Part shown: one piece after another, positions 1-57,325 of the stretch
Layout of the letters: each line of letters begins with the position of its first letter
How positions within the stretch are numbered: position 1 is the stretch's first letter
IMG/VR virus record: IMGVR_UViG_3300023059_000235
Span: 1-57,325 of that record
Direction: 5' to 3' (one strand)
From: a virus
Lineage: Duplodnaviria; Caudoviricetes
DNA length: 57,325 nucleotides
Position numbers and translations under genes: made by a program
The notes under the pieces: generated by a model
What the model saw: only the letters and a program-made list of their open reading frames with translations
The model's database searches: none
Told to the model about the DNA's origin: nothing

Positions 1-1
1 T

Positions 2-940
2 TATAGCTTGCGCTTCAATAAATTTAGACGCAGCAACACCAAGCGCATTAAGCATGTTTTGAAGGTCTGGTTTTGTATGATCAGCCATCATTTCTAGCAG
101 ACGATCATCGTTGTACGCTTTACTAAAAATTGCTGCCTTGATTCTATTAATGAGGGCTTGTGTTGGTTTTTTATCTTTCGTGGTGTACTGCGCTGCTTCC
201 GTATCACCTAATTTAGTTAAAAAACCTTGAATAAACTTTTGATTACTTAATGCTAATAAATCACCATCTTCACTCGGGTTAAAGAGAGCCAGTAAATTAT
301 CATCTAATCGTTTAGCATCAGCTTTTGCTCGTTCTGTAGCTGTAAATGACAACTTATCATCTTGGTTTGCATCAATAGCAAATTGTGCTCTATCAATCTC
401 AGTGGTACGAATACGTATCAATATTGGCTGTGCAATGGTTTGGATCTGCTCAGTGCTAAACCCAAAGTAATCGGCTTCATCAATCAACCATTGCTTATAC
501 TCATCTGCGGCACCACGCTCATATGCAAGCTTGATTGCCATGGTTCGGCCATTTCCTGATTCAACTACTAAATCATCACCAGTTATTGGTGCTCCCGTAT
601 CTGCCCGTCCTGAGCGTCCGAGGCTTTCAGGATCTAAATCATTAGCAGTTTTCTGTACCCATGCTTGTGATGATTCACGACTACGATCTCGTGGCTGCAA
701 TTCTTGCGGATAGTTTGGGTTTTCCGCACCTGTTGCTGTATGAGATGCAATAACTTGATCAATATCGACTAAAGCGAAGAAAGTAGAAATCTTTGTCCCT
801 TTAGCAGTCTTAACATTATTAGCTCTACCCCGTAAAAGCCCAGTCAAGGGCTTCGTTGGTTTAAAGAAACTAATCATTTGATCGATTACAATTAAAGGGT
901 CCGTTGCTATTACTGAAGGCGTAATAAATTTAAATATCAT
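2..940 (-). CDS. ddrB: DdrB-like ParB-superfamily domain protein (P1 antirestriction/head operon); 3' end runs off the window
   Basis: Not in the ORF track; translated by hand from the ATG at 940-938, which overlaps the upstream stop (TAATG): MIFKFITPS...NPNYPQELQPRDRSR...GAPITGDDLVVESGNGRTMAI...ANQDDKLSFTATERAKADA. The LQPRDR/GAPI/VESGNGR motifs match the ddrB-ParB family. It follows darA, as in P1. Confidence 0.8.
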   Translation of the reverse strand, partial: MIFKFITPSVIATDPLIVIDQMISFFKPTKPLTGLLRGRANNVKTAKGTKISTFFALVDIDQVIASHTATGAENPNYPQELQPRDRSRESSQAWVQKTANDLDPESLGRSGRADTGAPITGDDLVVESGNGRTMAIKLAYERGAADEYKQWLIDEADYFGFSTEQIQTIAQPILIRIRTTEIDRAQFAIDANQDDKLSFTATERAKADAKRLDDNLLALFNPSEDGDLLALSNQKFIQGFLTKLGDTEAAQYTTKDKKPTQALINRIKAAIFSKAYNDDRLLEMMADHTKPDLQNMLNALGVAASKFIEAQAI

Positions 941-2514
941 TAAACGCTCTCCTTAACTTTAATCTGGTTAAGTAACTCAGTTACAGCTGGAACTAATAAA
1001 GGGTCTTCTAAATTCTTTTCAGCCTCATCTCGAACTTGTTCTAGTACTTCCAAACTAACGCCTACTTGTCCTTCAATGATTGACTTATACAATGGATTCG
1101 AAGTATCCGAAGCTGATAGATTTTGTATTATTTCAGGTTCCACCTCTGGTGCTGGTTCAGGTGTCACCTCTGGTGCCGGTTCAGGTGCCACCTCTGGTGT
1201 CGGTTCAGGTGCCACCTCTGGTGCTGGTTCAGGTACCACCTCTGGTGCTGGTTCAGGTGCCACCTCTGGTGTCGGTTCAGGTGCCACCTCTGATGCTGGT
1301 TCAGGTGCCACCTCTGGTGCCGGTTCAGGTGCCAACTCTGGTGCTGGTTCAGGTGCCACCTCTGGTGCTGGTTCAGGTGCCACCTCTGGTGCTGGTTCAC
1401 TTTTTGAAGTAGCTAAATTGTCTAATTCAGATTGCAAACTTTCAATTTCTTGCTTTAAAGATGCCAATAAGGTCTGCTTTTCTAAAACTCGATTTTCCGC
1501 TTCAGCCAAAGCTTTAGCTTTTTCGGCTTTTTTAGCTTGCAAACGTTTAAAGCGATTACTGTTTTGATTAATTAACTTCATGATTCGACCAGCGAGAATT
1601 GGAATCGATATTCCTTCTCCCTGATTAGGCTGAATTGCAGCTGTAATGTCGCGATTGTTCATTAAGATCTTCCATGAAATTAATGAATCTGCTGGACTAA
1701 TTTTTTTTGATAATCGATCAGGCTTATGGAAAAGTATTGTGAAGTTTTGGCCGTCATCAAAGTCATAAGTAAGCGCAATTTGAAGTACTTTTTTATGCTT
1801 AAAAGGCTTACTTTCAGTAACGTTAATGACTTTGACACCTGTTTTAGAAAACTGGTCCATAGCATTATGCAAGATAGCAGACAGCTGCTCTAAATGCTGG
1901 TAATCAACAATAATAGAGTCATAATGTACTTCTTCGACTCCTAGACTACATAATAGAGTAGGCAACCCATCAAATTTACTTAGCAGCTGACCATGGTCAT
2001 CATTTCGCTGCATGTCTAACAAAAGTTTTGATGTATCACCGTCATGAGAAACTAAACTGATACCATCCCATTGAGGTGTTTCTGCAGCAACAACGTTTTG
2101 TAATTGCTCTAATTGCCATCTCTGAATAGGTTTTGAACCAGACAAATTAAATTGTTTAGATGATAAATGGCGTTTAAGTCCAAATTGATTTGTTTCAATA
2201 ACATCTGTAACACAAGCATCAAACATGCGGCCAAATTGCAGTATCGCTAAATCAGCTGCATGTTGGTCATCGATAGCGCCTAATACTGCAACGGAATCAA
2301 ACGAATCAATTCCACTCTTTTTACCCTTTAGATTTACAACTCGCCATGAATCATTTTCCGTAAAATCTTCTGTGACTAACGCATTAATTTGACGGTAATC
2401 GCCTTTAATAAAACCTATTGAACAAGCACCGCTATTGACCATCGAATCAAAGCCAAGAACAACTCGACTTTGATGTGGTCCATGAGTCTGAATGAAAATC
2501 GAAACATTAAGCAT
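940..2514 (-). CDS. darA: DarA-like internal head protein (DarA N-terminal domain, coiled coil, Pro/Glu repeat linker)
   Basis: [15 protein letters not shown]...[24 protein letters not shown]...[15 protein letters not shown] resembles P1 DarA_N; adjacent to the ddrB-like gene. Confidence 0.75.
1132..1399. repeat. 24-bp tandem repeat, 11 units, encoding (EPAPEVAP)n in darA
   Basis: Consensus ttcaggtgccacctctggtgctgg repeated contiguously from 1132, mostly with single-base variants. Confidence 0.95.
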
Positions 2515-2544
2515 AATTAAAACTCAATAAGAATATTTATATGC

Positions 2545-2585
2545 ATTTTGGATGATGTCTTATTTAATTTTTTTAAGATGTTCCA
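2545..2585 (-). promoter_or_regulatory. Putative late promoter TGGAAC-N29-CAAAAT (darA-ddrB)
   Basis: gttcca at 2580-2585, 29-nt spacer, attttg at 2545-2550. Confidence 0.75.
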
Positions 2586-2642
2586 ATTTTTAATGACGTA
2601 ATAAATTACGAGTTATAATTAATTTATTTAAAGGGTAAAGTT

Positions 2643-3014
2643 ATGAACCAAGAATCGTTAAATAAATATGTATTAGATGTAAAAGATGGTAATCACTCAG
2701 ATTTAACCCATAAGTTCCTAGATAATGAATATATTTATCTGCATGCAACTGCTAAATCCAATTTAGAAAATATCATGAAAAATGGTTTTCTTATAAGTAG
2801 TTCTATCTATGAAAAAGTTTGTTTTGGAAGATCCTTCCACATTGCAAAATCATATGCATTTCAAAGATCCAATGAAGGAATAATTATTGGTGTAAATTTA
2901 GAAAAATATTTGACAGATCCTAACTTAAATAATAAATATTTTTTTGATCAAGGGGATTTAAAGTTTTTAATAAATATTACTCCAGATGTTATCTTTGGAC
3001 ATATTGAACTTTAA
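2643..3014 (+). CDS. Small ADP-ribosyltransferase-fold protein (KptA/DarT/PARP-like, His type)
   Basis: YLHAT-x3-LENIMKNG, VCFG..AKSYA, IIIGVN, INITPDVI follow the H-type ART pattern; SD-like AAGGGT upstream; terminator downstream. Confidence 0.55.
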   Translation: MNQESLNKYVLDVKDGNHSDLTHKFLDNEYIYLHATAKSNLENIMKNGFLISSSIYEKVCFGRSFHIAKSYAFQRSNEGIIIGVNLEKYLTDPNLNNKYFFDQGDLKFLINITPDVIFGHIEL

Positions 3015-3040
3015 AAAAGGGAGCAAAATGCTCCCTTTTT
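3013..3040. terminator. Bidirectional intrinsic terminator
   Basis: AAAAAAGGGAGCA-AAA-TGCTCCCTTTTT between convergent genes. Confidence 0.85.
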
Positions 3041-3692
3041 ATTTTAAGTTTGGGAACATTTTTATGAAATTTAAGGTGACTATTGAATGTGCTTTATTTG
3101 CAGCGTCAAGAGGTAAATTACCAGCTTGTAGTGCGACTAAATGCTCAATTTCAAAATGGTGCTGAGTTCTTACAGCTTTATCAAAAGCATATATTTTCAA
3201 ACGCATTAAATATTCTATAGGTGGAGGTTGTGTACCATCTTTATTGAACATTATCTGCTTTATGGCTAATGCACTATTTGCGATAGCTGCAGCTTTAGTC
3301 TCAATAAATGAAATACTTAATTCATTTGAAGCATTACCGGTTATATGGTTGAGTTGATAGTGACCAACATGCACTGAATCTGTTTGTGCATCCAGAAGTG
3401 AAACATCAACATTATTGGCTAACCACGCAATTTTATTCGAAGGATCAAAAATCGGTATATTTGCTTGGGCAATCTTACTGGTTGGCCGATATGGTCGAAT
3501 TTCTATTCCAAAATGGGCAGCTGATAGAGTTCCCAATGCGTATAGTTCTTGATAATGAGAAACAGCTTTATCAACTGTTAAACCAGACCATAAAACAGGA
3601 TTTCTTGCAAAACGTTCTTTGAAGGGATTTAAAACATTACCAAAACTGTTATTAGACGTTTTATTCTGTGTTTCATATTCAAAAAAAGCCAT
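3039..3692 (-). CDS. Tube-fold baseplate protein (P1 BplB-like)
   Basis: IMFNKDGTQPPPIEYLMRLKIY resembles the BplB NPDGT..P..YL..RIY motif; coupled to the portal gene. Confidence 0.5.
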   Translation of the reverse strand: MAFFEYETQNKTSNNSFGNVLNPFKERFARNPVLWSGLTVDKAVSHYQELYALGTLSAAHFGIEIRPYRPTSKIAQANIPIFDPSNKIAWLANNVDVSLLDAQTDSVHVGHYQLNHITGNASNELSISFIETKAAAIANSALAIKQIMFNKDGTQPPPIEYLMRLKIYAFDKAVRTQHHFEIEHLVALQAGNLPLDAANKAHSIVTLNFIKMFPNLK

Positions 3693-5227
3693 TATTCGTC
3701 TTCCTCTGGAAATTTACGGCTTTTAGCAATACTTTCAGCTAATGTTAAAGCTTCTTCATATTTCATACCTGCATCGCGCTCAAGAATGGAAGCCATAATA
3801 TCTACATCTAAATTTGATTCCTTCAAAGCTGAGATTACTTGGGCTTTGAGAAGAGTTGTATTCATTCTAGATTGAGCATTGTTGATTTCTTCTGTAGCTG
3901 CTGCAGTTTGGTTTGTATAATACTCAACCTGCCAAGGATAATCTTTAGGCTCAAATTGCTCATTAAATGCAAATCCCCAATCCAAGTGAAGAATTTGATT
4001 AATCCCTTCAGATACTGCCGTGCGAATGTCTTGTGATCTACGCATGATTTGCGCTGAAGTATGGAATGCTCCTCCTTCACCGATACCCCCAGTCAACATA
4101 TCAGCCCAACCGACCATACTCGGGTCTAGACCTATACCACCCATAAGCAATCGAACATTAATCATGAACTGTTCAATATTGATAGGTGAGCTTCTCTGAT
4201 TCTTGATATCACCTACTGGATTTAGAACTTGCTTATCATCAAAAACTGGAAGCATGTGAAAAGCAGTATTCCAGACTGCTTCACCACCTGATAAAGCATC
4301 ACGGACATACGACTCGTGATTTTTAAGTAAACCTTCTAAAGCACGAACATAAGCTTGGCGTTGTGCTGGTGGCATTCCAGACATATTTATCGTCAAGAAC
4401 ATCTGATTTACAGTATCTGCAATCTGCTGGCTGTTCATAGATGCCAAAGCAAGAATTACATCGTCATAAACATCTTCAATTTCGTAAAGGAATGAGCCAC
4501 CTAAATGAGCTGGTAAAATAGGTAATTCATCTGGGTCATCTCCTTCTAACATTTTAGTTACAAGGCCAGTTTCTACCAGTTCATACTGAGCAATGTTGCT
4601 CATACGAGGCATTTTGAAACGTACCATTTGAATAGTATTAAGTTTGGTAATTGTTTTCTGCCAATTGCGAGGATCTAAGCAATAAAAGGCTACAGTTTTA
4701 CTGCCTTGTTCGAATGGCTGTATTAATGGTGGATATGTATATTCATTACAAACGAGGTCAATTACCCCTTGCTCTTTTTTCCCATAAATACGAGCAAAGG
4801 AATCACCAAATGAAATCGCATCACGAGCAAGTTTACTTAAATATTTATTGATCAGCTTTTCCATGACATCACGGCGTTCATCTAGCTGTTTTTTTATTTT
4901 TTCAGCTGCTGGGCCATCTGCCTTTTTCAACCGCTGTGCTGGTGTAATAAAGACTTGTTGTCCGCTATAGGAATCTCCCCCTAAAGCGGCAGAGACATGA
5001 ATTCCCATACCTTCTGCGATAGGTGCGAAGCGTAACATTCTCTCCCATTTTGTGAGAATTTCTTTTCGAGTACGTTTCTTATTGGCTTTGGTTTGATTTG
5101 TCCCAAGTGAAAACGGTGCCATGGTTTCATATAGCTGCGCCGTGGAATCCTGATTAGCCGTATCGAATTGCTGATCATATGAATTTACATTTTCACCGAG
5201 TAACAACGATAAGAACCGAGAAGACAT
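3692..5227 (-). CDS. Portal protein (P1 Prt-like)
   Basis: 511 aa; FGDSFARIYGKKEQGV..NEYTYPPLIQPFE and LMGGIGLDPSMVGWADMLTGGIGEGG..TSAQ resemble P1 Prt. Confidence 0.75.
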   Translation of the reverse strand: MSSRFLSLLLGENVNSYDQQFDTANQDSTAQLYETMAPFSLGTNQTKANKKRTRKEILTKWERMLRFAPIAEGMGIHVSAALGGDSYSGQQVFITPAQRLKKADGPAAEKIKKQLDERRDVMEKLINKYLSKLARDAISFGDSFARIYGKKEQGVIDLVCNEYTYPPLIQPFEQGSKTVAFYCLDPRNWQKTITKLNTIQMVRFKMPRMSNIAQYELVETGLVTKMLEGDDPDELPILPAHLGGSFLYEIEDVYDDVILALASMNSQQIADTVNQMFLTINMSGMPPAQRQAYVRALEGLLKNHESYVRDALSGGEAVWNTAFHMLPVFDDKQVLNPVGDIKNQRSSPINIEQFMINVRLLMGGIGLDPSMVGWADMLTGGIGEGGAFHTSAQIMRRSQDIRTAVSEGINQILHLDWGFAFNEQFEPKDYPWQVEYYTNQTAAATEEINNAQSRMNTTLLKAQVISALKESNLDVDIMASILERDAGMKYEEALTLAESIAKSRKFPEEDE

Positions 5228-5257
5228 AACTAAGCCAAAATACCTAAATAATTAAGT

Positions 5258-5298
5258 ATTTTGATGGCTACCTTTTTTTAATTTTTAGATGAGTTCCA
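5258..5298 (-). promoter_or_regulatory. Putative late promoter TGGAAC-N29-CAAAAT (portal operon)
   Basis: gttcca at 5293-5298, attttg at 5258-5263. Confidence 0.75.
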
Positions 5299-5306
5299 AA
5301 GTGTAT

Positions 5307-5347
5307 TGGAACCGTACAGATTTAATAAATCCACAGCATGCAATTCT
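5307..5347 (+). promoter_or_regulatory. Putative late promoter TGGAAC-N29-AATTCT (divergent, + strand)
   Basis: tggaac at 5307-5312, aattct at 5342-5347; back-to-back with the portal promoter. Confidence 0.6.
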
Positions 5348-5386
5348 ATTTGCACATATTTTTTAATTTGTTCAGAGGACATTGTC

Positions 5387-5584
5387 ATGACTGAAGGTGT
5401 AAAAGTTTTTACCCCATTGGATATCGAATTAGCTCAGAAAACTACGGACATTGTTAATAGCCAACGTTATAACAACCGTCCTGAATTCGAAACCCTTACC
5501 TTAGGCTGGGATCGCAAAACTGGTGCTGTTGCAGTTAACTACACTTTTCCTGAAGAACCACCAATTAATGATCAAACACTTTAG
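5387..5584 (+). CDS. Hypothetical 65-aa protein (MTEGVKVF...)
   Basis: ATG 5387 preceded by AGAGGA; late-type promoter upstream; hairpin with T-run at 5621-5655 downstream. Confidence 0.6.
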   Translation: MTEGVKVFTPLDIELAQKTTDIVNSQRYNNRPEFETLTLGWDRKTGAVAVNYTFPEEPPINDQTL

Positions 5585-5779
5585 TAAAGCAGAATACTTA
5601 GCGATTATTTAATGACAAAGAAAAGTACATGATTTAATAATTGTGTACTTTTTTTACAGAAGGAAATTAAGTACTGTAAAAGAGAATTAACTTAGGAATA
5701 TTAAATATTTCAAGATAAAAATTATTTTAATCTAAAATAAATTCGTGTAATTTATAGAAAAATATAACTTTGTGACTTT

Positions 5780-8482
5780 TTGATGAGTTCCATCCTGCCT
5801 TTAGAAAAAAATATTATTGTAAGTGTTCCTAATGAATACACTACTTCACAAAAAGGGGCTTATTTTGAAAAGTTATGTGCCCAAATCCTTCGCAAACAGT
5901 CTTATGAAATTACAGGTTATGAAGTTAGAAGAACAGGTATGGAAGTAGACCTTGAAGCTATCCATAAACCATCTCAAAAAACTGTATATATAGAATGTAA
6001 ATTTTTTAATGACAAAAGCTCAATTGATTCAAAAATAGTTGATTTGTGTTTTGCACAATCTTTTAGAGGAGATTTTGACAAGATAGCTCTTTTCTCTACA
6101 GTTAAATTGGGTAAAGATGCTCAAGGTACATATGATAATTATTTAAAAAAGCGAATAGACTTTTCTTATTATGATAGTGAAGAAATTCTTTCAGCTTTAG
6201 AAGTAAGTGGTCAAATTCCAAATATTGATACAATTAAATTCAATTCAAATGTAACATCCGCAACTCTACTTATACATCCAGAACTTGTTCCAGTATGGCT
6301 ATTACAAGAAAGTGAAAACGGCTCTCCTACTGGATTAATTGCATATGTTTCTCCAGATAATGAAGTAAGTTTAGAACGTGTTAGACAAATTCTTGATAGT
6401 GAAGGAAAGCTAGAAGAATTAGATATAAAGCTTTTTGAACAAAAATTTACGCTTCCTCAGACTGAATTATCAACATCTTCTCCGACAAGAGAAGTTGTTA
6501 GTGGAATAGTTTTAGCCGATGATATTATGGACCCTAAACCATGCAGGCCAAAAGACTTTATTGGTAGAGATGATATACAAAAAGAAATCTGGGATTTTTT
6601 AGAGTCAGTTCGCACACAAGAAACAGATTCAAGAATTCTTGCATTAACGGGCCTTTCTGGTAATGGTAAATCATCTTTAGTTGCTAACCTTTCTGATCGC
6701 TTCACTAATAAAAAATGGAAAAACAAACTTTATCTCTATCCTGTTGATGTACGTTCTGCAAGAGGCTCACGTTTTGTCGCTGAAGCTGTAACAAAAGCAT
6801 TTAATACCGCAGTAAGTCATGGATTTATTGAATCTAATACTTCTTTTACTATTGAGAATATTGACGAAATTACAGGTGGAAAAGCATTTCAAGAATACGC
6901 GCATTTTCTTGAAAATAATAATAAAATCATGGTGATTTTCTTTGATCAATTCGAAGAAGTTTTTATGAAAGAAGAACTCTTTTCCTTGTTTAGAGCATTT
7001 AGAAGATTTGCTCTTGACATATCTGCTGAAAAAACAAATGTAGTAGTTGGTTTTTCATGGAGAACGGGTATTTTTTTAGGGAATGATAATCCTGCTTATG
7101 GACTTTGGTATGACTTACGTGATCATAGAACTGAACGGAAATTAAAAACATTTGATGTAAAAGACTCCAATAAAATGATTTCTAGTTTCGAAATAGAAGC
7201 AGAAATTAATTTAACAAAACCATTAAAAGCCAGGTTAATTCAACAAGCCCAAGGATTCCCTTGGTTTCTTAAAAAACTCTGCATTCATTTATTTAAGAAA
7301 ATAAAAGAAGGTATTTCTCAAGAAGAACTTTTAATTAGTCAAATGCAAATAAAAAACCTATTTGATGAAGATTTAGAACGACCTTCAGGTGAAGTTGAAT
7401 GTTTAAAATTTGTTGCTAAAAAATCGCCAGTTGATAGATATGAAGCAACTAGAGAATTTGGCGAAAATACAGTTTCGAGATTAATTGCAGATAGACTACT
7501 TATTAAAACAGGAGAAAAAATTTCTGTATATTGGGATGTTTTCCGAGATTATCTCATCACAAATGAAACGCCGGTTATTTCTTGGGCATTTATGCCAAAT
7601 TATCGAGTTAACATGTCTTTAAAATTTGTGGAATTGATTAAAGATCAAGCAGTTTCTATAGATGAGTTAGTGCAAAAAACTACCTATAGTAGAGGAACAA
7701 TTCAAAATATATTTATTGATTTATTGTCCTTTGCATTAGTGGTAAAAACTAAAGATGACAAATACAAACTTAATTGTGAAATTGATGAGATTCCGCTAAA
7801 AGTTCGCAATCAAATGTTAGGACATTTTATTTATCAAGAAGCTTTGGCAGCATGTAAAAATAATGAAGAGTCTATCATTCCAGTTGAAGATATGTCTTTA
7901 ATTATTAATAAAGCTTATGCCTCAGATGAGGGAAAAACTCTTGGTCGGTATGTTGCAAAAATCTTATCTTGGTTAAGATTCGCTGGCTTGATGAGTCAAT
8001 TACAAGATAAATTGAGAATTTATGATGCCAAAAGCTATTCTCCAGACTTTGGTGAAATCTTAGGCGGCAGTAGAAAGACTAGTTTATTTTTAGCAGCGAG
8101 CACATTTGAAAAAGCAGTATTTTTACTCAATAAAATCATATCTCATCAACCAATTGATCAAACTGAATCAGGGATCCGAAATGTGATTGCTGACTTAGTT
8201 GCATTAGGTATTTGTAGAAGAGTAAGTAATAATCGAATTGAGTTAACAAAACCTACTAATCCAGAATTTTCTATTGAAAAACACCTTGCGAAAAAGGTTC
8301 TTGAAGCTGATACAATAATTTTATTAGATAAACTTGTTATGCATTATGGGGAAGATTTAAGTATATTAGTAGAAAAAATGTCAATTGAACTAGGCAAAAA
8401 TTGGAAAGAAACTTCAGGACAAAGATATATTAATGCTCTAATTCGTTATAGAAATTTTGCTCTAAAAACTCTTAATCACTAA
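5780..8482 (+). CDS. Mrr-like PD-(D/E)xK restriction endonuclease fused to a P-loop (STAND/AAA) NTPase and helical C-terminus; candidate defence protein
   Basis: KGAYFE...EVDLEA..VYIECK nuclease motif; FIGRD; Walker A GLSGNGKS; Walker B IFFDQFEE; GFPWFLK (GxP motif). Confidence 0.8.
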   Translation: MMSSILPLEKNIIVSVPNEYTTSQKGAYFEKLCAQILRKQSYEITGYEVRRTGMEVDLEAIHKPSQKTVYIECKFFNDKSSIDSKIVDLCFAQSFRGDFDKIALFSTVKLGKDAQGTYDNYLKKRIDFSYYDSEEILSALEVSGQIPNIDTIKFNSNVTSATLLIHPELVPVWLLQESENGSPTGLIAYVSPDNEVSLERVRQILDSEGKLEELDIKLFEQKFTLPQTELSTSSPTREVVSGIVLADDIMDPKPCRPKDFIGRDDIQKEIWDFLESVRTQETDSRILALTGLSGNGKSSLVANLSDRFTNKKWKNKLYLYPVDVRSARGSRFVAEAVTKAFNTAVSHGFIESNTSFTIENIDEITGGKAFQEYAHFLENNNKIMVIFFDQFEEVFMKEELFSLFRAFRRFALDISAEKTNVVVGFSWRTGIFLGNDNPAYGLWYDLRDHRTERKLKTFDVKDSNKMISSFEIEAEINLTKPLKARLIQQAQGFPWFLKKLCIHLFKKIKEGISQEELLISQMQIKNLFDEDLERPSGEVECLKFVAKKSPVDRYEATREFGENTVSRLIADRLLIKTGEKISVYWDVFRDYLITNETPVISWAFMPNYRVNMSLKFVELIKDQAVSIDELVQKTTYSRGTIQNIFIDLLSFALVVKTKDDKYKLNCEIDEIPLKVRNQMLGHFIYQEALAACKNNEESIIPVEDMSLIINKAYASDEGKTLGRYVAKILSWLRFAGLMSQLQDKLRIYDAKSYSPDFGEILGGSRKTSLFLAASTFEKAVFLLNKIISHQPIDQTESGIRNVIADLVALGICRRVSNNRIELTKPTNPEFSIEKHLAKKVLEADTIILLDKLVMHYGEDLSILVEKMSIELGKNWKETSGQRYINALIRYRNFALKTLNH

Positions 8483-8533
8483 GTTTAAGTTAGTGTTATA
8501 CATTTGCAAACGATATATTACTCTTATATAAAT

Positions 8534-8564
8534 AAAGATAGCCCCAATTTAGGTGCTATCTTTT
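8534..8564. terminator. Bidirectional terminator-like hairpin
   Basis: AAAGATAGC..GCTATCTTTT between convergent genes. Confidence 0.6.
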
Positions 8565-9264
8565 ACCCTGCAAATCTAAAAACAAATAAATTAAAACCAT
8601 ATAATTTTAATGCCTTTACCATCCCAGGTTCAGGTGAACCGTCATGTCGCCATTTAAATGCAAGTTTTAATTTACCTTGGTTATATCCCCAATACATAGC
8701 AAACCATCTTGCTGTAGTACCTGTAGGACCAGGGTTAATATCCAAAGAACCTATAATATTATCTACTAGGAACCCAGAACCAACACCAATATCCACTTCA
8801 ATACCTTCCCCGCCGTTAGAAGCTAATTCATCATGGGTAAAATGTAATACTTGAGTTACACGTGGTACTTTACCTGCAGATGCTGCTGACCAAATTAATT
8901 CACCTGTTTCATTAAATACATCAAGATAACCTGAAGACACTGGATAGTCTTGACGCAATTGATATAAAGTTCCTGAATTAACTCCAAAAGTACCAGCTCC
9001 AGCACCATATCCCCCATCATTAGGCATTATGATAGTCATGGGAGTTAAACCATCATCTAATTTATCAATACCTATTGTACGAGTATCACGCATAGTAGTT
9101 GGGTACCACGAAGGACCACCACCACCAAAAGTAATAACCATAGGTAAAGCTCCTGTGGGATCGGGTAATGTGGTAATAACTGTAGTTCCTACTGTACCAA
9201 TATTTTTAGTCTCATCATCGACTACTACATTACCTTTATCATTAAGTACAATAAAATTACCCAT
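8563..9264 (-). CDS. Putative receptor-binding/tail-tip accessory protein
   Basis: N-terminal FIVLNDKGNVVVD and internal GYLDVFNETGELIWSA motifs are typical of the second gene after J-like fibres. Confidence 0.55.
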   Translation of the reverse strand: MGNFIVLNDKGNVVVDDETKNIGTVGTTVITTLPDPTGALPMVITFGGGGPSWYPTTMRDTRTIGIDKLDDGLTPMTIIMPNDGGYGAGAGTFGVNSGTLYQLRQDYPVSSGYLDVFNETGELIWSAASAGKVPRVTQVLHFTHDELASNGGEGIEVDIGVGSGFLVDNIIGSLDINPGPTGTTARWFAMYWGYNQGKLKLAFKWRHDGSPEPGMVKALKLYGFNLFVFRFAG

Positions 9265-9269
9265 TACTA

Positions 9270-9617
9270 CTACCTAAATTTATAAAAGAGTAATGTGTCT
9301 GTAGCTAAAGGAGCTTGCTCAAAACACGACAATACGTAAGTATCTGCTGCAGTAATAGATACGAAACATCTTTGCATGCCTACTACATTCTTTTGAGTAC
9401 CTACTTGTCTGCCCGTAACAAAAGCCACAGTAGTTTCTGGATGTATACCCGACATAGTAAGTGGCAAACCTATACGGTCAGCTCCAAAATAGTCTTGTAC
9501 ACTTTTAGGAGCAACAGCATCACCTATAGTAATGCTTTTAAATGCAGTAAGTTGCTTATCTGTAAGATCAACAATAATTTTTCCAGTTTCATCAAAACAT
9601 TGTAAGCCTTGTGGCAT
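9270..9617 (-). CDS. Tail-tip accessory protein downstream of the J-like fibre
   Basis: MPQGLQCFDETGKIIVDLTD N-terminus is typical of small post-J genes; GGGAGG SD. Confidence 0.6.
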   Translation of the reverse strand: MPQGLQCFDETGKIIVDLTDKQLTAFKSITIGDAVAPKSVQDYFGADRIGLPLTMSGIHPETTVAFVTGRQVGTQKNVVGMQRCFVSITAADTYVLSCFEQAPLATDTLLFYKFR

Positions 9618-9628
9618 TTTGTCCTCCC

Positions 9629-9653
9629 AAAAAAAGGGCTAGATAACTAGCCC
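9629..9653 (-). terminator. Intrinsic terminator after the giant spike gene
   Basis: Minus strand GGGCTAG-TTAT-CTAGCCC-TTTTTT. Confidence 0.75.
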
Positions 9654-9660
9654 CTCTTCA

Positions 9661-12600
9661 CTACCACAGCCCTAATTTAACCCTGACTACATTATTATCG
9701 TCGTAAACTGTTATTAAACTGCCACTTAGAACCATTCGTGCGCCAGTTGGTTTTGCAGGATCTTTATAAGTGGTTAATGTCCCCAACTCACCAGCAATTG
9801 CACTCAATTTATCGACATTAAATAAATCAGCAGTCAATGACTTTACTTTGAAGTTTGCAGCGGTCAAGTTCTTAATAAATACATCACTATTCATAATCAC
9901 TTGATTGTCTTGGATTATGAATGGCATGTACTTAGTTGAAGATGCACCGGTTGTGAAAAAGATTTTATCTGCTTGGAAACCAATTGAACTGATAACGGTT
10001 CCATTCGTTTGCTCACTGACCATAGACATTCCAGAGAACACTCCGTTATTGTCCATACCCATTACATACTTACCCTTCACACCATCGATCAAGTCTGCTT
10101 GTGACTTAAGCTTTATGGCATTTTGGCCGTAAACAGAAACTAATGTTTGTAATGCACCAGCATAAGCACCCACATCAGTTGTATATGTGGTTTTGAAGTT
10201 TTCAAAATCTGCAATATTGTCTGCATCTTCAATATCAATGAAATCAAGATCTACTTCACCTGCCTTACCTGAATAGTTGCCAATAAACACTGGCGTAAAA
10301 AATGCTGCTTTGTTTGCAAATGTTTTTGGACTAAGAAGAGTTCCAGCACCAGCGCTTGCACCCGCCGATCTTCCTTTGAAATAAGCGGTACCAGTAATCC
10401 AAGTACCCAACGCAGGTGCGGTACCAGCAACTAGGTAGTGACTCGAACCTACATCATTAATTTCCGTATTATCTTGAGCTACATATTTTGTCTTCGTTGC
10501 ATTTTGACAAGTTGCACCTACATACACTACGCCTGTACCACTTACACGGCGGAATCTATACTTCACTCGATAGTATTTGCTGTCATCAATAGGTAAAGAG
10601 GCAAACCAATTTATCCAAGTTTCATCATTTCCACTATTGTTACCAATACGGAGCGCGTATCCTCCACGACATGTAGCATCCGCCACAATTGTCATTTCAG
10701 CTTTATTACCACTTGGCGTTTTATTGAGCCAATCTTTAAACCAAGTATCCAGCACCGAAGCCATAATTTTTTGACTGTTCGCTGAATATAACGCTGTCAT
10801 CCGTTCAGTTGATGAGGCTATAGCTTCATTAGTTTTTGATGAAGTCAGGTAATCACGTTCTAAGGTTGCTTTAGTCGTTGCGGCTAGATCTTTTGCATCA
10901 GCTGCAGCTTTATTTAAGTATTCATTTACTGCCTTATCTAAATTAGCAACTTCAGTGTAGAAGATGTTAATCCTTCCCTTTAAAGAGTCACGTTGAGCTG
11001 AAGTTAATGTAGTTTTAGTGGTAGTTGTGGAAATAATATCAGTGAAAAATTTAGGAGATACATTATTCAAGTTATCCCAAGCTGTCTGAGCTGCCATAAC
11101 AGAAATACCCCACGGATTAGCTAAGTTCAGCAACCGGTTAAAATTAGACTCCATATCTTTATAGCTATTATACAAAGCAGATTTTTCAGTTGGTGTAATA
11201 ACTAAATCTGACATTACATCATCAGCTATTTGCTTACCAGCAGCAGCATTTGCAGTTACCGTAGCAGATAATACGCCGTTAACTTTAACAGTGTCAGCTG
11301 AAGTATTTTCAGATGTAATATCCCCTACTTTTGTCCAATCTGAGGCGGTAAATGCACCAGATGTACGCCCAACTGTTGCAACTGAAACAGTGGTACCATT
11401 TTTCCAGATATCCCCTTGTGCATAAGGAATAGTAGGCTGAGCAGTAAATGTTTTTGATTTACTGTTTGCACTGTTTTGAGCGCTATCTGCAAGACTTTTA
11501 GCTTTTTCAGAGATTAAGCGCACTAGCTCTTGCCGTGCATTATGAACATTCGCAAAATTAGTAATAAATTGGTTACGATCAATAGTACTGGTCATATTCA
11601 TGTTGGCAAATAAAGCGGCCAAATAGGTATTTAACGTACTAAAAGCTGTAGCATAAGCGGTCGAAGATATCCCATAAGTAACTGCTTCAGCTCTTAAGTT
11701 CGTATCAGTTTGATAAAGCGAATCCCAAACTAACTTACCCTGCTTTTTCTCTACAGGTGTGAGTTTATTATCAGCTGCAATATCACTTAACTGGGCCATA
11801 GGAATATCAACTTTGGCTTGTGATCCTGCAGTCGTTTCCATTGCAGAAGTGACTGTAAACGGAGTTACTGATTTATAAACAGATAAATCCGTTTCAATTG
11901 CCGCTGACCAGCCATCTTTGAAATAATCTGGTGGATTAGTATGCGTAATTGTTGCTGTTTCAACAGTAATTGCAGGATATGACCAAGCATCCTTTTTAGT
12001 GATTAAAATGCATACCTTATTGTTGCTATCTAAAGCTAAAGCCAATCCTTTTGTTATTGCATTCGTTTCATCAACGGTGATACCAAAAGAACGTGCAGTC
12101 ATATTTTGGTAAAAAGGTGTAGTGGATGTATATGCATAAAATGCTAGATCCATATCAAATGTATTATCTTCTTTGTTATTGTAGTTATAACCAGAGATTT
12201 TAATCTTTGTCATGTACGCGTTGATAGTGATTGGCGTTTTAATGACTAATGTGCCAGTAGTTGTAATTGCCTGCCGCCAAGTTAAAGGTTTAGCAAAAAT
12301 CTTGCCCCCACCTGAACCAAGTGGCTGCACACTCATAGCACTAGTATATTCTGAAGTAAGTTTCTGAGATGACGCAGCAATTGCTCTATCGATAGTTGTA
12401 TTAGTGATATCAGCATTCAAAATATAAGCGCTGTTTTTACTATCTAACTTTGAAGACATCTCAACTAACTTGGCTGCCCATGATTCTTTAAAATTTGTTA
12501 GGGTTGAAATTGAATCCGTAGCTGTAGAAACAAAATCTTGTAATGTCGGGTCGGCCGAAGCGTAATCAGTTACGTCATATTGCTCAATTTGAGCTAATGT

Positions 12601-15600
12601 CCAAACTAAGGGAGCAGTTGCTGTAGGAGTAGATCCTCCTGCCACATAAACATGTCCTGAATTTGAGAAAGTACCTGCAGCGCCGCATTTGATCAGTCGA
12701 ATGTAAGTTTCAAATTTACCTGTCCCTTCAGCACTACCTACAAATCGTTCTATTGCGCCTGTACCCATTGAGTTACCAGCGATTACCAACTTATATCCAA
12801 TAGGTAATTTGATTAAATACTTAATGACAAATACAGCATTAGCGCGACCATAAACAAGCTGAAAGAAACCACCGTAAGTAGGATTTGCAGCTCCAATAGT
12901 TTTAATTTCTATCTCATGAGTCGAAGTAGTTGGATTATCTGAACTCTTAGCAACACGTGTGACTGAAACATTACCATTTGCAGCATTGTTATAAAGTCCT
13001 ACACCATTGACACCCTTTTTAAAATTAACGTCTCCCTGCAGCAATTTTCCATTCGTAATCATCATTGCCAGCATTGTTGTGTTCTCTAATGCCGAACCAA
13101 GATTGTTAGTACTTGTTTGTAACTGTGAAATATCAGTATTTCGAAGAGTTGCGAGATCTTGTGAAGTTTGGTCAGCTGTAGCTTTTGTAGTTTTCACTAC
13201 TGTAGATAATCCACCAGGTACACCCGCATCATATTGTTGAATCTGCTGAGCAATAACGCCTTTATTTGCATCTGCTTTGATAAAGGTATCTTCTACAAAC
13301 TGTGCATTTTGCTTAAGAGAAGATCTAAAACCTCCTTTAAAATTAGGTGCAGAATTACCTCGGCTGATAAACATATTAGTAATAGTAAAAGTTCCACCAG
13401 ACGGTGCATTATCAAAGCGTAATCCTAATGGAATTGCTTCAAATGCAGTAGCTTTTACATCAGATGGGAAAATACCTGTCAATTCTATTTCACCGCTTGC
13501 AGCAACTATAAATGTTGGCAATCCAATGCTGTAAGTTGCACCATGAAATTGAATGCTACATGTCGCCCCCACTAATCCAGCAGCAGCTGTATATTTGATT
13601 CGCGCAACTACCGGATCACCTTTATCGATAGGAATTTCTTTATGTTTGTATTGAAGTTCCCAAACAGCAACTGTTCTATTTGTTCCTGTTGCGATACTTA
13701 AATTTTTCGTATCATCACCAAGTAAAATCCAGTTCTCTTCGGAATACCGTAAAATATCTAATTGTGCTTTAAAGACCTTAATTTCTTCTGCAAATACTTC
13801 TTTCGCATCAGAGCGAGTGATCTTTTCTTGAAGAATTTGAGCGTGGTTTTCTAAAACCTTTTGTAGGTTACCGCTGTTATTTGCTAGACCAATTGGAATA
13901 CCACTAACTACCTGAACAGCTAGCATGATTTGTTTAGCACCATTTGGACCTGTATCTGGCGTCGAATGTAATTCGATACCTCGACCAGACCCAATCCCTT
14001 TTTGCCCTATCAAAATGTAAGCATCACGCCCAGTGATTTGATCAATTGTAAATGGGTTTGCACCAAGTGAAATTAATGCATTTTTTACGGTAGCAATATT
14101 TACTCCTATACTGTCGTAGTTTGTGACAATAACAAAGGTATCATTTGGAATTGCCGCGATAGCATTACTCATCGCCGTAGCATTTGTGATAGCTGCATAT
14201 GTATCGTATCGAGTGGAAGTAGCAATTGACCCGTCTGCAGCAAGAACATGAACTGAAAAACCACGAGCTGAAGCAACAGATTTAATTTCACCTTTTAGAT
14301 TTTTGATACCTGTGAAAAAGCCATTCCAACCACATGAATAAACACGATAGTTAAAAACCTGTCCTAAATCTTGGTTTAATTGCTTGTAACCTGATTCTAA
14401 ATTTGTGATTGATTGTGTCGTGTTTTGCTGGTTATCACTAATGGTTGAGTTAATTTCTTGAAACTTACCATCAGCAGATAATTTATTATTATCGACCGCA
14501 GATTTTAAAGTTACATAATTTTCAGAAATGGATGCAATTTGTTCACCATTCTTTTTTACATCTGCCTTGGTACCTTCTATTGCAGTCGCATTAGCCTCTA
14601 ACCCTTTTTCAAGTTCACGAGGATTTTTTCTAAAACCAGTTGCTAACTCACCCTTTTCAATTTGTACTTCTCGAATTAAAAAATCAGGTGCAAAACCAAC
14701 TTGAGCATACAGAATCACATTAATATATTGTAAATCAATAAGATTAGTATCAAATGTATAAGTACATAACATTTCTTTATCGGTAGAAATATTATTCCAT
14801 GTAGTACCAATTTGATTATTGCTACCCGCCGCATCTCGACGATGGAGGATCAGTAAAATTTGTGTTTGAGCTGCTGTTAAAGATTTAGCTTTAAACGACA
14901 ACGTGTACTTTTGGTTCGCTTCTAAACCTTCAGCTAAAGTAATAGTCTCAATAAAGCCTTTGAAATATGTAGTTGTATTGGTTGATTTAAAATGCCCCCA
15001 AGTAGTTCCATTTGAATCCTTATAAAGTTCAAATAAGCTACCTGCTACTACCGCATTTTGACGCCAATTTGATATTTCAAGTGGCTTAGAGAAATCACCA
15101 TTTTTAATGATATTATCGCCACCACTAGATGAGATAGCGGCTTTGATGATTTTACTTTCCTCTGCAATCGCTTGATTAGTCTCTGTTTTTGTATAACGGG
15201 TGCTATCTAGAGTCGCTGAACTATTGGTCCATAAGTCACCAAACTTTTGTCGGAATTTAGCTTCAAGTGATTCAGTTGCGGCTGAAATTGCTTTCGTAGT
15301 ATCTGACTTACTAGAATAATCAATAAGAATAGATGATTTAACGATAGTGCTATCAATATCAGATTCATTCAAAACTGGTGAAACTTTATAGCCTTGAACT
15401 TCCCACCAACCACTTGTTCCAGTATGGCCCAACGCAATCCCAAAGCGTAGTTGCTGAATAATAGTGTTAGAAGTAAAGTTCGCAACAGTAGAAACGAAAT
15501 ACCAATTTCCATCTTTAGCTGGTAATTGAGCAGCTGGAACACTTACGGCGCTATAGCGAGCTATTGTCCATAAACCATCAGCATAACCATACATAACAGG

Positions 15601-18600
15601 AATGCTTAACGAACCGTTGGAGTCAGAAGAACAACGAACCCAGAAGCTAATACGGTAAGCCCGATCATTAGGGACTGCACTTAAGCTGTAATTAAAGCAG
15701 TTTACAGGAACCGTTGTATCCTTTCGGAAAACGGTATTTGAAATTTTGCCTGATGTAGTCGTTTTGAAGTACTGCTTCATGTCATAGCTATAATGGCTAA
15801 TCCACTTATCAGGGTTCGCTAAATTGTAATCAGGAATTAACGAATCACTATCATTTTCCGCTTTAATAGATTCATCTAATTTGTTCAGTGAAGTATTAAA
15901 GGTCTTAGTTTGTGAAGCTGTAACTTCATCTAATTTTGCATTTGTAGCGTAGTTATTTAGAGCTTGAGCAGTGTTAAAGATATTCTTCTCTACATCTGTC
16001 ATACCAACTTCAAGCTTAGATGTGCGCTGTGCTAATGCATCCCTTTCAGTAACATATGTTTGCTTAAACTCAGTGAGATTAGCAGATACTTGATCAAAAG
16101 CTGCATTAAAGTCATATGGACTCGCAATCCAGCTGTCAGTAGTTATAAATTCCCCTTTAACCAATACGGCCCAGTAAACAGTACCCACACTTTGCTTGTC
16201 TGCAATAGGCTTGTTTAACATATAGAAATGGAGACCTTTCCCAGTACCGGCAGATGTTTTTGTAAAAGTAATTTTGCTAATAATCTTGCCTGCAGTGTTC
16301 AAGACCTGCTGTACAAACTGACTTCCACCACCTGCATAAACAGCTAAATTTGAATTAGTGTCACCATTTCCTCTCGTATGTTCAGCACACCATAAAAGTG
16401 TGTACTTAGCTCCTACTTCCCAGTCTCCCCCCATTTTATAAATATGATGAGGATAAGAAGACCCGTTATATGTACCAACAACATTAGAGTTGATCAATAG
16501 ATTGGTGCCAGCTGGTGCAGACTTGTTTAGATTTGCTGATAAGGTATTTGACTGTTCAGTAACTGCTTTAATTTGTCCAGCTTGTTCTGTTACTTGTGAT
16601 TTTGTCGTTTCTAATGCTTCAGATGAGGCTTTTTTACTTACTTCGGAATTGGTTAAAATGAGGTCATTTCTTAGCTTTGAGATGTCTATACTTTGAGAAG
16701 ACAAGGAATCACCTTGCTTCTTAACATCTGCTTGAGTAACTTTAATTGCCTCAGCATTTGCGCTTAATGAGCTTTGAACATCACGTGGGCTAGGGCTCCA
16801 TGCTGTCGCTTTATTACCAGCTTCAATCTGTAATTTTTGTATTGTGGGGATACGTCCCGTTGTGTAAGTTCCATAAAATTCAATGGTGGATTCCGTTGTA
16901 CTGCCAGTATGTAATTTAGGAAAAACAGTCACTTCATATTTTTGAAATTCATTAGCTTTCGTTGCAGTGACAGGCGTAGAGAAATTATGCGCTGACCCAT
17001 TTGAGGAATACACGAGTACTGCACCTGCAACTGGTACACTCATTTCAAAAGAAATAGTAACCGGCTTATCTAAATTTTCATCATAAAAAGCTTTGAGCTC
17101 TTTACTTCGCTCATACATTAAGTATTCACGACTCGTTGCAGCTGATGAGGTTCTTGGAGCTTCAGAATTGGCAACGACATTGACACCACCAACCTTAATA
17201 TTTTGCACAGCTGCTGTTATGTCCGTTGAAACACGGCTCATTGCACTATCAAGATCACTCTTAGTAACTGTTTTCAATAACGCTTCGGCGTTATTTTTAA
17301 CACCAGTTTCTGTATTCTCTACCCTAGCTTCAAGTTTACTAGTCCGTTCTGCTTCAGCATCTGTGCGATTAGTTGCGGTCTTGAACAAATCATTAGCAGT
17401 TGCAGTTGAATCATTTGCAGAAGCTAAAGAATTGTTATCTTCAATGATAATGAAGTTAAGCTGACTTATACCTGGTTGAGCTGAATAGTTACCAATAAAC
17501 ATTGGCGCATAAAATTCGGCTTGAGCGGGAAATGTACGAGGATTATCTATTGTTCCAAGCCCCGTAGCAGCACCTGTAGACTTTCCTTTCAGATAAAGTA
17601 CAACTTCTTGCCATTCACCTAAAATAGGCTTAACTGCGGACAACAAGTAGTTTGATGAACCCATGTCTGCAGCTAGATTATTTGTAGTTGTCACATACTT
17701 TGTTTGATCTGCGGTTTTACAAGCAACACCTAGATAAATACTTCCTGTTTCGCCAGAAACACGGCGGAATCGTGCGCGAACTCTATAAAGAGTATCTGGA
17801 TTAATTTTTACGAATTCTTTCCAATGAACCCAAGCTTCATCATTGCCGGCATTATTCCCAAGCTCAAGAATATAACCACCCAATGCATTTGCATCTTGAA
17901 TTACTTTAGCTTCACCAGTCGCACGCCAAGTAGTCCAATCTTCAATTCCTTTTGAAGTTACGACAGCACGAACACCAGAAGTCACTTGAGTTTGAGACTT
18001 TAAACTTAATAAATTTTGAGCCAGTGCTTCAGTAGCTTTTACCGCTGTTGTTCCAGTTTGCTGAGCTTCTGCTGCATTATTAAAAGCTAGCTTTGCCACA
18101 TCATCAGTGGACTTAATTGAAGACGTAAGGCCAGATATTTTAGTATTTGTATTATCTTCTAATGTAGATACGCTCTTTTCGACATTGATGATTTGACCTT
18201 GAACTTTTAGATTTTCTTTAGAGATACTAGTATCTAAACTAGAAAATTTTGTAGTTGTTGCCTCTTCAAATTCTGCCAAAGATTCAGTTACTTCTTGAAT
18301 ATTTGCATTTGATTGTCTGTCTGCTTCTTCTAAATCTGCTTTTGTTTGATCAATACGTAAAGATAAAGCCTTATCACCGTCAGATACGGATTTTGTGATA
18401 GTAACTAAATCTGAATCAGTTTTTGTCTTATTGGAATTGTAGTCTGTCTTAAGTTGTTCAAGCTTTTGGGCTTCTGAAACTAATTTATCATCAACAATTT
18501 TAACTGAGGCTTCAACCTTTTCTATGTATGATGCATTACCTGTTACTTGATCACGCCAAGTTTTCGGAATAGTGTCATTTACAGCGGTGACATCCCAAAC

Positions 18601-20748
18601 TTCATATGAAGCAACAATTACATCAACTGGTTTTTCAACAGAAGCAACTGGTGGATTTATACTATTGATCGGTCTGAAATGACCTTGAATTGTCGATCCG
18701 ATATCCGGCCCACACTTGATTACAGAATAGTAAATTTCAAATTTACCCGTTCCTTCTACACTACCAAGAACTTTCAACAATCCACCAGTTCCCAAAGCAT
18801 TGCCATAGGGTTGAAGTTTTAAGCCTACAGGTATTTTAAGGATTTGCTTTACTAAAAAAACTTTATTGGCCGCAGCAGATAGCAACGGTGTATTCGGGAA
18901 CCAGCCCGAACCTAATAAACCTGTAGATCGAATTAGGATTTCATGTGTAGAGGTAGTTGGATTGTCAGCCGACTTCGCTTGGCGTGTATATGTAGAACCA
19001 GCTTGGTTAACATATGCAGTTAAATTATTGGTTTCTTTGAAAGTAGGGTCATCACGGAGAGGTTTACCTAGTGACTGCATTCGAGCTAAATCATTAGCAT
19101 TTAAAATATTAGTATTTGCTGTATCAAGACTTGCTTGCAATTGACCTGTTTTTTCAACAACAGATTTATTTAAATCAACTACAGTTCTTTCAACACTATC
19201 AATAGCAGCCTTATTGTCCCCAATTTGAGACTGAGCTGTACTAATTTGTTCAGTAAGGGCTTTGTCTTGAGCTGCACGAGTTTTAGTTTCTTCTGAAATT
19301 AAGGCGTTTGATTTACCCAATTCATTTTGCATTTCAGAAAACTTAACTTCAAAACTTTGGGTAATTGCTTCCTTATCATTTGATCGTGCTTCAGCTTCAG
19401 CTAGAAAGCCCGCAACGACTTTCTTATCTAAGTCCACATACTGAGCAGCTACTTCATCGACCTTTTTAACAGCAGCTTCTGTCTGATTTACGATTGGTTC
19501 AATTTTCTGATTAATGAGAGTATTAGTTTCGTCACCCAAAGCTACTTTAGCTTCATCAATCATTTGACCAGCTTTAACTAAGTTTTGATCAATATCTTGT
19601 TTAAGAGCAGCCTTAGTTTGGTCTATAACAATTAGTGCTTCAGCAACCTGTTTTTTACGGTCTATAACTTCTTGATCTGCTACTTTTTTTGCATTCTCAG
19701 CGGCTAAGCGAATTTCATCAGAATCACTTCGCACATCAGCAATGATTGAATCAGTTTCTCTTTTGATTAAGCCAATCTTGTCATCAAGATCTTTCTCAGC
19801 ACGTATAGCGCGTTGCTGAGCCTCTGCCACCAATTCCTCATTTACCTGAATTGATTGATCAATACGTTGATTTGCTTCATCTAAGCGAATATTTGCATCA
19901 TTAGCATGCTGTTCAACAATGAGTTTGGTATCAATAATTTCTTGATCAATATAAGCCCGAACTTCATCAACTTTATCTTGTGCAATTTGACCTACTTCTT
20001 TTACTTGGTCATGGATTTTTTGCACTTCTTCATCGATGTGATTAATACCTTCTTCAAGCAATTTATAAGCATCAGAGTCTTTAATATTTTCAATTAACTC
20101 CTCTACTTCTTTTATTTTTTCATCAATTTCTTGGCTTACTTGATCTTTATTTTCATCAATTTTTTCACCTTGTTCTTTTAATTCTTCTTTTAGTTCCTCC
20201 AATTTATCAATTGCATCTTGAAGCGCACCTTGAAATGCTTTGGGATCAATAGGAATTCCAGCAACCGTAAGAGTTGTACCAACGGCCATACTACCCGCAA
20301 CAGCACTATTTCCAGCTACTGAAGTATCTCCTACAACAGTACTATTTCCCGTTAAGGTGCTGTTACCAGTTTGTTGTGTATTGGCTTGTACATTCATCAA
20401 TGGTGTTTTGATCGATACAGTTGTGCCAGAATCTACTTTTAAATTTTCTTTAGAGATAAATTCAATATTGTCTTGTCGAATACGGCGCACACCTACAATC
20501 GCGCCGTCTCCATGACTGACATAACTATGGATTACTGGACGTTCTTCATTGCCATTTTCGAAGAAGACATACACATCTTCTCCGTCAATAATTTGAATTT
20601 CTGTATCTAAGTCACTATCACCTACCGGGTAAGCGAAAGTTGCAGTAATACCTTCGCTTGCTCCATCAGTTAAACCATGAATGTGTACTTGTGCAGTACG
20701 ACCTTTTGCGTTGTAACTTAAAATCTTTGCACGTGTGAAACCATTCAT
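9661..20748 (-). CDS. Giant baseplate spike/central fibre: gp5/GpV OB-fold and beta-helix, coiled coils, several carbohydrate-binding-like modules, ILEI/GG domain, lambda-J-like (DUF1983) C-terminus
   Basis: N-term RAKILSY..AQVHI..GEDVYVFFENGNEERPVI; C-term GKYVMGMDNNG..IGFQADKIFF..PFIIQDNQVIM..VYDDNNVVRVKLGLW; internal duplicated modules. Confidence 0.85.
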   Translation of the reverse strand: MNGFTRAKILSYNAKGRTAQVHIHGLTDGASEGITATFAYPVGDSDLDTEIQIIDGEDVYVFFENGNEERPVIHSYVSHGDGAIVGVRRIRQDNIEFISKENLKVDSGTTVSIKTPLMNVQANTQQTGNSTLTGNSTVVGDTSVAGNSAVAGSMAVGTTLTVAGIPIDPKAFQGALQDAIDKLEELKEELKEQGEKIDENKDQVSQEIDEKIKEVEELIENIKDSDAYKLLEEGINHIDEEVQKIHDQVKEVGQIAQDKVDEVRAYIDQEIIDTKLIVEQHANDANIRLDEANQRIDQSIQVNEELVAEAQQRAIRAEKDLDDKIGLIKRETDSIIADVRSDSDEIRLAAENAKKVADQEVIDRKKQVAEALIVIDQTKAALKQDIDQNLVKAGQMIDEAKVALGDETNTLINQKIEPIVNQTEAAVKKVDEVAAQYVDLDKKVVAGFLAEAEARSNDKEAITQSFEVKFSEMQNELGKSNALISEETKTRAAQDKALTEQISTAQSQIGDNKAAIDSVERTVVDLNKSVVEKTGQLQASLDTANTNILNANDLARMQSLGKPLRDDPTFKETNNLTAYVNQAGSTYTRQAKSADNPTTSTHEILIRSTGLLGSGWFPNTPLLSAAANKVFLVKQILKIPVGLKLQPYGNALGTGGLLKVLGSVEGTGKFEIYYSVIKCGPDIGSTIQGHFRPINSINPPVASVEKPVDVIVASYEVWDVTAVNDTIPKTWRDQVTGNASYIEKVEASVKIVDDKLVSEAQKLEQLKTDYNSNKTKTDSDLVTITKSVSDGDKALSLRIDQTKADLEEADRQSNANIQEVTESLAEFEEATTTKFSSLDTSISKENLKVQGQIINVEKSVSTLEDNTNTKISGLTSSIKSTDDVAKLAFNNAAEAQQTGTTAVKATEALAQNLLSLKSQTQVTSGVRAVVTSKGIEDWTTWRATGEAKVIQDANALGGYILELGNNAGNDEAWVHWKEFVKINPDTLYRVRARFRRVSGETGSIYLGVACKTADQTKYVTTTNNLAADMGSSNYLLSAVKPILGEWQEVVLYLKGKSTGAATGLGTIDNPRTFPAQAEFYAPMFIGNYSAQPGISQLNFIIIEDNNSLASANDSTATANDLFKTATNRTDAEAERTSKLEARVENTETGVKNNAEALLKTVTKSDLDSAMSRVSTDITAAVQNIKVGGVNVVANSEAPRTSSAATSREYLMYERSKELKAFYDENLDKPVTISFEMSVPVAGAVLVYSSNGSAHNFSTPVTATKANEFQKYEVTVFPKLHTGSTTESTIEFYGTYTTGRIPTIQKLQIEAGNKATAWSPSPRDVQSSLSANAEAIKVTQADVKKQGDSLSSQSIDISKLRNDLILTNSEVSKKASSEALETTKSQVTEQAGQIKAVTEQSNTLSANLNKSAPAGTNLLINSNVVGTYNGSSYPHHIYKMGGDWEVGAKYTLLWCAEHTRGNGDTNSNLAVYAGGGSQFVQQVLNTAGKIISKITFTKTSAGTGKGLHFYMLNKPIADKQSVGTVYWAVLVKGEFITTDSWIASPYDFNAAFDQVSANLTEFKQTYVTERDALAQRTSKLEVGMTDVEKNIFNTAQALNNYATNAKLDEVTASQTKTFNTSLNKLDESIKAENDSDSLIPDYNLANPDKWISHYSYDMKQYFKTTTSGKISNTVFRKDTTVPVNCFNYSLSAVPNDRAYRISFWVRCSSDSNGSLSIPVMYGYADGLWTIARYSAVSVPAAQLPAKDGNWYFVSTVANFTSNTIIQQLRFGIALGHTGTSGWWEVQGYKVSPVLNESDIDSTIVKSSILIDYSSKSDTTKAISAATESLEAKFRQKFGDLWTNSSATLDSTRYTKTETNQAIAEESKIIKAAISSSGGDNIIKNGDFSKPLEISNWRQNAVVAGSLFELYKDSNGTTWGHFKSTNTTTYFKGFIETITLAEGLEANQKYTLSFKAKSLTAAQTQILLILHRRDAAGSNNQIGTTWNNISTDKEMLCTYTFDTNLIDLQYINVILYAQVGFAPDFLIREVQIEKGELATGFRKNPRELEKGLEANATAIEGTKADVKKNGEQIASISENYVTLKSAVDNNKLSADGKFQEINSTISDNQQNTTQSITNLESGYKQLNQDLGQVFNYRVYSCGWNGFFTGIKNLKGEIKSVASARGFSVHVLAADGSIATSTRYDTYAAITNATAMSNAIAAIPNDTFVIVTNYDSIGVNIATVKNALISLGANPFTIDQITGRDAYILIGQKGIGSGRGIELHSTPDTGPNGAKQIMLAVQVVSGIPIGLANNSGNLQKVLENHAQILQEKITRSDAKEVFAEEIKVFKAQLDILRYSEENWILLGDDTKNLSIATGTNRTVAVWELQYKHKEIPIDKGDPVVARIKYTAAAGLVGATCSIQFHGATYSIGLPTFIVAASGEIELTGIFPSDVKATAFEAIPLGLRFDNAPSGGTFTITNMFISRGNSAPNFKGGFRSSLKQNAQFVEDTFIKADANKGVIAQQIQQYDAGVPGGLSTVVKTTKATADQTSQDLATLRNTDISQLQTSTNNLGSALENTTMLAMMITNGKLLQGDVNFKKGVNGVGLYNNAANGNVSVTRVAKSSDNPTTSTHEIEIKTIGAANPTYGGFFQLVYGRANAVFVIKYLIKLPIGYKLVIAGNSMGTGAIERFVGSAEGTGKFETYIRLIKCGAAGTFSNSGHVYVAGGSTPTATAPLVWTLAQIEQYDVTDYASADPTLQDFVSTATDSISTLTNFKESWAAKLVEMSSKLDSKNSAYILNADITNTTIDRAIAASSQKLTSEYTSAMSVQPLGSGGGKIFAKPLTWRQAITTTGTLVIKTPITINAYMTKIKISGYNYNNKEDNTFDMDLAFYAYTSTTPFYQNMTARSFGITVDETNAITKGLALALDSNNKVCILITKKDAWSYPAITVETATITHTNPPDYFKDGWSAAIETDLSVYKSVTPFTVTSAMETTAGSQAKVDIPMAQLSDIAADNKLTPVEKKQGKLVWDSLYQTDTNLRAEAVTYGISSTAYATAFSTLNTYLAALFANMNMTSTIDRNQFITNFANVHNARQELVRLISEKAKSLADSAQNSANSKSKTFTAQPTIPYAQGDIWKNGTTVSVATVGRTSGAFTASDWTKVGDITSENTSADTVKVNGVLSATVTANAAAGKQIADDVMSDLVITPTEKSALYNSYKDMESNFNRLLNLANPWGISVMAAQTAWDNLNNVSPKFFTDIISTTTTKTTLTSAQRDSLKGRINIFYTEVANLDKAVNEYLNKAAADAKDLAATTKATLERDYLTSSKTNEAIASSTERMTALYSANSQKIMASVLDTWFKDWLNKTPSGNKAEMTIVADATCRGGYALRIGNNSGNDETWINWFASLPIDDSKYYRVKYRFRRVSGTGVVYVGATCQNATKTKYVAQDNTEINDVGSSHYLVAGTAPALGTWITGTAYFKGRSAGASAGAGTLLSPKTFANKAAFFTPVFIGNYSGKAGEVDLDFIDIEDADNIADFENFKTTYTTDVGAYAGALQTLVSVYGQNAIKLKSQADLIDGVKGKYVMGMDNNGVFSGMSMVSEQTNGTVISSIGFQADKIFFTTGASSTKYMPFIIQDNQVIMNSDVFIKNLTAANFKVKSLTADLFNVDKLSAIAGELGTLTTYKDPAKPTGARMVLSGSLITVYDDNNVVRVKLGLW

Positions 20749-20757
20749 ATATTTAAC

Positions 20758-21651
20758 CTACAAATTTGCAATCCAGAACTTTGATGAAGTCCCCATTGAT
20801 CCCCCGATTGCACCTGTATCTATATGATGGGCTGCTGTTAGAACGACATACTTTTTACTATCAATTTCAAATATATCGCCTGCATTCCAGTTCAAATTTA
20901 AAGGTCTAATTACAGTCCCTCTCAAAATCAAAACTTTTTCCATGTTTTTGACTTGACGGGCATCTAAACCTGCTCTTTGAGTAACAGTATGTCCAGGGGT
21001 TATTGAGTCATCACCAACAACCGTTGAACCATTATTTTCTACTGTCACGAATGATGACTTTTGCATCAGTTCCAAAGGTTTACTGGAAATCCAAACAACA
21101 CTACTTGGATCGAGCTTTGTGATAGCCTCCTGTTTGAATAAAGAATCAATTTTTTGTGCTGCTACCTTATTTTTTTGAAAACAAATAACCGCTGCTTCTT
21201 GTTGCAGATAATGAGCCAAACGTTGGGTTGGCATTCTTCCTTTGAGACAAACAAATTTTGGTAGTGGTAAATCACTGCCTAAACTTATGGTTGCACCACA
21301 AGCCCGTATTACAGAATTAAAAGACGTTTCATTACTGATAACAGCTTGCTTTGAATATTCGATAAGTCTTTTACAACCAGCTAAAATACCGATACAGGAG
21401 ATGCCACCTACACGCCGATCTTGTTTGATTGTTTGAGTCTTGAGGGGTGTGACTTTGATTAATTCAAATGGATGAGAAATATCATTTACAGTTAATTGCT
21501 CCCCTTCTTTCAAAAGGGAGTCTAATTCTGCTGTTGATTGGACTGTGAACTCTATTGATGCTGGTATAGGTACGAGATCTGTACGTAAAGTTGCACTGAT
21601 AAGCTCAGATGCTGGAATTATCTTACCCGCAGATACAATGGTGATTTGCAT
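20758..21651 (-). CDS. Baseplate hub protein (P1 gp6/T4 gp27-like)
   Basis: Directly upstream of the spike; beta-rich, with C-terminal AGDIFEI..KYVVLTAAH typical of hub proteins. Confidence 0.6.
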   Translation of the reverse strand: MQITIVSAGKIIPASELISATLRTDLVPIPASIEFTVQSTAELDSLLKEGEQLTVNDISHPFELIKVTPLKTQTIKQDRRVGGISCIGILAGCKRLIEYSKQAVISNETSFNSVIRACGATISLGSDLPLPKFVCLKGRMPTQRLAHYLQQEAAVICFQKNKVAAQKIDSLFKQEAITKLDPSSVVWISSKPLELMQKSSFVTVENNGSTVVGDDSITPGHTVTQRAGLDARQVKNMEKVLILRGTVIRPLNLNWNAGDIFEIDSKKYVVLTAAHHIDTGAIGGSMGTSSKFWIANL

Positions 21652-22094
21652 TAGCGGCTCCCCATGTTAAAACTCATCGGGGCCATTAAAAAGGCAAGTT
21701 TTGGTAAAGCTTCTTTCTTCTCGTTATAGATTTGCTGCGCTTCTGAGACTGAAAGTCCATAACTTTCGACTCCGAGCCCACGAGTTGCTTCAACCAAACG
21801 AGCTTGCAAAAGGTCACAGTGAGCTTTCACTAAGGGCAGAATAATTACATACTCATCACCGTTAAGCTCAATACTTTCGTCCAGTTCAATACTTGAAATT
21901 GCTTTAGTTTGACAATCTAATGTAGCCCATCCAGCATAAAATTTTGCCTCCTCTAAAAAAGCTTTAACTATATCCTCAAGCAAAATTGAATAGCCTGACA
22001 ACTGATATTCTTTGTATAGTTCTTCTGAAAGTTGCTGGATCGTACCAGCAACTACAGCATACCCTTCGGATTTAGGTAATAACTTCATCGCCAT
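21651..22094 (-). CDS. Putative head-tail adaptor/morphogenesis protein (P1 PmgC-like position)
   Basis: Helical 147-aa ORF translationally coupled to the tube gene. Confidence 0.4.
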   Translation of the reverse strand: MAMKLLPKSEGYAVVAGTIQQLSEELYKEYQLSGYSILLEDIVKAFLEEAKFYAGWATLDCQTKAISSIELDESIELNGDEYVIILPLVKAHCDLLQARLVEATRGLGVESYGLSVSEAQQIYNEKKEALPKLAFLMAPMSFNMGSR

Positions 22095-22735
22095 TACCCA
22101 AAAAGAGAACCTAAAGCACGATTTGATGCACTTGTTGTTGAATCACGAACGGCTTGTGCAGTATTAATAACCTGTTGTACTCGATTTACCAGTTCAGCTG
22201 TACCATCTATCTCTTTTTTCCCCGGTTGGACACTTCCATTTGTACCAATGTTTGCAAAGTTACCAAAGTAGTTATAATCAATTGGGCAAGAAACTGTCAT
22301 TACTTGTGAACGACTATCAGAATCATATTCAGCTGATTCAAAACGAATAGCACAGTTTTCAAGTGCATAAGAGCGAGTAAAACTTCCTAATCGGCCATCG
22401 TAATAATCGCCATGGATGATCCCACCACTTGCAACAATGTATTCAGCAAGAATTTGATCATGACCTGCTTCTGTAACGATAATCTGTAGATTACCAGTGT
22501 ATTTAGTTTTTGGTGGACCTGCGACAATTCCTGTAAATCCACCGGGATATTGAACTTCTGCTGGATCTTCATTACTTACAATTGGTCGTGGGCAACTTTT
22601 AAATAAAAATCTAAAGTCTTCCATCCCACGAGGTACAAACATACCTTGGCAAGATAAGAGTGGTGAGCCAAGTTGCTGTAAGGCAATATAATCTTGTTTA
22701 AGCTGGTTAAGTAAAATCGGGTTAGATTGTTGCAT
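22094..22735 (-). CDS. Tail tube protein (P1 Tub-like)
   Basis: Tube-fold pattern FLFKSCPRP..EVQYPGG..GNLQIIVTE..LENC..ESAEYDSDSRSQVMTVSCPIDYNY; likely start ATG 22735. Confidence 0.7.
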   Translation of the reverse strand: MQQSNPILLNQLKQDYIALQQLGSPLLSCQGMFVPRGMEDFRFLFKSCPRPIVSNEDPAEVQYPGGFTGIVAGPPKTKYTGNLQIIVTEAGHDQILAEYIVASGGIIHGDYYDGRLGSFTRSYALENCAIRFESAEYDSDSRSQVMTVSCPIDYNYFGNFANIGTNGSVQPGKKEIDGTAELVNRVQQVINTAQAVRDSTTSASNRALGSLFG

Positions 22736-22768
22736 AATCTTGATGCTCAATAGCTTTTATATGCACCA

Positions 22769-22809
22769 AGATTAAAAGGTTATCTCCCTTTCAAAGTTGA
22801 TTGGTTCCA
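22769..22809 (-). promoter_or_regulatory. Putative late promoter TGGAAC-N29-TAATCT (tube-hub-spike operon)
   Basis: gttcca at 22804-22809, agatta at 22769-22774. Confidence 0.75.
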
Positions 22810-22811
22810 AT

Positions 22812-22841
22812 AAAAAAGCCACCGAAAAGGTAGCTTTTTTT
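22812..22841. terminator. Intrinsic terminator
   Basis: AAAAAAGCCACC-GAAAA-GGTAGCTTTTTT. Confidence 0.75.
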
Positions 22842-22849
22842 ATCTGTTT

Positions 22850-23128
22850 TTAACCAATATTTGGCGGCACTCGCAGTACCTGTACTGAAGGCACTCCACG
22901 CTCAAGGGTATCTCGGACACATATGTAGTCTGGGTTATTTGGCTCATACCCTAGTTCACCGCGAATATTTCCTTTATGGATCGTCATTGGCGTATCAAAA
23001 CGACCACGCATAAAGCGGCCTATAATAATCGTGTCCGTTAAAGATTGATTAGTCTTTGTTTCGGTTTTATCAGTTTTTTTCTGATATTGGATACCTGGTG
23101 CTTCACCTAGGATTTGAGTTGTATTCAT
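22850..23128 (-). CDS. Stand-alone tail sheath N-terminal domain
   Basis: LGEAPGIQY..IIIGRFMRGRFDTPMTI..LGYEP..VQVLRVP is the canonical sheath N-terminal pattern. Confidence 0.7.
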   Translation of the reverse strand: MNTTQILGEAPGIQYQKKTDKTETKTNQSLTDTIIIGRFMRGRFDTPMTIHKGNIRGELGYEPNNPDYICVRDTLERGVPSVQVLRVPPNIG

Positions 23129-23187
23129 GCTTATTTCCTTAATTAATTGGTATAGGTAAAGCCAAAAAAGACTTTACCTATAAGCTA

Positions 23188-23955
23188 TTAGTAAATACCT
23201 AAGCGTTTACCTTTATTAAATGAACGTAAGCGCTTGCGAATTGCGTTCGCGCTGAAAGCATGAAGGCGAGCTTTTTTCATACCTGCTTTTTGAGCTGACG
23301 TTAAACGTACCTTTTGACCTGGTAATCGTTTATTCACAACCGTTTTAATTCCTTGTCGAATCGCAAGTACTCCACGGTAATGAACTTTTCGACCATTAAC
23401 TTTACGTTGGCTAAACGCCCCATTACGAGCTTTAATTTTCTTAGCCATTGAGTCGAAACCTTCTTCAGTTTCATTGGCATCACCGAAAATAAACTCACGT
23501 ACCAACTCTTCAAGTTCTGGACCTTCGTCTGGTGTATTTGCAAGTACAGTATTTGCAGCTGCTTCTAATGCAGCATCTGCAACTTCCGTATCCTCACTGA
23601 AAATTTCTTCAATATCAGTTGTATCAACACCAAATGTAAGGAAAGCATCAGATAATGACGCCATTAAAGCGTTTTCATATGTGCCTTCATCATTATCTGC
23701 AGCATCTAACGCATCAACAATTAAGGCATCCAAATAATCAACGGCGAGCTCACCTTCTCCTAAATTACCTTCGCTGATCGTATCTACTGTATCCGAAAGA
23801 ATATCTAGACCAATTTGTCGAATTTGTTCAATGACTGACTGTTGCTCTCGGTCAATACTTGATACTTTACTTACGACGGCAGAAATATTCTCAGCTGCTG
23901 AATCGAATGCGCGTAACATTAATGGTTTTTTAGTGGTTGGGCCAAATGGATTCAT
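23188..23955 (-). CDS. Putative prohead core/internal protein (acidic N-part, basic C-part; T4 gp68/P1 PmgS-like)
   Basis: Very acidic to about aa 168, then K/R-rich (RLTSAQKAGMKKAR..RKRLRSFNKGKRLG); FDS motifs at the start and at the boundary. Confidence 0.5.
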   Translation of the reverse strand: MNPFGPTTKKPLMLRAFDSAAENISAVVSKVSSIDREQQSVIEQIRQIGLDILSDTVDTISEGNLGEGELAVDYLDALIVDALDAADNDEGTYENALMASLSDAFLTFGVDTTDIEEIFSEDTEVADAALEAAANTVLANTPDEGPELEELVREFIFGDANETEEGFDSMAKKIKARNGAFSQRKVNGRKVHYRGVLAIRQGIKTVVNKRLPGQKVRLTSAQKAGMKKARLHAFSANAIRKRLRSFNKGKRLGIY

Positions 23956-23973
23956 CTTGAAAGATCCTTAAAA

Positions 23974-25266
23974 TTATTTAACTAAAACGTCTTCATCAAA
24001 AATTGCGGCACGAGTCGTACCAACAACACCATGGGCTAAATAGAGGCGTACACGCTCATAAGGAAAATCATTGTCAGGTACTAAACTGAACTCAAATGGT
24101 CTACCCCCCAATTCGTCAGCTGCTTTTAACCAACCAGTTGTTTCGCTTGATGCCCCTTCTAAAAATTCTTGGATATCGTCACCAGCTTTTTTGATGTAAT
24201 CCGGTGTTGCTTGGAACATATAAGTTCTAAGAATTTCGATACATTTATTCGTAACCCGTGCTGAGATTTCCGCTGCAGGAACTAAACGTAAAGCACTATT
24301 TTTACTTTGGTATTGGGTTAACACATCACTTAATACAAATAATGTAGTTTCGAACTTAACTGGGCGAACGACATTTACTTTAGCCTTAGCCAACATTTCC
24401 TGAATTTGCTCATCTTCAAGATCATTACCTGGAATCTGGCTTAAGTTTTTTGCTGTAAATGGATAATCTTTCCATGCCACTGCATTTTTTAACGGCGCAA
24501 AACCTTGCTTATTCAATTTCGCATTACGTAATAATTTATCGCCGATGTAATGGCCCAAATAGTAAGCTGGTACCTTACGTCCTCTAAGCGTGACGGCATC
24601 AGAAGGACGGCAAAGGTTTGGACTCCAAATGAATTGAACAAACTGTGATTGAGCATCTACGCTTGTTGCAAATTGGGCTGCTTGTTCAGCTGTAAAGGTT
24701 GGGTTAATTTCAGCATCCAAAGGAATACGTAATTTTGTAGCTGCACGTTGTGCCGCAACATAAATTGGTAAATCATGTGGATTAGGCAAGGTCAGATATG
24801 CTGGTGTAGTTAACTGACTTGTTAAAATCTTAAAGAGTTTATCCGCATTAAATGAAGGTAATTCTTCATCCTCTAATGCCAATGTTTTTGAGGCACGTCC
24901 TAAACTATTAGATTCGTTATATGCAGTTGATTTGAGAATTGCTTGTAGCGCATCAATGCCCAGTGTTAGATCAAATTTCTCGAAATATTCTTTCGCATCT
25001 GCTACTGCCACAATTGAAGCTGAATTTTCAATGTCACCATCTACTAATCCTTGTACAGTAACAATTTGATCACCAGTTACCGCATCACGTATTTCCAAGC
25101 GCATAGAAATATCTGCAGGTCCGCGTGGACTAGTTACTTTAGCAAAAAAGGCCACATTGATTTCTGCATTTGCAAGATAACTGTGAGTATCAAATTCCAA
25201 TTTCAGTGATGGGCTGGCCCCTGCTACAAGGGATAGCTCACCTGTACTTGTTAGAGCAATATTCAT
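23974..25266 (-). CDS. Tail sheath protein (P1 gp22-like), lacking the N-terminal domain
   Basis: C-terminal sheath features: EMLAKAKVNVV..LSDVLTQYQSKNSALRL..FQATPD..PFEF..ERVRLYL..GTTRAA. Confidence 0.75.
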   Translation of the reverse strand: MNIALTSTGELSLVAGASPSLKLEFDTHSYLANAEINVAFFAKVTSPRGPADISMRLEIRDAVTGDQIVTVQGLVDGDIENSASIVAVADAKEYFEKFDLTLGIDALQAILKSTAYNESNSLGRASKTLALEDEELPSFNADKLFKILTSQLTTPAYLTLPNPHDLPIYVAAQRAATKLRIPLDAEINPTFTAEQAAQFATSVDAQSQFVQFIWSPNLCRPSDAVTLRGRKVPAYYLGHYIGDKLLRNAKLNKQGFAPLKNAVAWKDYPFTAKNLSQIPGNDLEDEQIQEMLAKAKVNVVRPVKFETTLFVLSDVLTQYQSKNSALRLVPAAEISARVTNKCIEILRTYMFQATPDYIKKAGDDIQEFLEGASSETTGWLKAADELGGRPFEFSLVPDNDFPYERVRLYLAHGVVGTTRAAIFDEDVLVK

Positions 25267-25299
25267 TACATTACACGCCCAAGGCTATTTGTTTTACGT

Positions 25300-25340
25300 A
25301 TTTTGAGCTGCGGGCGTTATTGATTTTCTGGCTAGTTCCA
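25300..25340 (-). promoter_or_regulatory. Putative late promoter TGGAAC-N29-CAAAAT (sheath operon)
   Basis: gttcca at 25335-25340, attttg at 25300-25305. Confidence 0.75.
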
Positions 25341-25345
25341 ATGTA

Positions 25346-25370
25346 AAAAAACCACTCGAAAGTGGTTTTT
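25346..25370. terminator. Intrinsic terminator
   Basis: AAAAAACCACT-CGAA-AGTGGTTTTT. Confidence 0.85.
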
Positions 25371-25385
25371 AAAATAATCAAATTC

Positions 25386-25685
25386 TTATACCGTACCATC
25401 TTGTTCAGAGGGTTCTTGCGGTTCAGACGGTACAATCTGAATTACATCCCCTTTCAAACCGTTAATTTGGTCTAGATTATCTAACAATTGTTTATGAGCT
25501 TCATCACCGATCAAAGTGAATGTGATCTTTTGACCGGCTTGTACCAAAACTTGTGTAAATGGTTCTGTAATGTCGCTCAAGCCATTATTTTGCAGTGTAA
25601 TAGTTCGTTCTGTTGGTAAATCACCTACAGCATCCATAATGGGATTTGTTCCATCAATAATTAAATTCGTCATTTCATTACTCAA
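25386..25685 (-). CDS. Hypothetical virion protein; paralogue of the C-terminal domain of 25678..26301
   Basis: Shared NNGxSxxxEPxxxVxxxAGQ..QxLxNLxQxxGL motif; in the capsid operon. Confidence 0.65.
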   Translation of the reverse strand: MSNEMTNLIIDGTNPIMDAVGDLPTERTITLQNNGLSDITEPFTQVLVQAGQKITFTLIGDEAHKQLLDNLDQINGLKGDVIQIVPSEPQEPSEQDGTV

Positions 25686-26301
25686 CAGTTAGATTTTTAC
25701 CAAGCCCCTTCAACTGACGTAAGTTTTCCAGCACTTGATGTTTAAATGTTTGGTTATGACACGTAATACTTGTAGTTTGACCCGCCTCAATAGCAACACG
25801 TGATAACGGTTCTAAAACAGTTGAAAATCCGTTATTAGTAACATTAATAACCAGAGTATCCACGCTACTAATGCTAGAACCAGTTAGATTTTCCCCACTT
25901 TGTTGTTCGTCTTTGGGAATATCAGTTTGTTGAGGGTTATTTGCTACAAATCCTAACTCATCAACATTCCAACTAATTTTAGAATCAAGATCAGTTGAAG
26001 GTTTTACAGCATCATTCGATGATTCAGTTGAGTTTCCATCATCTTTATTTTTGGACGCTTCATTATCTGAATCACTATTTTTCAAATCAGTAGGTTTCGA
26101 ATCTTCATCTTGAGATGCGCCGTTTTCAGGACCTTGGCTATTTAACAAATCACCTTGATCTGAAGTTTTTTCATCACCAGTTTGGGTATTTTGTGTTTCA
26201 GTAGTTTTATTGGTTTTACTACGGGTTGATTTTTGTTTGTTAGTAGTTTGAACGTCAGTTGAAGCTAAAGTTTCATCAGTGTTTTGAGTTGTTGTAGCCA
26301 T
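25678..26301 (-). CDS. Hypothetical virion protein (disordered N-terminus plus small conserved domain)
   Basis: ORF directly after the capsid gene with AAGGA SD. Confidence 0.65.
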   Translation of the reverse strand: MATTTQNTDETLASTDVQTTNKQKSTRSKTNKTTETQNTQTGDEKTSDQGDLLNSQGPENGASQDEDSKPTDLKNSDSDNEASKNKDDGNSTESSNDAVKPSTDLDSKISWNVDELGFVANNPQQTDIPKDEQQSGENLTGSSISSVDTLVINVTNNGFSTVLEPLSRVAIEAGQTTSITCHNQTFKHQVLENLRQLKGLGKNLTVE

Positions 26302-26326
26302 GTGATTATCCTTTCAAGAAATAAGG

Positions 26327-26351
26327 GAAAAGGCGCATCGAAATGCGCCTT
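26327..26351 (-). terminator. Intrinsic terminator after the major capsid gene
   Basis: Minus strand AAGGCGCAT-TTCG-ATGCGCCTTTT. Confidence 0.8.
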
Positions 26352-26363
26352 ACTTTGTATTAC

Positions 26364-28142
26364 TTAAGATTTTTTGAGGGAAGGCATATTGATACAGTGG
26401 ATGACATAGCTTTGGTCTGCGTATCGATCCAATGGGTTCATTTCAGCTGCTTGAGAACCAATTAAAGTAAGTACTGATTCACGTGCATCTGGTCGTGTTT
26501 CGATAACTGAGAGAGGAGATTGAATAAACCCAACAAACGGCGCTCGAATTGGCTCATTACCACGGCCCACTAAAAGCATATCAAATGCAGTATCTGCTTC
26601 AACTACAAGCTCTTGTGCTGACGGTGCATGATAAACGTTGGTACCATCTGCAAGTGTGCCGATGCGGACAATCTGACCATATCCAGCAGAATAGCCAGTT
26701 TTTGTTGGCATCTTATCGCTAGATAGTTGGTTAAAGAATACTGCGCCACTATCACCAACATATAGATCATAAGCGACGGTAGAGCCACCAGTGCGCTGAT
26801 TAATATCCATTTTTGCAGCAGAAATAAACTTCATTACTTCGCCAAACAGATCGCCAGTGGTATTAAACGCAGCAGCTAATTTACCTGTGACACCACGAGA
26901 AGCATCAAAAGTAACTTCATGGCCTGAGTATTCAGCTAAATCTTTTGCTTCGCCTAATAGACGGACAGTTTGTTCCAAGAAAACTTTACCTTGAATAATT
27001 GCCAGAGCTTGGCCTAAGAAACCAAGTTTTAATTCATTATTCAATTGGGTTTGTAATAAAGTTGCCGCTGTAACCTGCGCCATGATTGGTGATGCCACCA
27101 AGTTTTCATATTCAGGTTCAAAATCAACACCTACTGGTGTCATCAAGTAATTACCGTTGCCATCACGAGCATCAAAGTCAGCAACTAAATAGACTTCTAC
27201 TTTTGCACCAGCTGGTAATGCTTGGTTTAACGTAACGCTAATTTTGCTAGCAGAAATGTCAATTTCACTACCAGAAACACGATATTCAACGCCGTTAATG
27301 ACTACGTCTTTTTCAGCGATAGCTGAAATTTTACCTGTAACTTTTGATTTAGTACGGTTTCGAGTATGTGCTACTTCTTTACCGTTGATTTTGATTGATA
27401 CATTACCAGAGATAAATGGCAACAACTTCGCATTTGCATCTGGTGTTTTAGCTTTAAAATCTTGATAGCCGGTCCGAGCAATTACTGAGTAAGTCGCCCC
27501 TGCACCACCATTAGACAATGCAAAGCGGAATCGGCCCTCTACATAAGGCTTAGATGCATTCGCACCATCTAAGTATTCAGATTTCTTCATTGCACCAAAA
27601 TCTCGATTGGTGACAAATCGGATAGATACAAGAGGAACTTCATTTGAACCGTTAGAATTAGGAATCATTGCAACAATAGGAGTTGCATAAGCAATTACGT
27701 TTGCAATAGTTGCCACTGTAATTGCTGGAACAATACTGACAGATTCATGATGCTGGTGATTTACATCATCAAAACCAGATTCATTAATACTGTCATAATG
27801 GCTAATGGTATCAGGAGACAAAGAAGAAGCTTGTTTTGCACCATTTAAGCCTGAAGTTAAAGCCGCTGCAATAACTGAAGGATGAGGTAATTCACCACCA
27901 TGACGAGCTTGATATTGCGCAACACCAAACATTACAGCTTTATCAATTTCAGGGGCATATTCTGCACCAATTGAATCAAAAATTGCTTTTAAAACTTCAG
28001 GATATTCTTCTACTGCTGTTTGTGCACTATCAAAACCATTCTCAAACTCTTCATTACTTTTGAAATAGTAATTTTGGCACTGAGCTGTAGTAGTTTGTTG
28101 AGAGTCAAATTTTTTACGAATTTCGTCTGATAAAACAGTCAT
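26364..28142 (-). CDS. Major capsid protein (P1 gp23-like)
   Basis: 592 aa; own promoter and terminator; ITVATIANVIAYATP, VLTLIGSQAAEMNPLDRYAD and overall layout resemble P1 gp23. Confidence 0.75.
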   Translation of the reverse strand: MTVLSDEIRKKFDSQQTTTAQCQNYYFKSNEEFENGFDSAQTAVEEYPEVLKAIFDSIGAEYAPEIDKAVMFGVAQYQARHGGELPHPSVIAAALTSGLNGAKQASSLSPDTISHYDSINESGFDDVNHQHHESVSIVPAITVATIANVIAYATPIVAMIPNSNGSNEVPLVSIRFVTNRDFGAMKKSEYLDGANASKPYVEGRFRFALSNGGAGATYSVIARTGYQDFKAKTPDANAKLLPFISGNVSIKINGKEVAHTRNRTKSKVTGKISAIAEKDVVINGVEYRVSGSEIDISASKISVTLNQALPAGAKVEVYLVADFDARDGNGNYLMTPVGVDFEPEYENLVASPIMAQVTAATLLQTQLNNELKLGFLGQALAIIQGKVFLEQTVRLLGEAKDLAEYSGHEVTFDASRGVTGKLAAAFNTTGDLFGEVMKFISAAKMDINQRTGGSTVAYDLYVGDSGAVFFNQLSSDKMPTKTGYSAGYGQIVRIGTLADGTNVYHAPSAQELVVEADTAFDMLLVGRGNEPIRAPFVGFIQSPLSVIETRPDARESVLTLIGSQAAEMNPLDRYADQSYVIHCINMPSLKKS

Positions 28143-28180
28143 TTTAAACCAGCCTTTGGCTTTCTATTTAAGATGCTGAA

Positions 28181-28221
28181 AGGATGGCATGCATTAATTT
28201 AGGCTAATCTGCTAGGTTCCA
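28181..28221 (-). promoter_or_regulatory. Putative late promoter TGGAAC-N29-CATCCT (capsid operon)
   Basis: gttcca at 28216-28221, aggatg at 28181-28186. Confidence 0.7.
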
Positions 28222-28365
28222 TTCTAATTTTTATACTTGAAAAATGATGTCATAACCCACATAAAGTTTTGGGGTTTATTTGTGATTCAAAAAACTGAAA
28301 GATCAAACTTTGATAAAAAAATAAATACCTTAACCACGTTAAAAATTTACTAGGAAAAAGACTTA

Positions 28366-28632
28366 ATGAATATTGATATTTATCGCTCCACAACAAATTC
28401 AGAAAAATTTATTGCCATTCAAAGTGGTGATGATTTAACGCCCTACTTATCGGTAGTTGCTCAAGTCGATTCAGATTTTTTATCTCTAAATGCACATGAA
28501 ATCAATCATGACACTTTAGATAAAATGCTATTTCGAACTTTCCATCCTGAAGAAATCGTACAGTCTATTCAAGAAAATGGATATGCATTTTATTCGCTTC
28601 GATTTAAACTTTTAAGCAATCAAGTATCTTAA
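28366..28632 (+). CDS. Small moron protein, YcgL-like
   Basis: IDIYRS..EKFIAI..DDL and PEEIVQSIQENGY resemble YcgL-domain termini; AGGA SD. Confidence 0.45.
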   Translation: MNIDIYRSTTNSEKFIAIQSGDDLTPYLSVVAQVDSDFLSLNAHEINHDTLDKMLFRTFHPEEIVQSIQENGYAFYSLRFKLLSNQVS

Positions 28633-28637
28633 ATATT

Positions 28638-28669
28638 AATGCCCTAAAATCTAGATTTTAGGGCATTTT
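28638..28669. terminator. Bidirectional terminator
   Basis: Near-perfect palindrome AATGCCCTAAAATCTAGATTTTAGGGCATTTT between convergent genes. Confidence 0.8.
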
Positions 28670-28672
28670 AGT

Positions 28673-28975
28673 TTATCCGCTTACACCACTCGAAACATAA
28701 ATTTCTACACTAGCACCTGCCTTCACTTTATAACGAAGCTTATCCCAGCAATGTTGTCGAAAAGGTTCGGTATCTGATCTAGCAGCTGTTAAAGAAAGAA
28801 TAGGCACCCAGTGAGATTCATTTTGTGGATCTGCATAAGGAATATTGCTTCCGAAAAACTCTACTTCTGCCCCGTTCCCGATTACCTGGTAGTTGAAAAT
28901 TGCAGAAGTACATTGTTCAGCTATTTCAATATCCCCTGTCTTTTTCCCTTTTTCATTAAAAACTAAATAACTCAT
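28673..28975 (-). CDS. Hypothetical virion protein
   Basis: 100-aa beta-rich ORF coupled (TAATG) to the upstream gene. Confidence 0.6.
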   Translation of the reverse strand: MSYLVFNEKGKKTGDIEIAEQCTSAIFNYQVIGNGAEVEFFGSNIPYADPQNESHWVPILSLTAARSDTEPFRQHCWDKLRYKVKAGASVEIYVSSGVSG

Positions 28976-29520
28976 TAACTCTCTCCATCACCCATATGTG
29001 AAATAAACAAATCATCTCTACGGTTTAAAATGTACTTACTGCCAAAATCCGCCATAAGGCTAAAACCAGTAATATTCACAATCTCAAACCACAACATAAG
29101 ATTTTCATAAATCATTAAACCTAATAGATCCCCCTCTTTAAGAATCAGGTCAGGAATTTTGATTATTCTTTCCAAGATATCGTCCAACTCTTCATTAAAA
29201 GGTTCCACCTGAGCAGTAAGGACTAAATCTGACGGGTTATTCATAGAGAAGTTCTTTTGAATATAACCACCGTTAAACTTATCCAAATGAACATAGGCAG
29301 GACCTTTATATTCATACTTGTAGTTAGGCTCGTCTTGAATCGATAGAGTGTTTGCTTCAAAAGAAAGTGGATCTACAGGTTTTGAATCTTCAGCTGGATT
29401 ATTGAAAATCACTTCTTTACGCCAAACTTGTGCTGGAATACTTGCTAATGCATTCATAACAACACGTCTCGCTGCTAAACGGCGTCCATTGGCAACTTGA
29501 TTTACTGATCTATTTAGCAT
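28975..29520 (-). CDS. Neck/tail completion protein (P1 gp7-like)
   Basis: YEYKGPAYV..LKEGDLL..WFEIVNITGFS..KYILNRR; synteny with gp25- and gp26-like genes. Confidence 0.5.
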   Translation of the reverse strand: MLNRSVNQVANGRRLAARRVVMNALASIPAQVWRKEVIFNNPAEDSKPVDPLSFEANTLSIQDEPNYKYEYKGPAYVHLDKFNGGYIQKNFSMNNPSDLVLTAQVEPFNEELDDILERIIKIPDLILKEGDLLGLMIYENLMLWFEIVNITGFSLMADFGSKYILNRRDDLFISHMGDGES

Positions 29521-30640
29521 TTTTACCTAAACCTTTCATGAAGACATTTAACATGCCCTGATCAATAGCACCCGACTTATGCAATGCCTGAATTCTTTCA
29601 ATTTGACTGGCTCTAAAAGTTTCTGATTCAAAACGTTTGAGGGTTTTCAATTCGCGTTCTAAGAGCTTTTTCGCAACTTTATCTGCTCTACGCATCATTT
29701 CTTTTTCAGCATTTTGAATATTTGCTTTGATTGGTTTTACTGAACCACTCATCACATCTTTTATTTGTTCGTTAATCGAATTCTGTATCTGCTTATCGGT
29801 TTGCTTATATCGAGCACCAACTTGTTTCTGACGATCTTTCTCAACTTCCTTTTTAAGATATGCAATGCCTGATGGAGAACTAATCCACTTAACAACACGC
29901 AAGACATGCTTACAAGCTACACCAGACAAGTGCGGGTTACGTATTTTCGGGAAACCACCTTCATCTCGACCTAGGTTATAACCACCAATTGTTGCCATAT
30001 AGCGGTACCAGAAGGTATGACGTTCGCAATCACACTGAAATTTGATTTTGCCTTTAGCCAAGCGGTTTTTAACAGTGGTTAATGCTTGTTTATCTATATC
30101 AAAAACGACTGATTTAAAGTTTGAGAACTCAATTTCAACGTGATGGTTTAAAACTTTACTTTTAGGGCCCGCATTAGTGAGTAAATGCACTAAACCAGCT
30201 TTTCTACTTAGTGGTACCGCCAAATAGATTTGCTCATTTGCCCGATCGATATCATCTTGTCGGCTTAAATTAATGATGTTTTGAGGGGTAATACCTTTAC
30301 TATACTGATCTTTTAAAAGCTGAATGTTTTCTTGAAATGCCAATATATCGTCGCGTGTGATACGCCGTGGCACTTCACCGTTTTGCTGGCCTAACGTAGT
30401 AAAAAGAACCCTTTCAACATCATATTTTTCGCCTTGGGCAATATCTTGAGGCCGCAAAAACATAGGTTTTGGGATCTTTCGCCCCCAATCATCGTATTCA
30501 ATTTCTTTTTCAGCAAATGCCCGCTGTTCTCGATCTGCGCGTTGGCGACTCTGTTGATCTCTACGAACACCACCATTTTGCAAAGATTGATTTAATTGCA
30601 GCTGGGCACGGCGTAAATCGTCTGGCTTGAATGCTGACAT
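29510..30640 (-). CDS. SWIM zinc-finger tail morphogenesis protein (P1 gp25-like)
   Basis: KFQCDCERHTFWYRYMATIG..FPKIRNPHLSGVACKHVL. Confidence 0.7.
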   Translation of the reverse strand: MSAFKPDDLRRAQLQLNQSLQNGGVRRDQQSRQRADREQRAFAEKEIEYDDWGRKIPKPMFLRPQDIAQGEKYDVERVLFTTLGQQNGEVPRRITRDDILAFQENIQLLKDQYSKGITPQNIINLSRQDDIDRANEQIYLAVPLSRKAGLVHLLTNAGPKSKVLNHHVEIEFSNFKSVVFDIDKQALTTVKNRLAKGKIKFQCDCERHTFWYRYMATIGGYNLGRDEGGFPKIRNPHLSGVACKHVLRVVKWISSPSGIAYLKKEVEKDRQKQVGARYKQTDKQIQNSINEQIKDVMSGSVKPIKANIQNAEKEMMRRADKVAKKLLERELKTLKRFESETFRASQIERIQALHKSGAIDQGMLNVFMKGLGKNAK

Positions 30641-30641
30641 A

Positions 30642-30920
30642 TTAATTATCCTGCAAGTATTCTTTTTGAAGTCTTAAAAGATCAACAAGCCTTGGAAAGG
30701 CTACCTTTTGAAGAGGTAACTTTTCCCAAATGCCGTTCGCACCACAAGCCACAAGTACTGCATCAATTTGAGTTCTTGAACCATAAAGCTTGAAGCTTAG
30801 GAGAGATGGATCTTGAGCTTCATCTTCCTTAATCTCCCAAACGATTAGATTCTGAATATTATTTTGTTGTAAGTTACGATGTATTAAATCCCTGATGGCA
30901 TTTCGATAGTCATTAATCAT
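30642..30920 (-). CDS. LysM-like baseplate protein (P1 gp26-like)
   Basis: WEIKEDEAQDPSLLSFKLYGS..VLVACG..LP..VAFP. Confidence 0.6.
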   Translation of the reverse strand: MINDYRNAIRDLIHRNLQQNNIQNLIVWEIKEDEAQDPSLLSFKLYGSRTQIDAVLVACGANGIWEKLPLQKVAFPRLVDLLRLQKEYLQDN

Positions 30921-30924
30921 AAAA

Positions 30925-32637
30925 TCAACCTTTATCACTAATTGTCATGACACGAGCAAAGCCATTCGCACCCTTCGATCCAACCACATCAGTTTCAAAT
31001 CCACCTTTTGTTCCACCTGCCCCCCCTTCCCCAATAACAAAAGTCAATGTACGAATCGACAAAGTTTTATTTGTATATTTCACAGTCAAGCCAGAACCAG
31101 AAGCACCACCACCACCAAATGACCAACCTTCATCTCCAATACCATTTGCTCCATCACCACCTCGACCAAACATACCGATCAAACTTACGGGGTTACCACC
31201 ACTATGATTATCCCTAGCTGCATATCCATTCTCACCATCTAAAGTTTTAACTAATTGAATATTGCTATCTATTGGAGGTTTTGATGTTACAAAATGCCCA
31301 CCTTCACCATTTGTGTAAGAAGAACCATTACCCCAAACTCCTTGTGTCCCACCACTTCCACCAGATGCTTCAACAAGTAAAGTTCCTTCAAGTATTAATT
31401 TACTACTCCCTCCTACCAGTCCATCACAACTTGGATAACTTGCACTATTCGATTTGCGAGACGCACCGCCGCCGCCGCCTGCACCAATCAAGATTATTTC
31501 AACTGTTTCATTTGGTTGAATCGTAATGGTATATGTGCCTGGTAATGAGTAATCTTTATCAATTGTAACTCGTGGAGAATAGGTCGGTACTTCATAACCT
31601 TCATCAACTCGAACCCAAACATCAACGATTATTGATGGCTGGATAATATTATGGGCATATCCCTCACCACCGTTATGTACTGTTGCGCCTTTAGGAAATT
31701 GGGTTCCAGAACGGAAATTTCGATATGCTGTTAAAATTGCTCCTTCACCAGCAGCATCATCTCCGTGAACCCATGTTGTTAATTTCAATTGATTTTCTGC
31801 GCTAGGTAATTCTTTTAAAGAAAGCTGATGTTGATATTCACCAGCTATTGCTCCCAAGTGCTGCATCCATTCCGGTGCCAAAGTATTATTTGCGTCCGCT
31901 CTGGCAACTAAAGCATGCCCATTTCCAAAGCGCTTCCATTCTCCAAATTTTTTAAAAGCTCTAACCTCTTCAGAGTTTGCAAAAGCTTTTGTTGTGATAA
32001 ACAGTTCCCCTACAGAGATATCTTCAATAACACGGTTCTCTATGGTTTCAATTCGCTTTAATAAGCTGTCTAGAGCTAAACCTTTTGCATATTGAGGGTG
32101 TGGATCCTCATGTTTATTATGTTCCATCATGAACTTACGAATTAATACACCGTATTGTGGGTGTGGGTCTTCATCTGCGCTATGTTGGTTAATCAACATG
32201 ACAGCTATTGGTGTATTTGGATCAATCTTAATTGTTACTTTTTCTAAATTAACGTCAGTTAAAACAAATCCAAATGTTACGATTGCAACTACGTTAGCAT
32301 GTAAAGACATTATTGATTGAGCTGCAGTAGTTGAAGCCACGGCAAGTAATGTCCCATCTGATAGATAAATTCCCATCTCAAACACTTCCATTGTCAGAGT
32401 TGGTTCAATACTCATCACAAATCGTAAGGTCCCTGTTTCAGGATCAACACTACCTCCATTAAGAGTAAATCTGGCTAATTCATTTTTAAGAGAAGTTAAT
32501 TTTTTTGCTTCTACTGATGCATCAAATTTGCTGGTACCAACAGCAAGATGAGTTAATTCCCCACCAAAACTAGCGACATCACCTACTTTATTTAATGCAT
32601 TCCGACCTGCGTCAGTTAAAAAGAAGTTAATAGCCAT
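30925..32637 (-). CDS. Tail fibre protein (baseplate-attachment N-terminus, collar-like domain, Gly-rich C-terminal domain)
   Basis: FFLTDAGRNAL..THLAVG..EMGIYLSDGTLLAV; two EDPHPQY repeats; HNIIQPS; GAGGGGG..GGGGASG Gly-rich domain. Confidence 0.8.
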   Translation of the reverse strand: MAINFFLTDAGRNALNKVGDVASFGGELTHLAVGTSKFDASVEAKKLTSLKNELARFTLNGGSVDPETGTLRFVMSIEPTLTMEVFEMGIYLSDGTLLAVASTTAAQSIMSLHANVVAIVTFGFVLTDVNLEKVTIKIDPNTPIAVMLINQHSADEDPHPQYGVLIRKFMMEHNKHEDPHPQYAKGLALDSLLKRIETIENRVIEDISVGELFITTKAFANSEEVRAFKKFGEWKRFGNGHALVARADANNTLAPEWMQHLGAIAGEYQHQLSLKELPSAENQLKLTTWVHGDDAAGEGAILTAYRNFRSGTQFPKGATVHNGGEGYAHNIIQPSIIVDVWVRVDEGYEVPTYSPRVTIDKDYSLPGTYTITIQPNETVEIILIGAGGGGGASRKSNSASYPSCDGLVGGSSKLILEGTLLVEASGGSGGTQGVWGNGSSYTNGEGGHFVTSKPPIDSNIQLVKTLDGENGYAARDNHSGGNPVSLIGMFGRGGDGANGIGDEGWSFGGGGASGSGLTVKYTNKTLSIRTLTFVIGEGGAGGTKGGFETDVVGSKGANGFARVMTISDKG

Positions 32638-32663
32638 AACTCACCCATATGATTTATTGATCT

Positions 32664-32704
32664 ATGGTAGTTATGGCAAATAAGTAACTTAGGGGTCAGT
32701 TCCA
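32664..32704 (-). promoter_or_regulatory. Putative late promoter TGGAAC-N29-TACCAT (tail-fibre operon)
   Basis: gttcca at 32699-32704, atggta at 32664-32669. Confidence 0.75.
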
Positions 32705-32709
32705 CTAAA

Positions 32710-34701
32710 TTAATCATTTTCATTTTCAGCCGCTTCTCTTAAAGCACTGAATCTTGACTTACGTTCTGCCTGTTCACGGCCTTCTGGCGTATCATCTGTA
32801 ACATTTGCTGTTTCATAAGCCTCTGTGTAGTGAACGTTCTCAAGGAATAAGAAAGCAAATGCATCACCCAAATCGGGCGACTTAATTCCCATTCTCTTCA
32901 TTTCATCTTTACTCAAAATTTTGTACCGAGCAAAGTCATCAAAGCGATAAGGAATGTGAATCAACTGATCTTTAATTTTTACATGATGCTTTTTAGTTTT
33001 CACCTTGAAACGGCCACTTACGACTGCTCGAGCAAATCCAACATATGCCAAAGAACGCTTATTAGTAAATTCTTTACGGTTATCATTACTAAAGCATTGT
33101 GATCCCCAATAAACAGGAACATAGAAAATACCTTGCTTTTTAAGATACTGACCAAGACCTTTACCAGCGCCGTTATCATCAACGACTAAGTTTGCATTTG
33201 GATATTGTAAAAGTAGCTCATTAATTTTTGCGAACAGCTCAAGAATATCGTCTCTATTTTTACATAGAGGTATATCTATAACTTCAACACGGCGGGCCCT
33301 TTCACCCCATTGTGCCTCACCCCATACTTTACTCACGGCAATAACTGAGTCATCTCGTCCAACACCACCACCAACGTCAACAGTAATGACATATCCGAAT
33401 TGGTGTTCATCAAAAATACTCGCGCCTACATACATTTCTTCTGTCTGACGCTTAGTAATTAAGAACTCATCCGATAAATCTGGGAATTCACCAAGTACAC
33501 GGATCTTGTACTGAGCATCGTCCCTACTACCGTACTTTTGCCGTTGTTCTTCTAAAGATTGCTTACTAACAAGTGGTGACTCTTCCCCGTTAAATGTGAG
33601 AGCAATCCAAACGCCACCAGCTCGATGACTTAATTTGTGATGAGTCTCATAGAACATACCCGCGTTACGGGTAGGCTGAGACGTCATTACTGCGCGGTTG
33701 TCTTCGTGGGTTAAGGCACCAAACGCTACATCAAGTACAGCATCATCTACACCGCTGGCCTCATCGACCCAGACCATGTAGTTATCGCCGTGGTTACCAG
33801 CTAAGTTTGTTGGTTGATGCTTTGGTGCTGTCTTCGCAAAGACATACCATTTTTCTTTGTAGCCTTTGATATAAACGAGTTCAGACTGATACCCGACATA
33901 ATCAGCAAGCCATGCCAAAGGCCCTTGCTTCAATCGTGCTAGATTGATACTGATTTCTTTCCATACTTGTTTCTTTAGCTGCCCGATCTGCGGGGCAGTA
34001 AACATCATGATGGATTCATCAAAAAACAAGAGATGCCATAAGGCAACGATACCAGCACTGGCAGTTTTACCAGTGTTATGTAGTACTAAGTCATCTTCAC
34101 CTAAGAAAAATGGATCTGGATCGAGTACAAAACCGTAATATTTACCTTCCCCAAGCTCGGTAACCGATATGATTTTTAAAGGCTCATGTTCCCCATCAAC
34201 CAGCCGATAAGATGCAAATTGCTCTTTATTTTCTGGCTTTAGGTTCATGTATTGAGAAACAAGCAATTCAATCTTGTCGCCCTTTGACCAGCCGTTACCA
34301 TCGTATAAAGATATTAAACAAAGGATGTGTGATTTATTGAATGTATGAGCTTTACCGTTCTCATATTCAAACCGGTACATTTCCTGATAACCGGTTACTG
34401 TTTTAATTACATCTAGTTCTGTCTTACCATCTGCAGCAAGGATCTTATGATTTAAATTAATACGCTCAACTGGGATAAATTCCCCATTGGCTAATTTGAT
34501 TAATGTCCCTTTGCCAAAACAACCGTGACCAGATGCTACTGATGTACGGCTACCATCAAATGCAATAGATTCAAAAAGTAATTCCTGTTGCCATGTGGGT
34601 TCGACACCTAATGCTTCTACGGCGAAAGCATAGATGTCGTATCGATAACGTTCACAAAGTTCCCACCATTCGGGAATTTCTTTTAATGGTGCTAAAGCCA
34701 T
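32710..34701 (-). CDS. terL: Terminase large subunit (P1 PacB-like) containing an intein
   Basis: Walker A SGHG/TGKT interrupted; Walker B VWVDEASG; TSQPTR; nuclease VDVGGG.GRD; KSPDLGDA. Confidence 0.92.
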   Translation of the reverse strand: MALAPLKEIPEWWELCERYRYDIYAFAVEALGVEPTWQQELLFESIAFDGSRTSVASGHGCFGKGTLIKLANGEFIPVERINLNHKILAADGKTELDVIKTVTGYQEMYRFEYENGKAHTFNKSHILCLISLYDGNGWSKGDKIELLVSQYMNLKPENKEQFASYRLVDGEHEPLKIISVTELGEGKYYGFVLDPDPFFLGEDDLVLHNTGKTASAGIVALWHLLFFDESIMMFTAPQIGQLKKQVWKEISINLARLKQGPLAWLADYVGYQSELVYIKGYKEKWYVFAKTAPKHQPTNLAGNHGDNYMVWVDEASGVDDAVLDVAFGALTHEDNRAVMTSQPTRNAGMFYETHHKLSHRAGGVWIALTFNGEESPLVSKQSLEEQRQKYGSRDDAQYKIRVLGEFPDLSDEFLITKRQTEEMYVGASIFDEHQFGYVITVDVGGGVGRDDSVIAVSKVWGEAQWGERARRVEVIDIPLCKNRDDILELFAKINELLLQYPNANLVVDDNGAGKGLGQYLKKQGIFYVPVYWGSQCFSNDNRKEFTNKRSLAYVGFARAVVSGRFKVKTKKHHVKIKDQLIHIPYRFDDFARYKILSKDEMKRMGIKSPDLGDAFAFLFLENVHYTEAYETANVTDDTPEGREQAERKSRFSALREAAENEND
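34075..34521 (-). mobile_element. 149-aa mini-intein in the terL Walker A motif
   Basis: Starts CFGKGT (Cys1), block B TFNKSHIL, block F YYGF, ends LVLHN followed by Thr+1; no homing endonuclease. Confidence 0.92.
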
Positions 34702-34723
34702 ACCGTAAAAACACCATTAATAA

Positions 34724-35236
34724 TTAAAAGAATGAGAAAGGAAGCATTGTTGGATCTACAGCATCTTCTTCAAATTGATTCCCTTCAGTAATTGAATGGC
34801 CCTTAGCAATTTTGGTACTTGCCCAAACAGCTAACAGAATTGCGATATGACCGTTGTTTAAACTGCTGCTATCAAACTCCTGTTGAAGTCCGTTTTTATC
34901 AACCTTACGGATTTCAAGTACGTTCTTAGGGTTGTACTGATTTAGCTTCGGCTCAATTTCAATTAACTTTGCTCTGTAACGTGCTTGGTAAATTGAAATC
35001 ACTTCTTCTAAGTGCTCTTTGGCATTAAAACTTAACTGCCAGTTTTGTACTTGATCTGGTGAATCTGTTACTACGACCGTTTGATCTCTTAAATCACTTG
35101 GTACTGGTAGATTTGAATAAACGGCTGTTTTTTGAATAACAAGCTCACCAGTATCCGCAAATGCGGCTCCAATGAGACGAATCGGTTGATCAGAAAACCC
35201 AGCAACACGGCTGTCAATACGAATAATTCCAGACAT
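34724..35236 (-). CDS. Hypothetical protein, P1 PdcB-like
   Basis: Likely start MSGIIRID (AAGGA SD); C-terminal DKNG..LNNGHIAILLAVWA recalls PdcB. Confidence 0.45.
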   Translation of the reverse strand: MSGIIRIDSRVAGFSDQPIRLIGAAFADTGELVIQKTAVYSNLPVPSDLRDQTVVVTDSPDQVQNWQLSFNAKEHLEEVISIYQARYRAKLIEIEPKLNQYNPKNVLEIRKVDKNGLQQEFDSSSLNNGHIAILLAVWASTKIAKGHSITEGNQFEEDAVDPTMLPFSFF

Positions 35237-35247
35237 TGCATGTATCC

Positions 35248-35448
35248 TTAGCTCCGTTTGCGTTCTATCTTGGTTTGGCATTCAATGCAGAATTTCACGC
35301 CACCGAGTGCACGGCGGCGGTCTGGTATTTCCTCACCACATTCAACACATTCTTTTTCAGATTCGCCTTCAAAACGGCAACGATTAGCAATCTCTTGCTG
35401 TAGTAAATATTCGGAACTTTCTTGTGCCTTATCGATTAAGTCAGTCAT
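35248..35448 (-). CDS. TraR/DksA C4 zinc-finger protein
   Basis: DLIDKA (DxxDxA) and CVECGEEIPDRRRAL..CIECQ. Confidence 0.9.
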   Translation of the reverse strand: MTDLIDKAQESSEYLLQQEIANRCRFEGESEKECVECGEEIPDRRRALGGVKFCIECQTKIERKRS

Positions 35449-36244
35449 CTATACGCTCAACTGTAATTTCACCTGTTTCTCTGTCACCCTTCACACGTTG
35501 ATGGTCGAGTGGCGTGTATTGATCAGCTTGCACTACAACTTTGTCGTTGATTGCGGGCTGTTCCACAGCTGAGCCGTCAGGTTCATAGCCATTACCCGTG
35601 TTTTGGTCGAAAGGACCACCGAAACCGATAACGTTAGGTGTGTAACCCACAAGCTGAATATCTACAGTTGAGATAGAAAGATTGATTGCTTCACTTGGAA
35701 CTGGTGAGGGAAATAGTTCATTTTCAAAAACAGTGAATGTTGAATTAACGACATGATCATTCCATTGCTGAAATGGCACATTGAAACGGCGGTTATCATT
35801 ACTAGACATGTACGCACAAAACTGCCCAATGACTGACCGCAAGTCATTGGGATTGGTGGCAAAGAATGCTATTTGAGCACGTACAGTTGTTGGTACCAGA
35901 CGAACATTTACCCGCTTCTCATCAATTACCGTTTCAATGAAATCAGGCACTGGTAGTAATTGATTTACATCTGGCGGCTGATCTGTTGAAGCTGTTGCAG
36001 TGAGCATGATTGGTAAAAGAACTTTTGAGTTTTCACCGTGTGTTTGGCTTTTTCTATATTCAGAAAGCATTGCTTCTGAATCATCCATCATCCGTGACGG
36101 GCATGCTTTAATAGCACCGCCAATGGCTCTCAATTTCCAGTCAGCTGTTAATTGTGTCTCTGGCTGATACCAAGCACGGAAATTAACAAGCTGCTTATAC
36201 CAAGCGTTTTGAATGCTTTTAAGCGAATCATTGGGGTAATTCAT
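35441..36244 (-). CDS. Tail completion/terminator-like protein (P1 gp24-like)
   Basis: LLPIML..VRAQIAFFA..FCAYM pattern; located in the protease-terL operon. Confidence 0.45.
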   Translation of the reverse strand: MNYPNDSLKSIQNAWYKQLVNFRAWYQPETQLTADWKLRAIGGAIKACPSRMMDDSEAMLSEYRKSQTHGENSKVLLPIMLTATASTDQPPDVNQLLPVPDFIETVIDEKRVNVRLVPTTVRAQIAFFATNPNDLRSVIGQFCAYMSSNDNRRFNVPFQQWNDHVVNSTFTVFENELFPSPVPSEAINLSISTVDIQLVGYTPNVIGFGGPFDQNTGNGYEPDGSAVEQPAINDKVVVQADQYTPLDHQRVKGDRETGEITVERIDD

Positions 36245-36246
36245 TT

Positions 36247-37152
36247 TTAACCCCATACACTAAAGATACTACCAAAAGACTTTTTCGGCTTTTTAGCTTT
36301 CTCTTTTACGTTTGGCTTGTCCAAACCTTGAATAATTAGTTCAGCTTCTTGTTGTACTGAATCAAAACTCTTCACAGGATGTACCATCCCCGTATAGAGT
36401 TCATTTTTTCGTTCTTCTCTAAGTTGTTGTACGCGTTTTTGCTTTTCAACTACTTCTGATAGTTCACCTACGAGCCCCTGAGCATTACCCAACTCATTTA
36501 AAAGGTGAATCTGACTATTGATATTGTCGTATGTCTGTAAGATTTGATCATCGAGCAATTGGGCAATAACAATTTCAGAAGGTGACAACTGTGAAATGTC
36601 TGTTGCGCTATCAAAACAAGAAATTGTGCCTTCTGGTTCTTCAGGAACAAACAAATCATCAAATAACTGACCATCTCCGACATTACTTGCATAGTTAGGT
36701 TGTGCAACATAGTCAAAGCCAAAAAAGCCCGTTGGAATGAGACGACCACCAATCCTTTTGTAATTTACTGATGTACTAAAGCCACCTGCTTGAGCCTGAT
36801 ATTGTTGTAAAGCAAATTCACCAGCTTCATTTCCATAAAACTCTTCCTGATGCTCTACTGTTCCGTCTTTCGAGGCATGTAATTTAATAGTTTTAAATGC
36901 TCGTGCAAGATATACCAACTTCCCTTTTATGAGTACTGTTTCAGGAGGCACCATGCCATACCGCTGTCTGATGTGATGGCCGTTAAATCCTTGTAATGAG
37001 TTAGTAGCAACCATTTCTTGAACATAGTCGCTATTAATCAAGTTGATCATTGCATCAACATCGACATTACTTCGATCAACACCGGTATATTTACGGCACC
37101 GATCATGTAGGTTGTAAGAGAGAACTTTAGTCTTTCTATTTTTGCTAGCCAT
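36247..37152 (-). CDS. Prohead (head-processing) protease, P1 Pro-like
   Basis: GFNGH..R..PET, DGTVEHQEE, AGGFS (likely catalytic Ser) and FFGFDYVAQPNY match P1 Pro motifs. Confidence 0.8.
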   Translation of the reverse strand: MASKNRKTKVLSYNLHDRCRKYTGVDRSNVDVDAMINLINSDYVQEMVATNSLQGFNGHHIRQRYGMVPPETVLIKGKLVYLARAFKTIKLHASKDGTVEHQEEFYGNEAGEFALQQYQAQAGGFSTSVNYKRIGGRLIPTGFFGFDYVAQPNYASNVGDGQLFDDLFVPEEPEGTISCFDSATDISQLSPSEIVIAQLLDDQILQTYDNINSQIHLLNELGNAQGLVGELSEVVEKQKRVQQLREERKNELYTGMVHPVKSFDSVQQEAELIIQGLDKPNVKEKAKKPKKSFGSIFSVWG

Positions 37153-37181
37153 AAAAAAGCCCCAATGCTGTGATTGAGGCT

Positions 37182-37222
37182 ATTGTTTCAGTTGTTCTAT
37201 AGTCGAAATTTAATCAGTTCCA
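37182..37222 (-). promoter_or_regulatory. Putative late promoter TGGAAC-N29-AACAAT (protease-terL operon)
   Basis: gttcca at 37217-37222, attgtt at 37182-37187. Confidence 0.7.
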
Positions 37223-37224
37223 GT

Positions 37225-37452
37225 TCAAATCTTTTGATCAAACTCAATCAATTCCAAGAGTTTGTCATGTTGTTTATCTTCAACAGTTGCATCAAAGATG
37301 TATCCACTTTTAAGGGAGATAAAAACATCATAAAAGCTCTCATAAGTCATACTACCTCTATGGTCACTTTTGGTGACTTGTAGACAATCCATTTGAGATA
37401 AGTCAATTACTTGTGAGCAACCACGCTTTCGACAAAAAATACTTAATCGCAT
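37225..37452 (-). CDS. Hypothetical 75-aa protein
   Basis: ORF 11 nt downstream of the tad1-like gene; GGTG SD. Confidence 0.6.
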   Translation of the reverse strand: MRLSIFCRKRGCSQVIDLSQMDCLQVTKSDHRGSMTYESFYDVFISLKSGYIFDATVEDKQHDKLLELIEFDQKI

Positions 37453-37463
37453 ACTTCACCCAA

Positions 37464-37922
37464 TTACTTTTCAAGTGTGCCTTCAACACCACGAGCACGG
37501 CGCTCTGCAGTACGCTTATTAAATTCTTCTAGCGCACTTTCCATATAAATAATGGCTTGTTTATTGAATTCGCTTGGGAATTTTTCATCTAAAGTTTTAG
37601 TACGGTGAATAAGCACTTTTAACAATGCTTCACTAGTAACTCCATTCACCCCAAGTTCAGGAATTGGGCCATCCTGAAAATGAAGACTGATTTCAAAATC
37701 TTTTGCGTTCTGAGTTTCTGGATTAGCTGAAATCTTATAGTAATGGCCCTGAGCATAAGCTGTAATGCCTTCAACCACATCCCCATTAACAACTTTTTCA
37801 ATTTCTTGTGGTTCTAATTCTCGGTTTGCGTAACCTAAGAAATGATCAATTAATAGGTTTTCTCCTTGATCATTGATTGGTTCTGCGATTCCTACTAAAA
37901 CATTGTCTTGAGCTTGATGCAT
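37464..37922 (-). CDS. tad1: Tad1-like anti-Thoeris/anti-CBASS signal-sponge protein
   Basis: HYY..LHFQDGPIPELGVNGVTSEALL..LIHR..FP..N..AI..ESAL..KRTAERRARGVEGT matches the Tad1 signature (FQ.GP..E.G.NG...E.L..R...N..AI...R..R..GIEGT). Confidence 0.85.
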   Translation of the reverse strand: MHQAQDNVLVGIAEPINDQGENLLIDHFLGYANRELEPQEIEKVVNGDVVEGITAYAQGHYYKISANPETQNAKDFEISLHFQDGPIPELGVNGVTSEALLKVLIHRTKTLDEKFPSEFNKQAIIYMESALEEFNKRTAERRARGVEGTLEK

Positions 37923-37951
37923 ATAAAAAAAGTCCTGAACTAATGAACAGG

Positions 37952-37995
37952 ACTATGAAATCATTTTGTATTTGAGCGCTAACTCAACAGTTCCA
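37952..37995 (-). promoter_or_regulatory. Variant late-type promoter (TGGAAC-N32-CATAGT) upstream of tad1
   Basis: gttcca at 37990-37995; best -10 at 37952-37957, spacing off by 3. Confidence 0.45.
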
Positions 37996-38006
37996 AAATA
38001 TAATTT

Positions 38007-38330
38007 TTAATCAGAGTATTCATACTTTAATAATTTCCCAGATTCATCCTTAAATATATTAAGAAATATAACTTGGCTATGATTTTTTGTCTGAATACGG
38101 ATTTTATAATGGTTATGAGCAGGTAAACTGGGCGAACCAGAAAACCTACCTTTAGACACAATACTATAGCTTTCAACCTCTCCGTAATCATTCTTTAATT
38201 TAGTGTCATCAGAAAGTATTTTTTCTATATATTTAGTATCCTCATCACTTTTCATTGCTTTATCTAGCACGGGCTCAACTAGTAGTGCAATTAATAAACC
38301 TATTACAGCGAAAATAATAAATTTTTTCAT
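38007..38330 (-). CDS. Putative Rhs immunity protein (N-terminal membrane anchor/signal)
   Basis: Starts 5 nt after the Rhs stop; MKKFIIFAVIGLLIALLV. Confidence 0.65.
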   Translation of the reverse strand: MKKFIIFAVIGLLIALLVEPVLDKAMKSDEDTKYIEKILSDDTKLKNDYGEVESYSIVSKGRFSGSPSLPAHNHYKIRIQTKNHSQVIFLNIFKDESGKLLKYEYSD

Positions 38331-38335
38331 GATAA

Positions 38336-41300
38336 TTACCAATTAGAATAATGACCGAATTCTGCTGAAACGTTACCACCCACGCTTCCACCAAAACGCC
38401 ATGAAAACTTTTTTGAAGGATCGACAGTAACACCAGGTATAACTAATTGGGGTTTGGTAAATTGGAAATCACCCCCTTTTTCTGATTGTACGAGTCCATT
38501 CCCTGTATAACCTGAAACTCCAAAAAGCGTAGCTTCTATTGGTCCAATTCCTCCCCCCATTTCAAGTTTTGAACTTGTTCTTGCGATAGCACCTGAACCA
38601 CAATCTAGTGCATGTTTCGAAGGTTTGCCATTAGGATCAAGACCGACCCCTCCACCAAGTCCAACACCAAGTTTACCAGTAACTTCTAATGTTCCATTGT
38701 TATAACTAATTGAAGCACCGCCTCCTACACCATAATAACCTTCAACACTTAATGACCATAAACCATATGGGTCAATATAATTCACAGGATTATTCCCAAC
38801 ATAAGTATAAGTATTTACTCCACCAGCTAATCCAATCGGGTCAGGTTGTGTATAACGACCTACTGTTCCATCAAAATATCTATTCCAGTTATACCAAAGG
38901 CCAGATTCCACATCATAATATTGACCTGGTAAACCAATATTAAATTGTCCAATACTGCTTTGAATCACATTACTGTCATAACTGTTATTTTGAGATTTCC
39001 ATACAATAGCCTTAGAAGCATTAGTTAAAACTTCTGGTCTTCCTAAATGGTCATTATGTACAAAATTTAATGTATTGTTGCGGACCACGCCAATTACCTG
39101 TCCATACAACCAAACATAAGCTGTAGTGATATTAATATCAGAAGTATTTGATTCACCTAATAATCTGCCATCGGGAGAATAAATATAATTTACGTTGCCA
39201 GCTCCACCAGTTTTTCTAGTTCGTAAATTAAATACATCATAATCATAACTTGTACTGTTGCTTCCCGCCTTAACAGTTTTTAGGCGATTAAAGCCATCAT
39301 AGCTGTAATCTACAGTCCCACCATGACCAGTTTTTTTAATTAGATTTCCAAGCACATCGTAGCTAAAGGTTTTTGCTTCAGTTGTTGTCGTACTGGCTAA
39401 TCTATTTCCAACATTAGTTTGATAATTTGTTGTTAGGTTAGTATTTCCTACCCGAGTACTTCGATTTGAATTTTTATCAAAAGTCCAACTTTCTGTATAT
39501 TGTGTTGAAGCGGCTTTAGTTAGTTGTCCTATAACATCATAAGTATAAGTAGCTGATCGATTGACTGCTAAATTGTTATCAATATTGCTAATCAAGTTAT
39601 TTGTATTATAACTATGACTTAATTTTTGGATTGCCTCTGTATTAATCCCAGTAAGTCGATAATCTTTATCAAAACTTGTGGTACGAGTTAAACCATTACC
39701 ATATGTCCAGCTTTTAACACCACCATAAGGTTCATAAGTAATATTTTTTACAACATCTTTATCAGCGCCTTGTATACGAACTTTAACAGTATTAATTCTG
39801 CTCAAAGTGTCATAACCATATGAAACTTTGTAGCTATCATTTGCAAAGCTTTCACTGATTAAGCGTCCATAGTTATCATATGCCCAGTTAGTTTGATAAC
39901 TTGTACCATTTATAACTCTGGTCTGAACAATCATTTGTCCAGCTTTGTTATATCCATATCCTGAAGAGCTTGTTCCATCCGAAGTTCCACACAAACGACC
40001 TTTACCATTTGTACAATTATCATATACCCACGCATGTACTTGAGTACCGGTTTGCGCTTTAGTTTGTCTTCCTAATGTATCGTAAGTATATGTGGTTACT
40101 ATATTATTAGCACGAGTCAGCTGAATTACGTTTCCATCGACATCATAACTATATTTTGTTAATCCTTTGTCTGGGCTTTGAGATGATAATAAGTTTCCAA
40201 AACCATCATAGGTATAACTTGTAGTATTACCTTTACCATCTTTTATGGAAGTCAAATTACCATTGGCATCATAGATTGATTGGGTCGTTGAACCATCTGG
40301 TCTTTTCACTTCAGTTAAATAGTTATTTGCATCATAGGTATATGTAGTGATTTTTCCAAAAGAGTCAGTTTCTTTGATAATATTTCCATTTCCATCATAT
40401 TCATAAGTGAAGTTTTGCGCGTTATTCCCTTTATTTGCTGTCGTCCATCCAAGTTGATTATGCTCTTTCATCTGACTAAAGCGAATATTAGAACCTTCCT
40501 TATAATCTACACGCAATAACTTTCCTAATTTAGAATAAGTATAATATTGTCCACTTAAGATCGTGTTACCTGTCCCGTTTGTTATACTCGCAACTGTACC
40601 GTTATCATTATAATTAATCGTCTCACGTATCCCGTTAGTTTCTGTTTGCGTAATTCCAAAAGCTCCATATTGATACGTGGTTGTACGAATTTGGTCACTG
40701 GCTAGAGTTTCTTTTTTATTTATGACACGTCCACGTGCATCATAGCTCAACTCAATTACAAACCCATTTGGATCAGTAATTTTACCGACATTACCCAAAC
40801 CATCATAATTAGAATAAGTTGTAATATGACCTAATGGGTTTTTATATTGAATAAGATTCCCTATAGCATCATATGTATAAGTTGATGTTTTTTCATTAGT
40901 ATTTATTGCTACATCTTTAAGCATACCATTGCTATGCAATGTATAACCATAACCAATTGTTTTACATGTGGTTGTTCCAACTTTACTACACGATTTGATA
41001 CTTTTAATACGATTTTTAGCAGTATCAGTTGAAGAATAATATGTATATGTTATGTCAGAGGCCACGATATTATTCTTTAGATTTTCGACTTTACTAATTA
41101 AATATGGTGAGTTAAGCCAAGTGTATTTGGTAACTGATTTACTCGCAGGTGTACTTTTTTCTATCAACAGCCCATTTGCATCACGTCGATAAGTAGTTTC
41201 AATTCCATTCCAATCAATTTCAGAACTAACATACCCATTATTATCATATTTAGTTACAGCATTACTATTTGGACAATTATTTACACCACTACGTTCGATT

Positions 41301-42409
41301 TTAGTCAACTTATCTTTATTATCATTTGTATAAATATACTTAGAAACAGCACCTAAAGGATTAGTTACAATAGTATAATTATTGCCATACTCTAATTTAA
41401 AAGTTTGAGTTCCATCACTACGGCCACTTTGTATTGTTCTTTCACCATCGTAGAGATAAGTTGAATAACGTTTTCCATCAATTGAAATTCCACTAAGTTG
41501 ATTCTCACTTGCTCCATTTTCTCCATAATGGAATGTTTTTTTTCCTAAATTATTTGGGTATATAATTTCTATTAGACGTTGACCACTCCATTTGTAAGTA
41601 TAAATATTACCTGCTGGATCAGTTATCTCAGTTGTAGAATTACCTGCGGGTTTTATTTTAATAGTTTTACCATTCGTGTGGGTAATCGTAGTTATCCATG
41701 TCGCTGAATCTCTTGATTGAACCCATCCAATACCGTGTAAATTTTTTCTACTTTTTAAAGAACCACTATGAAGCAATGGTTGTGTACCAATGACGCTAAC
41801 GTCATATGTTTCAACGTCACCATTTGGTAAATAAATTGGATTTGAAACTTGATCATATTCTCGTAATTCCCTAACTAGAGAAAAGGAACCATCTGCCAAT
41901 TCTCGCCCCAACTTTACTTTATTTTGGTAAATATAAACACCAGCCTCATTCATTGTTATTTCATAATTATTTTTCCATCTTTTTCCAAAGGTTCGTATGG
42001 ATAGATCAAAACCGATGTCATTTTCAATATTTCTATTTTTATCTTGTGAATAATAAATTTCAGAATAGTTTAACGGCATTTCCCAATTCGTTGTAAAAAC
42101 AGCTTCTTCATGCAATTTCTCACCCGTATTAATTCTTACTGGATTTGGAGTTTGGCAATCACTTGATTCATCATTCTTAAAAAAGCTAGCTGTTGGGTTC
42201 GAATTATAAAAAGGATGAATCCCTTTATGCATATCTTGATAAAAGATTTGTGAGGTTGAATTTATCTGGTTTATGTCTAATACAGGATCTGGCGTACCGT
42301 AGAATGTTAAAGGCGGTAAAGTGCCAACATATATCGGTTCTACGGCTAGTACAGAACTACTCACGATACTTGTAGTTACTAATATCGAAATAATTTTTTT
42401 CAATTGCAT
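38336..42409 (-). CDS. rhs: Rhs/YD-repeat polymorphic toxin with Sec signal peptide and unknown Gly-rich C-terminal domain
   Basis: Signal MQLKKIISILVTTSIVSSSVLA; NPVRINTGEK; many YDxxG repeats; core HNDHLGRP..GQYYD.ESGLWYNWNRY..GRYTQPDPIGL..NPVNYIDPYGL. Confidence 0.92.
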   Translation of the reverse strand: MQLKKIISILVTTSIVSSSVLAVEPIYVGTLPPLTFYGTPDPVLDINQINSTSQIFYQDMHKGIHPFYNSNPTASFFKNDESSDCQTPNPVRINTGEKLHEEAVFTTNWEMPLNYSEIYYSQDKNRNIENDIGFDLSIRTFGKRWKNNYEITMNEAGVYIYQNKVKLGRELADGSFSLVRELREYDQVSNPIYLPNGDVETYDVSVIGTQPLLHSGSLKSRKNLHGIGWVQSRDSATWITTITHTNGKTIKIKPAGNSTTEITDPAGNIYTYKWSGQRLIEIIYPNNLGKKTFHYGENGASENQLSGISIDGKRYSTYLYDGERTIQSGRSDGTQTFKLEYGNNYTIVTNPLGAVSKYIYTNDNKDKLTKIERSGVNNCPNSNAVTKYDNNGYVSSEIDWNGIETTYRRDANGLLIEKSTPASKSVTKYTWLNSPYLISKVENLKNNIVASDITYTYYSSTDTAKNRIKSIKSCSKVGTTTCKTIGYGYTLHSNGMLKDVAINTNEKTSTYTYDAIGNLIQYKNPLGHITTYSNYDGLGNVGKITDPNGFVIELSYDARGRVINKKETLASDQIRTTTYQYGAFGITQTETNGIRETINYNDNGTVASITNGTGNTILSGQYYTYSKLGKLLRVDYKEGSNIRFSQMKEHNQLGWTTANKGNNAQNFTYEYDGNGNIIKETDSFGKITTYTYDANNYLTEVKRPDGSTTQSIYDANGNLTSIKDGKGNTTSYTYDGFGNLLSSQSPDKGLTKYSYDVDGNVIQLTRANNIVTTYTYDTLGRQTKAQTGTQVHAWVYDNCTNGKGRLCGTSDGTSSSGYGYNKAGQMIVQTRVINGTSYQTNWAYDNYGRLISESFANDSYKVSYGYDTLSRINTVKVRIQGADKDVVKNITYEPYGGVKSWTYGNGLTRTTSFDKDYRLTGINTEAIQKLSHSYNTNNLISNIDNNLAVNRSATYTYDVIGQLTKAASTQYTESWTFDKNSNRSTRVGNTNLTTNYQTNVGNRLASTTTTEAKTFSYDVLGNLIKKTGHGGTVDYSYDGFNRLKTVKAGSNSTSYDYDVFNLRTRKTGGAGNVNYIYSPDGRLLGESNTSDINITTAYVWLYGQVIGVVRNNTLNFVHNDHLGRPEVLTNASKAIVWKSQNNSYDSNVIQSSIGQFNIGLPGQYYDVESGLWYNWNRYFDGTVGRYTQPDPIGLAGGVNTYTYVGNNPVNYIDPYGLWSLSVEGYYGVGGGASISYNNGTLEVTGKLGVGLGGGVGLDPNGKPSKHALDCGSGAIARTSSKLEMGGGIGPIEATLFGVSGYTGNGLVQSEKGGDFQFTKPQLVIPGVTVDPSKKFSWRFGGSVGGNVSAEFGHYSNW

Positions 42410-42595
42410 GTTTTTATAACCTTTATATTTTTAAAAGTGCTACATAAACTATAAACTTTATTACAAATGAATATCATTATCAATAATAAATAAGAATCAA
42501 TTACATTTAGAGGTTTCAACTGATGCTGGTTATCTCAGAGAATAATCTGATAAATTCCCAGCATAGTAAAAAGAATGGTTATACAACCTATTGAT

Positions 42596-43210
42596 TTAGA
42601 TTAAGTTATAAATCTCAAATGGCTTTGCTACTATTGCTGCTGCAAAACTTGAAGCACCTAAATCCCTATCAAATGCCATCGAGTGAACTTTAACAACAAT
42701 ATTGGCTGGTACTAATCGCCGTAGTATAGGTGACAGCTCCACCACTTCATTTGCATCAACTGTTTTATCTAAAACAATTCTAATGCGACTAGTTAAGAAG
42801 TAATTTGGCTTTTCTACATCAGATAAATAAATTGGATATTCTTTTAGCTTTTCCAAGCTATGCCATAACCGGATAATCTGAAAATGGTCCTTTCCCCACA
42901 ACATTCTCAAAATGAACTCTAAAAAGGCTATTCCCCTTTTATTGCCCATACTGCTCCAATTGGAGTAGATAATTCTCATCAACGTGTCAGAAGTGTTATT
43001 ACGTCTTAAAACAACAAGTCCATTTTGTTTTGAGAACCGTTCTATAACTGTTTTACTACCTATGTGAGGGCAACCATAATCGAGCAAGTCTTGTAGAGAC
43101 TGTTCAAAGTTTTGTGCAAATACTTGCTTAAAAGCCTTAGAGAGCGCCGTTTGTAAGCCAGCATTAACATAGTGTTCGTCAATAGGACGAGTAAAGCTTA
43201 TAGGGTCCAT
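42596..43210 (-). CDS. Baseplate wedge protein (P1 gp16/P2 gpI-like)
   Basis: RGIAFLEFIL..W and ILRRLVPANI; follows the baseplate J-like gene. Confidence 0.6.
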   Translation of the reverse strand: MDPISFTRPIDEHYVNAGLQTALSKAFKQVFAQNFEQSLQDLLDYGCPHIGSKTVIERFSKQNGLVVLRRNNTSDTLMRIIYSNWSSMGNKRGIAFLEFILRMLWGKDHFQIIRLWHSLEKLKEYPIYLSDVEKPNYFLTSRIRIVLDKTVDANEVVELSPILRRLVPANIVVKVHSMAFDRDLGASSFAAAIVAKPFEIYNLI

Positions 43211-44643
43211 GTTGCCCCCGAAATATCTGCTGTACGCTCCATATTTACTTCAATACTGTCCTTAGTGACGTAAACCCATTCATTGGGTTTATTAATCTCA
43301 TTTGAAAGTTTAATTGAGAAATCGCTCATCCGGTCTTGGAAAGCAACGATATTGTCATTAATAAGCTTTGCCATTTCTTGACTATTAAAACCATTCACTA
43401 ACCACCTGCTTGAACTAAGCGATTCACGGCCATATCGCTGAACTATTAATTCGATAATTTGGGTTTTAACCATATCAGTATTATGTACTGAGGCTAATGT
43501 GCCCGTGATTGTTATTGGTAATGGCTTTTCTACTACGTCATGTACATTTACCTTGTCATTATACAAGTTATCGCAATAACCAATATAACTGCAGATATCT
43601 TGCTCTAAGGTCGTTTGCTCATCTGGGTTTTTAGCAACAACTACAAGATTTAAATGATTAATGTCGCGGTAAGTAATCGCAAAATGTTGCTCTTGAAGTG
43701 TTTCATTCCAGACAGAAATAAACTGAGCCCGTTTCATAAACTTTTTACGGACCGCATAGTCAAAGTTCCCCAGAAATACGGCGTCATCATCATAAAGTGA
43801 AGGATAGCTTGATAATAAACGTAATTCAGAAACAGATAATGGATCAACACCTTGTCTCACCAATCCACCGACTTTAAAACGCACTGATACACGTTGCTCA
43901 TCATTAGTAAGAACATCAAGTAAAGCTGCATCTTTCAAACGATTGGCATCAACCTCACCATAAGTTTCAAGTATCCCAAAAGTTATTGTTTCATTTGCTT
44001 GTACTGTCCGACCTGCTCTTTCAGAATCTCCAAATTCGACAAATAGCCTTCTAAGATTATCTGTTGTGACCGTAACCGCATATTCACCTGGTTCTACATT
44101 CATCCAACGTGGTTTGATTGCATAGTTATTAATGCCCTGTTTAATAGATATATTTGCAAGTGAAAGGTCCTCTAGTAGTTCTAACCGGTACTTATGAAAA
44201 CCTTCAGTTACTGGAATAACGTATTTGATTTCACGGTATTCGCTTTGCTCTGCAATTACTTCCGCAGTTTCACCAGCTTTAACTGTAATTGATTGAAGTA
44301 AACGCCACACTCTGCCGCCGCTATGATCTTCAACCACTCTTCCTTGGCTAAGGCTAATTGGATTGGTAGATCGATTAATGATTTCCATGTAATGCTGGCA
44401 CGGCGTTCCTATAGGTAAAATGCCTTTGTTTGTTGCATCAGCAATAATGGAACGGTCACGTGTTTTAGTGAATGGCTCAATTGATGCAATAGCGATTTCA
44501 GGACCAAACGCTGTTAAGAAACTAGCCATAGAACGCAGCTGGTGAACGACTAGCGGATCTTGAGCCTTATAACGTTCCTGAATCTCATAATCATCTATCG
44601 CTGCTTGGAGCTGAGCTTCAAAATCAGCTTGCGTTAATGTCAT
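43198..44643 (-). CDS. Baseplate wedge protein (P1 BplA/baseplate J-like)
   Basis: RSIIADATNKG, VEFGDSERAG, GVDPLSVSELR, VFLGNFDY..VWNE..QE. Confidence 0.75.
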   Translation of the reverse strand: MTLTQADFEAQLQAAIDDYEIQERYKAQDPLVVHQLRSMASFLTAFGPEIAIASIEPFTKTRDRSIIADATNKGILPIGTPCQHYMEIINRSTNPISLSQGRVVEDHSGGRVWRLLQSITVKAGETAEVIAEQSEYREIKYVIPVTEGFHKYRLELLEDLSLANISIKQGINNYAIKPRWMNVEPGEYAVTVTTDNLRRLFVEFGDSERAGRTVQANETITFGILETYGEVDANRLKDAALLDVLTNDEQRVSVRFKVGGLVRQGVDPLSVSELRLLSSYPSLYDDDAVFLGNFDYAVRKKFMKRAQFISVWNETLQEQHFAITYRDINHLNLVVVAKNPDEQTTLEQDICSYIGYCDNLYNDKVNVHDVVEKPLPITITGTLASVHNTDMVKTQIIELIVQRYGRESLSSSRWLVNGFNSQEMAKLINDNIVAFQDRMSDFSIKLSNEINKPNEWVYVTKDSIEVNMERTADISGATWTL

Positions 44644-44962
44644 ATGTTTCACCTGTTACTGAAGTACCCAATTTGTCAGCTATTTGATTAAGATCAATTT
44701 TCACATTCATGATGCTTAAATAAATATGAACGGTCTCAAAGCCCTCTGTTTGAGAATAAAGTGCCAACTGGTCAGAGTTGAGCTCAGATAAAATAGGTAG
44801 ATCCTTTTTCATCTTAATTAGAAAGCTATCTGCCACCCTTGCATCGAGTGGTGTCATTAGCAAAGCATAAAGAGGTGCACCAAAATTAGATCCATATTTC
44901 CCATTAACAGGATGATATAGCCAGTACTCAACCATGTTTATAATTGTTTTAGCCGTGATCAT
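44624..44962 (-). CDS. gp25/GpW-like baseplate-sheath initiator (P1 PmgA-like)
   Basis: WLYHPVNGKYGSNFGAPL..L..P. Confidence 0.65.
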   Translation of the reverse strand: MITAKTIINMVEYWLYHPVNGKYGSNFGAPLYALLMTPLDARVADSFLIKMKKDLPILSELNSDQLALYSQTEGFETVHIYLSIMNVKIDLNQIADKLGTSVTGETYDINAS

Positions 44963-45318
44963 TAGGAAGTTGCTCTATTGGAAAAAATAGTCAAAAGTTT
45001 TACTAGAATTGCAGTGCCAATCTGATAAGTAGAAAAAATAGAGAAATAGACAATAAAGATCCAAAGCGAGACACTTAATGCATCAAAATAGTTAGCAACG
45101 TTATAAATTCGCCAATCAACTAAAATAATTGTGATCAATACGCATGCCATGCATGCGAAGTACATCCATCTTATTTCTTTAAATAAAAGGTTAATTGGAA
45201 TTTGGCGAAATTGTTTTATTGATGCCGCTTTATTTTTACCATTCCACCCTGTTATGAAGTAAAGATAAGCAGAAAAAGCAAGAATTAAGACAATATCTAT
45301 ACCGATTTGAATTTGCAT
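44962..45318 (-). CDS. Three-TM membrane protein heading the baseplate operon (possible holin)
   Basis: Three hydrophobic segments; late-type promoter upstream; function is inferred only. Confidence 0.5.
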   Translation of the reverse strand: MQIQIGIDIVLILAFSAYLYFITGWNGKNKAASIKQFRQIPINLLFKEIRWMYFACMACVLITIILVDWRIYNVANYFDALSVSLWIFIVYFSIFSTYQIGTAILVKLLTIFSNRATS

Positions 45319-45346
45319 GACACTACCCTTTATTAGCATTTTTATA

Positions 45347-45387
45347 AGGTTAATTGCTTCAGCGTTTTAAAAATTAATGAAGTTCCA
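45347..45387 (-). promoter_or_regulatory. Putative late promoter TGGAAC-N29-TAACCT (baseplate operon)
   Basis: gttcca at 45382-45387, aggtta at 45347-45352. Confidence 0.7.
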
Positions 45388-45486
45388 AAAGAATAAAACC
45401 ACTATCTAGCGGTCTTATAAATTTTTAAATTCTTTAACACATTTTTTTAATAATTGTATTTCAATAAGGCAATCTAACTCCCAATA

Positions 45487-45514
45487 AAAAAGGCTGCAAT
45501 TTATGCAACCTTTT
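45487..45514 (-). terminator. Intrinsic terminator
   Basis: AAAAAAGGCTGCA-ATTTA-TGCAACCTTTT. Confidence 0.65.
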
Positions 45515-45535
45515 CTTCAAAAATTCTTAAGCATT

Positions 45536-45754
45536 CTATGCAATTGCTGAATCCATTTTTCGTTGGAAACGTTCAGCATCTGCACGAGAAACTGAAACAA
45601 ATTTACCTGTTGGTCTCATTGATTTAACAGCACTACGATGCATTTTAGCTAATTTTATTTGCATCTCTTTTTGCCATTCTTGCAATGTTAAACCAGCTTC
45701 TTTAGCACGTTTTTCCTGCAACCCAAGAGGCATATTTAATATAACTTTATTCAT
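45536..45754 (-). CDS. 72-aa protein overlapping the Hdf-ART stop; candidate inhibitor/partner
   Basis: ATG 45754 with strong SD GAGGAGG; 8-nt overlap with the upstream gene. Confidence 0.6.
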   Translation of the reverse strand: MNKVILNMPLGLQEKRAKEAGLTLQEWQKEMQIKLAKMHRSAVKSMRPTGKFVSVSRADAERFQRKMDSAIA

Positions 45755-47063
45755 TATCATCCTCCTCAAGATAAATCCAAATTTGACCATTTCCAATAGA
45801 TTCATCTGTCAACGAATCTGCTATGTTTAATACTTTAAACGAAGTGGAATTTTTAAACAAGACTTCACTTTCTGTATCTGAATTTTCACTAATCCACTCA
45901 ATGTGTTTTCCGCTTTTAGATTGAATAATTAATCTTATTTTACGGTGTGAAAAAAGATCATATCCGACATTAGCAGCTAAAAAACCTTCAGCAGTATAAG
46001 TCTCATAATTAAGAATAGAATTGAGTAATTTAGGTGGTAAATCTTGTCTAGAAAAAACAACTTCCTCAGTAAAGTTAGGCAATTTATCTAATGCTTGACG
46101 CAATAAAGAAACACCTTTTAATTCAATTGTAGTTTCTTCTTTTGTATAAATTGATGATTGATGTAATACACCATTAATTGCTCCGCATCCGACCCCTGAC
46201 CAATAACGAATTGCAATTTGTTCTGGTAAAGTCAGATCAAATTCCTTCGCCATTTTTACAATTTCATCTGAATTCAAAAGATCAAATTTGATACTTTCCA
46301 ATTGTTTTTTCGGTATCCATTCTTCAATAATCTTTTCCTGCTCTTCCAAGGAAAGTGGATGATCACTTCCTAAATATTTTGGCACTATATCCTTCCACAA
46401 CATAGAGTTATCTATAGACAATTCTACATCAAGAGGCTCATTCGATAAGGAATTTTGTGCGAAAGTATTTACATTGTTATCAGTTGATATAGATGCGATT
46501 TCACTAATCGACTTTCCCAATTCAGATTGACCAACCTCCGTAGTAGAACTAATACCAAGCTGATGTTTGGCTAATTCAATTTTTTCCAAAAGCTGGTCCC
46601 GTTGCGCCGTTTGTTTTGCTAATTCTTCATCAAGTATTTGTTCTTGTTCTTGAACTTCTTTAGCCTTTTGTTCTACAGAAGAACGGCGTGGAGGTAGACG
46701 CACTTTTTCACGTTTGTTTTGGTCCTGAATTTTCGATTGTGCTTCCCTTATAAGCTTAGAAACACCATTAACGGCATTATCAAAAGTAAGCTTATAGTCA
46801 TCACTAAAATCACCAGACAATACAACCACTTTATCATTAAGTTCTGCTTTGACCACATCTGCTAAAGCTCGGATATAAAGTGTTAGTGTTGCACCACCAG
46901 AAAAGAAAAAAGTTACTGGTAAAACACTGATACCAGCAACGCGTTTAATTTTGCGAAACTCTTGTGTAACTACAGTTTGGCCTGTTGCTTTTTCCAATGC
47001 AGATTGGATCTTTTTAATATATGGAGTGGTAGCTGTTACAGCTGCAAGATTAAGACTGCCCAT
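45747..47063 (-). CDS. Hdf/DarA_N-like head protein fused to a C3/VIP2-type ADP-ribosyltransferase domain
   Basis: N-term IKRVAGISVLPVTFFFSGGATLTLYIRALADVVKAELNDK plus coiled coil; C-term AIRYWS..INGVL..LRQALDKLP..VFSR..EGFLAAN..GKHIEWIS..ESEVLF..SFKV. Confidence 0.75.
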   Translation of the reverse strand: MGSLNLAAVTATTPYIKKIQSALEKATGQTVVTQEFRKIKRVAGISVLPVTFFFSGGATLTLYIRALADVVKAELNDKVVVLSGDFSDDYKLTFDNAVNGVSKLIREAQSKIQDQNKREKVRLPPRRSSVEQKAKEVQEQEQILDEELAKQTAQRDQLLEKIELAKHQLGISSTTEVGQSELGKSISEIASISTDNNVNTFAQNSLSNEPLDVELSIDNSMLWKDIVPKYLGSDHPLSLEEQEKIIEEWIPKKQLESIKFDLLNSDEIVKMAKEFDLTLPEQIAIRYWSGVGCGAINGVLHQSSIYTKEETTIELKGVSLLRQALDKLPNFTEEVVFSRQDLPPKLLNSILNYETYTAEGFLAANVGYDLFSHRKIRLIIQSKSGKHIEWISENSDTESEVLFKNSTSFKVLNIADSLTDESIGNGQIWIYLEEDDNE

Positions 47064-47090
47064 GAATAATAACCTCATATAAATGAGGCT

Positions 47091-47131
47091 ATTTTCAATT
47101 AATAAAAATTAAGAAAATTAATTTAGTTCCA
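47091..47131 (-). promoter_or_regulatory. Putative late promoter TGGAAC-N29-GAAAAT (hdf-ART)
   Basis: gttcca at 47126-47131, attttc at 47091-47096. Confidence 0.7.
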
Positions 47132-47173
47132 ATCTAATATTTTTAAATTAAAAAAAAACGCGAATCTTAAAAT

Positions 47174-49453
47174 TTAATCAAGATTAATGTCTTTATAAAC
47201 TAATGAGTAACAATTAGTTTCACTTAAGAATGCTTGTTTAACAATGATTTTAGGTTCGTAGGAGGACTTCCTATTATTAAGCAAGCTTATAATATTCTTA
47301 AGTAATTTCTTTTTATCTTCAGGAAAATTTAATCCTAATGTTATAGATATTACAGAAGCATTAATTTTAGATCTATCTGGATTTGGATAATCATATTTAT
47401 CAAATTCCACCTTATTTCTTAGTGAAGTAAAAAGACGGACTTCATTTTCATAAGACCAATCTTTATTTTTCGTTAAAAGAAATTGATTAAAAATATAAAG
47501 ATCTTTATCTTTTAGACGTTTAATATCTTCTGCATAACTTACTTCACCAATACCAAAACCATAAGGTAAATCACCTGAAAAGAAATATTCGACCATTATA
47601 CCTTGGTGCTGCTGTGCATAGTGTGACCACATAAGCATTGAGTTTTCATTTTTTGAAAAAGAACAAATAAAATATTTATCAAGAATGTGTGTTTCAGGTT
47701 TAATTTTATTTATATCAGGCAATTCAATTGGATCATTTAGCTGACTTTTGCTCGGTAAAAAAAAGTATTGGTTAGTTAATGAATCAATTGTATTAATATT
47801 GAATGGAGAATATTTATAAAGAGAATTACAACGATTATTTATAGAATCATCCCATTTAAAACAATTAGTTAAACCTACATTCAACTCCTCCCTTAATTTT
47901 AAATATTCTTTAAAAGGAAATTTAAAATTTTTGACATACTTTGAACAATCTAAATAATTTTGCACAATCATATAATCAATTTCTTTTGAATTTTTCATTG
48001 ACTTATAAGCATTTTGAAAACCATCAAGAGCTTTTTTAAATTTACCTTTTCTTTGATAACACACAGCTAATGTATTGTATGTACTCATAGTTGGTAAATT
48101 ATTTTCATGATACTTTTCTAAGAGTTGTATAGCTTTTTCAATTTCTTTAAATTCTATACACAGACTACAATAGTCAATTAAAGAATCATGTTCGATACAG
48201 TCTAAATCATAAGACGTTTCATAGTTATTAAATCTATTTAATTTACTATTTTTAAGAGTGTTTAATTTTAGCTCATTAAGCCTCCCCCTAAATAAATCAT
48301 AATTTTTACTTTTTAGAATCTCAGGATACTTCAATATTTTTTCAGCTTTCTTATATGAGAGAAAACTTTCTAAACCTAAGTTTAATGGATTATCACACAA
48401 AATTTCTTTTTCTATTTCACTAACATATAGATTAAACAACAGATTATAGTATAGAATTTTAATATTATTTGTTTCATAAAATTCAGAACTAAATTTTGAA
48501 GTAATGTAATTCATTATTTCTTGATTTATTGGTAATGCGAGTTCTTGCTGAGATAGAAGATAATACAAATTAGATTCAGGATGATTAATTCCACCAGTTT
48601 TATCAGCTTTTAATTCAAATATTTCAATAACATCATTATATTTCTTAGCCAAATATGCTCTTTTAATTAATAAATGCGCAGATATTTGCTGTCCATTATT
48701 ATTCGATTTATCTAAAAAAATATTATAAATTTCTTCATCATTATCATTTATAAACTTATCCACTTGAAAATCATTTACTTTAGAAATAGCTTGATCGAGC
48801 GAAATTAATTTTTTATCATAATAATCTTTAATAGTATTTACATCAATTTTCATTGATTTATTAATATTATCTATTCCTTGATCAAACTCAGATAATAAAA
48901 AATGTATTCTACTTAGTATACTCCTAATTTTATCATTTGAAATAATTCCACTTTTTGAAACTAATTTTTTTAAGAATTTTAAGTTAAATTCTGAAATTTT
49001 ATTAAAATCTTCTAATCTACGTATATTATTTAATTTTAGATTTACTTTCTCTATATCATTATTATCAACATCTATTTTTAAAGATTGTATAAGATTGTCA
49101 ACGCAATAAGTATAATTATATACTAACCAATGTGCTTCAGAATTTAATTCATCCTCTTCCAGTGCTCTTATAAAAAAGCTAATAATTGAAGTGCTGTTTG
49201 CTCTATCAATATAAATTTTACTTGCGATCTTTCCTAAAAAAATAAATGCTTTTGCTTTTGTACCTTCACGTTTAACAATTTCATCAAATACATATTCATT
49301 TTTTTCATTTTTTAAATCTAGAACAAAATAAAAGTAACCAATGTAAAACTTATGATCTGAACTTTTCCATTCCTGTTCTAAGAATGTTAATTTTGAAAAT
49401 TTATCACGTTTTATCCAATTTATAATATTTTTTTCTATTTCATTACTTTCCAT
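47174..49453 (-). CDS. TPR-repeat plus DUF2971 protein; candidate defence gene
   Basis: TPR-like YNTLAVCYQRKGKFKKAL; LYKY..LNDPIE..ICSFS..LMWSHYA..HQG..TKNKDWSYENEVR; visibly AT-richer than its neighbours. Confidence 0.8.
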   Translation of the reverse strand: MESNEIEKNIINWIKRDKFSKLTFLEQEWKSSDHKFYIGYFYFVLDLKNEKNEYVFDEIVKREGTKAKAFIFLGKIASKIYIDRANSTSIISFFIRALEEDELNSEAHWLVYNYTYCVDNLIQSLKIDVDNNDIEKVNLKLNNIRRLEDFNKISEFNLKFLKKLVSKSGIISNDKIRSILSRIHFLLSEFDQGIDNINKSMKIDVNTIKDYYDKKLISLDQAISKVNDFQVDKFINDNDEEIYNIFLDKSNNNGQQISAHLLIKRAYLAKKYNDVIEIFELKADKTGGINHPESNLYYLLSQQELALPINQEIMNYITSKFSSEFYETNNIKILYYNLLFNLYVSEIEKEILCDNPLNLGLESFLSYKKAEKILKYPEILKSKNYDLFRGRLNELKLNTLKNSKLNRFNNYETSYDLDCIEHDSLIDYCSLCIEFKEIEKAIQLLEKYHENNLPTMSTYNTLAVCYQRKGKFKKALDGFQNAYKSMKNSKEIDYMIVQNYLDCSKYVKNFKFPFKEYLKLREELNVGLTNCFKWDDSINNRCNSLYKYSPFNINTIDSLTNQYFFLPSKSQLNDPIELPDINKIKPETHILDKYFICSFSKNENSMLMWSHYAQQHQGIMVEYFFSGDLPYGFGIGEVSYAEDIKRLKDKDLYIFNQFLLTKNKDWSYENEVRLFTSLRNKVEFDKYDYPNPDRSKINASVISITLGLNFPEDKKKLLKNIISLLNNRKSSYEPKIIVKQAFLSETNCYSLVYKDINLD

Positions 49454-49577
49454 GCTTTTCCCTTTAGTGTTTATTGAAAATTTAAATTATGTATCATAAA
49501 CAAATTCTTATGTAGATTGTAGCCCAACACAAAGCTGTTATCGATTACTAAACAAGTAACCTCATATCAATGAAGCT

Positions 49578-49618
49578 ATTTTGATATTACCCTACCTAAC
49601 AACATGAGAAAGGTTCCA
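49578..49618 (-). promoter_or_regulatory. Putative late promoter TGGAAC-N29-CAAAAT upstream of TPR-DUF2971
   Basis: gttcca at 49613-49618, attttg at 49578-49583; leader duplicated from the hdf promoter. Confidence 0.65.
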
Positions 49619-49747
49619 TCCAAGTTTCAAAGCGTTGCATTTACTTAAAATTAAACTACACATTTCATCAAAATAAATGATACAACTGAATGATAGGCCA
49701 CACAGAATGGCCGAAACTTCAATGAATTATTAAGATGGAATCTATAA

Positions 49748-50164
49748 ATGTTTTTTGATTATGAAGGTCAACAGATAAGACTAGATAAGGATAAAATTAT
49801 TTCACATCCTAATGGTCACATTTATCAAGATGTGTTGCTCTCAAATACAGATAAAACGCTTTTTATTGAATTAGAAGGTAAAGAAATTATAGTAAATACT
49901 AAAAAGTTCAATCCATTTCTCAATGCCACTTTCCCTCAAATGAATGTTCAAATCCAATGGATGGATGTTCAACGTACTGACGAACTCAACATTTTGATTG
50001 ATATTGATAACTCTCTTGTTAACAATGAAAATGACAAAGTTCCACTCACACTAGCTCAACAGAAAGTACTAAATGTTCAAAATCCTAAAAGTTTTGATTC
50101 TAAGTACGAAAGAGATGTGATCATTAAAAATCTGTCTAAAGTTGCTCGAAATTTTGTTAAATAA
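49748..50164 (+). CDS. Hypothetical moron protein
   Basis: 138-aa ORF with GGA SD and terminator. Confidence 0.65.
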   Translation: MFFDYEGQQIRLDKDKIISHPNGHIYQDVLLSNTDKTLFIELEGKEIIVNTKKFNPFLNATFPQMNVQIQWMDVQRTDELNILIDIDNSLVNNENDKVPLTLAQQKVLNVQNPKSFDSKYERDVIIKNLSKVARNFVK

Positions 50165-50167
50165 GAT

Positions 50168-50194
50168 AAAAAAGCCAGCTATTTAGCTGGCTTT
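50168..50194. terminator. Intrinsic terminator
   Basis: AAAAAAGCCAGCTA-TT-TAGCTGGCTTT. Confidence 0.8.
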
Positions 50195-50420
50195 CTTCTG
50201 GGGAGCTCCAACCGGAACCTCTTAAAATAATACGCTACAAGACTAACTGCTCATGAGAAATAAACTTATTTAAAAGAACTCTTTTCATGTTTTGTTAATT
50301 TAACAATTCATAAAAGTTCCAGATACCGTGAGCAATTATACTTTTTAAGGCTGTTTCTTATTGAAATAAATATATAAATTATTAAATAATCAGAAAGCTC
50401 TTCACCTTGAGAAAACTTGA

Positions 50421-52133
50421 ATGCTACAAATATGTACAGGTAAGCTATTTACCCGAGAAATTGAATATCAAAATAATTTAAAAGGAATTATTTATACTAA
50501 TTATAATTTATTCTCAGATCAAAAAATTGAGACTAAAGCTGGAACAATTTCTTTTGCTGAAAACTCCAATGGGCCAAACACTATACTTTACGAGATTGAA
50601 GAGCTAATTGAAGCAAATGGAAATGGACCAGGTGTGCTAGCTTCACATGGGATACGTTCTTTAATACTCGATTTCTCTACAATTTTTTCTTTTGTTTTAA
50701 ATTGTACGGCATCTCCGAGTTATTCTTTAACTGAAAGATTACTAAGTGAACAACCTGGAGTCTCTACTCATACCTCACCCAATAAAATGATTAAGAAAGT
50801 TTTTGATAAACGTGTTTTTTACGAGGAAAATGATGAAAATGAATTAATCAAAATCACAAATCAAATTATTGGTTTGAAACGGAAAACTTTTTTAGGTGTT
50901 ATGAGTTCTATCAGAACTTATGTTACTGGAATGCACCGTATTTCAGATGATTTTGAGTTAGCTTATACCTTATTAGTTGCTTCAATCGAATCATTAGCAC
51001 AGAAATTCGATGGTCATCAATCTACATGGTCTGATTATGAAGAAAGTAAGAGAAAAAGAATTGATAAAGCTTTAGCGAATGCAGACCAAACAATTAAAAA
51101 TGATGTAAGAAACGCAATATTGAGCATAGAACATACATCTTTGGCTAGGCGTTTTAAAGATTTTGCATTAGAACACATTACACCTGACTTTTTCCGCCTT
51201 GAAGCAAATGATGTAATTAATCCTATTACAAGAAGTGATTTACCTATTGCACTTTCTAATTCTTATATAGCTCGTTCTAAATATGTTCATAATTTAGAAA
51301 AACTACCAAAGAATCTTACATTTAATACATATTCAGATACCTGTAATCATGACAATAAAACATGGTTAACCTTACAAGGATTATCTAGATTAGCTAGACA
51401 TGTCATAATTGAATTTATAATGCGTCAGCCTACTGTTGAAAAAGAAAAATATAATTACCATCTTGAACGTTCAAATATAACAGTTATGCAAATGGCTCCA
51501 GAATTTTGGATTCACCATATAGATTTTAGTAGCGGAGCTGGTATACAAAAATTAGAAGGCTATTTATCCCAGCTTGAGAAATTTTTAACAGGTGTACCAA
51601 ATGCTACAGTAACCGAAATTTCAAATGTTCTAACTGAATTTGAATCGCAAATTAATAATTTAAAATCTGCTGATAAAAAAGCTTTTTTAGCACTTTATAT
51701 TATTTATAATTATTATATAAAAAAATCTCAAAGATTGAAAAATGTAGTCGAATTTACCAATAAACATGAAAAAATTATCTTAAATCCTTGTACAGAAGGT
51801 CTTATTGTAAATTCATTATTAAACTTACCTTTTCAGTGGGAAATAGAAGTTCATCATGAGTGTTTAAAAAAATATTTTTCAGAAAGAAATCAAAAGTTAA
51901 AGATTAAATGCCCACAAGTCATTGAAACTGGAATGCTTCTTATATTAGCTGAGCGTTATAGAAAAGATGGTAATGAGTCGAAAGCTCTTGAACTAATTGT
52001 CATGGCAGTGGAAAACCTACCTTCTCATAAGGAGTTACGCGAATTCGAAACAGAATACAAAAGCTCACCCCGTACTATTAATGTTTCAGAGATCCTTTTT
52101 TCAAACCATATTGATACTCCCTCCAATGATTAA
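50421..52133 (+). CDS. ApeA-like HEPN RNase domain protein; candidate defence gene
   Basis: AYTLLVASIESLA and YIARSKYVH (R-x4-H) HEPN motifs. Confidence 0.65.
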   Translation: MLQICTGKLFTREIEYQNNLKGIIYTNYNLFSDQKIETKAGTISFAENSNGPNTILYEIEELIEANGNGPGVLASHGIRSLILDFSTIFSFVLNCTASPSYSLTERLLSEQPGVSTHTSPNKMIKKVFDKRVFYEENDENELIKITNQIIGLKRKTFLGVMSSIRTYVTGMHRISDDFELAYTLLVASIESLAQKFDGHQSTWSDYEESKRKRIDKALANADQTIKNDVRNAILSIEHTSLARRFKDFALEHITPDFFRLEANDVINPITRSDLPIALSNSYIARSKYVHNLEKLPKNLTFNTYSDTCNHDNKTWLTLQGLSRLARHVIIEFIMRQPTVEKEKYNYHLERSNITVMQMAPEFWIHHIDFSSGAGIQKLEGYLSQLEKFLTGVPNATVTEISNVLTEFESQINNLKSADKKAFLALYIIYNYYIKKSQRLKNVVEFTNKHEKIILNPCTEGLIVNSLLNLPFQWEIEVHHECLKKYFSERNQKLKIKCPQVIETGMLLILAERYRKDGNESKALELIVMAVENLPSHKELREFETEYKSSPRTINVSEILFSNHIDTPSND

Positions 52134-52224
52134 ACTTAATATCAGGGATTCCCTTATGGAATATCTTACTAAATCGATTTCCTGAAAAAAAATTTTGAAG
52201 ATATATATCATTCTTAATGAAAAT

Positions 52225-52254
52225 AAAAAAGGGATTGAATGACTCAATCCCTTT
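52225..52254. terminator. Bidirectional terminator
   Basis: AAAAAAGGGATTGA-ATGAC-TCAATCCCTTT between convergent genes. Confidence 0.8.
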
Positions 52255-52276
52255 CTTTTTTCTTCTACAAATTAAA

Positions 52277-52663
52277 CTATAAGCAACCTGGTTCGTTACC
52301 TGATCTGCACTCTTGCATATCTTGTAATTCTTTAATTCGTGTTTCTGTCTTTTCTACTAAACATGCATTATGTACAAATGGATATAAAGAGCCCTTATTA
52401 ACAGGTGAAGACTGAAATTGGCAATCTTTTTCCTTAAATTGAATCCACGCTCTTTGCGCATCCTTCAATTGAAGTTTTTCTGTTGAATTAAGCTCTTTCA
52501 TATAATTGTTATAAACGCTATTGATTTTCTGATTTGCAGAATTCAAAACATTAGAAGAACAACTATTTAAAGCATTCTGATTGGGTAAATTTGAGCATTT
52601 TTCTATTCCAGCAAATGAAACTGAACAAGTAATTGAGCTCAAAATTAATAAAGTAGTTTTCAT
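52277..52663 (-). CDS. LprI-family (DUF1311) secreted lysozyme-inhibitor-like protein
   Basis: Signal MKTTLLILSSITCSVSFA; C..Q..LN.C..ANQKINSVY..LKDAQRAWIQFKEKDC..CLVEKTETRIKEL. Confidence 0.85.
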   Translation of the reverse strand: MKTTLLILSSITCSVSFAGIEKCSNLPNQNALNSCSSNVLNSANQKINSVYNNYMKELNSTEKLQLKDAQRAWIQFKEKDCQFQSSPVNKGSLYPFVHNACLVEKTETRIKELQDMQECRSGNEPGCL

Positions 52664-52667
52664 GAAT

Positions 52668-54923
52668 TTATACATCTAATTTCCCCATACCTATCCCACC
52701 TGTTAGAGCATGAGCTAGGTATCTATCGTTTACGTTCTGCGAAATATTACCACTACTACCATTAACAACAACGACTTCTTGTGGATTAGGTGTATTGAGA
52801 GGCTGCTTAAATGATTGGACAGCAGTGTTAACTTGGGTCTTAAGTTTTGAATTAACATTATTTGTTTTTTGAGCTGTCGGAAGTATTGCTGGTTTAGTAG
52901 CTAAAACCTGTTTAATTGATTTTTTGGACTCCTCCAACCTATTAGAGAAGGTAATTTTTTCATTAATATCACTTCCACCCTTGTTAATTTCTTCAGAAGG
53001 TTTTAGTAAATTATTTGTTTTTGAAACTGAACTCTTGATGATATCGGCCTCTGAATTTCGACGCTTTGAGTTAATTCCATTATTATGATTCTGTAAATTT
53101 CTAACAGAAGTAGAGATTTCTTCTACACTGCCAGTTTTCACAGCCTTAACAACACTCTTTGGTAGTGCACCATAATTGTATGCTACAGATGTTAACGCTG
53201 CTTGTGTGTCCATAGGTAAGTTATCCCAAGCTTTTTCTCCGACTTTACTCCTTGCTTCAGCTGCGAATATTCTTGTACGGCGTTCCAAATCCCTTTCAGC
53301 ATCTGCCTTTTTGACTTTTGTATTTGCAGTAACCTTGGTTACGTTGCCCTTTTCATCTGTCACTGTGTCGCTACCATAACCAACACGATGAGCATTCACA
53401 TCCCAATAGGCAGTATCGTTGTATCCTTCAAATTTACGTAGAAGGCTATTTGCTCTTTCGACAGTATTATTGCCAATCATTTCCAAAGCTTTAGTATTAG
53501 TTGAACCATAAGCAGGAACATTTTTGTTTGCCCCAAAGCCCGGCTTATAAACTCCTTGCCCTACTCCCCATGTTGGAACGCCGTCATGAAATGGATTAAA
53601 CCGGTTAAATTTATCTTTGATGAAATCTAATGTATCACCTGCAGTATCTTTGACACCTTCCACAACTTTTGAAGCTGTGCCTTTTGCTTGATCAAAAGCA
53701 TTCGCTGCAAAACTAACAAATCCTTTCCACGCAGTATTAATAATACCTGGTACATCTGCAGCAATTAATGAATCTGTCCACTCTTTAAAATACGGCGCAA
53801 CTGCGGTACCAAGTTTATTACCTATCCAAGAACCAGCCATACCACCAATCAAGGTACCAGCTGGACCAAATATGGATCCTACCGTACCTCCTATCACACC
53901 CCCAGCAAGACTACCTACTGTACCGCCCTTTTCTTGTGTGCTCTGTTCATTCCAATCTAATAATGATGCACCAGCGGTTAATGCTCCAATAACGGGTAAG
54001 CCACGACCAAACTTTAGAAATTTACCTAAACCTTTACCTAATTTCCCTATACCTTTTTTACCCTTGCCCAGAACACCACCCAGAAGGCCGCCACCAGCAG
54101 ATAAAGCGGAAGTAAGTAATTTCCCTATGGAACCTAACAATCCGCCCTTAGCCGCTAAATTATCGGCAATGCGCTGCAATAACTTTATTTGTTTACGGTT
54201 ATGGTTTTCTTGTTCGCGAGGTAATGGCTCATTGCGCTTTTTACTACGCATCAAACCAGTTAATGGACGCAAGGCTAAACCAGCAGCACGGCATACAGGT
54301 GAAAGTAAGTGACCAACTTCATTGATAGCATCAACAGTAGGATCTACACCTTTTGGTGAGTTCGGCATTACTCCTTTAATCACCGTTGTTATTGTTTGGG
54401 CAACCTTTCTAATTGATGATTGGTTTTGGGCATCATTATTGTTAGAAACAAAACGCCCCTTCTCATCGCGCTCTGGTGTAGATGAGCTTACAATCTTATT
54501 CAAATCTTCATGGCTATGGATTTCTATGGCTGGCTTTCGCGTCTTAGGTTGGTTGATTTGTTCTTTATGTGCTGTATTAAGACCATTAACTGATTGCTCC
54601 AATACATCAGAAAAGTCTTTCACAAACTTGTCAGCTACAACAAAAGACTGTGTGATTGGATTTGATTTTTCTTTTAATAAATCTTCAAAGTCTAAAGCTG
54701 GTCTATTATTGACAGCATTAAGCATCTTTTGAAACTCTGTCAGTTTTGGCTGAGGTCTATCAAACTGTGCTTTTTGCTCTTCAAAGCTTTGAATAAGAAT
54801 TTCGATAATCTTTTCAATATTTAAATCAATCGTATTTACTTTTTTTTCAACTCGTTTCATGCCAATAATGAAGCCAAGTTCATCATAAGATAAAACTGGA
54901 TTATTGTGATTTGAATCTGTCAT
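52668..54923 (-). CDS. Tape measure protein (P1 Sit-like) with GH24-type lysozyme domain
   Basis: Gly/Ala-rich TMP segments; LLRKFEG..AYWD..VGYG..AERDL..QAALTSVAYNYG..KRRNSEA muramidase motifs. Confidence 0.8.
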   Translation of the reverse strand: MTDSNHNNPVLSYDELGFIIGMKRVEKKVNTIDLNIEKIIEILIQSFEEQKAQFDRPQPKLTEFQKMLNAVNNRPALDFEDLLKEKSNPITQSFVVADKFVKDFSDVLEQSVNGLNTAHKEQINQPKTRKPAIEIHSHEDLNKIVSSSTPERDEKGRFVSNNNDAQNQSSIRKVAQTITTVIKGVMPNSPKGVDPTVDAINEVGHLLSPVCRAAGLALRPLTGLMRSKKRNEPLPREQENHNRKQIKLLQRIADNLAAKGGLLGSIGKLLTSALSAGGGLLGGVLGKGKKGIGKLGKGLGKFLKFGRGLPVIGALTAGASLLDWNEQSTQEKGGTVGSLAGGVIGGTVGSIFGPAGTLIGGMAGSWIGNKLGTAVAPYFKEWTDSLIAADVPGIINTAWKGFVSFAANAFDQAKGTASKVVEGVKDTAGDTLDFIKDKFNRFNPFHDGVPTWGVGQGVYKPGFGANKNVPAYGSTNTKALEMIGNNTVERANSLLRKFEGYNDTAYWDVNAHRVGYGSDTVTDEKGNVTKVTANTKVKKADAERDLERRTRIFAAEARSKVGEKAWDNLPMDTQAALTSVAYNYGALPKSVVKAVKTGSVEEISTSVRNLQNHNNGINSKRRNSEADIIKSSVSKTNNLLKPSEEINKGGSDINEKITFSNRLEESKKSIKQVLATKPAILPTAQKTNNVNSKLKTQVNTAVQSFKQPLNTPNPQEVVVVNGSSGNISQNVNDRYLAHALTGGIGMGKLDV

Positions 54924-54952
54924 AACAAAAATGCCCCATTTTGATATAGGGC

Positions 54953-54993
54953 ATTTTGGATAATTTTTTTCAATAAAAAGCTATGAAGTTCCT
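54953..54993 (-). promoter_or_regulatory. Putative late promoter AGGAAC-N29-CAAAAT (tape measure)
   Basis: gttcct at 54988-54993, attttg at 54953-54958. Confidence 0.7.
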
Positions 54994-55006
54994 ATTGTTA
55001 TAATTC

Positions 55007-55279
55007 TTAGACAGGCCATCTAACCTCTAATTTAAGTGAGATTGATGAATGAGTAGCATTTGCTTGGTATCCATCTGCTTTCAATTGACGAACAGCTGCT
55101 TCCATTTCTAGAATAGAGACAGAATTTGTTTGATATAGCAAAACTACATAACCAGACTTAAGATTAGCCTTAACTGTTTGATAAACCTGATCAAGGATAT
55201 AATCTTTATCAAATTGGGTTGAACTGTTTGCTAAGTTAGATGCTTCATTTGCTGTAATACGATTAGATGACATTTGCAT
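55007..55279 (-). CDS. Hypothetical protein
   Basis: Likely start MQMSSN (AGGA SD); ITANEA..L...GY..V.W small phage-protein pattern. Confidence 0.6.
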   Translation of the reverse strand: MQMSSNRITANEASNLANSSTQFDKDYILDQVYQTVKANLKSGYVVLLYQTNSVSILEMEAAVRQLKADGYQANATHSSISLKLEVRWPV

Positions 55280-55426
55280 GTTTCCTATTAAGTTAATGGT
55301 TATTTCTAATATAGTCATGCATGACCCAAAACACGGAAACTTTTTTAAAATAAGTAATGATGTGATTAATAGATAAGCAAAAAAAAGCCCACCATAAAGG
55401 CAGGCTTTATAAAATTTTAAGTTTAA

Positions 55427-55693
55427 CTAAATTTCTTTTTGTAGATTTTTAACTAAGTAGTAATTCGCACAAAATGGAACAATAACTGACCCAATTACAA
55501 TCGCAAAAAGAATAACTGCTAAAAAGATATCAACTATTGAACTATTGATTGCTAAAGATATTGGTGCGGCAACATGTTCTGCAAATGAATATGAAAGTTT
55601 CGAAACTTCTGGCATTAATAAATAAAAATAGAAAGCAACAATGATCGCTCCCGTCACCCAGCCCCACCATGGAAAACCGTCATCTTCTTGCAT
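55427..55693 (-). CDS. Small two-TM membrane protein
   Basis: AGGAG SD; two hydrophobic helices; terminator-like hairpin near 55381-55408. Confidence 0.6.
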   Translation of the reverse strand: MQEDDGFPWWGWVTGAIIVAFYFYLLMPEVSKLSYSFAEHVAAPISLAINSSIVDIFLAVILFAIVIGSVIVPFCANYYLVKNLQKEI

Positions 55694-55788
55694 AATTACT
55701 CCTAAAGATTAAAGTGAATTTATTCTACATTTCATTGAAATAGTATATTCAATAATCAATCATATTCCAGCGCATTTTTTACATATTC

Positions 55789-56619
55789 TTAGTTATCTTC
55801 AGGATCTACTTCACCAGCTTCAACTAAAGCAAGCTTACGCATAAACGCTTCTTCTTTTTTCTTTTTCATATTTGCTTTTGCAATTGCCATTCTATCTTCA
55901 GCACCAGCAATAACAGAACTACGCCGTGCTTGAACTTCTGACAGGTCTTTAAGATCATCAGCATCTAAGCCCCAGAACATTGCTTCTGTCCTAGCAATGT
56001 TAGAAATGCTGATACTTTGCTTAACGTTTAAATCTACAACCTGACATATAAGTCCCATCTTGAATTTAACTAATGCTAATTGTTCTTCTGTTGGATTATT
56101 CAGATTTAGTACTTCATCTCGAATATGAATAACACTGTCAATTGTATCTGTAATAAGTTCACCAAGTTTATGAGCTCTAACACGGTTATTTTTGACTACT
56201 AATGCAGACTTAAGATAGTTCTCATTGATTGTTGAGTTGCTACCATTGTTCTGACCATTATTATTTGAGTTTTGACCATCAATTTCAGCAATATTTGACG
56301 TTTTTTTGACAGAATTTTGACTATTACTTTTTTCTTTATTTTCAGAAACTTGTGACTCATCTTGACCATTGTTTTGATTGGTCAATTTTTTAATCTCTTT
56401 ATTGAGCTCGCGGGCAGTCTTCTTGACTAGAGATTTCGCTTTCTTTTTCCATTTCTCAGCAAGTGCTTTACGGCGTACAACGGATGGCGAAGGCATCTCA
56501 CAACCGAGTTCTTCGCCAACATGATCAACTAAACCTTGCCAAGTAATCTTAGGTGAAGATTCATAGACTTCTTTTAGTCGGTTCCAAATTTCTTCCGAGT
56601 ATTCAATCTTGCGAGCCAT
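55789..56619 (-). CDS. terS: Terminase small subunit (P1 PacA-like)
   Basis: N-terminal HTH W..LKEVYE..VVRRKALAEKWKK, low-complexity middle and helical C-terminus; no other terS candidate in the window. Confidence 0.6.
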   Translation of the reverse strand: MARKIEYSEEIWNRLKEVYESSPKITWQGLVDHVGEELGCEMPSPSVVRRKALAEKWKKKAKSLVKKTARELNKEIKKLTNQNNGQDESQVSENKEKSNSQNSVKKTSNIAEIDGQNSNNNGQNNGSNSTINENYLKSALVVKNNRVRAHKLGELITDTIDSVIHIRDEVLNLNNPTEEQLALVKFKMGLICQVVDLNVKQSISISNIARTEAMFWGLDADDLKDLSEVQARRSSVIAGAEDRMAIAKANMKKKKEEAFMRKLALVEAGEVDPEDN

Positions 56620-56625
56620 TTTTGT

Positions 56626-57312
56626 CTACTCTGTAAATAGACCTATTTGTTTTACTTCAGCTATAGCCTGTTGCTGTAAAGAAGCTTTACTAAAACGCTT
56701 TCGATTTTGAATAAGGTCAATCAATGCCTTTTCCTGTAAATCGTTTTCGTCACGCTGAAAAACATCATCAATTGCCATTTCTAGGTTACGGATTTGTTTA
56801 GCTCTATTTTGTTCACATTCACGAACAATAAGCATTAAAGCTTGTAATTCCGGTAATACTTTGTCTTGAATTGACCGGTCTTGAGATAAACAAGCCTGAA
56901 TAAGCTCTTTTGATGCAGTTAGTAATTGTACTGTTAATGCTTTTGGAAATGACGTTACGTGCTGTGCAGCGACCATACTTAACTGAAAAGCCATGGCTTG
57001 AGTATATTCACTCATCATATCGCCAAGACTGTTAAACAAAATTCCTGCTACTGACGCAGTTTTATCTAGTTCGGGCTCAACAGTAAACCCAAGAACCCAA
57101 TCTGAAGAGACACCGTATTTTTGGCATAGGACAGATAATAATTCTGCATCTGGCATTAATTTACCATTTTCGATTTCACTCATTCGATTCTTATGAGGTG
57201 TACCGAATATCTCTAATGCTACGTCTTCTTGACGTAATTGAGACATGTCACGCGCCATTGCAAGTTTTCTACCGATAAGTACTCGACGTTGCAAATCGCT
57301 CTTTTTCGCCAT
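56626..57312 (-). CDS. XRE-family HTH transcriptional regulator (candidate late activator)
   Basis: IGRKLAMARD..LRQEDVA..RMSEIENGKLMPD..LCQKYGVSSDWVLG. Confidence 0.85.
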   Translation of the reverse strand: MAKKSDLQRRVLIGRKLAMARDMSQLRQEDVALEIFGTPHKNRMSEIENGKLMPDAELLSVLCQKYGVSSDWVLGFTVEPELDKTASVAGILFNSLGDMMSEYTQAMAFQLSMVAAQHVTSFPKALTVQLLTASKELIQACLSQDRSIQDKVLPELQALMLIVRECEQNRAKQIRNLEMAIDDVFQRDENDLQEKALIDLIQNRKRFSKASLQQQAIAEVKQIGLFTE

Positions 57313-57325
57313 TTAAATGCTTCTC

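Follow-up and report, generated by a model that had tools for sequence, protein, structure and literature searches.

A P1 Hdf-type phage protein with exchangeable C-terminal domains, an ADP-ribosyltransferase fold with altered NAD-site motifs and a co-varying small partner

In a 57,325-nucleotide stretch of DNA from an Acinetobacter phage (Caudoviricetes; IMG/VR record IMGVR_UViG_3300023059_000235; the window in what follows) we found a gene whose product has a P1 Hdf-type module at the N-terminus and an ADP-ribosyltransferase (ART) fold at the C-terminus, and that overlaps a second gene encoding a 72-aa partner. The explanation we prefer, at a probability of roughly 0.6, is that the fusion protein (Hdf-ART) is a P1 Hdf-like protein of the head interior, that its C-terminus docks exchangeable effectors, and that the partner is likely an inhibitor of the ART cleft. 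Of effectors packaged in phage heads, T4 Alt is a known case, and MuF toxins and polyvalent proteins have been proposed as others; to our knowledge, the relation of P1-type Dar proteins to such effectors is unclear so far.

Results

The two genes and the signals around them are located as follows.

45747..47078, minus strand: Hdf-ART fusion gene, 443 aa counted from the first ATG, stop codon at 45747..45749
45536..45754, minus strand: gene of the 72-aa partner, coding part 45539..45754, stop codon at 45536..45538; basic product, pI 10.5
45761..45767, minus strand: Shine-Dalgarno sequence GAGGAGG, within the end of the Hdf-ART reading frame and 6 nt 5' of the partner ATG
45486..45516, minus strand: hairpin with U-tract 3' of the partner gene, a probable intrinsic terminator

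Gene callers and the earlier note on this DNA place the probable start of the fusion gene at M6 (47063), which gives 438 aa. As that note had described, the small reading frame overlaps the stop codon of the fusion gene: the partner starts with an ATG within the final codons of the Hdf-ART frame, giving an overlap of 8 nt, ATGAATAA, and the partner is translationally coupled to the fusion gene. The hairpin has a folding energy of -17.1 kcal/mol (z -3.4); it was not among the matches of a simple terminator scan. The fusion gene lies on the late-gene strand, immediately 5' of the baseplate genes, and this position is constant in all relatives. Directly upstream of it is a PDC-S31-like gene, and a Mrr-STAND gene is found elsewhere in the window.

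The N-terminal part of the protein consists of two elements.

46794..47063, minus strand: DarA_N/Hdf-type alpha/beta domain, residues 6-95, from the phrog_1620 match, the AlphaFold2 model and Foldseek
46551..46793, minus strand: two long helices, residues 96-126 and 135-173, from the AlphaFold2 model

Residues 8-174 match the profile phrog_1620 ('Hdf-like antirestriction') with an E-value of 3.5e-27 over 167 of 200 profile positions, and phrog_6398 matches at 1.5e-102. The Pfam family DarA_N (PF18788) scores 15.2 bits on Hdf-ART, under its cut-off of 27; the alignable relatives L079 and L081 pass with 62-74 bits. According to the available text of Iyer et al. 2017 (PMC5512222), the DarA_N family carries an Asp and an Asn-x-basic (NX+) motif. 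Both are present here: among 24 family sequences D74 and N81 never vary, and at least 90% have K83. The structural model places strands at residues 36-85 and helices at 19-32, 96-126 and 135-173, and the search of the PDB recovered a head chain of P1 (9vz0_I, 5.5e-5) as the sole match at E <= 0.001, followed by 9ukm_I (1.1e-3). TM-scores against the P1 head chains are low (0.38-0.42); we count this, and the Pfam score under its cut-off, against the main reading. The profile, the motif, the model and the P1 fold matches together uphold the Hdf-like N-terminus proposed earlier, and by analogy the two long helices probably correspond to the alpha-helix domain with which P1 Hdf binds the capsid. 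The Hdf part is under purifying selection (dN/dS 0.13-0.18). The sequence similarity to P1 Hdf is seen by profile alone: tblastn against 50,697 phage records recovered one Acinetobacter phage only. In a class-wide sample of 400 scored genomes the single phrog_1620 match was the genome analysed here.

A candidate capsid partner for this module is encoded at the other end of the window.

940..2514, minus strand: DarA-like gene adjoining the portal gene, Pfam DarA_N 5.3e-22, phrog_1926

The annotation of phrog_1926 reads 'released from the phage upon host infection', and the DarA_N protein is encoded beside the portal gene together with a DdrB-ParB protein (2.2e-35). We infer that the DarA-like protein would be the capsid partner of the Hdf module. 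As a point against the main reading, the Hdf-ART gene has the baseplate genes as neighbours, and the DarA-like gene lies some 40 kb away. A 3695-aa reading frame (9661..20748) was considered as an analogue of DarB and rejected; it encodes a tail fibre or spike protein instead.

The gene pair could also be a prophage toxin-antitoxin or abortive-infection module, acting outside the virion, whose Hdf-like N-terminus is incidental. Overlapping frames in a two-gene unit with its own terminator would suit such a module, and so would variable moron surroundings (PDC-S31-like upstream, Mrr-STAND elsewhere in the window). It is very unlikely, however, given a full Hdf architecture that is kept under purifying selection, solo Hdf homologues in the same family, a late-strand position directly 5' of the baseplate genes in all relatives, and an ART clade otherwise fused to head proteins.

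Downstream of the helices the protein continues through a linker into a separate C-terminal domain.

46359..46550, minus strand: flexible linker and junction, residues ~177-240, pLDDT below 50 at 177-200
45750..46358, minus strand: ART-fold domain, residues ~241-443, a helical N-lobe and a beta-sandwich in the AlphaFold2 model and Foldseek matches

The linker evolves at a dN/dS of 0.33-0.53, and in the alignment its start, EVGQSELGK, is common to other C-terminal variants. Solo Hdf-like proteins of other Acinetobacter end at the two-helix part. In 57 related Acinetobacter loci with the same N-terminus, the C-terminus is a PBECR1 nuclease in 49 (its end intact in 46 and disrupted in 3), an ART in 5 and a 468-aa form in 3. 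Domain searches with the 468-aa variant gave nothing beyond a faint match to Pribosyltran (E 0.04), and a sequence search of the PDB gave no match. An Hdf-like gene is present in 26 of 247 Acinetobacter species genomes; most of these genes are solo, with products of 168-225 aa, and the remaining ones bear PBECR1, InPase (PF18823, 2.6e-45) or unclassified domains. A 408-aa variant (P0136, L082) without a match in Pfam or NCBIfam contains a string HNHP...S..D, which may be RadC/JAB-like. At least five alternative C-terminal payloads are thus carried by the Hdf module within one genus, as expected from the suggestion that Hdf is a carrier for variable effectors. The downstream gene varies with the payload, a co-variation that the earlier note had proposed looking for: the profile A2 detects the partner at 5 of 5 ART loci and at 0 of the 52 others.

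The ART domain is modelled with high confidence (pLDDT 92.9). It gave 151 Foldseek matches in the PDB at E <= 0.001, led by XopAI (8e-12, TM 0.73) and Tre1 (6e-10) and followed by Vis, C3, Certhrax, HopU1, ExoS and VIP2, so that the proposed ART fold stands. The domain also matched viral folds. Its sequence relatives, 114 at E <= 1e-3, are mostly MuF-ARTs. Among 50 that we scanned, Phage_Mu_F scored at or above its cut-off in 26 and below it in 3 more, ADPrib_exo_Tox (PF03496) was found in 48, and one protein each was fused to a portal and to a minor capsid protein. Judged by sequence, the nearest relatives of the domain are phage ARTs fused to MuF, portal and minor-capsid proteins. Hdf-ART itself lacks the Pfam domain Phage_Mu_F (PF04233), its N-terminus being of the Hdf type, and matches neither PF03496 nor PF01129 at E <= 0.1; its membership of the Pfam ART families is transitive only, because its relatives match PF03496 and it does not. 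The XopAI model (NF041404) is its only NCBIfam match, at 7e-5; the score of 22.1 bits is far under the cut-off of 300.

The ART is frameshifted in L055 and P0013 and deleted in L007 and L099. Together with the solo state of most Acinetobacter Hdf-like genes, these versions could mean that the C-terminal domain is decaying baggage, and that the phage needs the Hdf part alone, to assemble its head. We find this hardly credible: the ART part is under purifying selection, with a dN/dS of 0.16-0.24 at a dS of 0.38-0.67, 30 columns are invariant in a subclade whose members are 32-51% identical, and the fold is modelled with high confidence.

We compared the NAD-site motifs with the ART motif definitions, including aliph-R, given in PMC6829252.

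46161..46169, minus strand: aliph-R site, V304-L305-H306, Arg replaced by His in the alignments
46047..46055, minus strand: arom-R site, F342-S343-R344, Ser in the Arg column and Arg one residue late
45969..45977, minus strand: STS site, A368-A369-N370, from independent alignments
45864..45872, minus strand: ARTT loop, E403-S404-E405, ExE kept

The patterns looked for were [YFL]-R-x on strand 1 for arom-R, S-[TS]-[STQ] for STS and [QE]-x-E in the ARTT loop; aliph-R provides the second NAD-binding Arg. Three of the four motifs are altered and ExE alone remains. The catalytic Glu column holds Glu in 112 of 112 aligned relatives; the arom-R column holds Arg in 102 of 112, and Ser343 in Hdf-ART. 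These motif states are conserved within the ART subclade, where the STS site of the other ten sequences seen reads SAN, AAN, ASN, STN, SAD or AGN (P0133). All three strings cited in the earlier note occur in the translation, as VVFSRQ (F342-S343-R344), FLAANVG (A368-A369-N370) and TESEVLF (E403-S404-E405), and two of its assignments agree with the alignments: STS is replaced, by AAN, and ExE is kept in ESEVLF. Its reading of VFSR as the ART arginine motif fails, with Ser343 at the canonical catalytic-Arg column and Arg344 one residue late. Of its C3/VIP2-like ART, the fold and ExE remain, and NAD-dependent activity is more doubtful than assumed. In XopAI the same three motifs are lost and ExE is kept, and the site is unable to bind NAD+ (PMC6829252). 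ADP-ribosyltransferase activity of Hdf-ART is doubtful because XopAI, with the same motif losses, cannot bind NAD+; going by the residues, we put the odds that the domain still ADP-ribosylates at about even. The altered cleft may have changed its cofactor or substrate, or may have turned into a binding module.

These motifs bear on the classical explanation, in which Hdf-ART is an active, arginine-specific, NAD-dependent toxin like C3, VIP2 and Alt and is injected from the head, Arg344 substitutes for the arom-R arginine, and the 72-aa protein provides immunity. The ART fold and ExE are kept, the motifs are conserved in the subclade, and the domain is under selection (dN/dS 0.16-0.24), as is the partner predicted to plug the cleft. 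Moreover, two relatives with full motifs, L064 and L072, carry the same partner family, and a MuF-ART, EFV toxin, is reported active in the available text of PMC5576092. We nevertheless consider this explanation possible but doubtful: two independent alignments put Ser at the catalytic Arg column, His stands at aliph-R and AAN at STS, loss of these three motifs in XopAI leaves a site unsuited to NAD+, and the domain is acidic (pI 4.7) and has no Pfam ART match.

The partner has no match in Pfam, PHROGs, PADLOC, NCBIfam or the ESM Atlas. It is under purifying selection (dN/dS 0.09-0.41) and its C-terminal motif, ERFQRKMDSA, is conserved. In L064 and L072, two unrelated phage contigs whose ARTs have full R, S-x-S and ExE motifs, partner homologues overlap the stop codons of MuF-ART genes. 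A search for extra ART-plus-partner loci with a closer alignment (A4) gave two new viral loci and one new metagenome locus. The small reading frames after the ART genes L110 and L111 have no detectable homology to the partner profile (E 27-55), and no small reading frame was found after the ART gene of L114. By eye, the L110 and L111 frames end in a motif-like tail.

Structure prediction of the ART domain with the 72-aa protein gave a complex with an ipSAE of 0.84 (0.83-0.84 between runs), compared with 0.01 for the best of 3 controls. Among solved complexes, 116 of 157 attain the ipSAE mark, and among mismatched pairs 2 of 215 do so; this calibration is rough here, where our own alignments were used. 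The partner has a pLDDT of 86 in the complex, and at least 93% of contacts recur between runs. At the modelled interface the arom-R, STS, ExE and aliph-R positions meet partner residues 59-72, so that the conserved tail of the partner is predicted to plug the catalytic cleft of the ART.

Several observations on the partner count against the main reading. In L007 the partner is kept and the ART is deleted, and in L055 it is kept beside a frameshifted ART. A 63%-identical homologue occurs alone on 103 conjugative plasmids (102 from Acinetobacter, 1 from Klebsiella), and in the one plasmid examined there was no ART within 4 kb. The partner may have its own function, because these orphan homologues occur on 103 plasmids. 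An inert ART domain would also make an immunity role for the partner less needed.

A cargo relationship would account for some of these features: the ART would be a non-catalytic, XopAI-like peptide-binding fold whose cleft carries the 72-aa protein, the real injected factor, into the capsid. XopAI is the top structural match and the only NCBIfam match, shares the motif losses and the kept ExE, and binds an Arg-containing peptide in its cleft (PMC6829252). The conserved Arg/Lys-rich tail of the partner occupies the cleft of our model, the pI of the partner is 10.5 against 4.7 for the ART, and partner homologues are carried by 103 conjugative plasmids without any ART. We think this unlikely, however, since genes of this partner family are also found after MuF-ARTs whose R, STS and ExE motifs are intact, where inhibition fits better, and the partner has no match in Pfam, PHROGs, PADLOC, NCBIfam or the Atlas that would give it a supporting function.

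Discussion

In the head-internal, exchangeable-effector reading that we prefer, the alpha/beta domain and the helices at the N-terminus would attach, along with the DarA-like protein of the phage, to the inside of the capsid as in P1, and the linker would suspend the effector among the packaged DNA. Hdf-ART would then exit with the DNA at infection. The ART domain may have been acquired from the phage ARTs that are fused to MuF, portal and minor-capsid proteins, together with the small partner gene found downstream in that clade. In the producing or lysogenic cell the partner would most likely mask the ART cleft through its ERFQRKMDSA tail, in the manner of an immunity protein. Packaging and ejection of Hdf-ART are proposed by analogy with P1 Hdf, and its effector would presumably serve host takeover or anti-defence. 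Much of the earlier interpretation survives, namely the carrier, the swapping of C-termini and the co-variation of the partner; the intact arom-R motif does not.

According to the available text of PMC12810830, 55 DarA-Hdf pairs line the inner capsid of P1 and are missing from emptied heads. The same text, with that of PMC5512222, gives P1 Hdf a DarA_N-type alpha/beta domain, bearing the D and N-x-basic motif, and after it a part made of alpha-helices, as in Hdf-ART; DarA-like and DdrB-like genes are also present in this phage. In contrast, P1 Hdf is described in the available part of PMC12810830 as a protein of 203 aa without a C-terminal effector, whereas here about 265 extra residues comprise the linker and the ART fold, and the Hdf-ART gene is placed by the baseplate genes and not in a darA operon.

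The MuF polymorphic toxins (Jamet et al. 2017) share with Hdf-ART a head-associated carrier, a variable C-terminal toxin and a small downstream reading frame proposed as immunity gene, and the ART domain and partner of MuF-ARTs are homologous to those of Hdf-ART. They differ in that the carrier here is of the Hdf type without MuF, and in the altered NAD-site motifs. Polyvalent proteins, as far as the available text of Iyer et al. 2017 goes, contain DarA-N, PBECR1, InPase and ART domains and are predicted to be packaged and injected. Theirs are many domains in a chain; here one effector per polypeptide is swapped between alleles. That text stresses H-Y-D (Tox-ART-HYD2) ARTs, whereas ours belongs to the R-S-E clade. 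DarA-N fusions may already be drawn in Fig. 5H or the FTP supplements of that paper.

XopAI, a type III effector of Xanthomonas, ranks first among the structural matches (E 8e-12, TM 0.73). Its FTG, VLE and AAS correspond to FSR, VLH and AAN in Hdf-ART, with ExE kept in both, yet identity is only 18-19% and the NCBIfam score is far under the cut-off. XopAI is a plant-pathogen effector that binds its own N-terminal Arg peptide, while the predicted ligand here is a separate small protein. In the Tre1-Tri1 pair of the Serratia type VI secretion system (PDB 6DRE/6DRH) an ART likewise has a cognate neutralising protein, and of the proteins with solved structures Tre1 comes nearest to the ART part in sequence (phmmer E 0.016; Foldseek 6e-10), although it keeps Y-R-G and S-T-S. 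A phmmer search of the PDB with the fusion protein gave only two Tre1 chains and one unrelated weak match, and kinship between the partner and Tri1 was undetected. Tri1 is a large enzyme-fold protein, unlike the 72-aa partner.

An effector-plus-partner cassette common to Hdf and MuF carriers is documented at the Hdf-ART locus. Hdf fusions could deliver far more copies than the portal-associated MuF, because P1 has 55 DarA-Hdf pairs. Taken one step further, Hdf-type proteins lining the capsid would deliver polymorphic effectors as a second system, beside MuF and independently of it, the ART cleft would work free of NAD+, and the orphan partners on plasmids would be decoy immunity proteins; that all of this holds jointly is a speculation to which we give a low chance. 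If it were true, each head would contain tens of effector copies, by analogy with the 55 pairs of P1, and effector-plus-inhibitor cassettes would be traded with MuF, portal and minor-capsid carriers. As decoys, the plasmid-borne homologues would allow about a hundred Acinetobacter conjugative plasmids to neutralise the effector of an infecting phage, an anti-phage defence aimed at an injected protein.

An ART that has kept ExE and lost its NAD residues, with a partner predicted to plug the cleft, offers a test case for XopAI-like 'pseudo-ARTs'. The orphan partner genes on widespread conjugative plasmids of A. baumannii hint at a phage-plasmid conflict. Because prophages of this kind are common in A. 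baumannii, the biology of Hdf-ART bears on host range, and with it on phage therapy.

Results

The window, a virus record estimated to be 81% complete (IMG/VR, 57,325 bases), represents an Acinetobacter myovirus late region: it has portal, terminase, sheath, tube and baseplate genes and one for a 3695-aa fibre, and with few exceptions its genes lie on the minus strand. The closest named phage, vB_AbaM_ABMM1, shares 83.6% identity across 42% of a 3.5-kb query. The genes considered here are:

45747..47078 (-): Hdf-ART protein (Hdf-type N-terminus, linker, C-terminal ADP-ribosyltransferase, ART, fold); 443 aa, or 438 aa if it starts at M6, as gene callers and an earlier note had it
45539..45754 (-): partner protein, 72 aa
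940..2514 (-): DarA_N protein, 524 aa (DarA_N 5.3e-22; phrog_1926, 'released from the phage upon host infection'); adjoins the portal gene
2..940 (-): DdrB-ParB protein (PF18763, 2.2e-35); extends past the window edge and adjoins the portal gene

The last two form a P1-like Dar set of an Acinetobacter myovirus. The partner ATG overlaps the final codons of the Hdf-ART ORF by 8 nt and is preceded by a GAGGAGG Shine-Dalgarno sequence. Downstream of the partner ORF lies a hairpin with a U-tract (-17.1 kcal/mol, z -3.4), which a simple terminator scan does not pick up.

Several other genes of the window were recorded. Immediately upstream of the Hdf-ART gene, 47174..49453(-) encodes a 759-aa protein with TPR repeats, DUF2971 and a match to PDC-S31, a candidate defence family of PADLOC (7.9e-32); the GC content is just 25-30%. 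This gene is found in ART loci L003 and L004 and absent from L005 and L055, and is therefore an independent moron outside the cassette. A 1357-aa RHS-repeat protein lies within the tail/baseplate module (38336..42409(-); RHS_repeat 2.1e-53, Rhs_assc_core at residues 1155-1217), and the ~140 residues past its core could be a toxin tip. On the opposite strand, 5780..8482(+) encodes 900 aa with an Mrr-type restriction endonuclease domain and an nSTAND1 NTPase, likely a prophage-borne defence gene, with no match in PADLOC or PHROG. The fibre is a single ORF (9661..20748(-)) with baseplate-spike, tail-fibre, CBM_4_9, ILEI and tail-tip domains. A 570-aa ORF at 50421..52133(+) has no match in Pfam, PHROGs, PADLOC or NCBIfam.

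The N-terminus of the Hdf-ART protein matches phrog_6398 (1.5e-102) and, over residues 8-174, phrog_1620 'Hdf-like antirestriction' (3.5e-27); Pfam DarA_N scores 15.2 bits, below its 27-bit threshold. Among 24 aligned family members D74 and N81 do not vary and K83 hardly does, which matches the Asp and 'NX+' DarA-N signature described by Iyer et al. 2017 (PMC5512222). In the AF2 model (pLDDT 77.7) an alpha/beta domain is followed by two long helices (96-126, 135-173), and disorder sets in at residue 177. At E <= 0.001 this model has one PDB fold match, to the contracted P1 head (9vz0, chain I; 5.5e-5); next in rank is the P1 head 9ukm (chain I; 1.1e-3). TM-scores to these P1 chains are low (0.38-0.42). 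Because of the PHROG match, the motif, the model and the P1 fold match, the first 176 residues are a complete Hdf-type unit. According to a 2026 P1 study (PMC12810830), P1 Hdf is an unprocessed protein of 203 aa with its alpha/beta N-domain close to DNA and its alpha-helical C-domain at the wall of the capsid; the inside of the capsid is lined by 55 DarA-Hdf pairs, which heads that have lost their DNA lack. By analogy, a capsid location for the Hdf-ART protein is reasonable.

Residues 230-443, modelled with 39 relatives, reach pLDDT 92.9 and pTM 0.89. Foldseek matches this domain to 151 PDB chains at E <= 0.001, XopAI ranking first (8e-12, TM 0.73), followed by Tre1 (6e-10) and then Vis, C3bot, Certhrax, HopU1, ExoS and VIP2. 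Matches in a viral structure library are ARTs of phages, many of which are fusions with proteins for head morphogenesis, the minor capsid or the portal. The Hdf-ART protein itself has no Pfam ART match, and its only PDB sequence matches are Tre1 chains (E 0.016-0.021). An exhaustive HMMER search recovered 114 relatives of the domain at E <= 1e-3; among the 50 covered by a Pfam scan, 48 match ADPrib_exo_Tox, 26 reach the Phage_Mu_F cut-off and three others match that model with lower scores, and there is one fusion each to a portal and to a minor-capsid-2 protein. The ART fold and clade proposed in the earlier note are thus borne out by the model, Foldseek and the survey of relatives.

The active site is altered. 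R-S-E class ARTs have four motifs, described as aliph-R, arom-R, STS and [QE]-x-E (PMC6829252). Three alignments (phmmer to Tre1 and two MAFFT runs) agree in reading these positions as V-L-H (residues 304-306), F-S-R (342-344), A-A-N (368-370) and E-S-E (403-405). All motifs quoted in the earlier note occur in the translation. Its 'VFSR' does not form an intact catalytic motif: Ser343 fills the Arg column and Arg344 falls one position late. ART catalysis is doubtful. The arom-R arginine is present in 102 of 112 aligned relatives, the catalytic Glu in all. The altered motifs define a small subclade comprising the window's family, short proteins (P0014-P0018 and P0031, 107-211 aa) and a MuF-intein fusion (P0019), which read x-S-R and [AS][AST][ND]. 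Sequence comparison indicates that the domain is constrained rather than decaying, because six subclade members at just 32-51% identity agree in every sequence at 30 columns, S-R-Q, N370 and E-x-E among them, and dN/dS of the ART part is 0.16-0.24 across four Acinetobacter alleles. The same motif changes are seen in XopAI, which reads FTG, VLE and AAS with ExE retained and is the sole NCBIfam match of the Hdf-ART protein (7e-5, far under cut-off). As described for its crystal structure, the XopAI cleft is unfit for NAD+ and holds an arginine peptide instead (PMC6829252). NAD-dependent transfer by the window's domain is uncertain, at roughly even odds, because arom-R, aliph-R and STS are altered as in XopAI.

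We compared 57 related loci (one genome contig and 56 viral contigs). The C-terminus is a PBECR1 nuclease at 49 (PF18809, 4.5e-12; 46 with an intact end, three disrupted), of no assigned type in a 468-aa form at three, and an ART at five (three intact, one frameshifted, one mostly deleted). A protein search added a 408-aa form and a further ART allele, P0133, whose STS position reads 'AGN'. An Hdf-like gene occurs in 26 of 247 Acinetobacter species genomes; the majority are solo forms of 168-225 aa ending directly after the helices, and the remainder carry PBECR1, InPase (PF18823, 2.6e-45; DarA_N 62-74 bits) or unassigned domains. The C-terminal variants have a short junction, E-x-G-Q-S-E-L-G-K, in common ahead of the divergence point. 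The variants are organised as a polymorphic toxin family in which Hdf is the carrier.

Decayed ART alleles were also seen: in L055 (4001..5331) and protein P0013 a frameshift splits the gene after the WSG motif, and what is left in L007 (908..1854) and L099 is the Hdf part plus a short piece of the ART. The next gene in PBECR1-type loci (e.g. L011, 4982..5512) encodes a phrog_13717 membrane protein of 176-196 aa; in ART loci it has 118-147 aa (window 44962..45339) and is without a ~55-residue N-terminal stretch.

The partner profile matches all five ART loci and none of the 52 non-ART loci, and partner dN/dS is 0.09-0.41. Homologues outside Acinetobacter, at ~30% identity, share N-terminal L-[ND]-[LM]-P and C-terminal RFQxK[MV]DS. 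They overlap the stop codons of MuF-ART genes (ART fused to the head protein MuF) in two unrelated phage contigs, L064 and L072, upstream of scaffold and capsid genes; the L072 homologue scores 6.6e-13 against a profile built without it. Both MuF-ARTs retain R, S-S-[ST] and E-R-E.

In complex predictions, partner and ART domain reach an ipSAE of 0.84 (three runs, 0.83-0.84; best control 0.01), a mark reached by 116/157 solved complexes and 2/215 mismatched pairs, counts that are rough here since custom alignments were used. The partner has pLDDT 86, and at least 93% of contacts are common to the runs. The confidently predicted interface comprises domain residues 113-119, 134-141, 172-176 and 66-77 (+229 for full-protein numbering), coinciding exactly with the arom-R, STS, ExE and aliph-R positions, and, on the partner, residues 59-72, of which M67 packs between the strands that bear arom-R and STS. 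The pI is 10.5 for the basic partner and 4.7 for the acidic domain. The model supports a partner that would plug the ART cleft.

Discussion

Published work already describes ARTs packaged in heads, fusions of MuF with an ART and small 'immunity' ORFs downstream of them (PMC9503650, PMC5576092), and also DarA-N, PBECR1 and InPase as components of phage polyvalent proteins (PMC5512222). Our literature search, which for Iyer et al. 2017 covered passages of the text (some DarA-N architectures may appear in its figures or FTP supplements), found no paper on Hdf carrying alternative effectors, on an Hdf-ART fusion or on the partner family.

The earlier note saw the partner as an inhibitor, and its association with ART genes is complicated as an immunity relation by several loci. 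P0132, 63% identical to the window's partner, is on 103 conjugative plasmids (102 Acinetobacter, one Klebsiella). In plasmid pAB_CC (L073, NZ_KF889012) this homologue is an orphan at 4001..4228: the next gene encodes a 94-aa ParB_N protein, and the 4 kb around it contain no ART. The partner is kept in L007 despite the ART deletion and is intact in L055 beside a frameshifted ART, and small ORFs after two other ART genes (L110, L111) have no detectable relation to it. If NAD+ is no longer used by the cleft, there may be no need for self-protection, and the partner could have the role of a ligand or of cargo.

The observation made in the earlier note stands, and its interpretation of Hdf as a virion-loading tag for a variable effector, with the small ORF as inhibitor, is partly supported. 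An architecture of carrier, variable effector and partner is well supported at the sequence level, modelling supports partner binding to the ART domain, and the Hdf-ART protein would, from P1, be packaged in the head.
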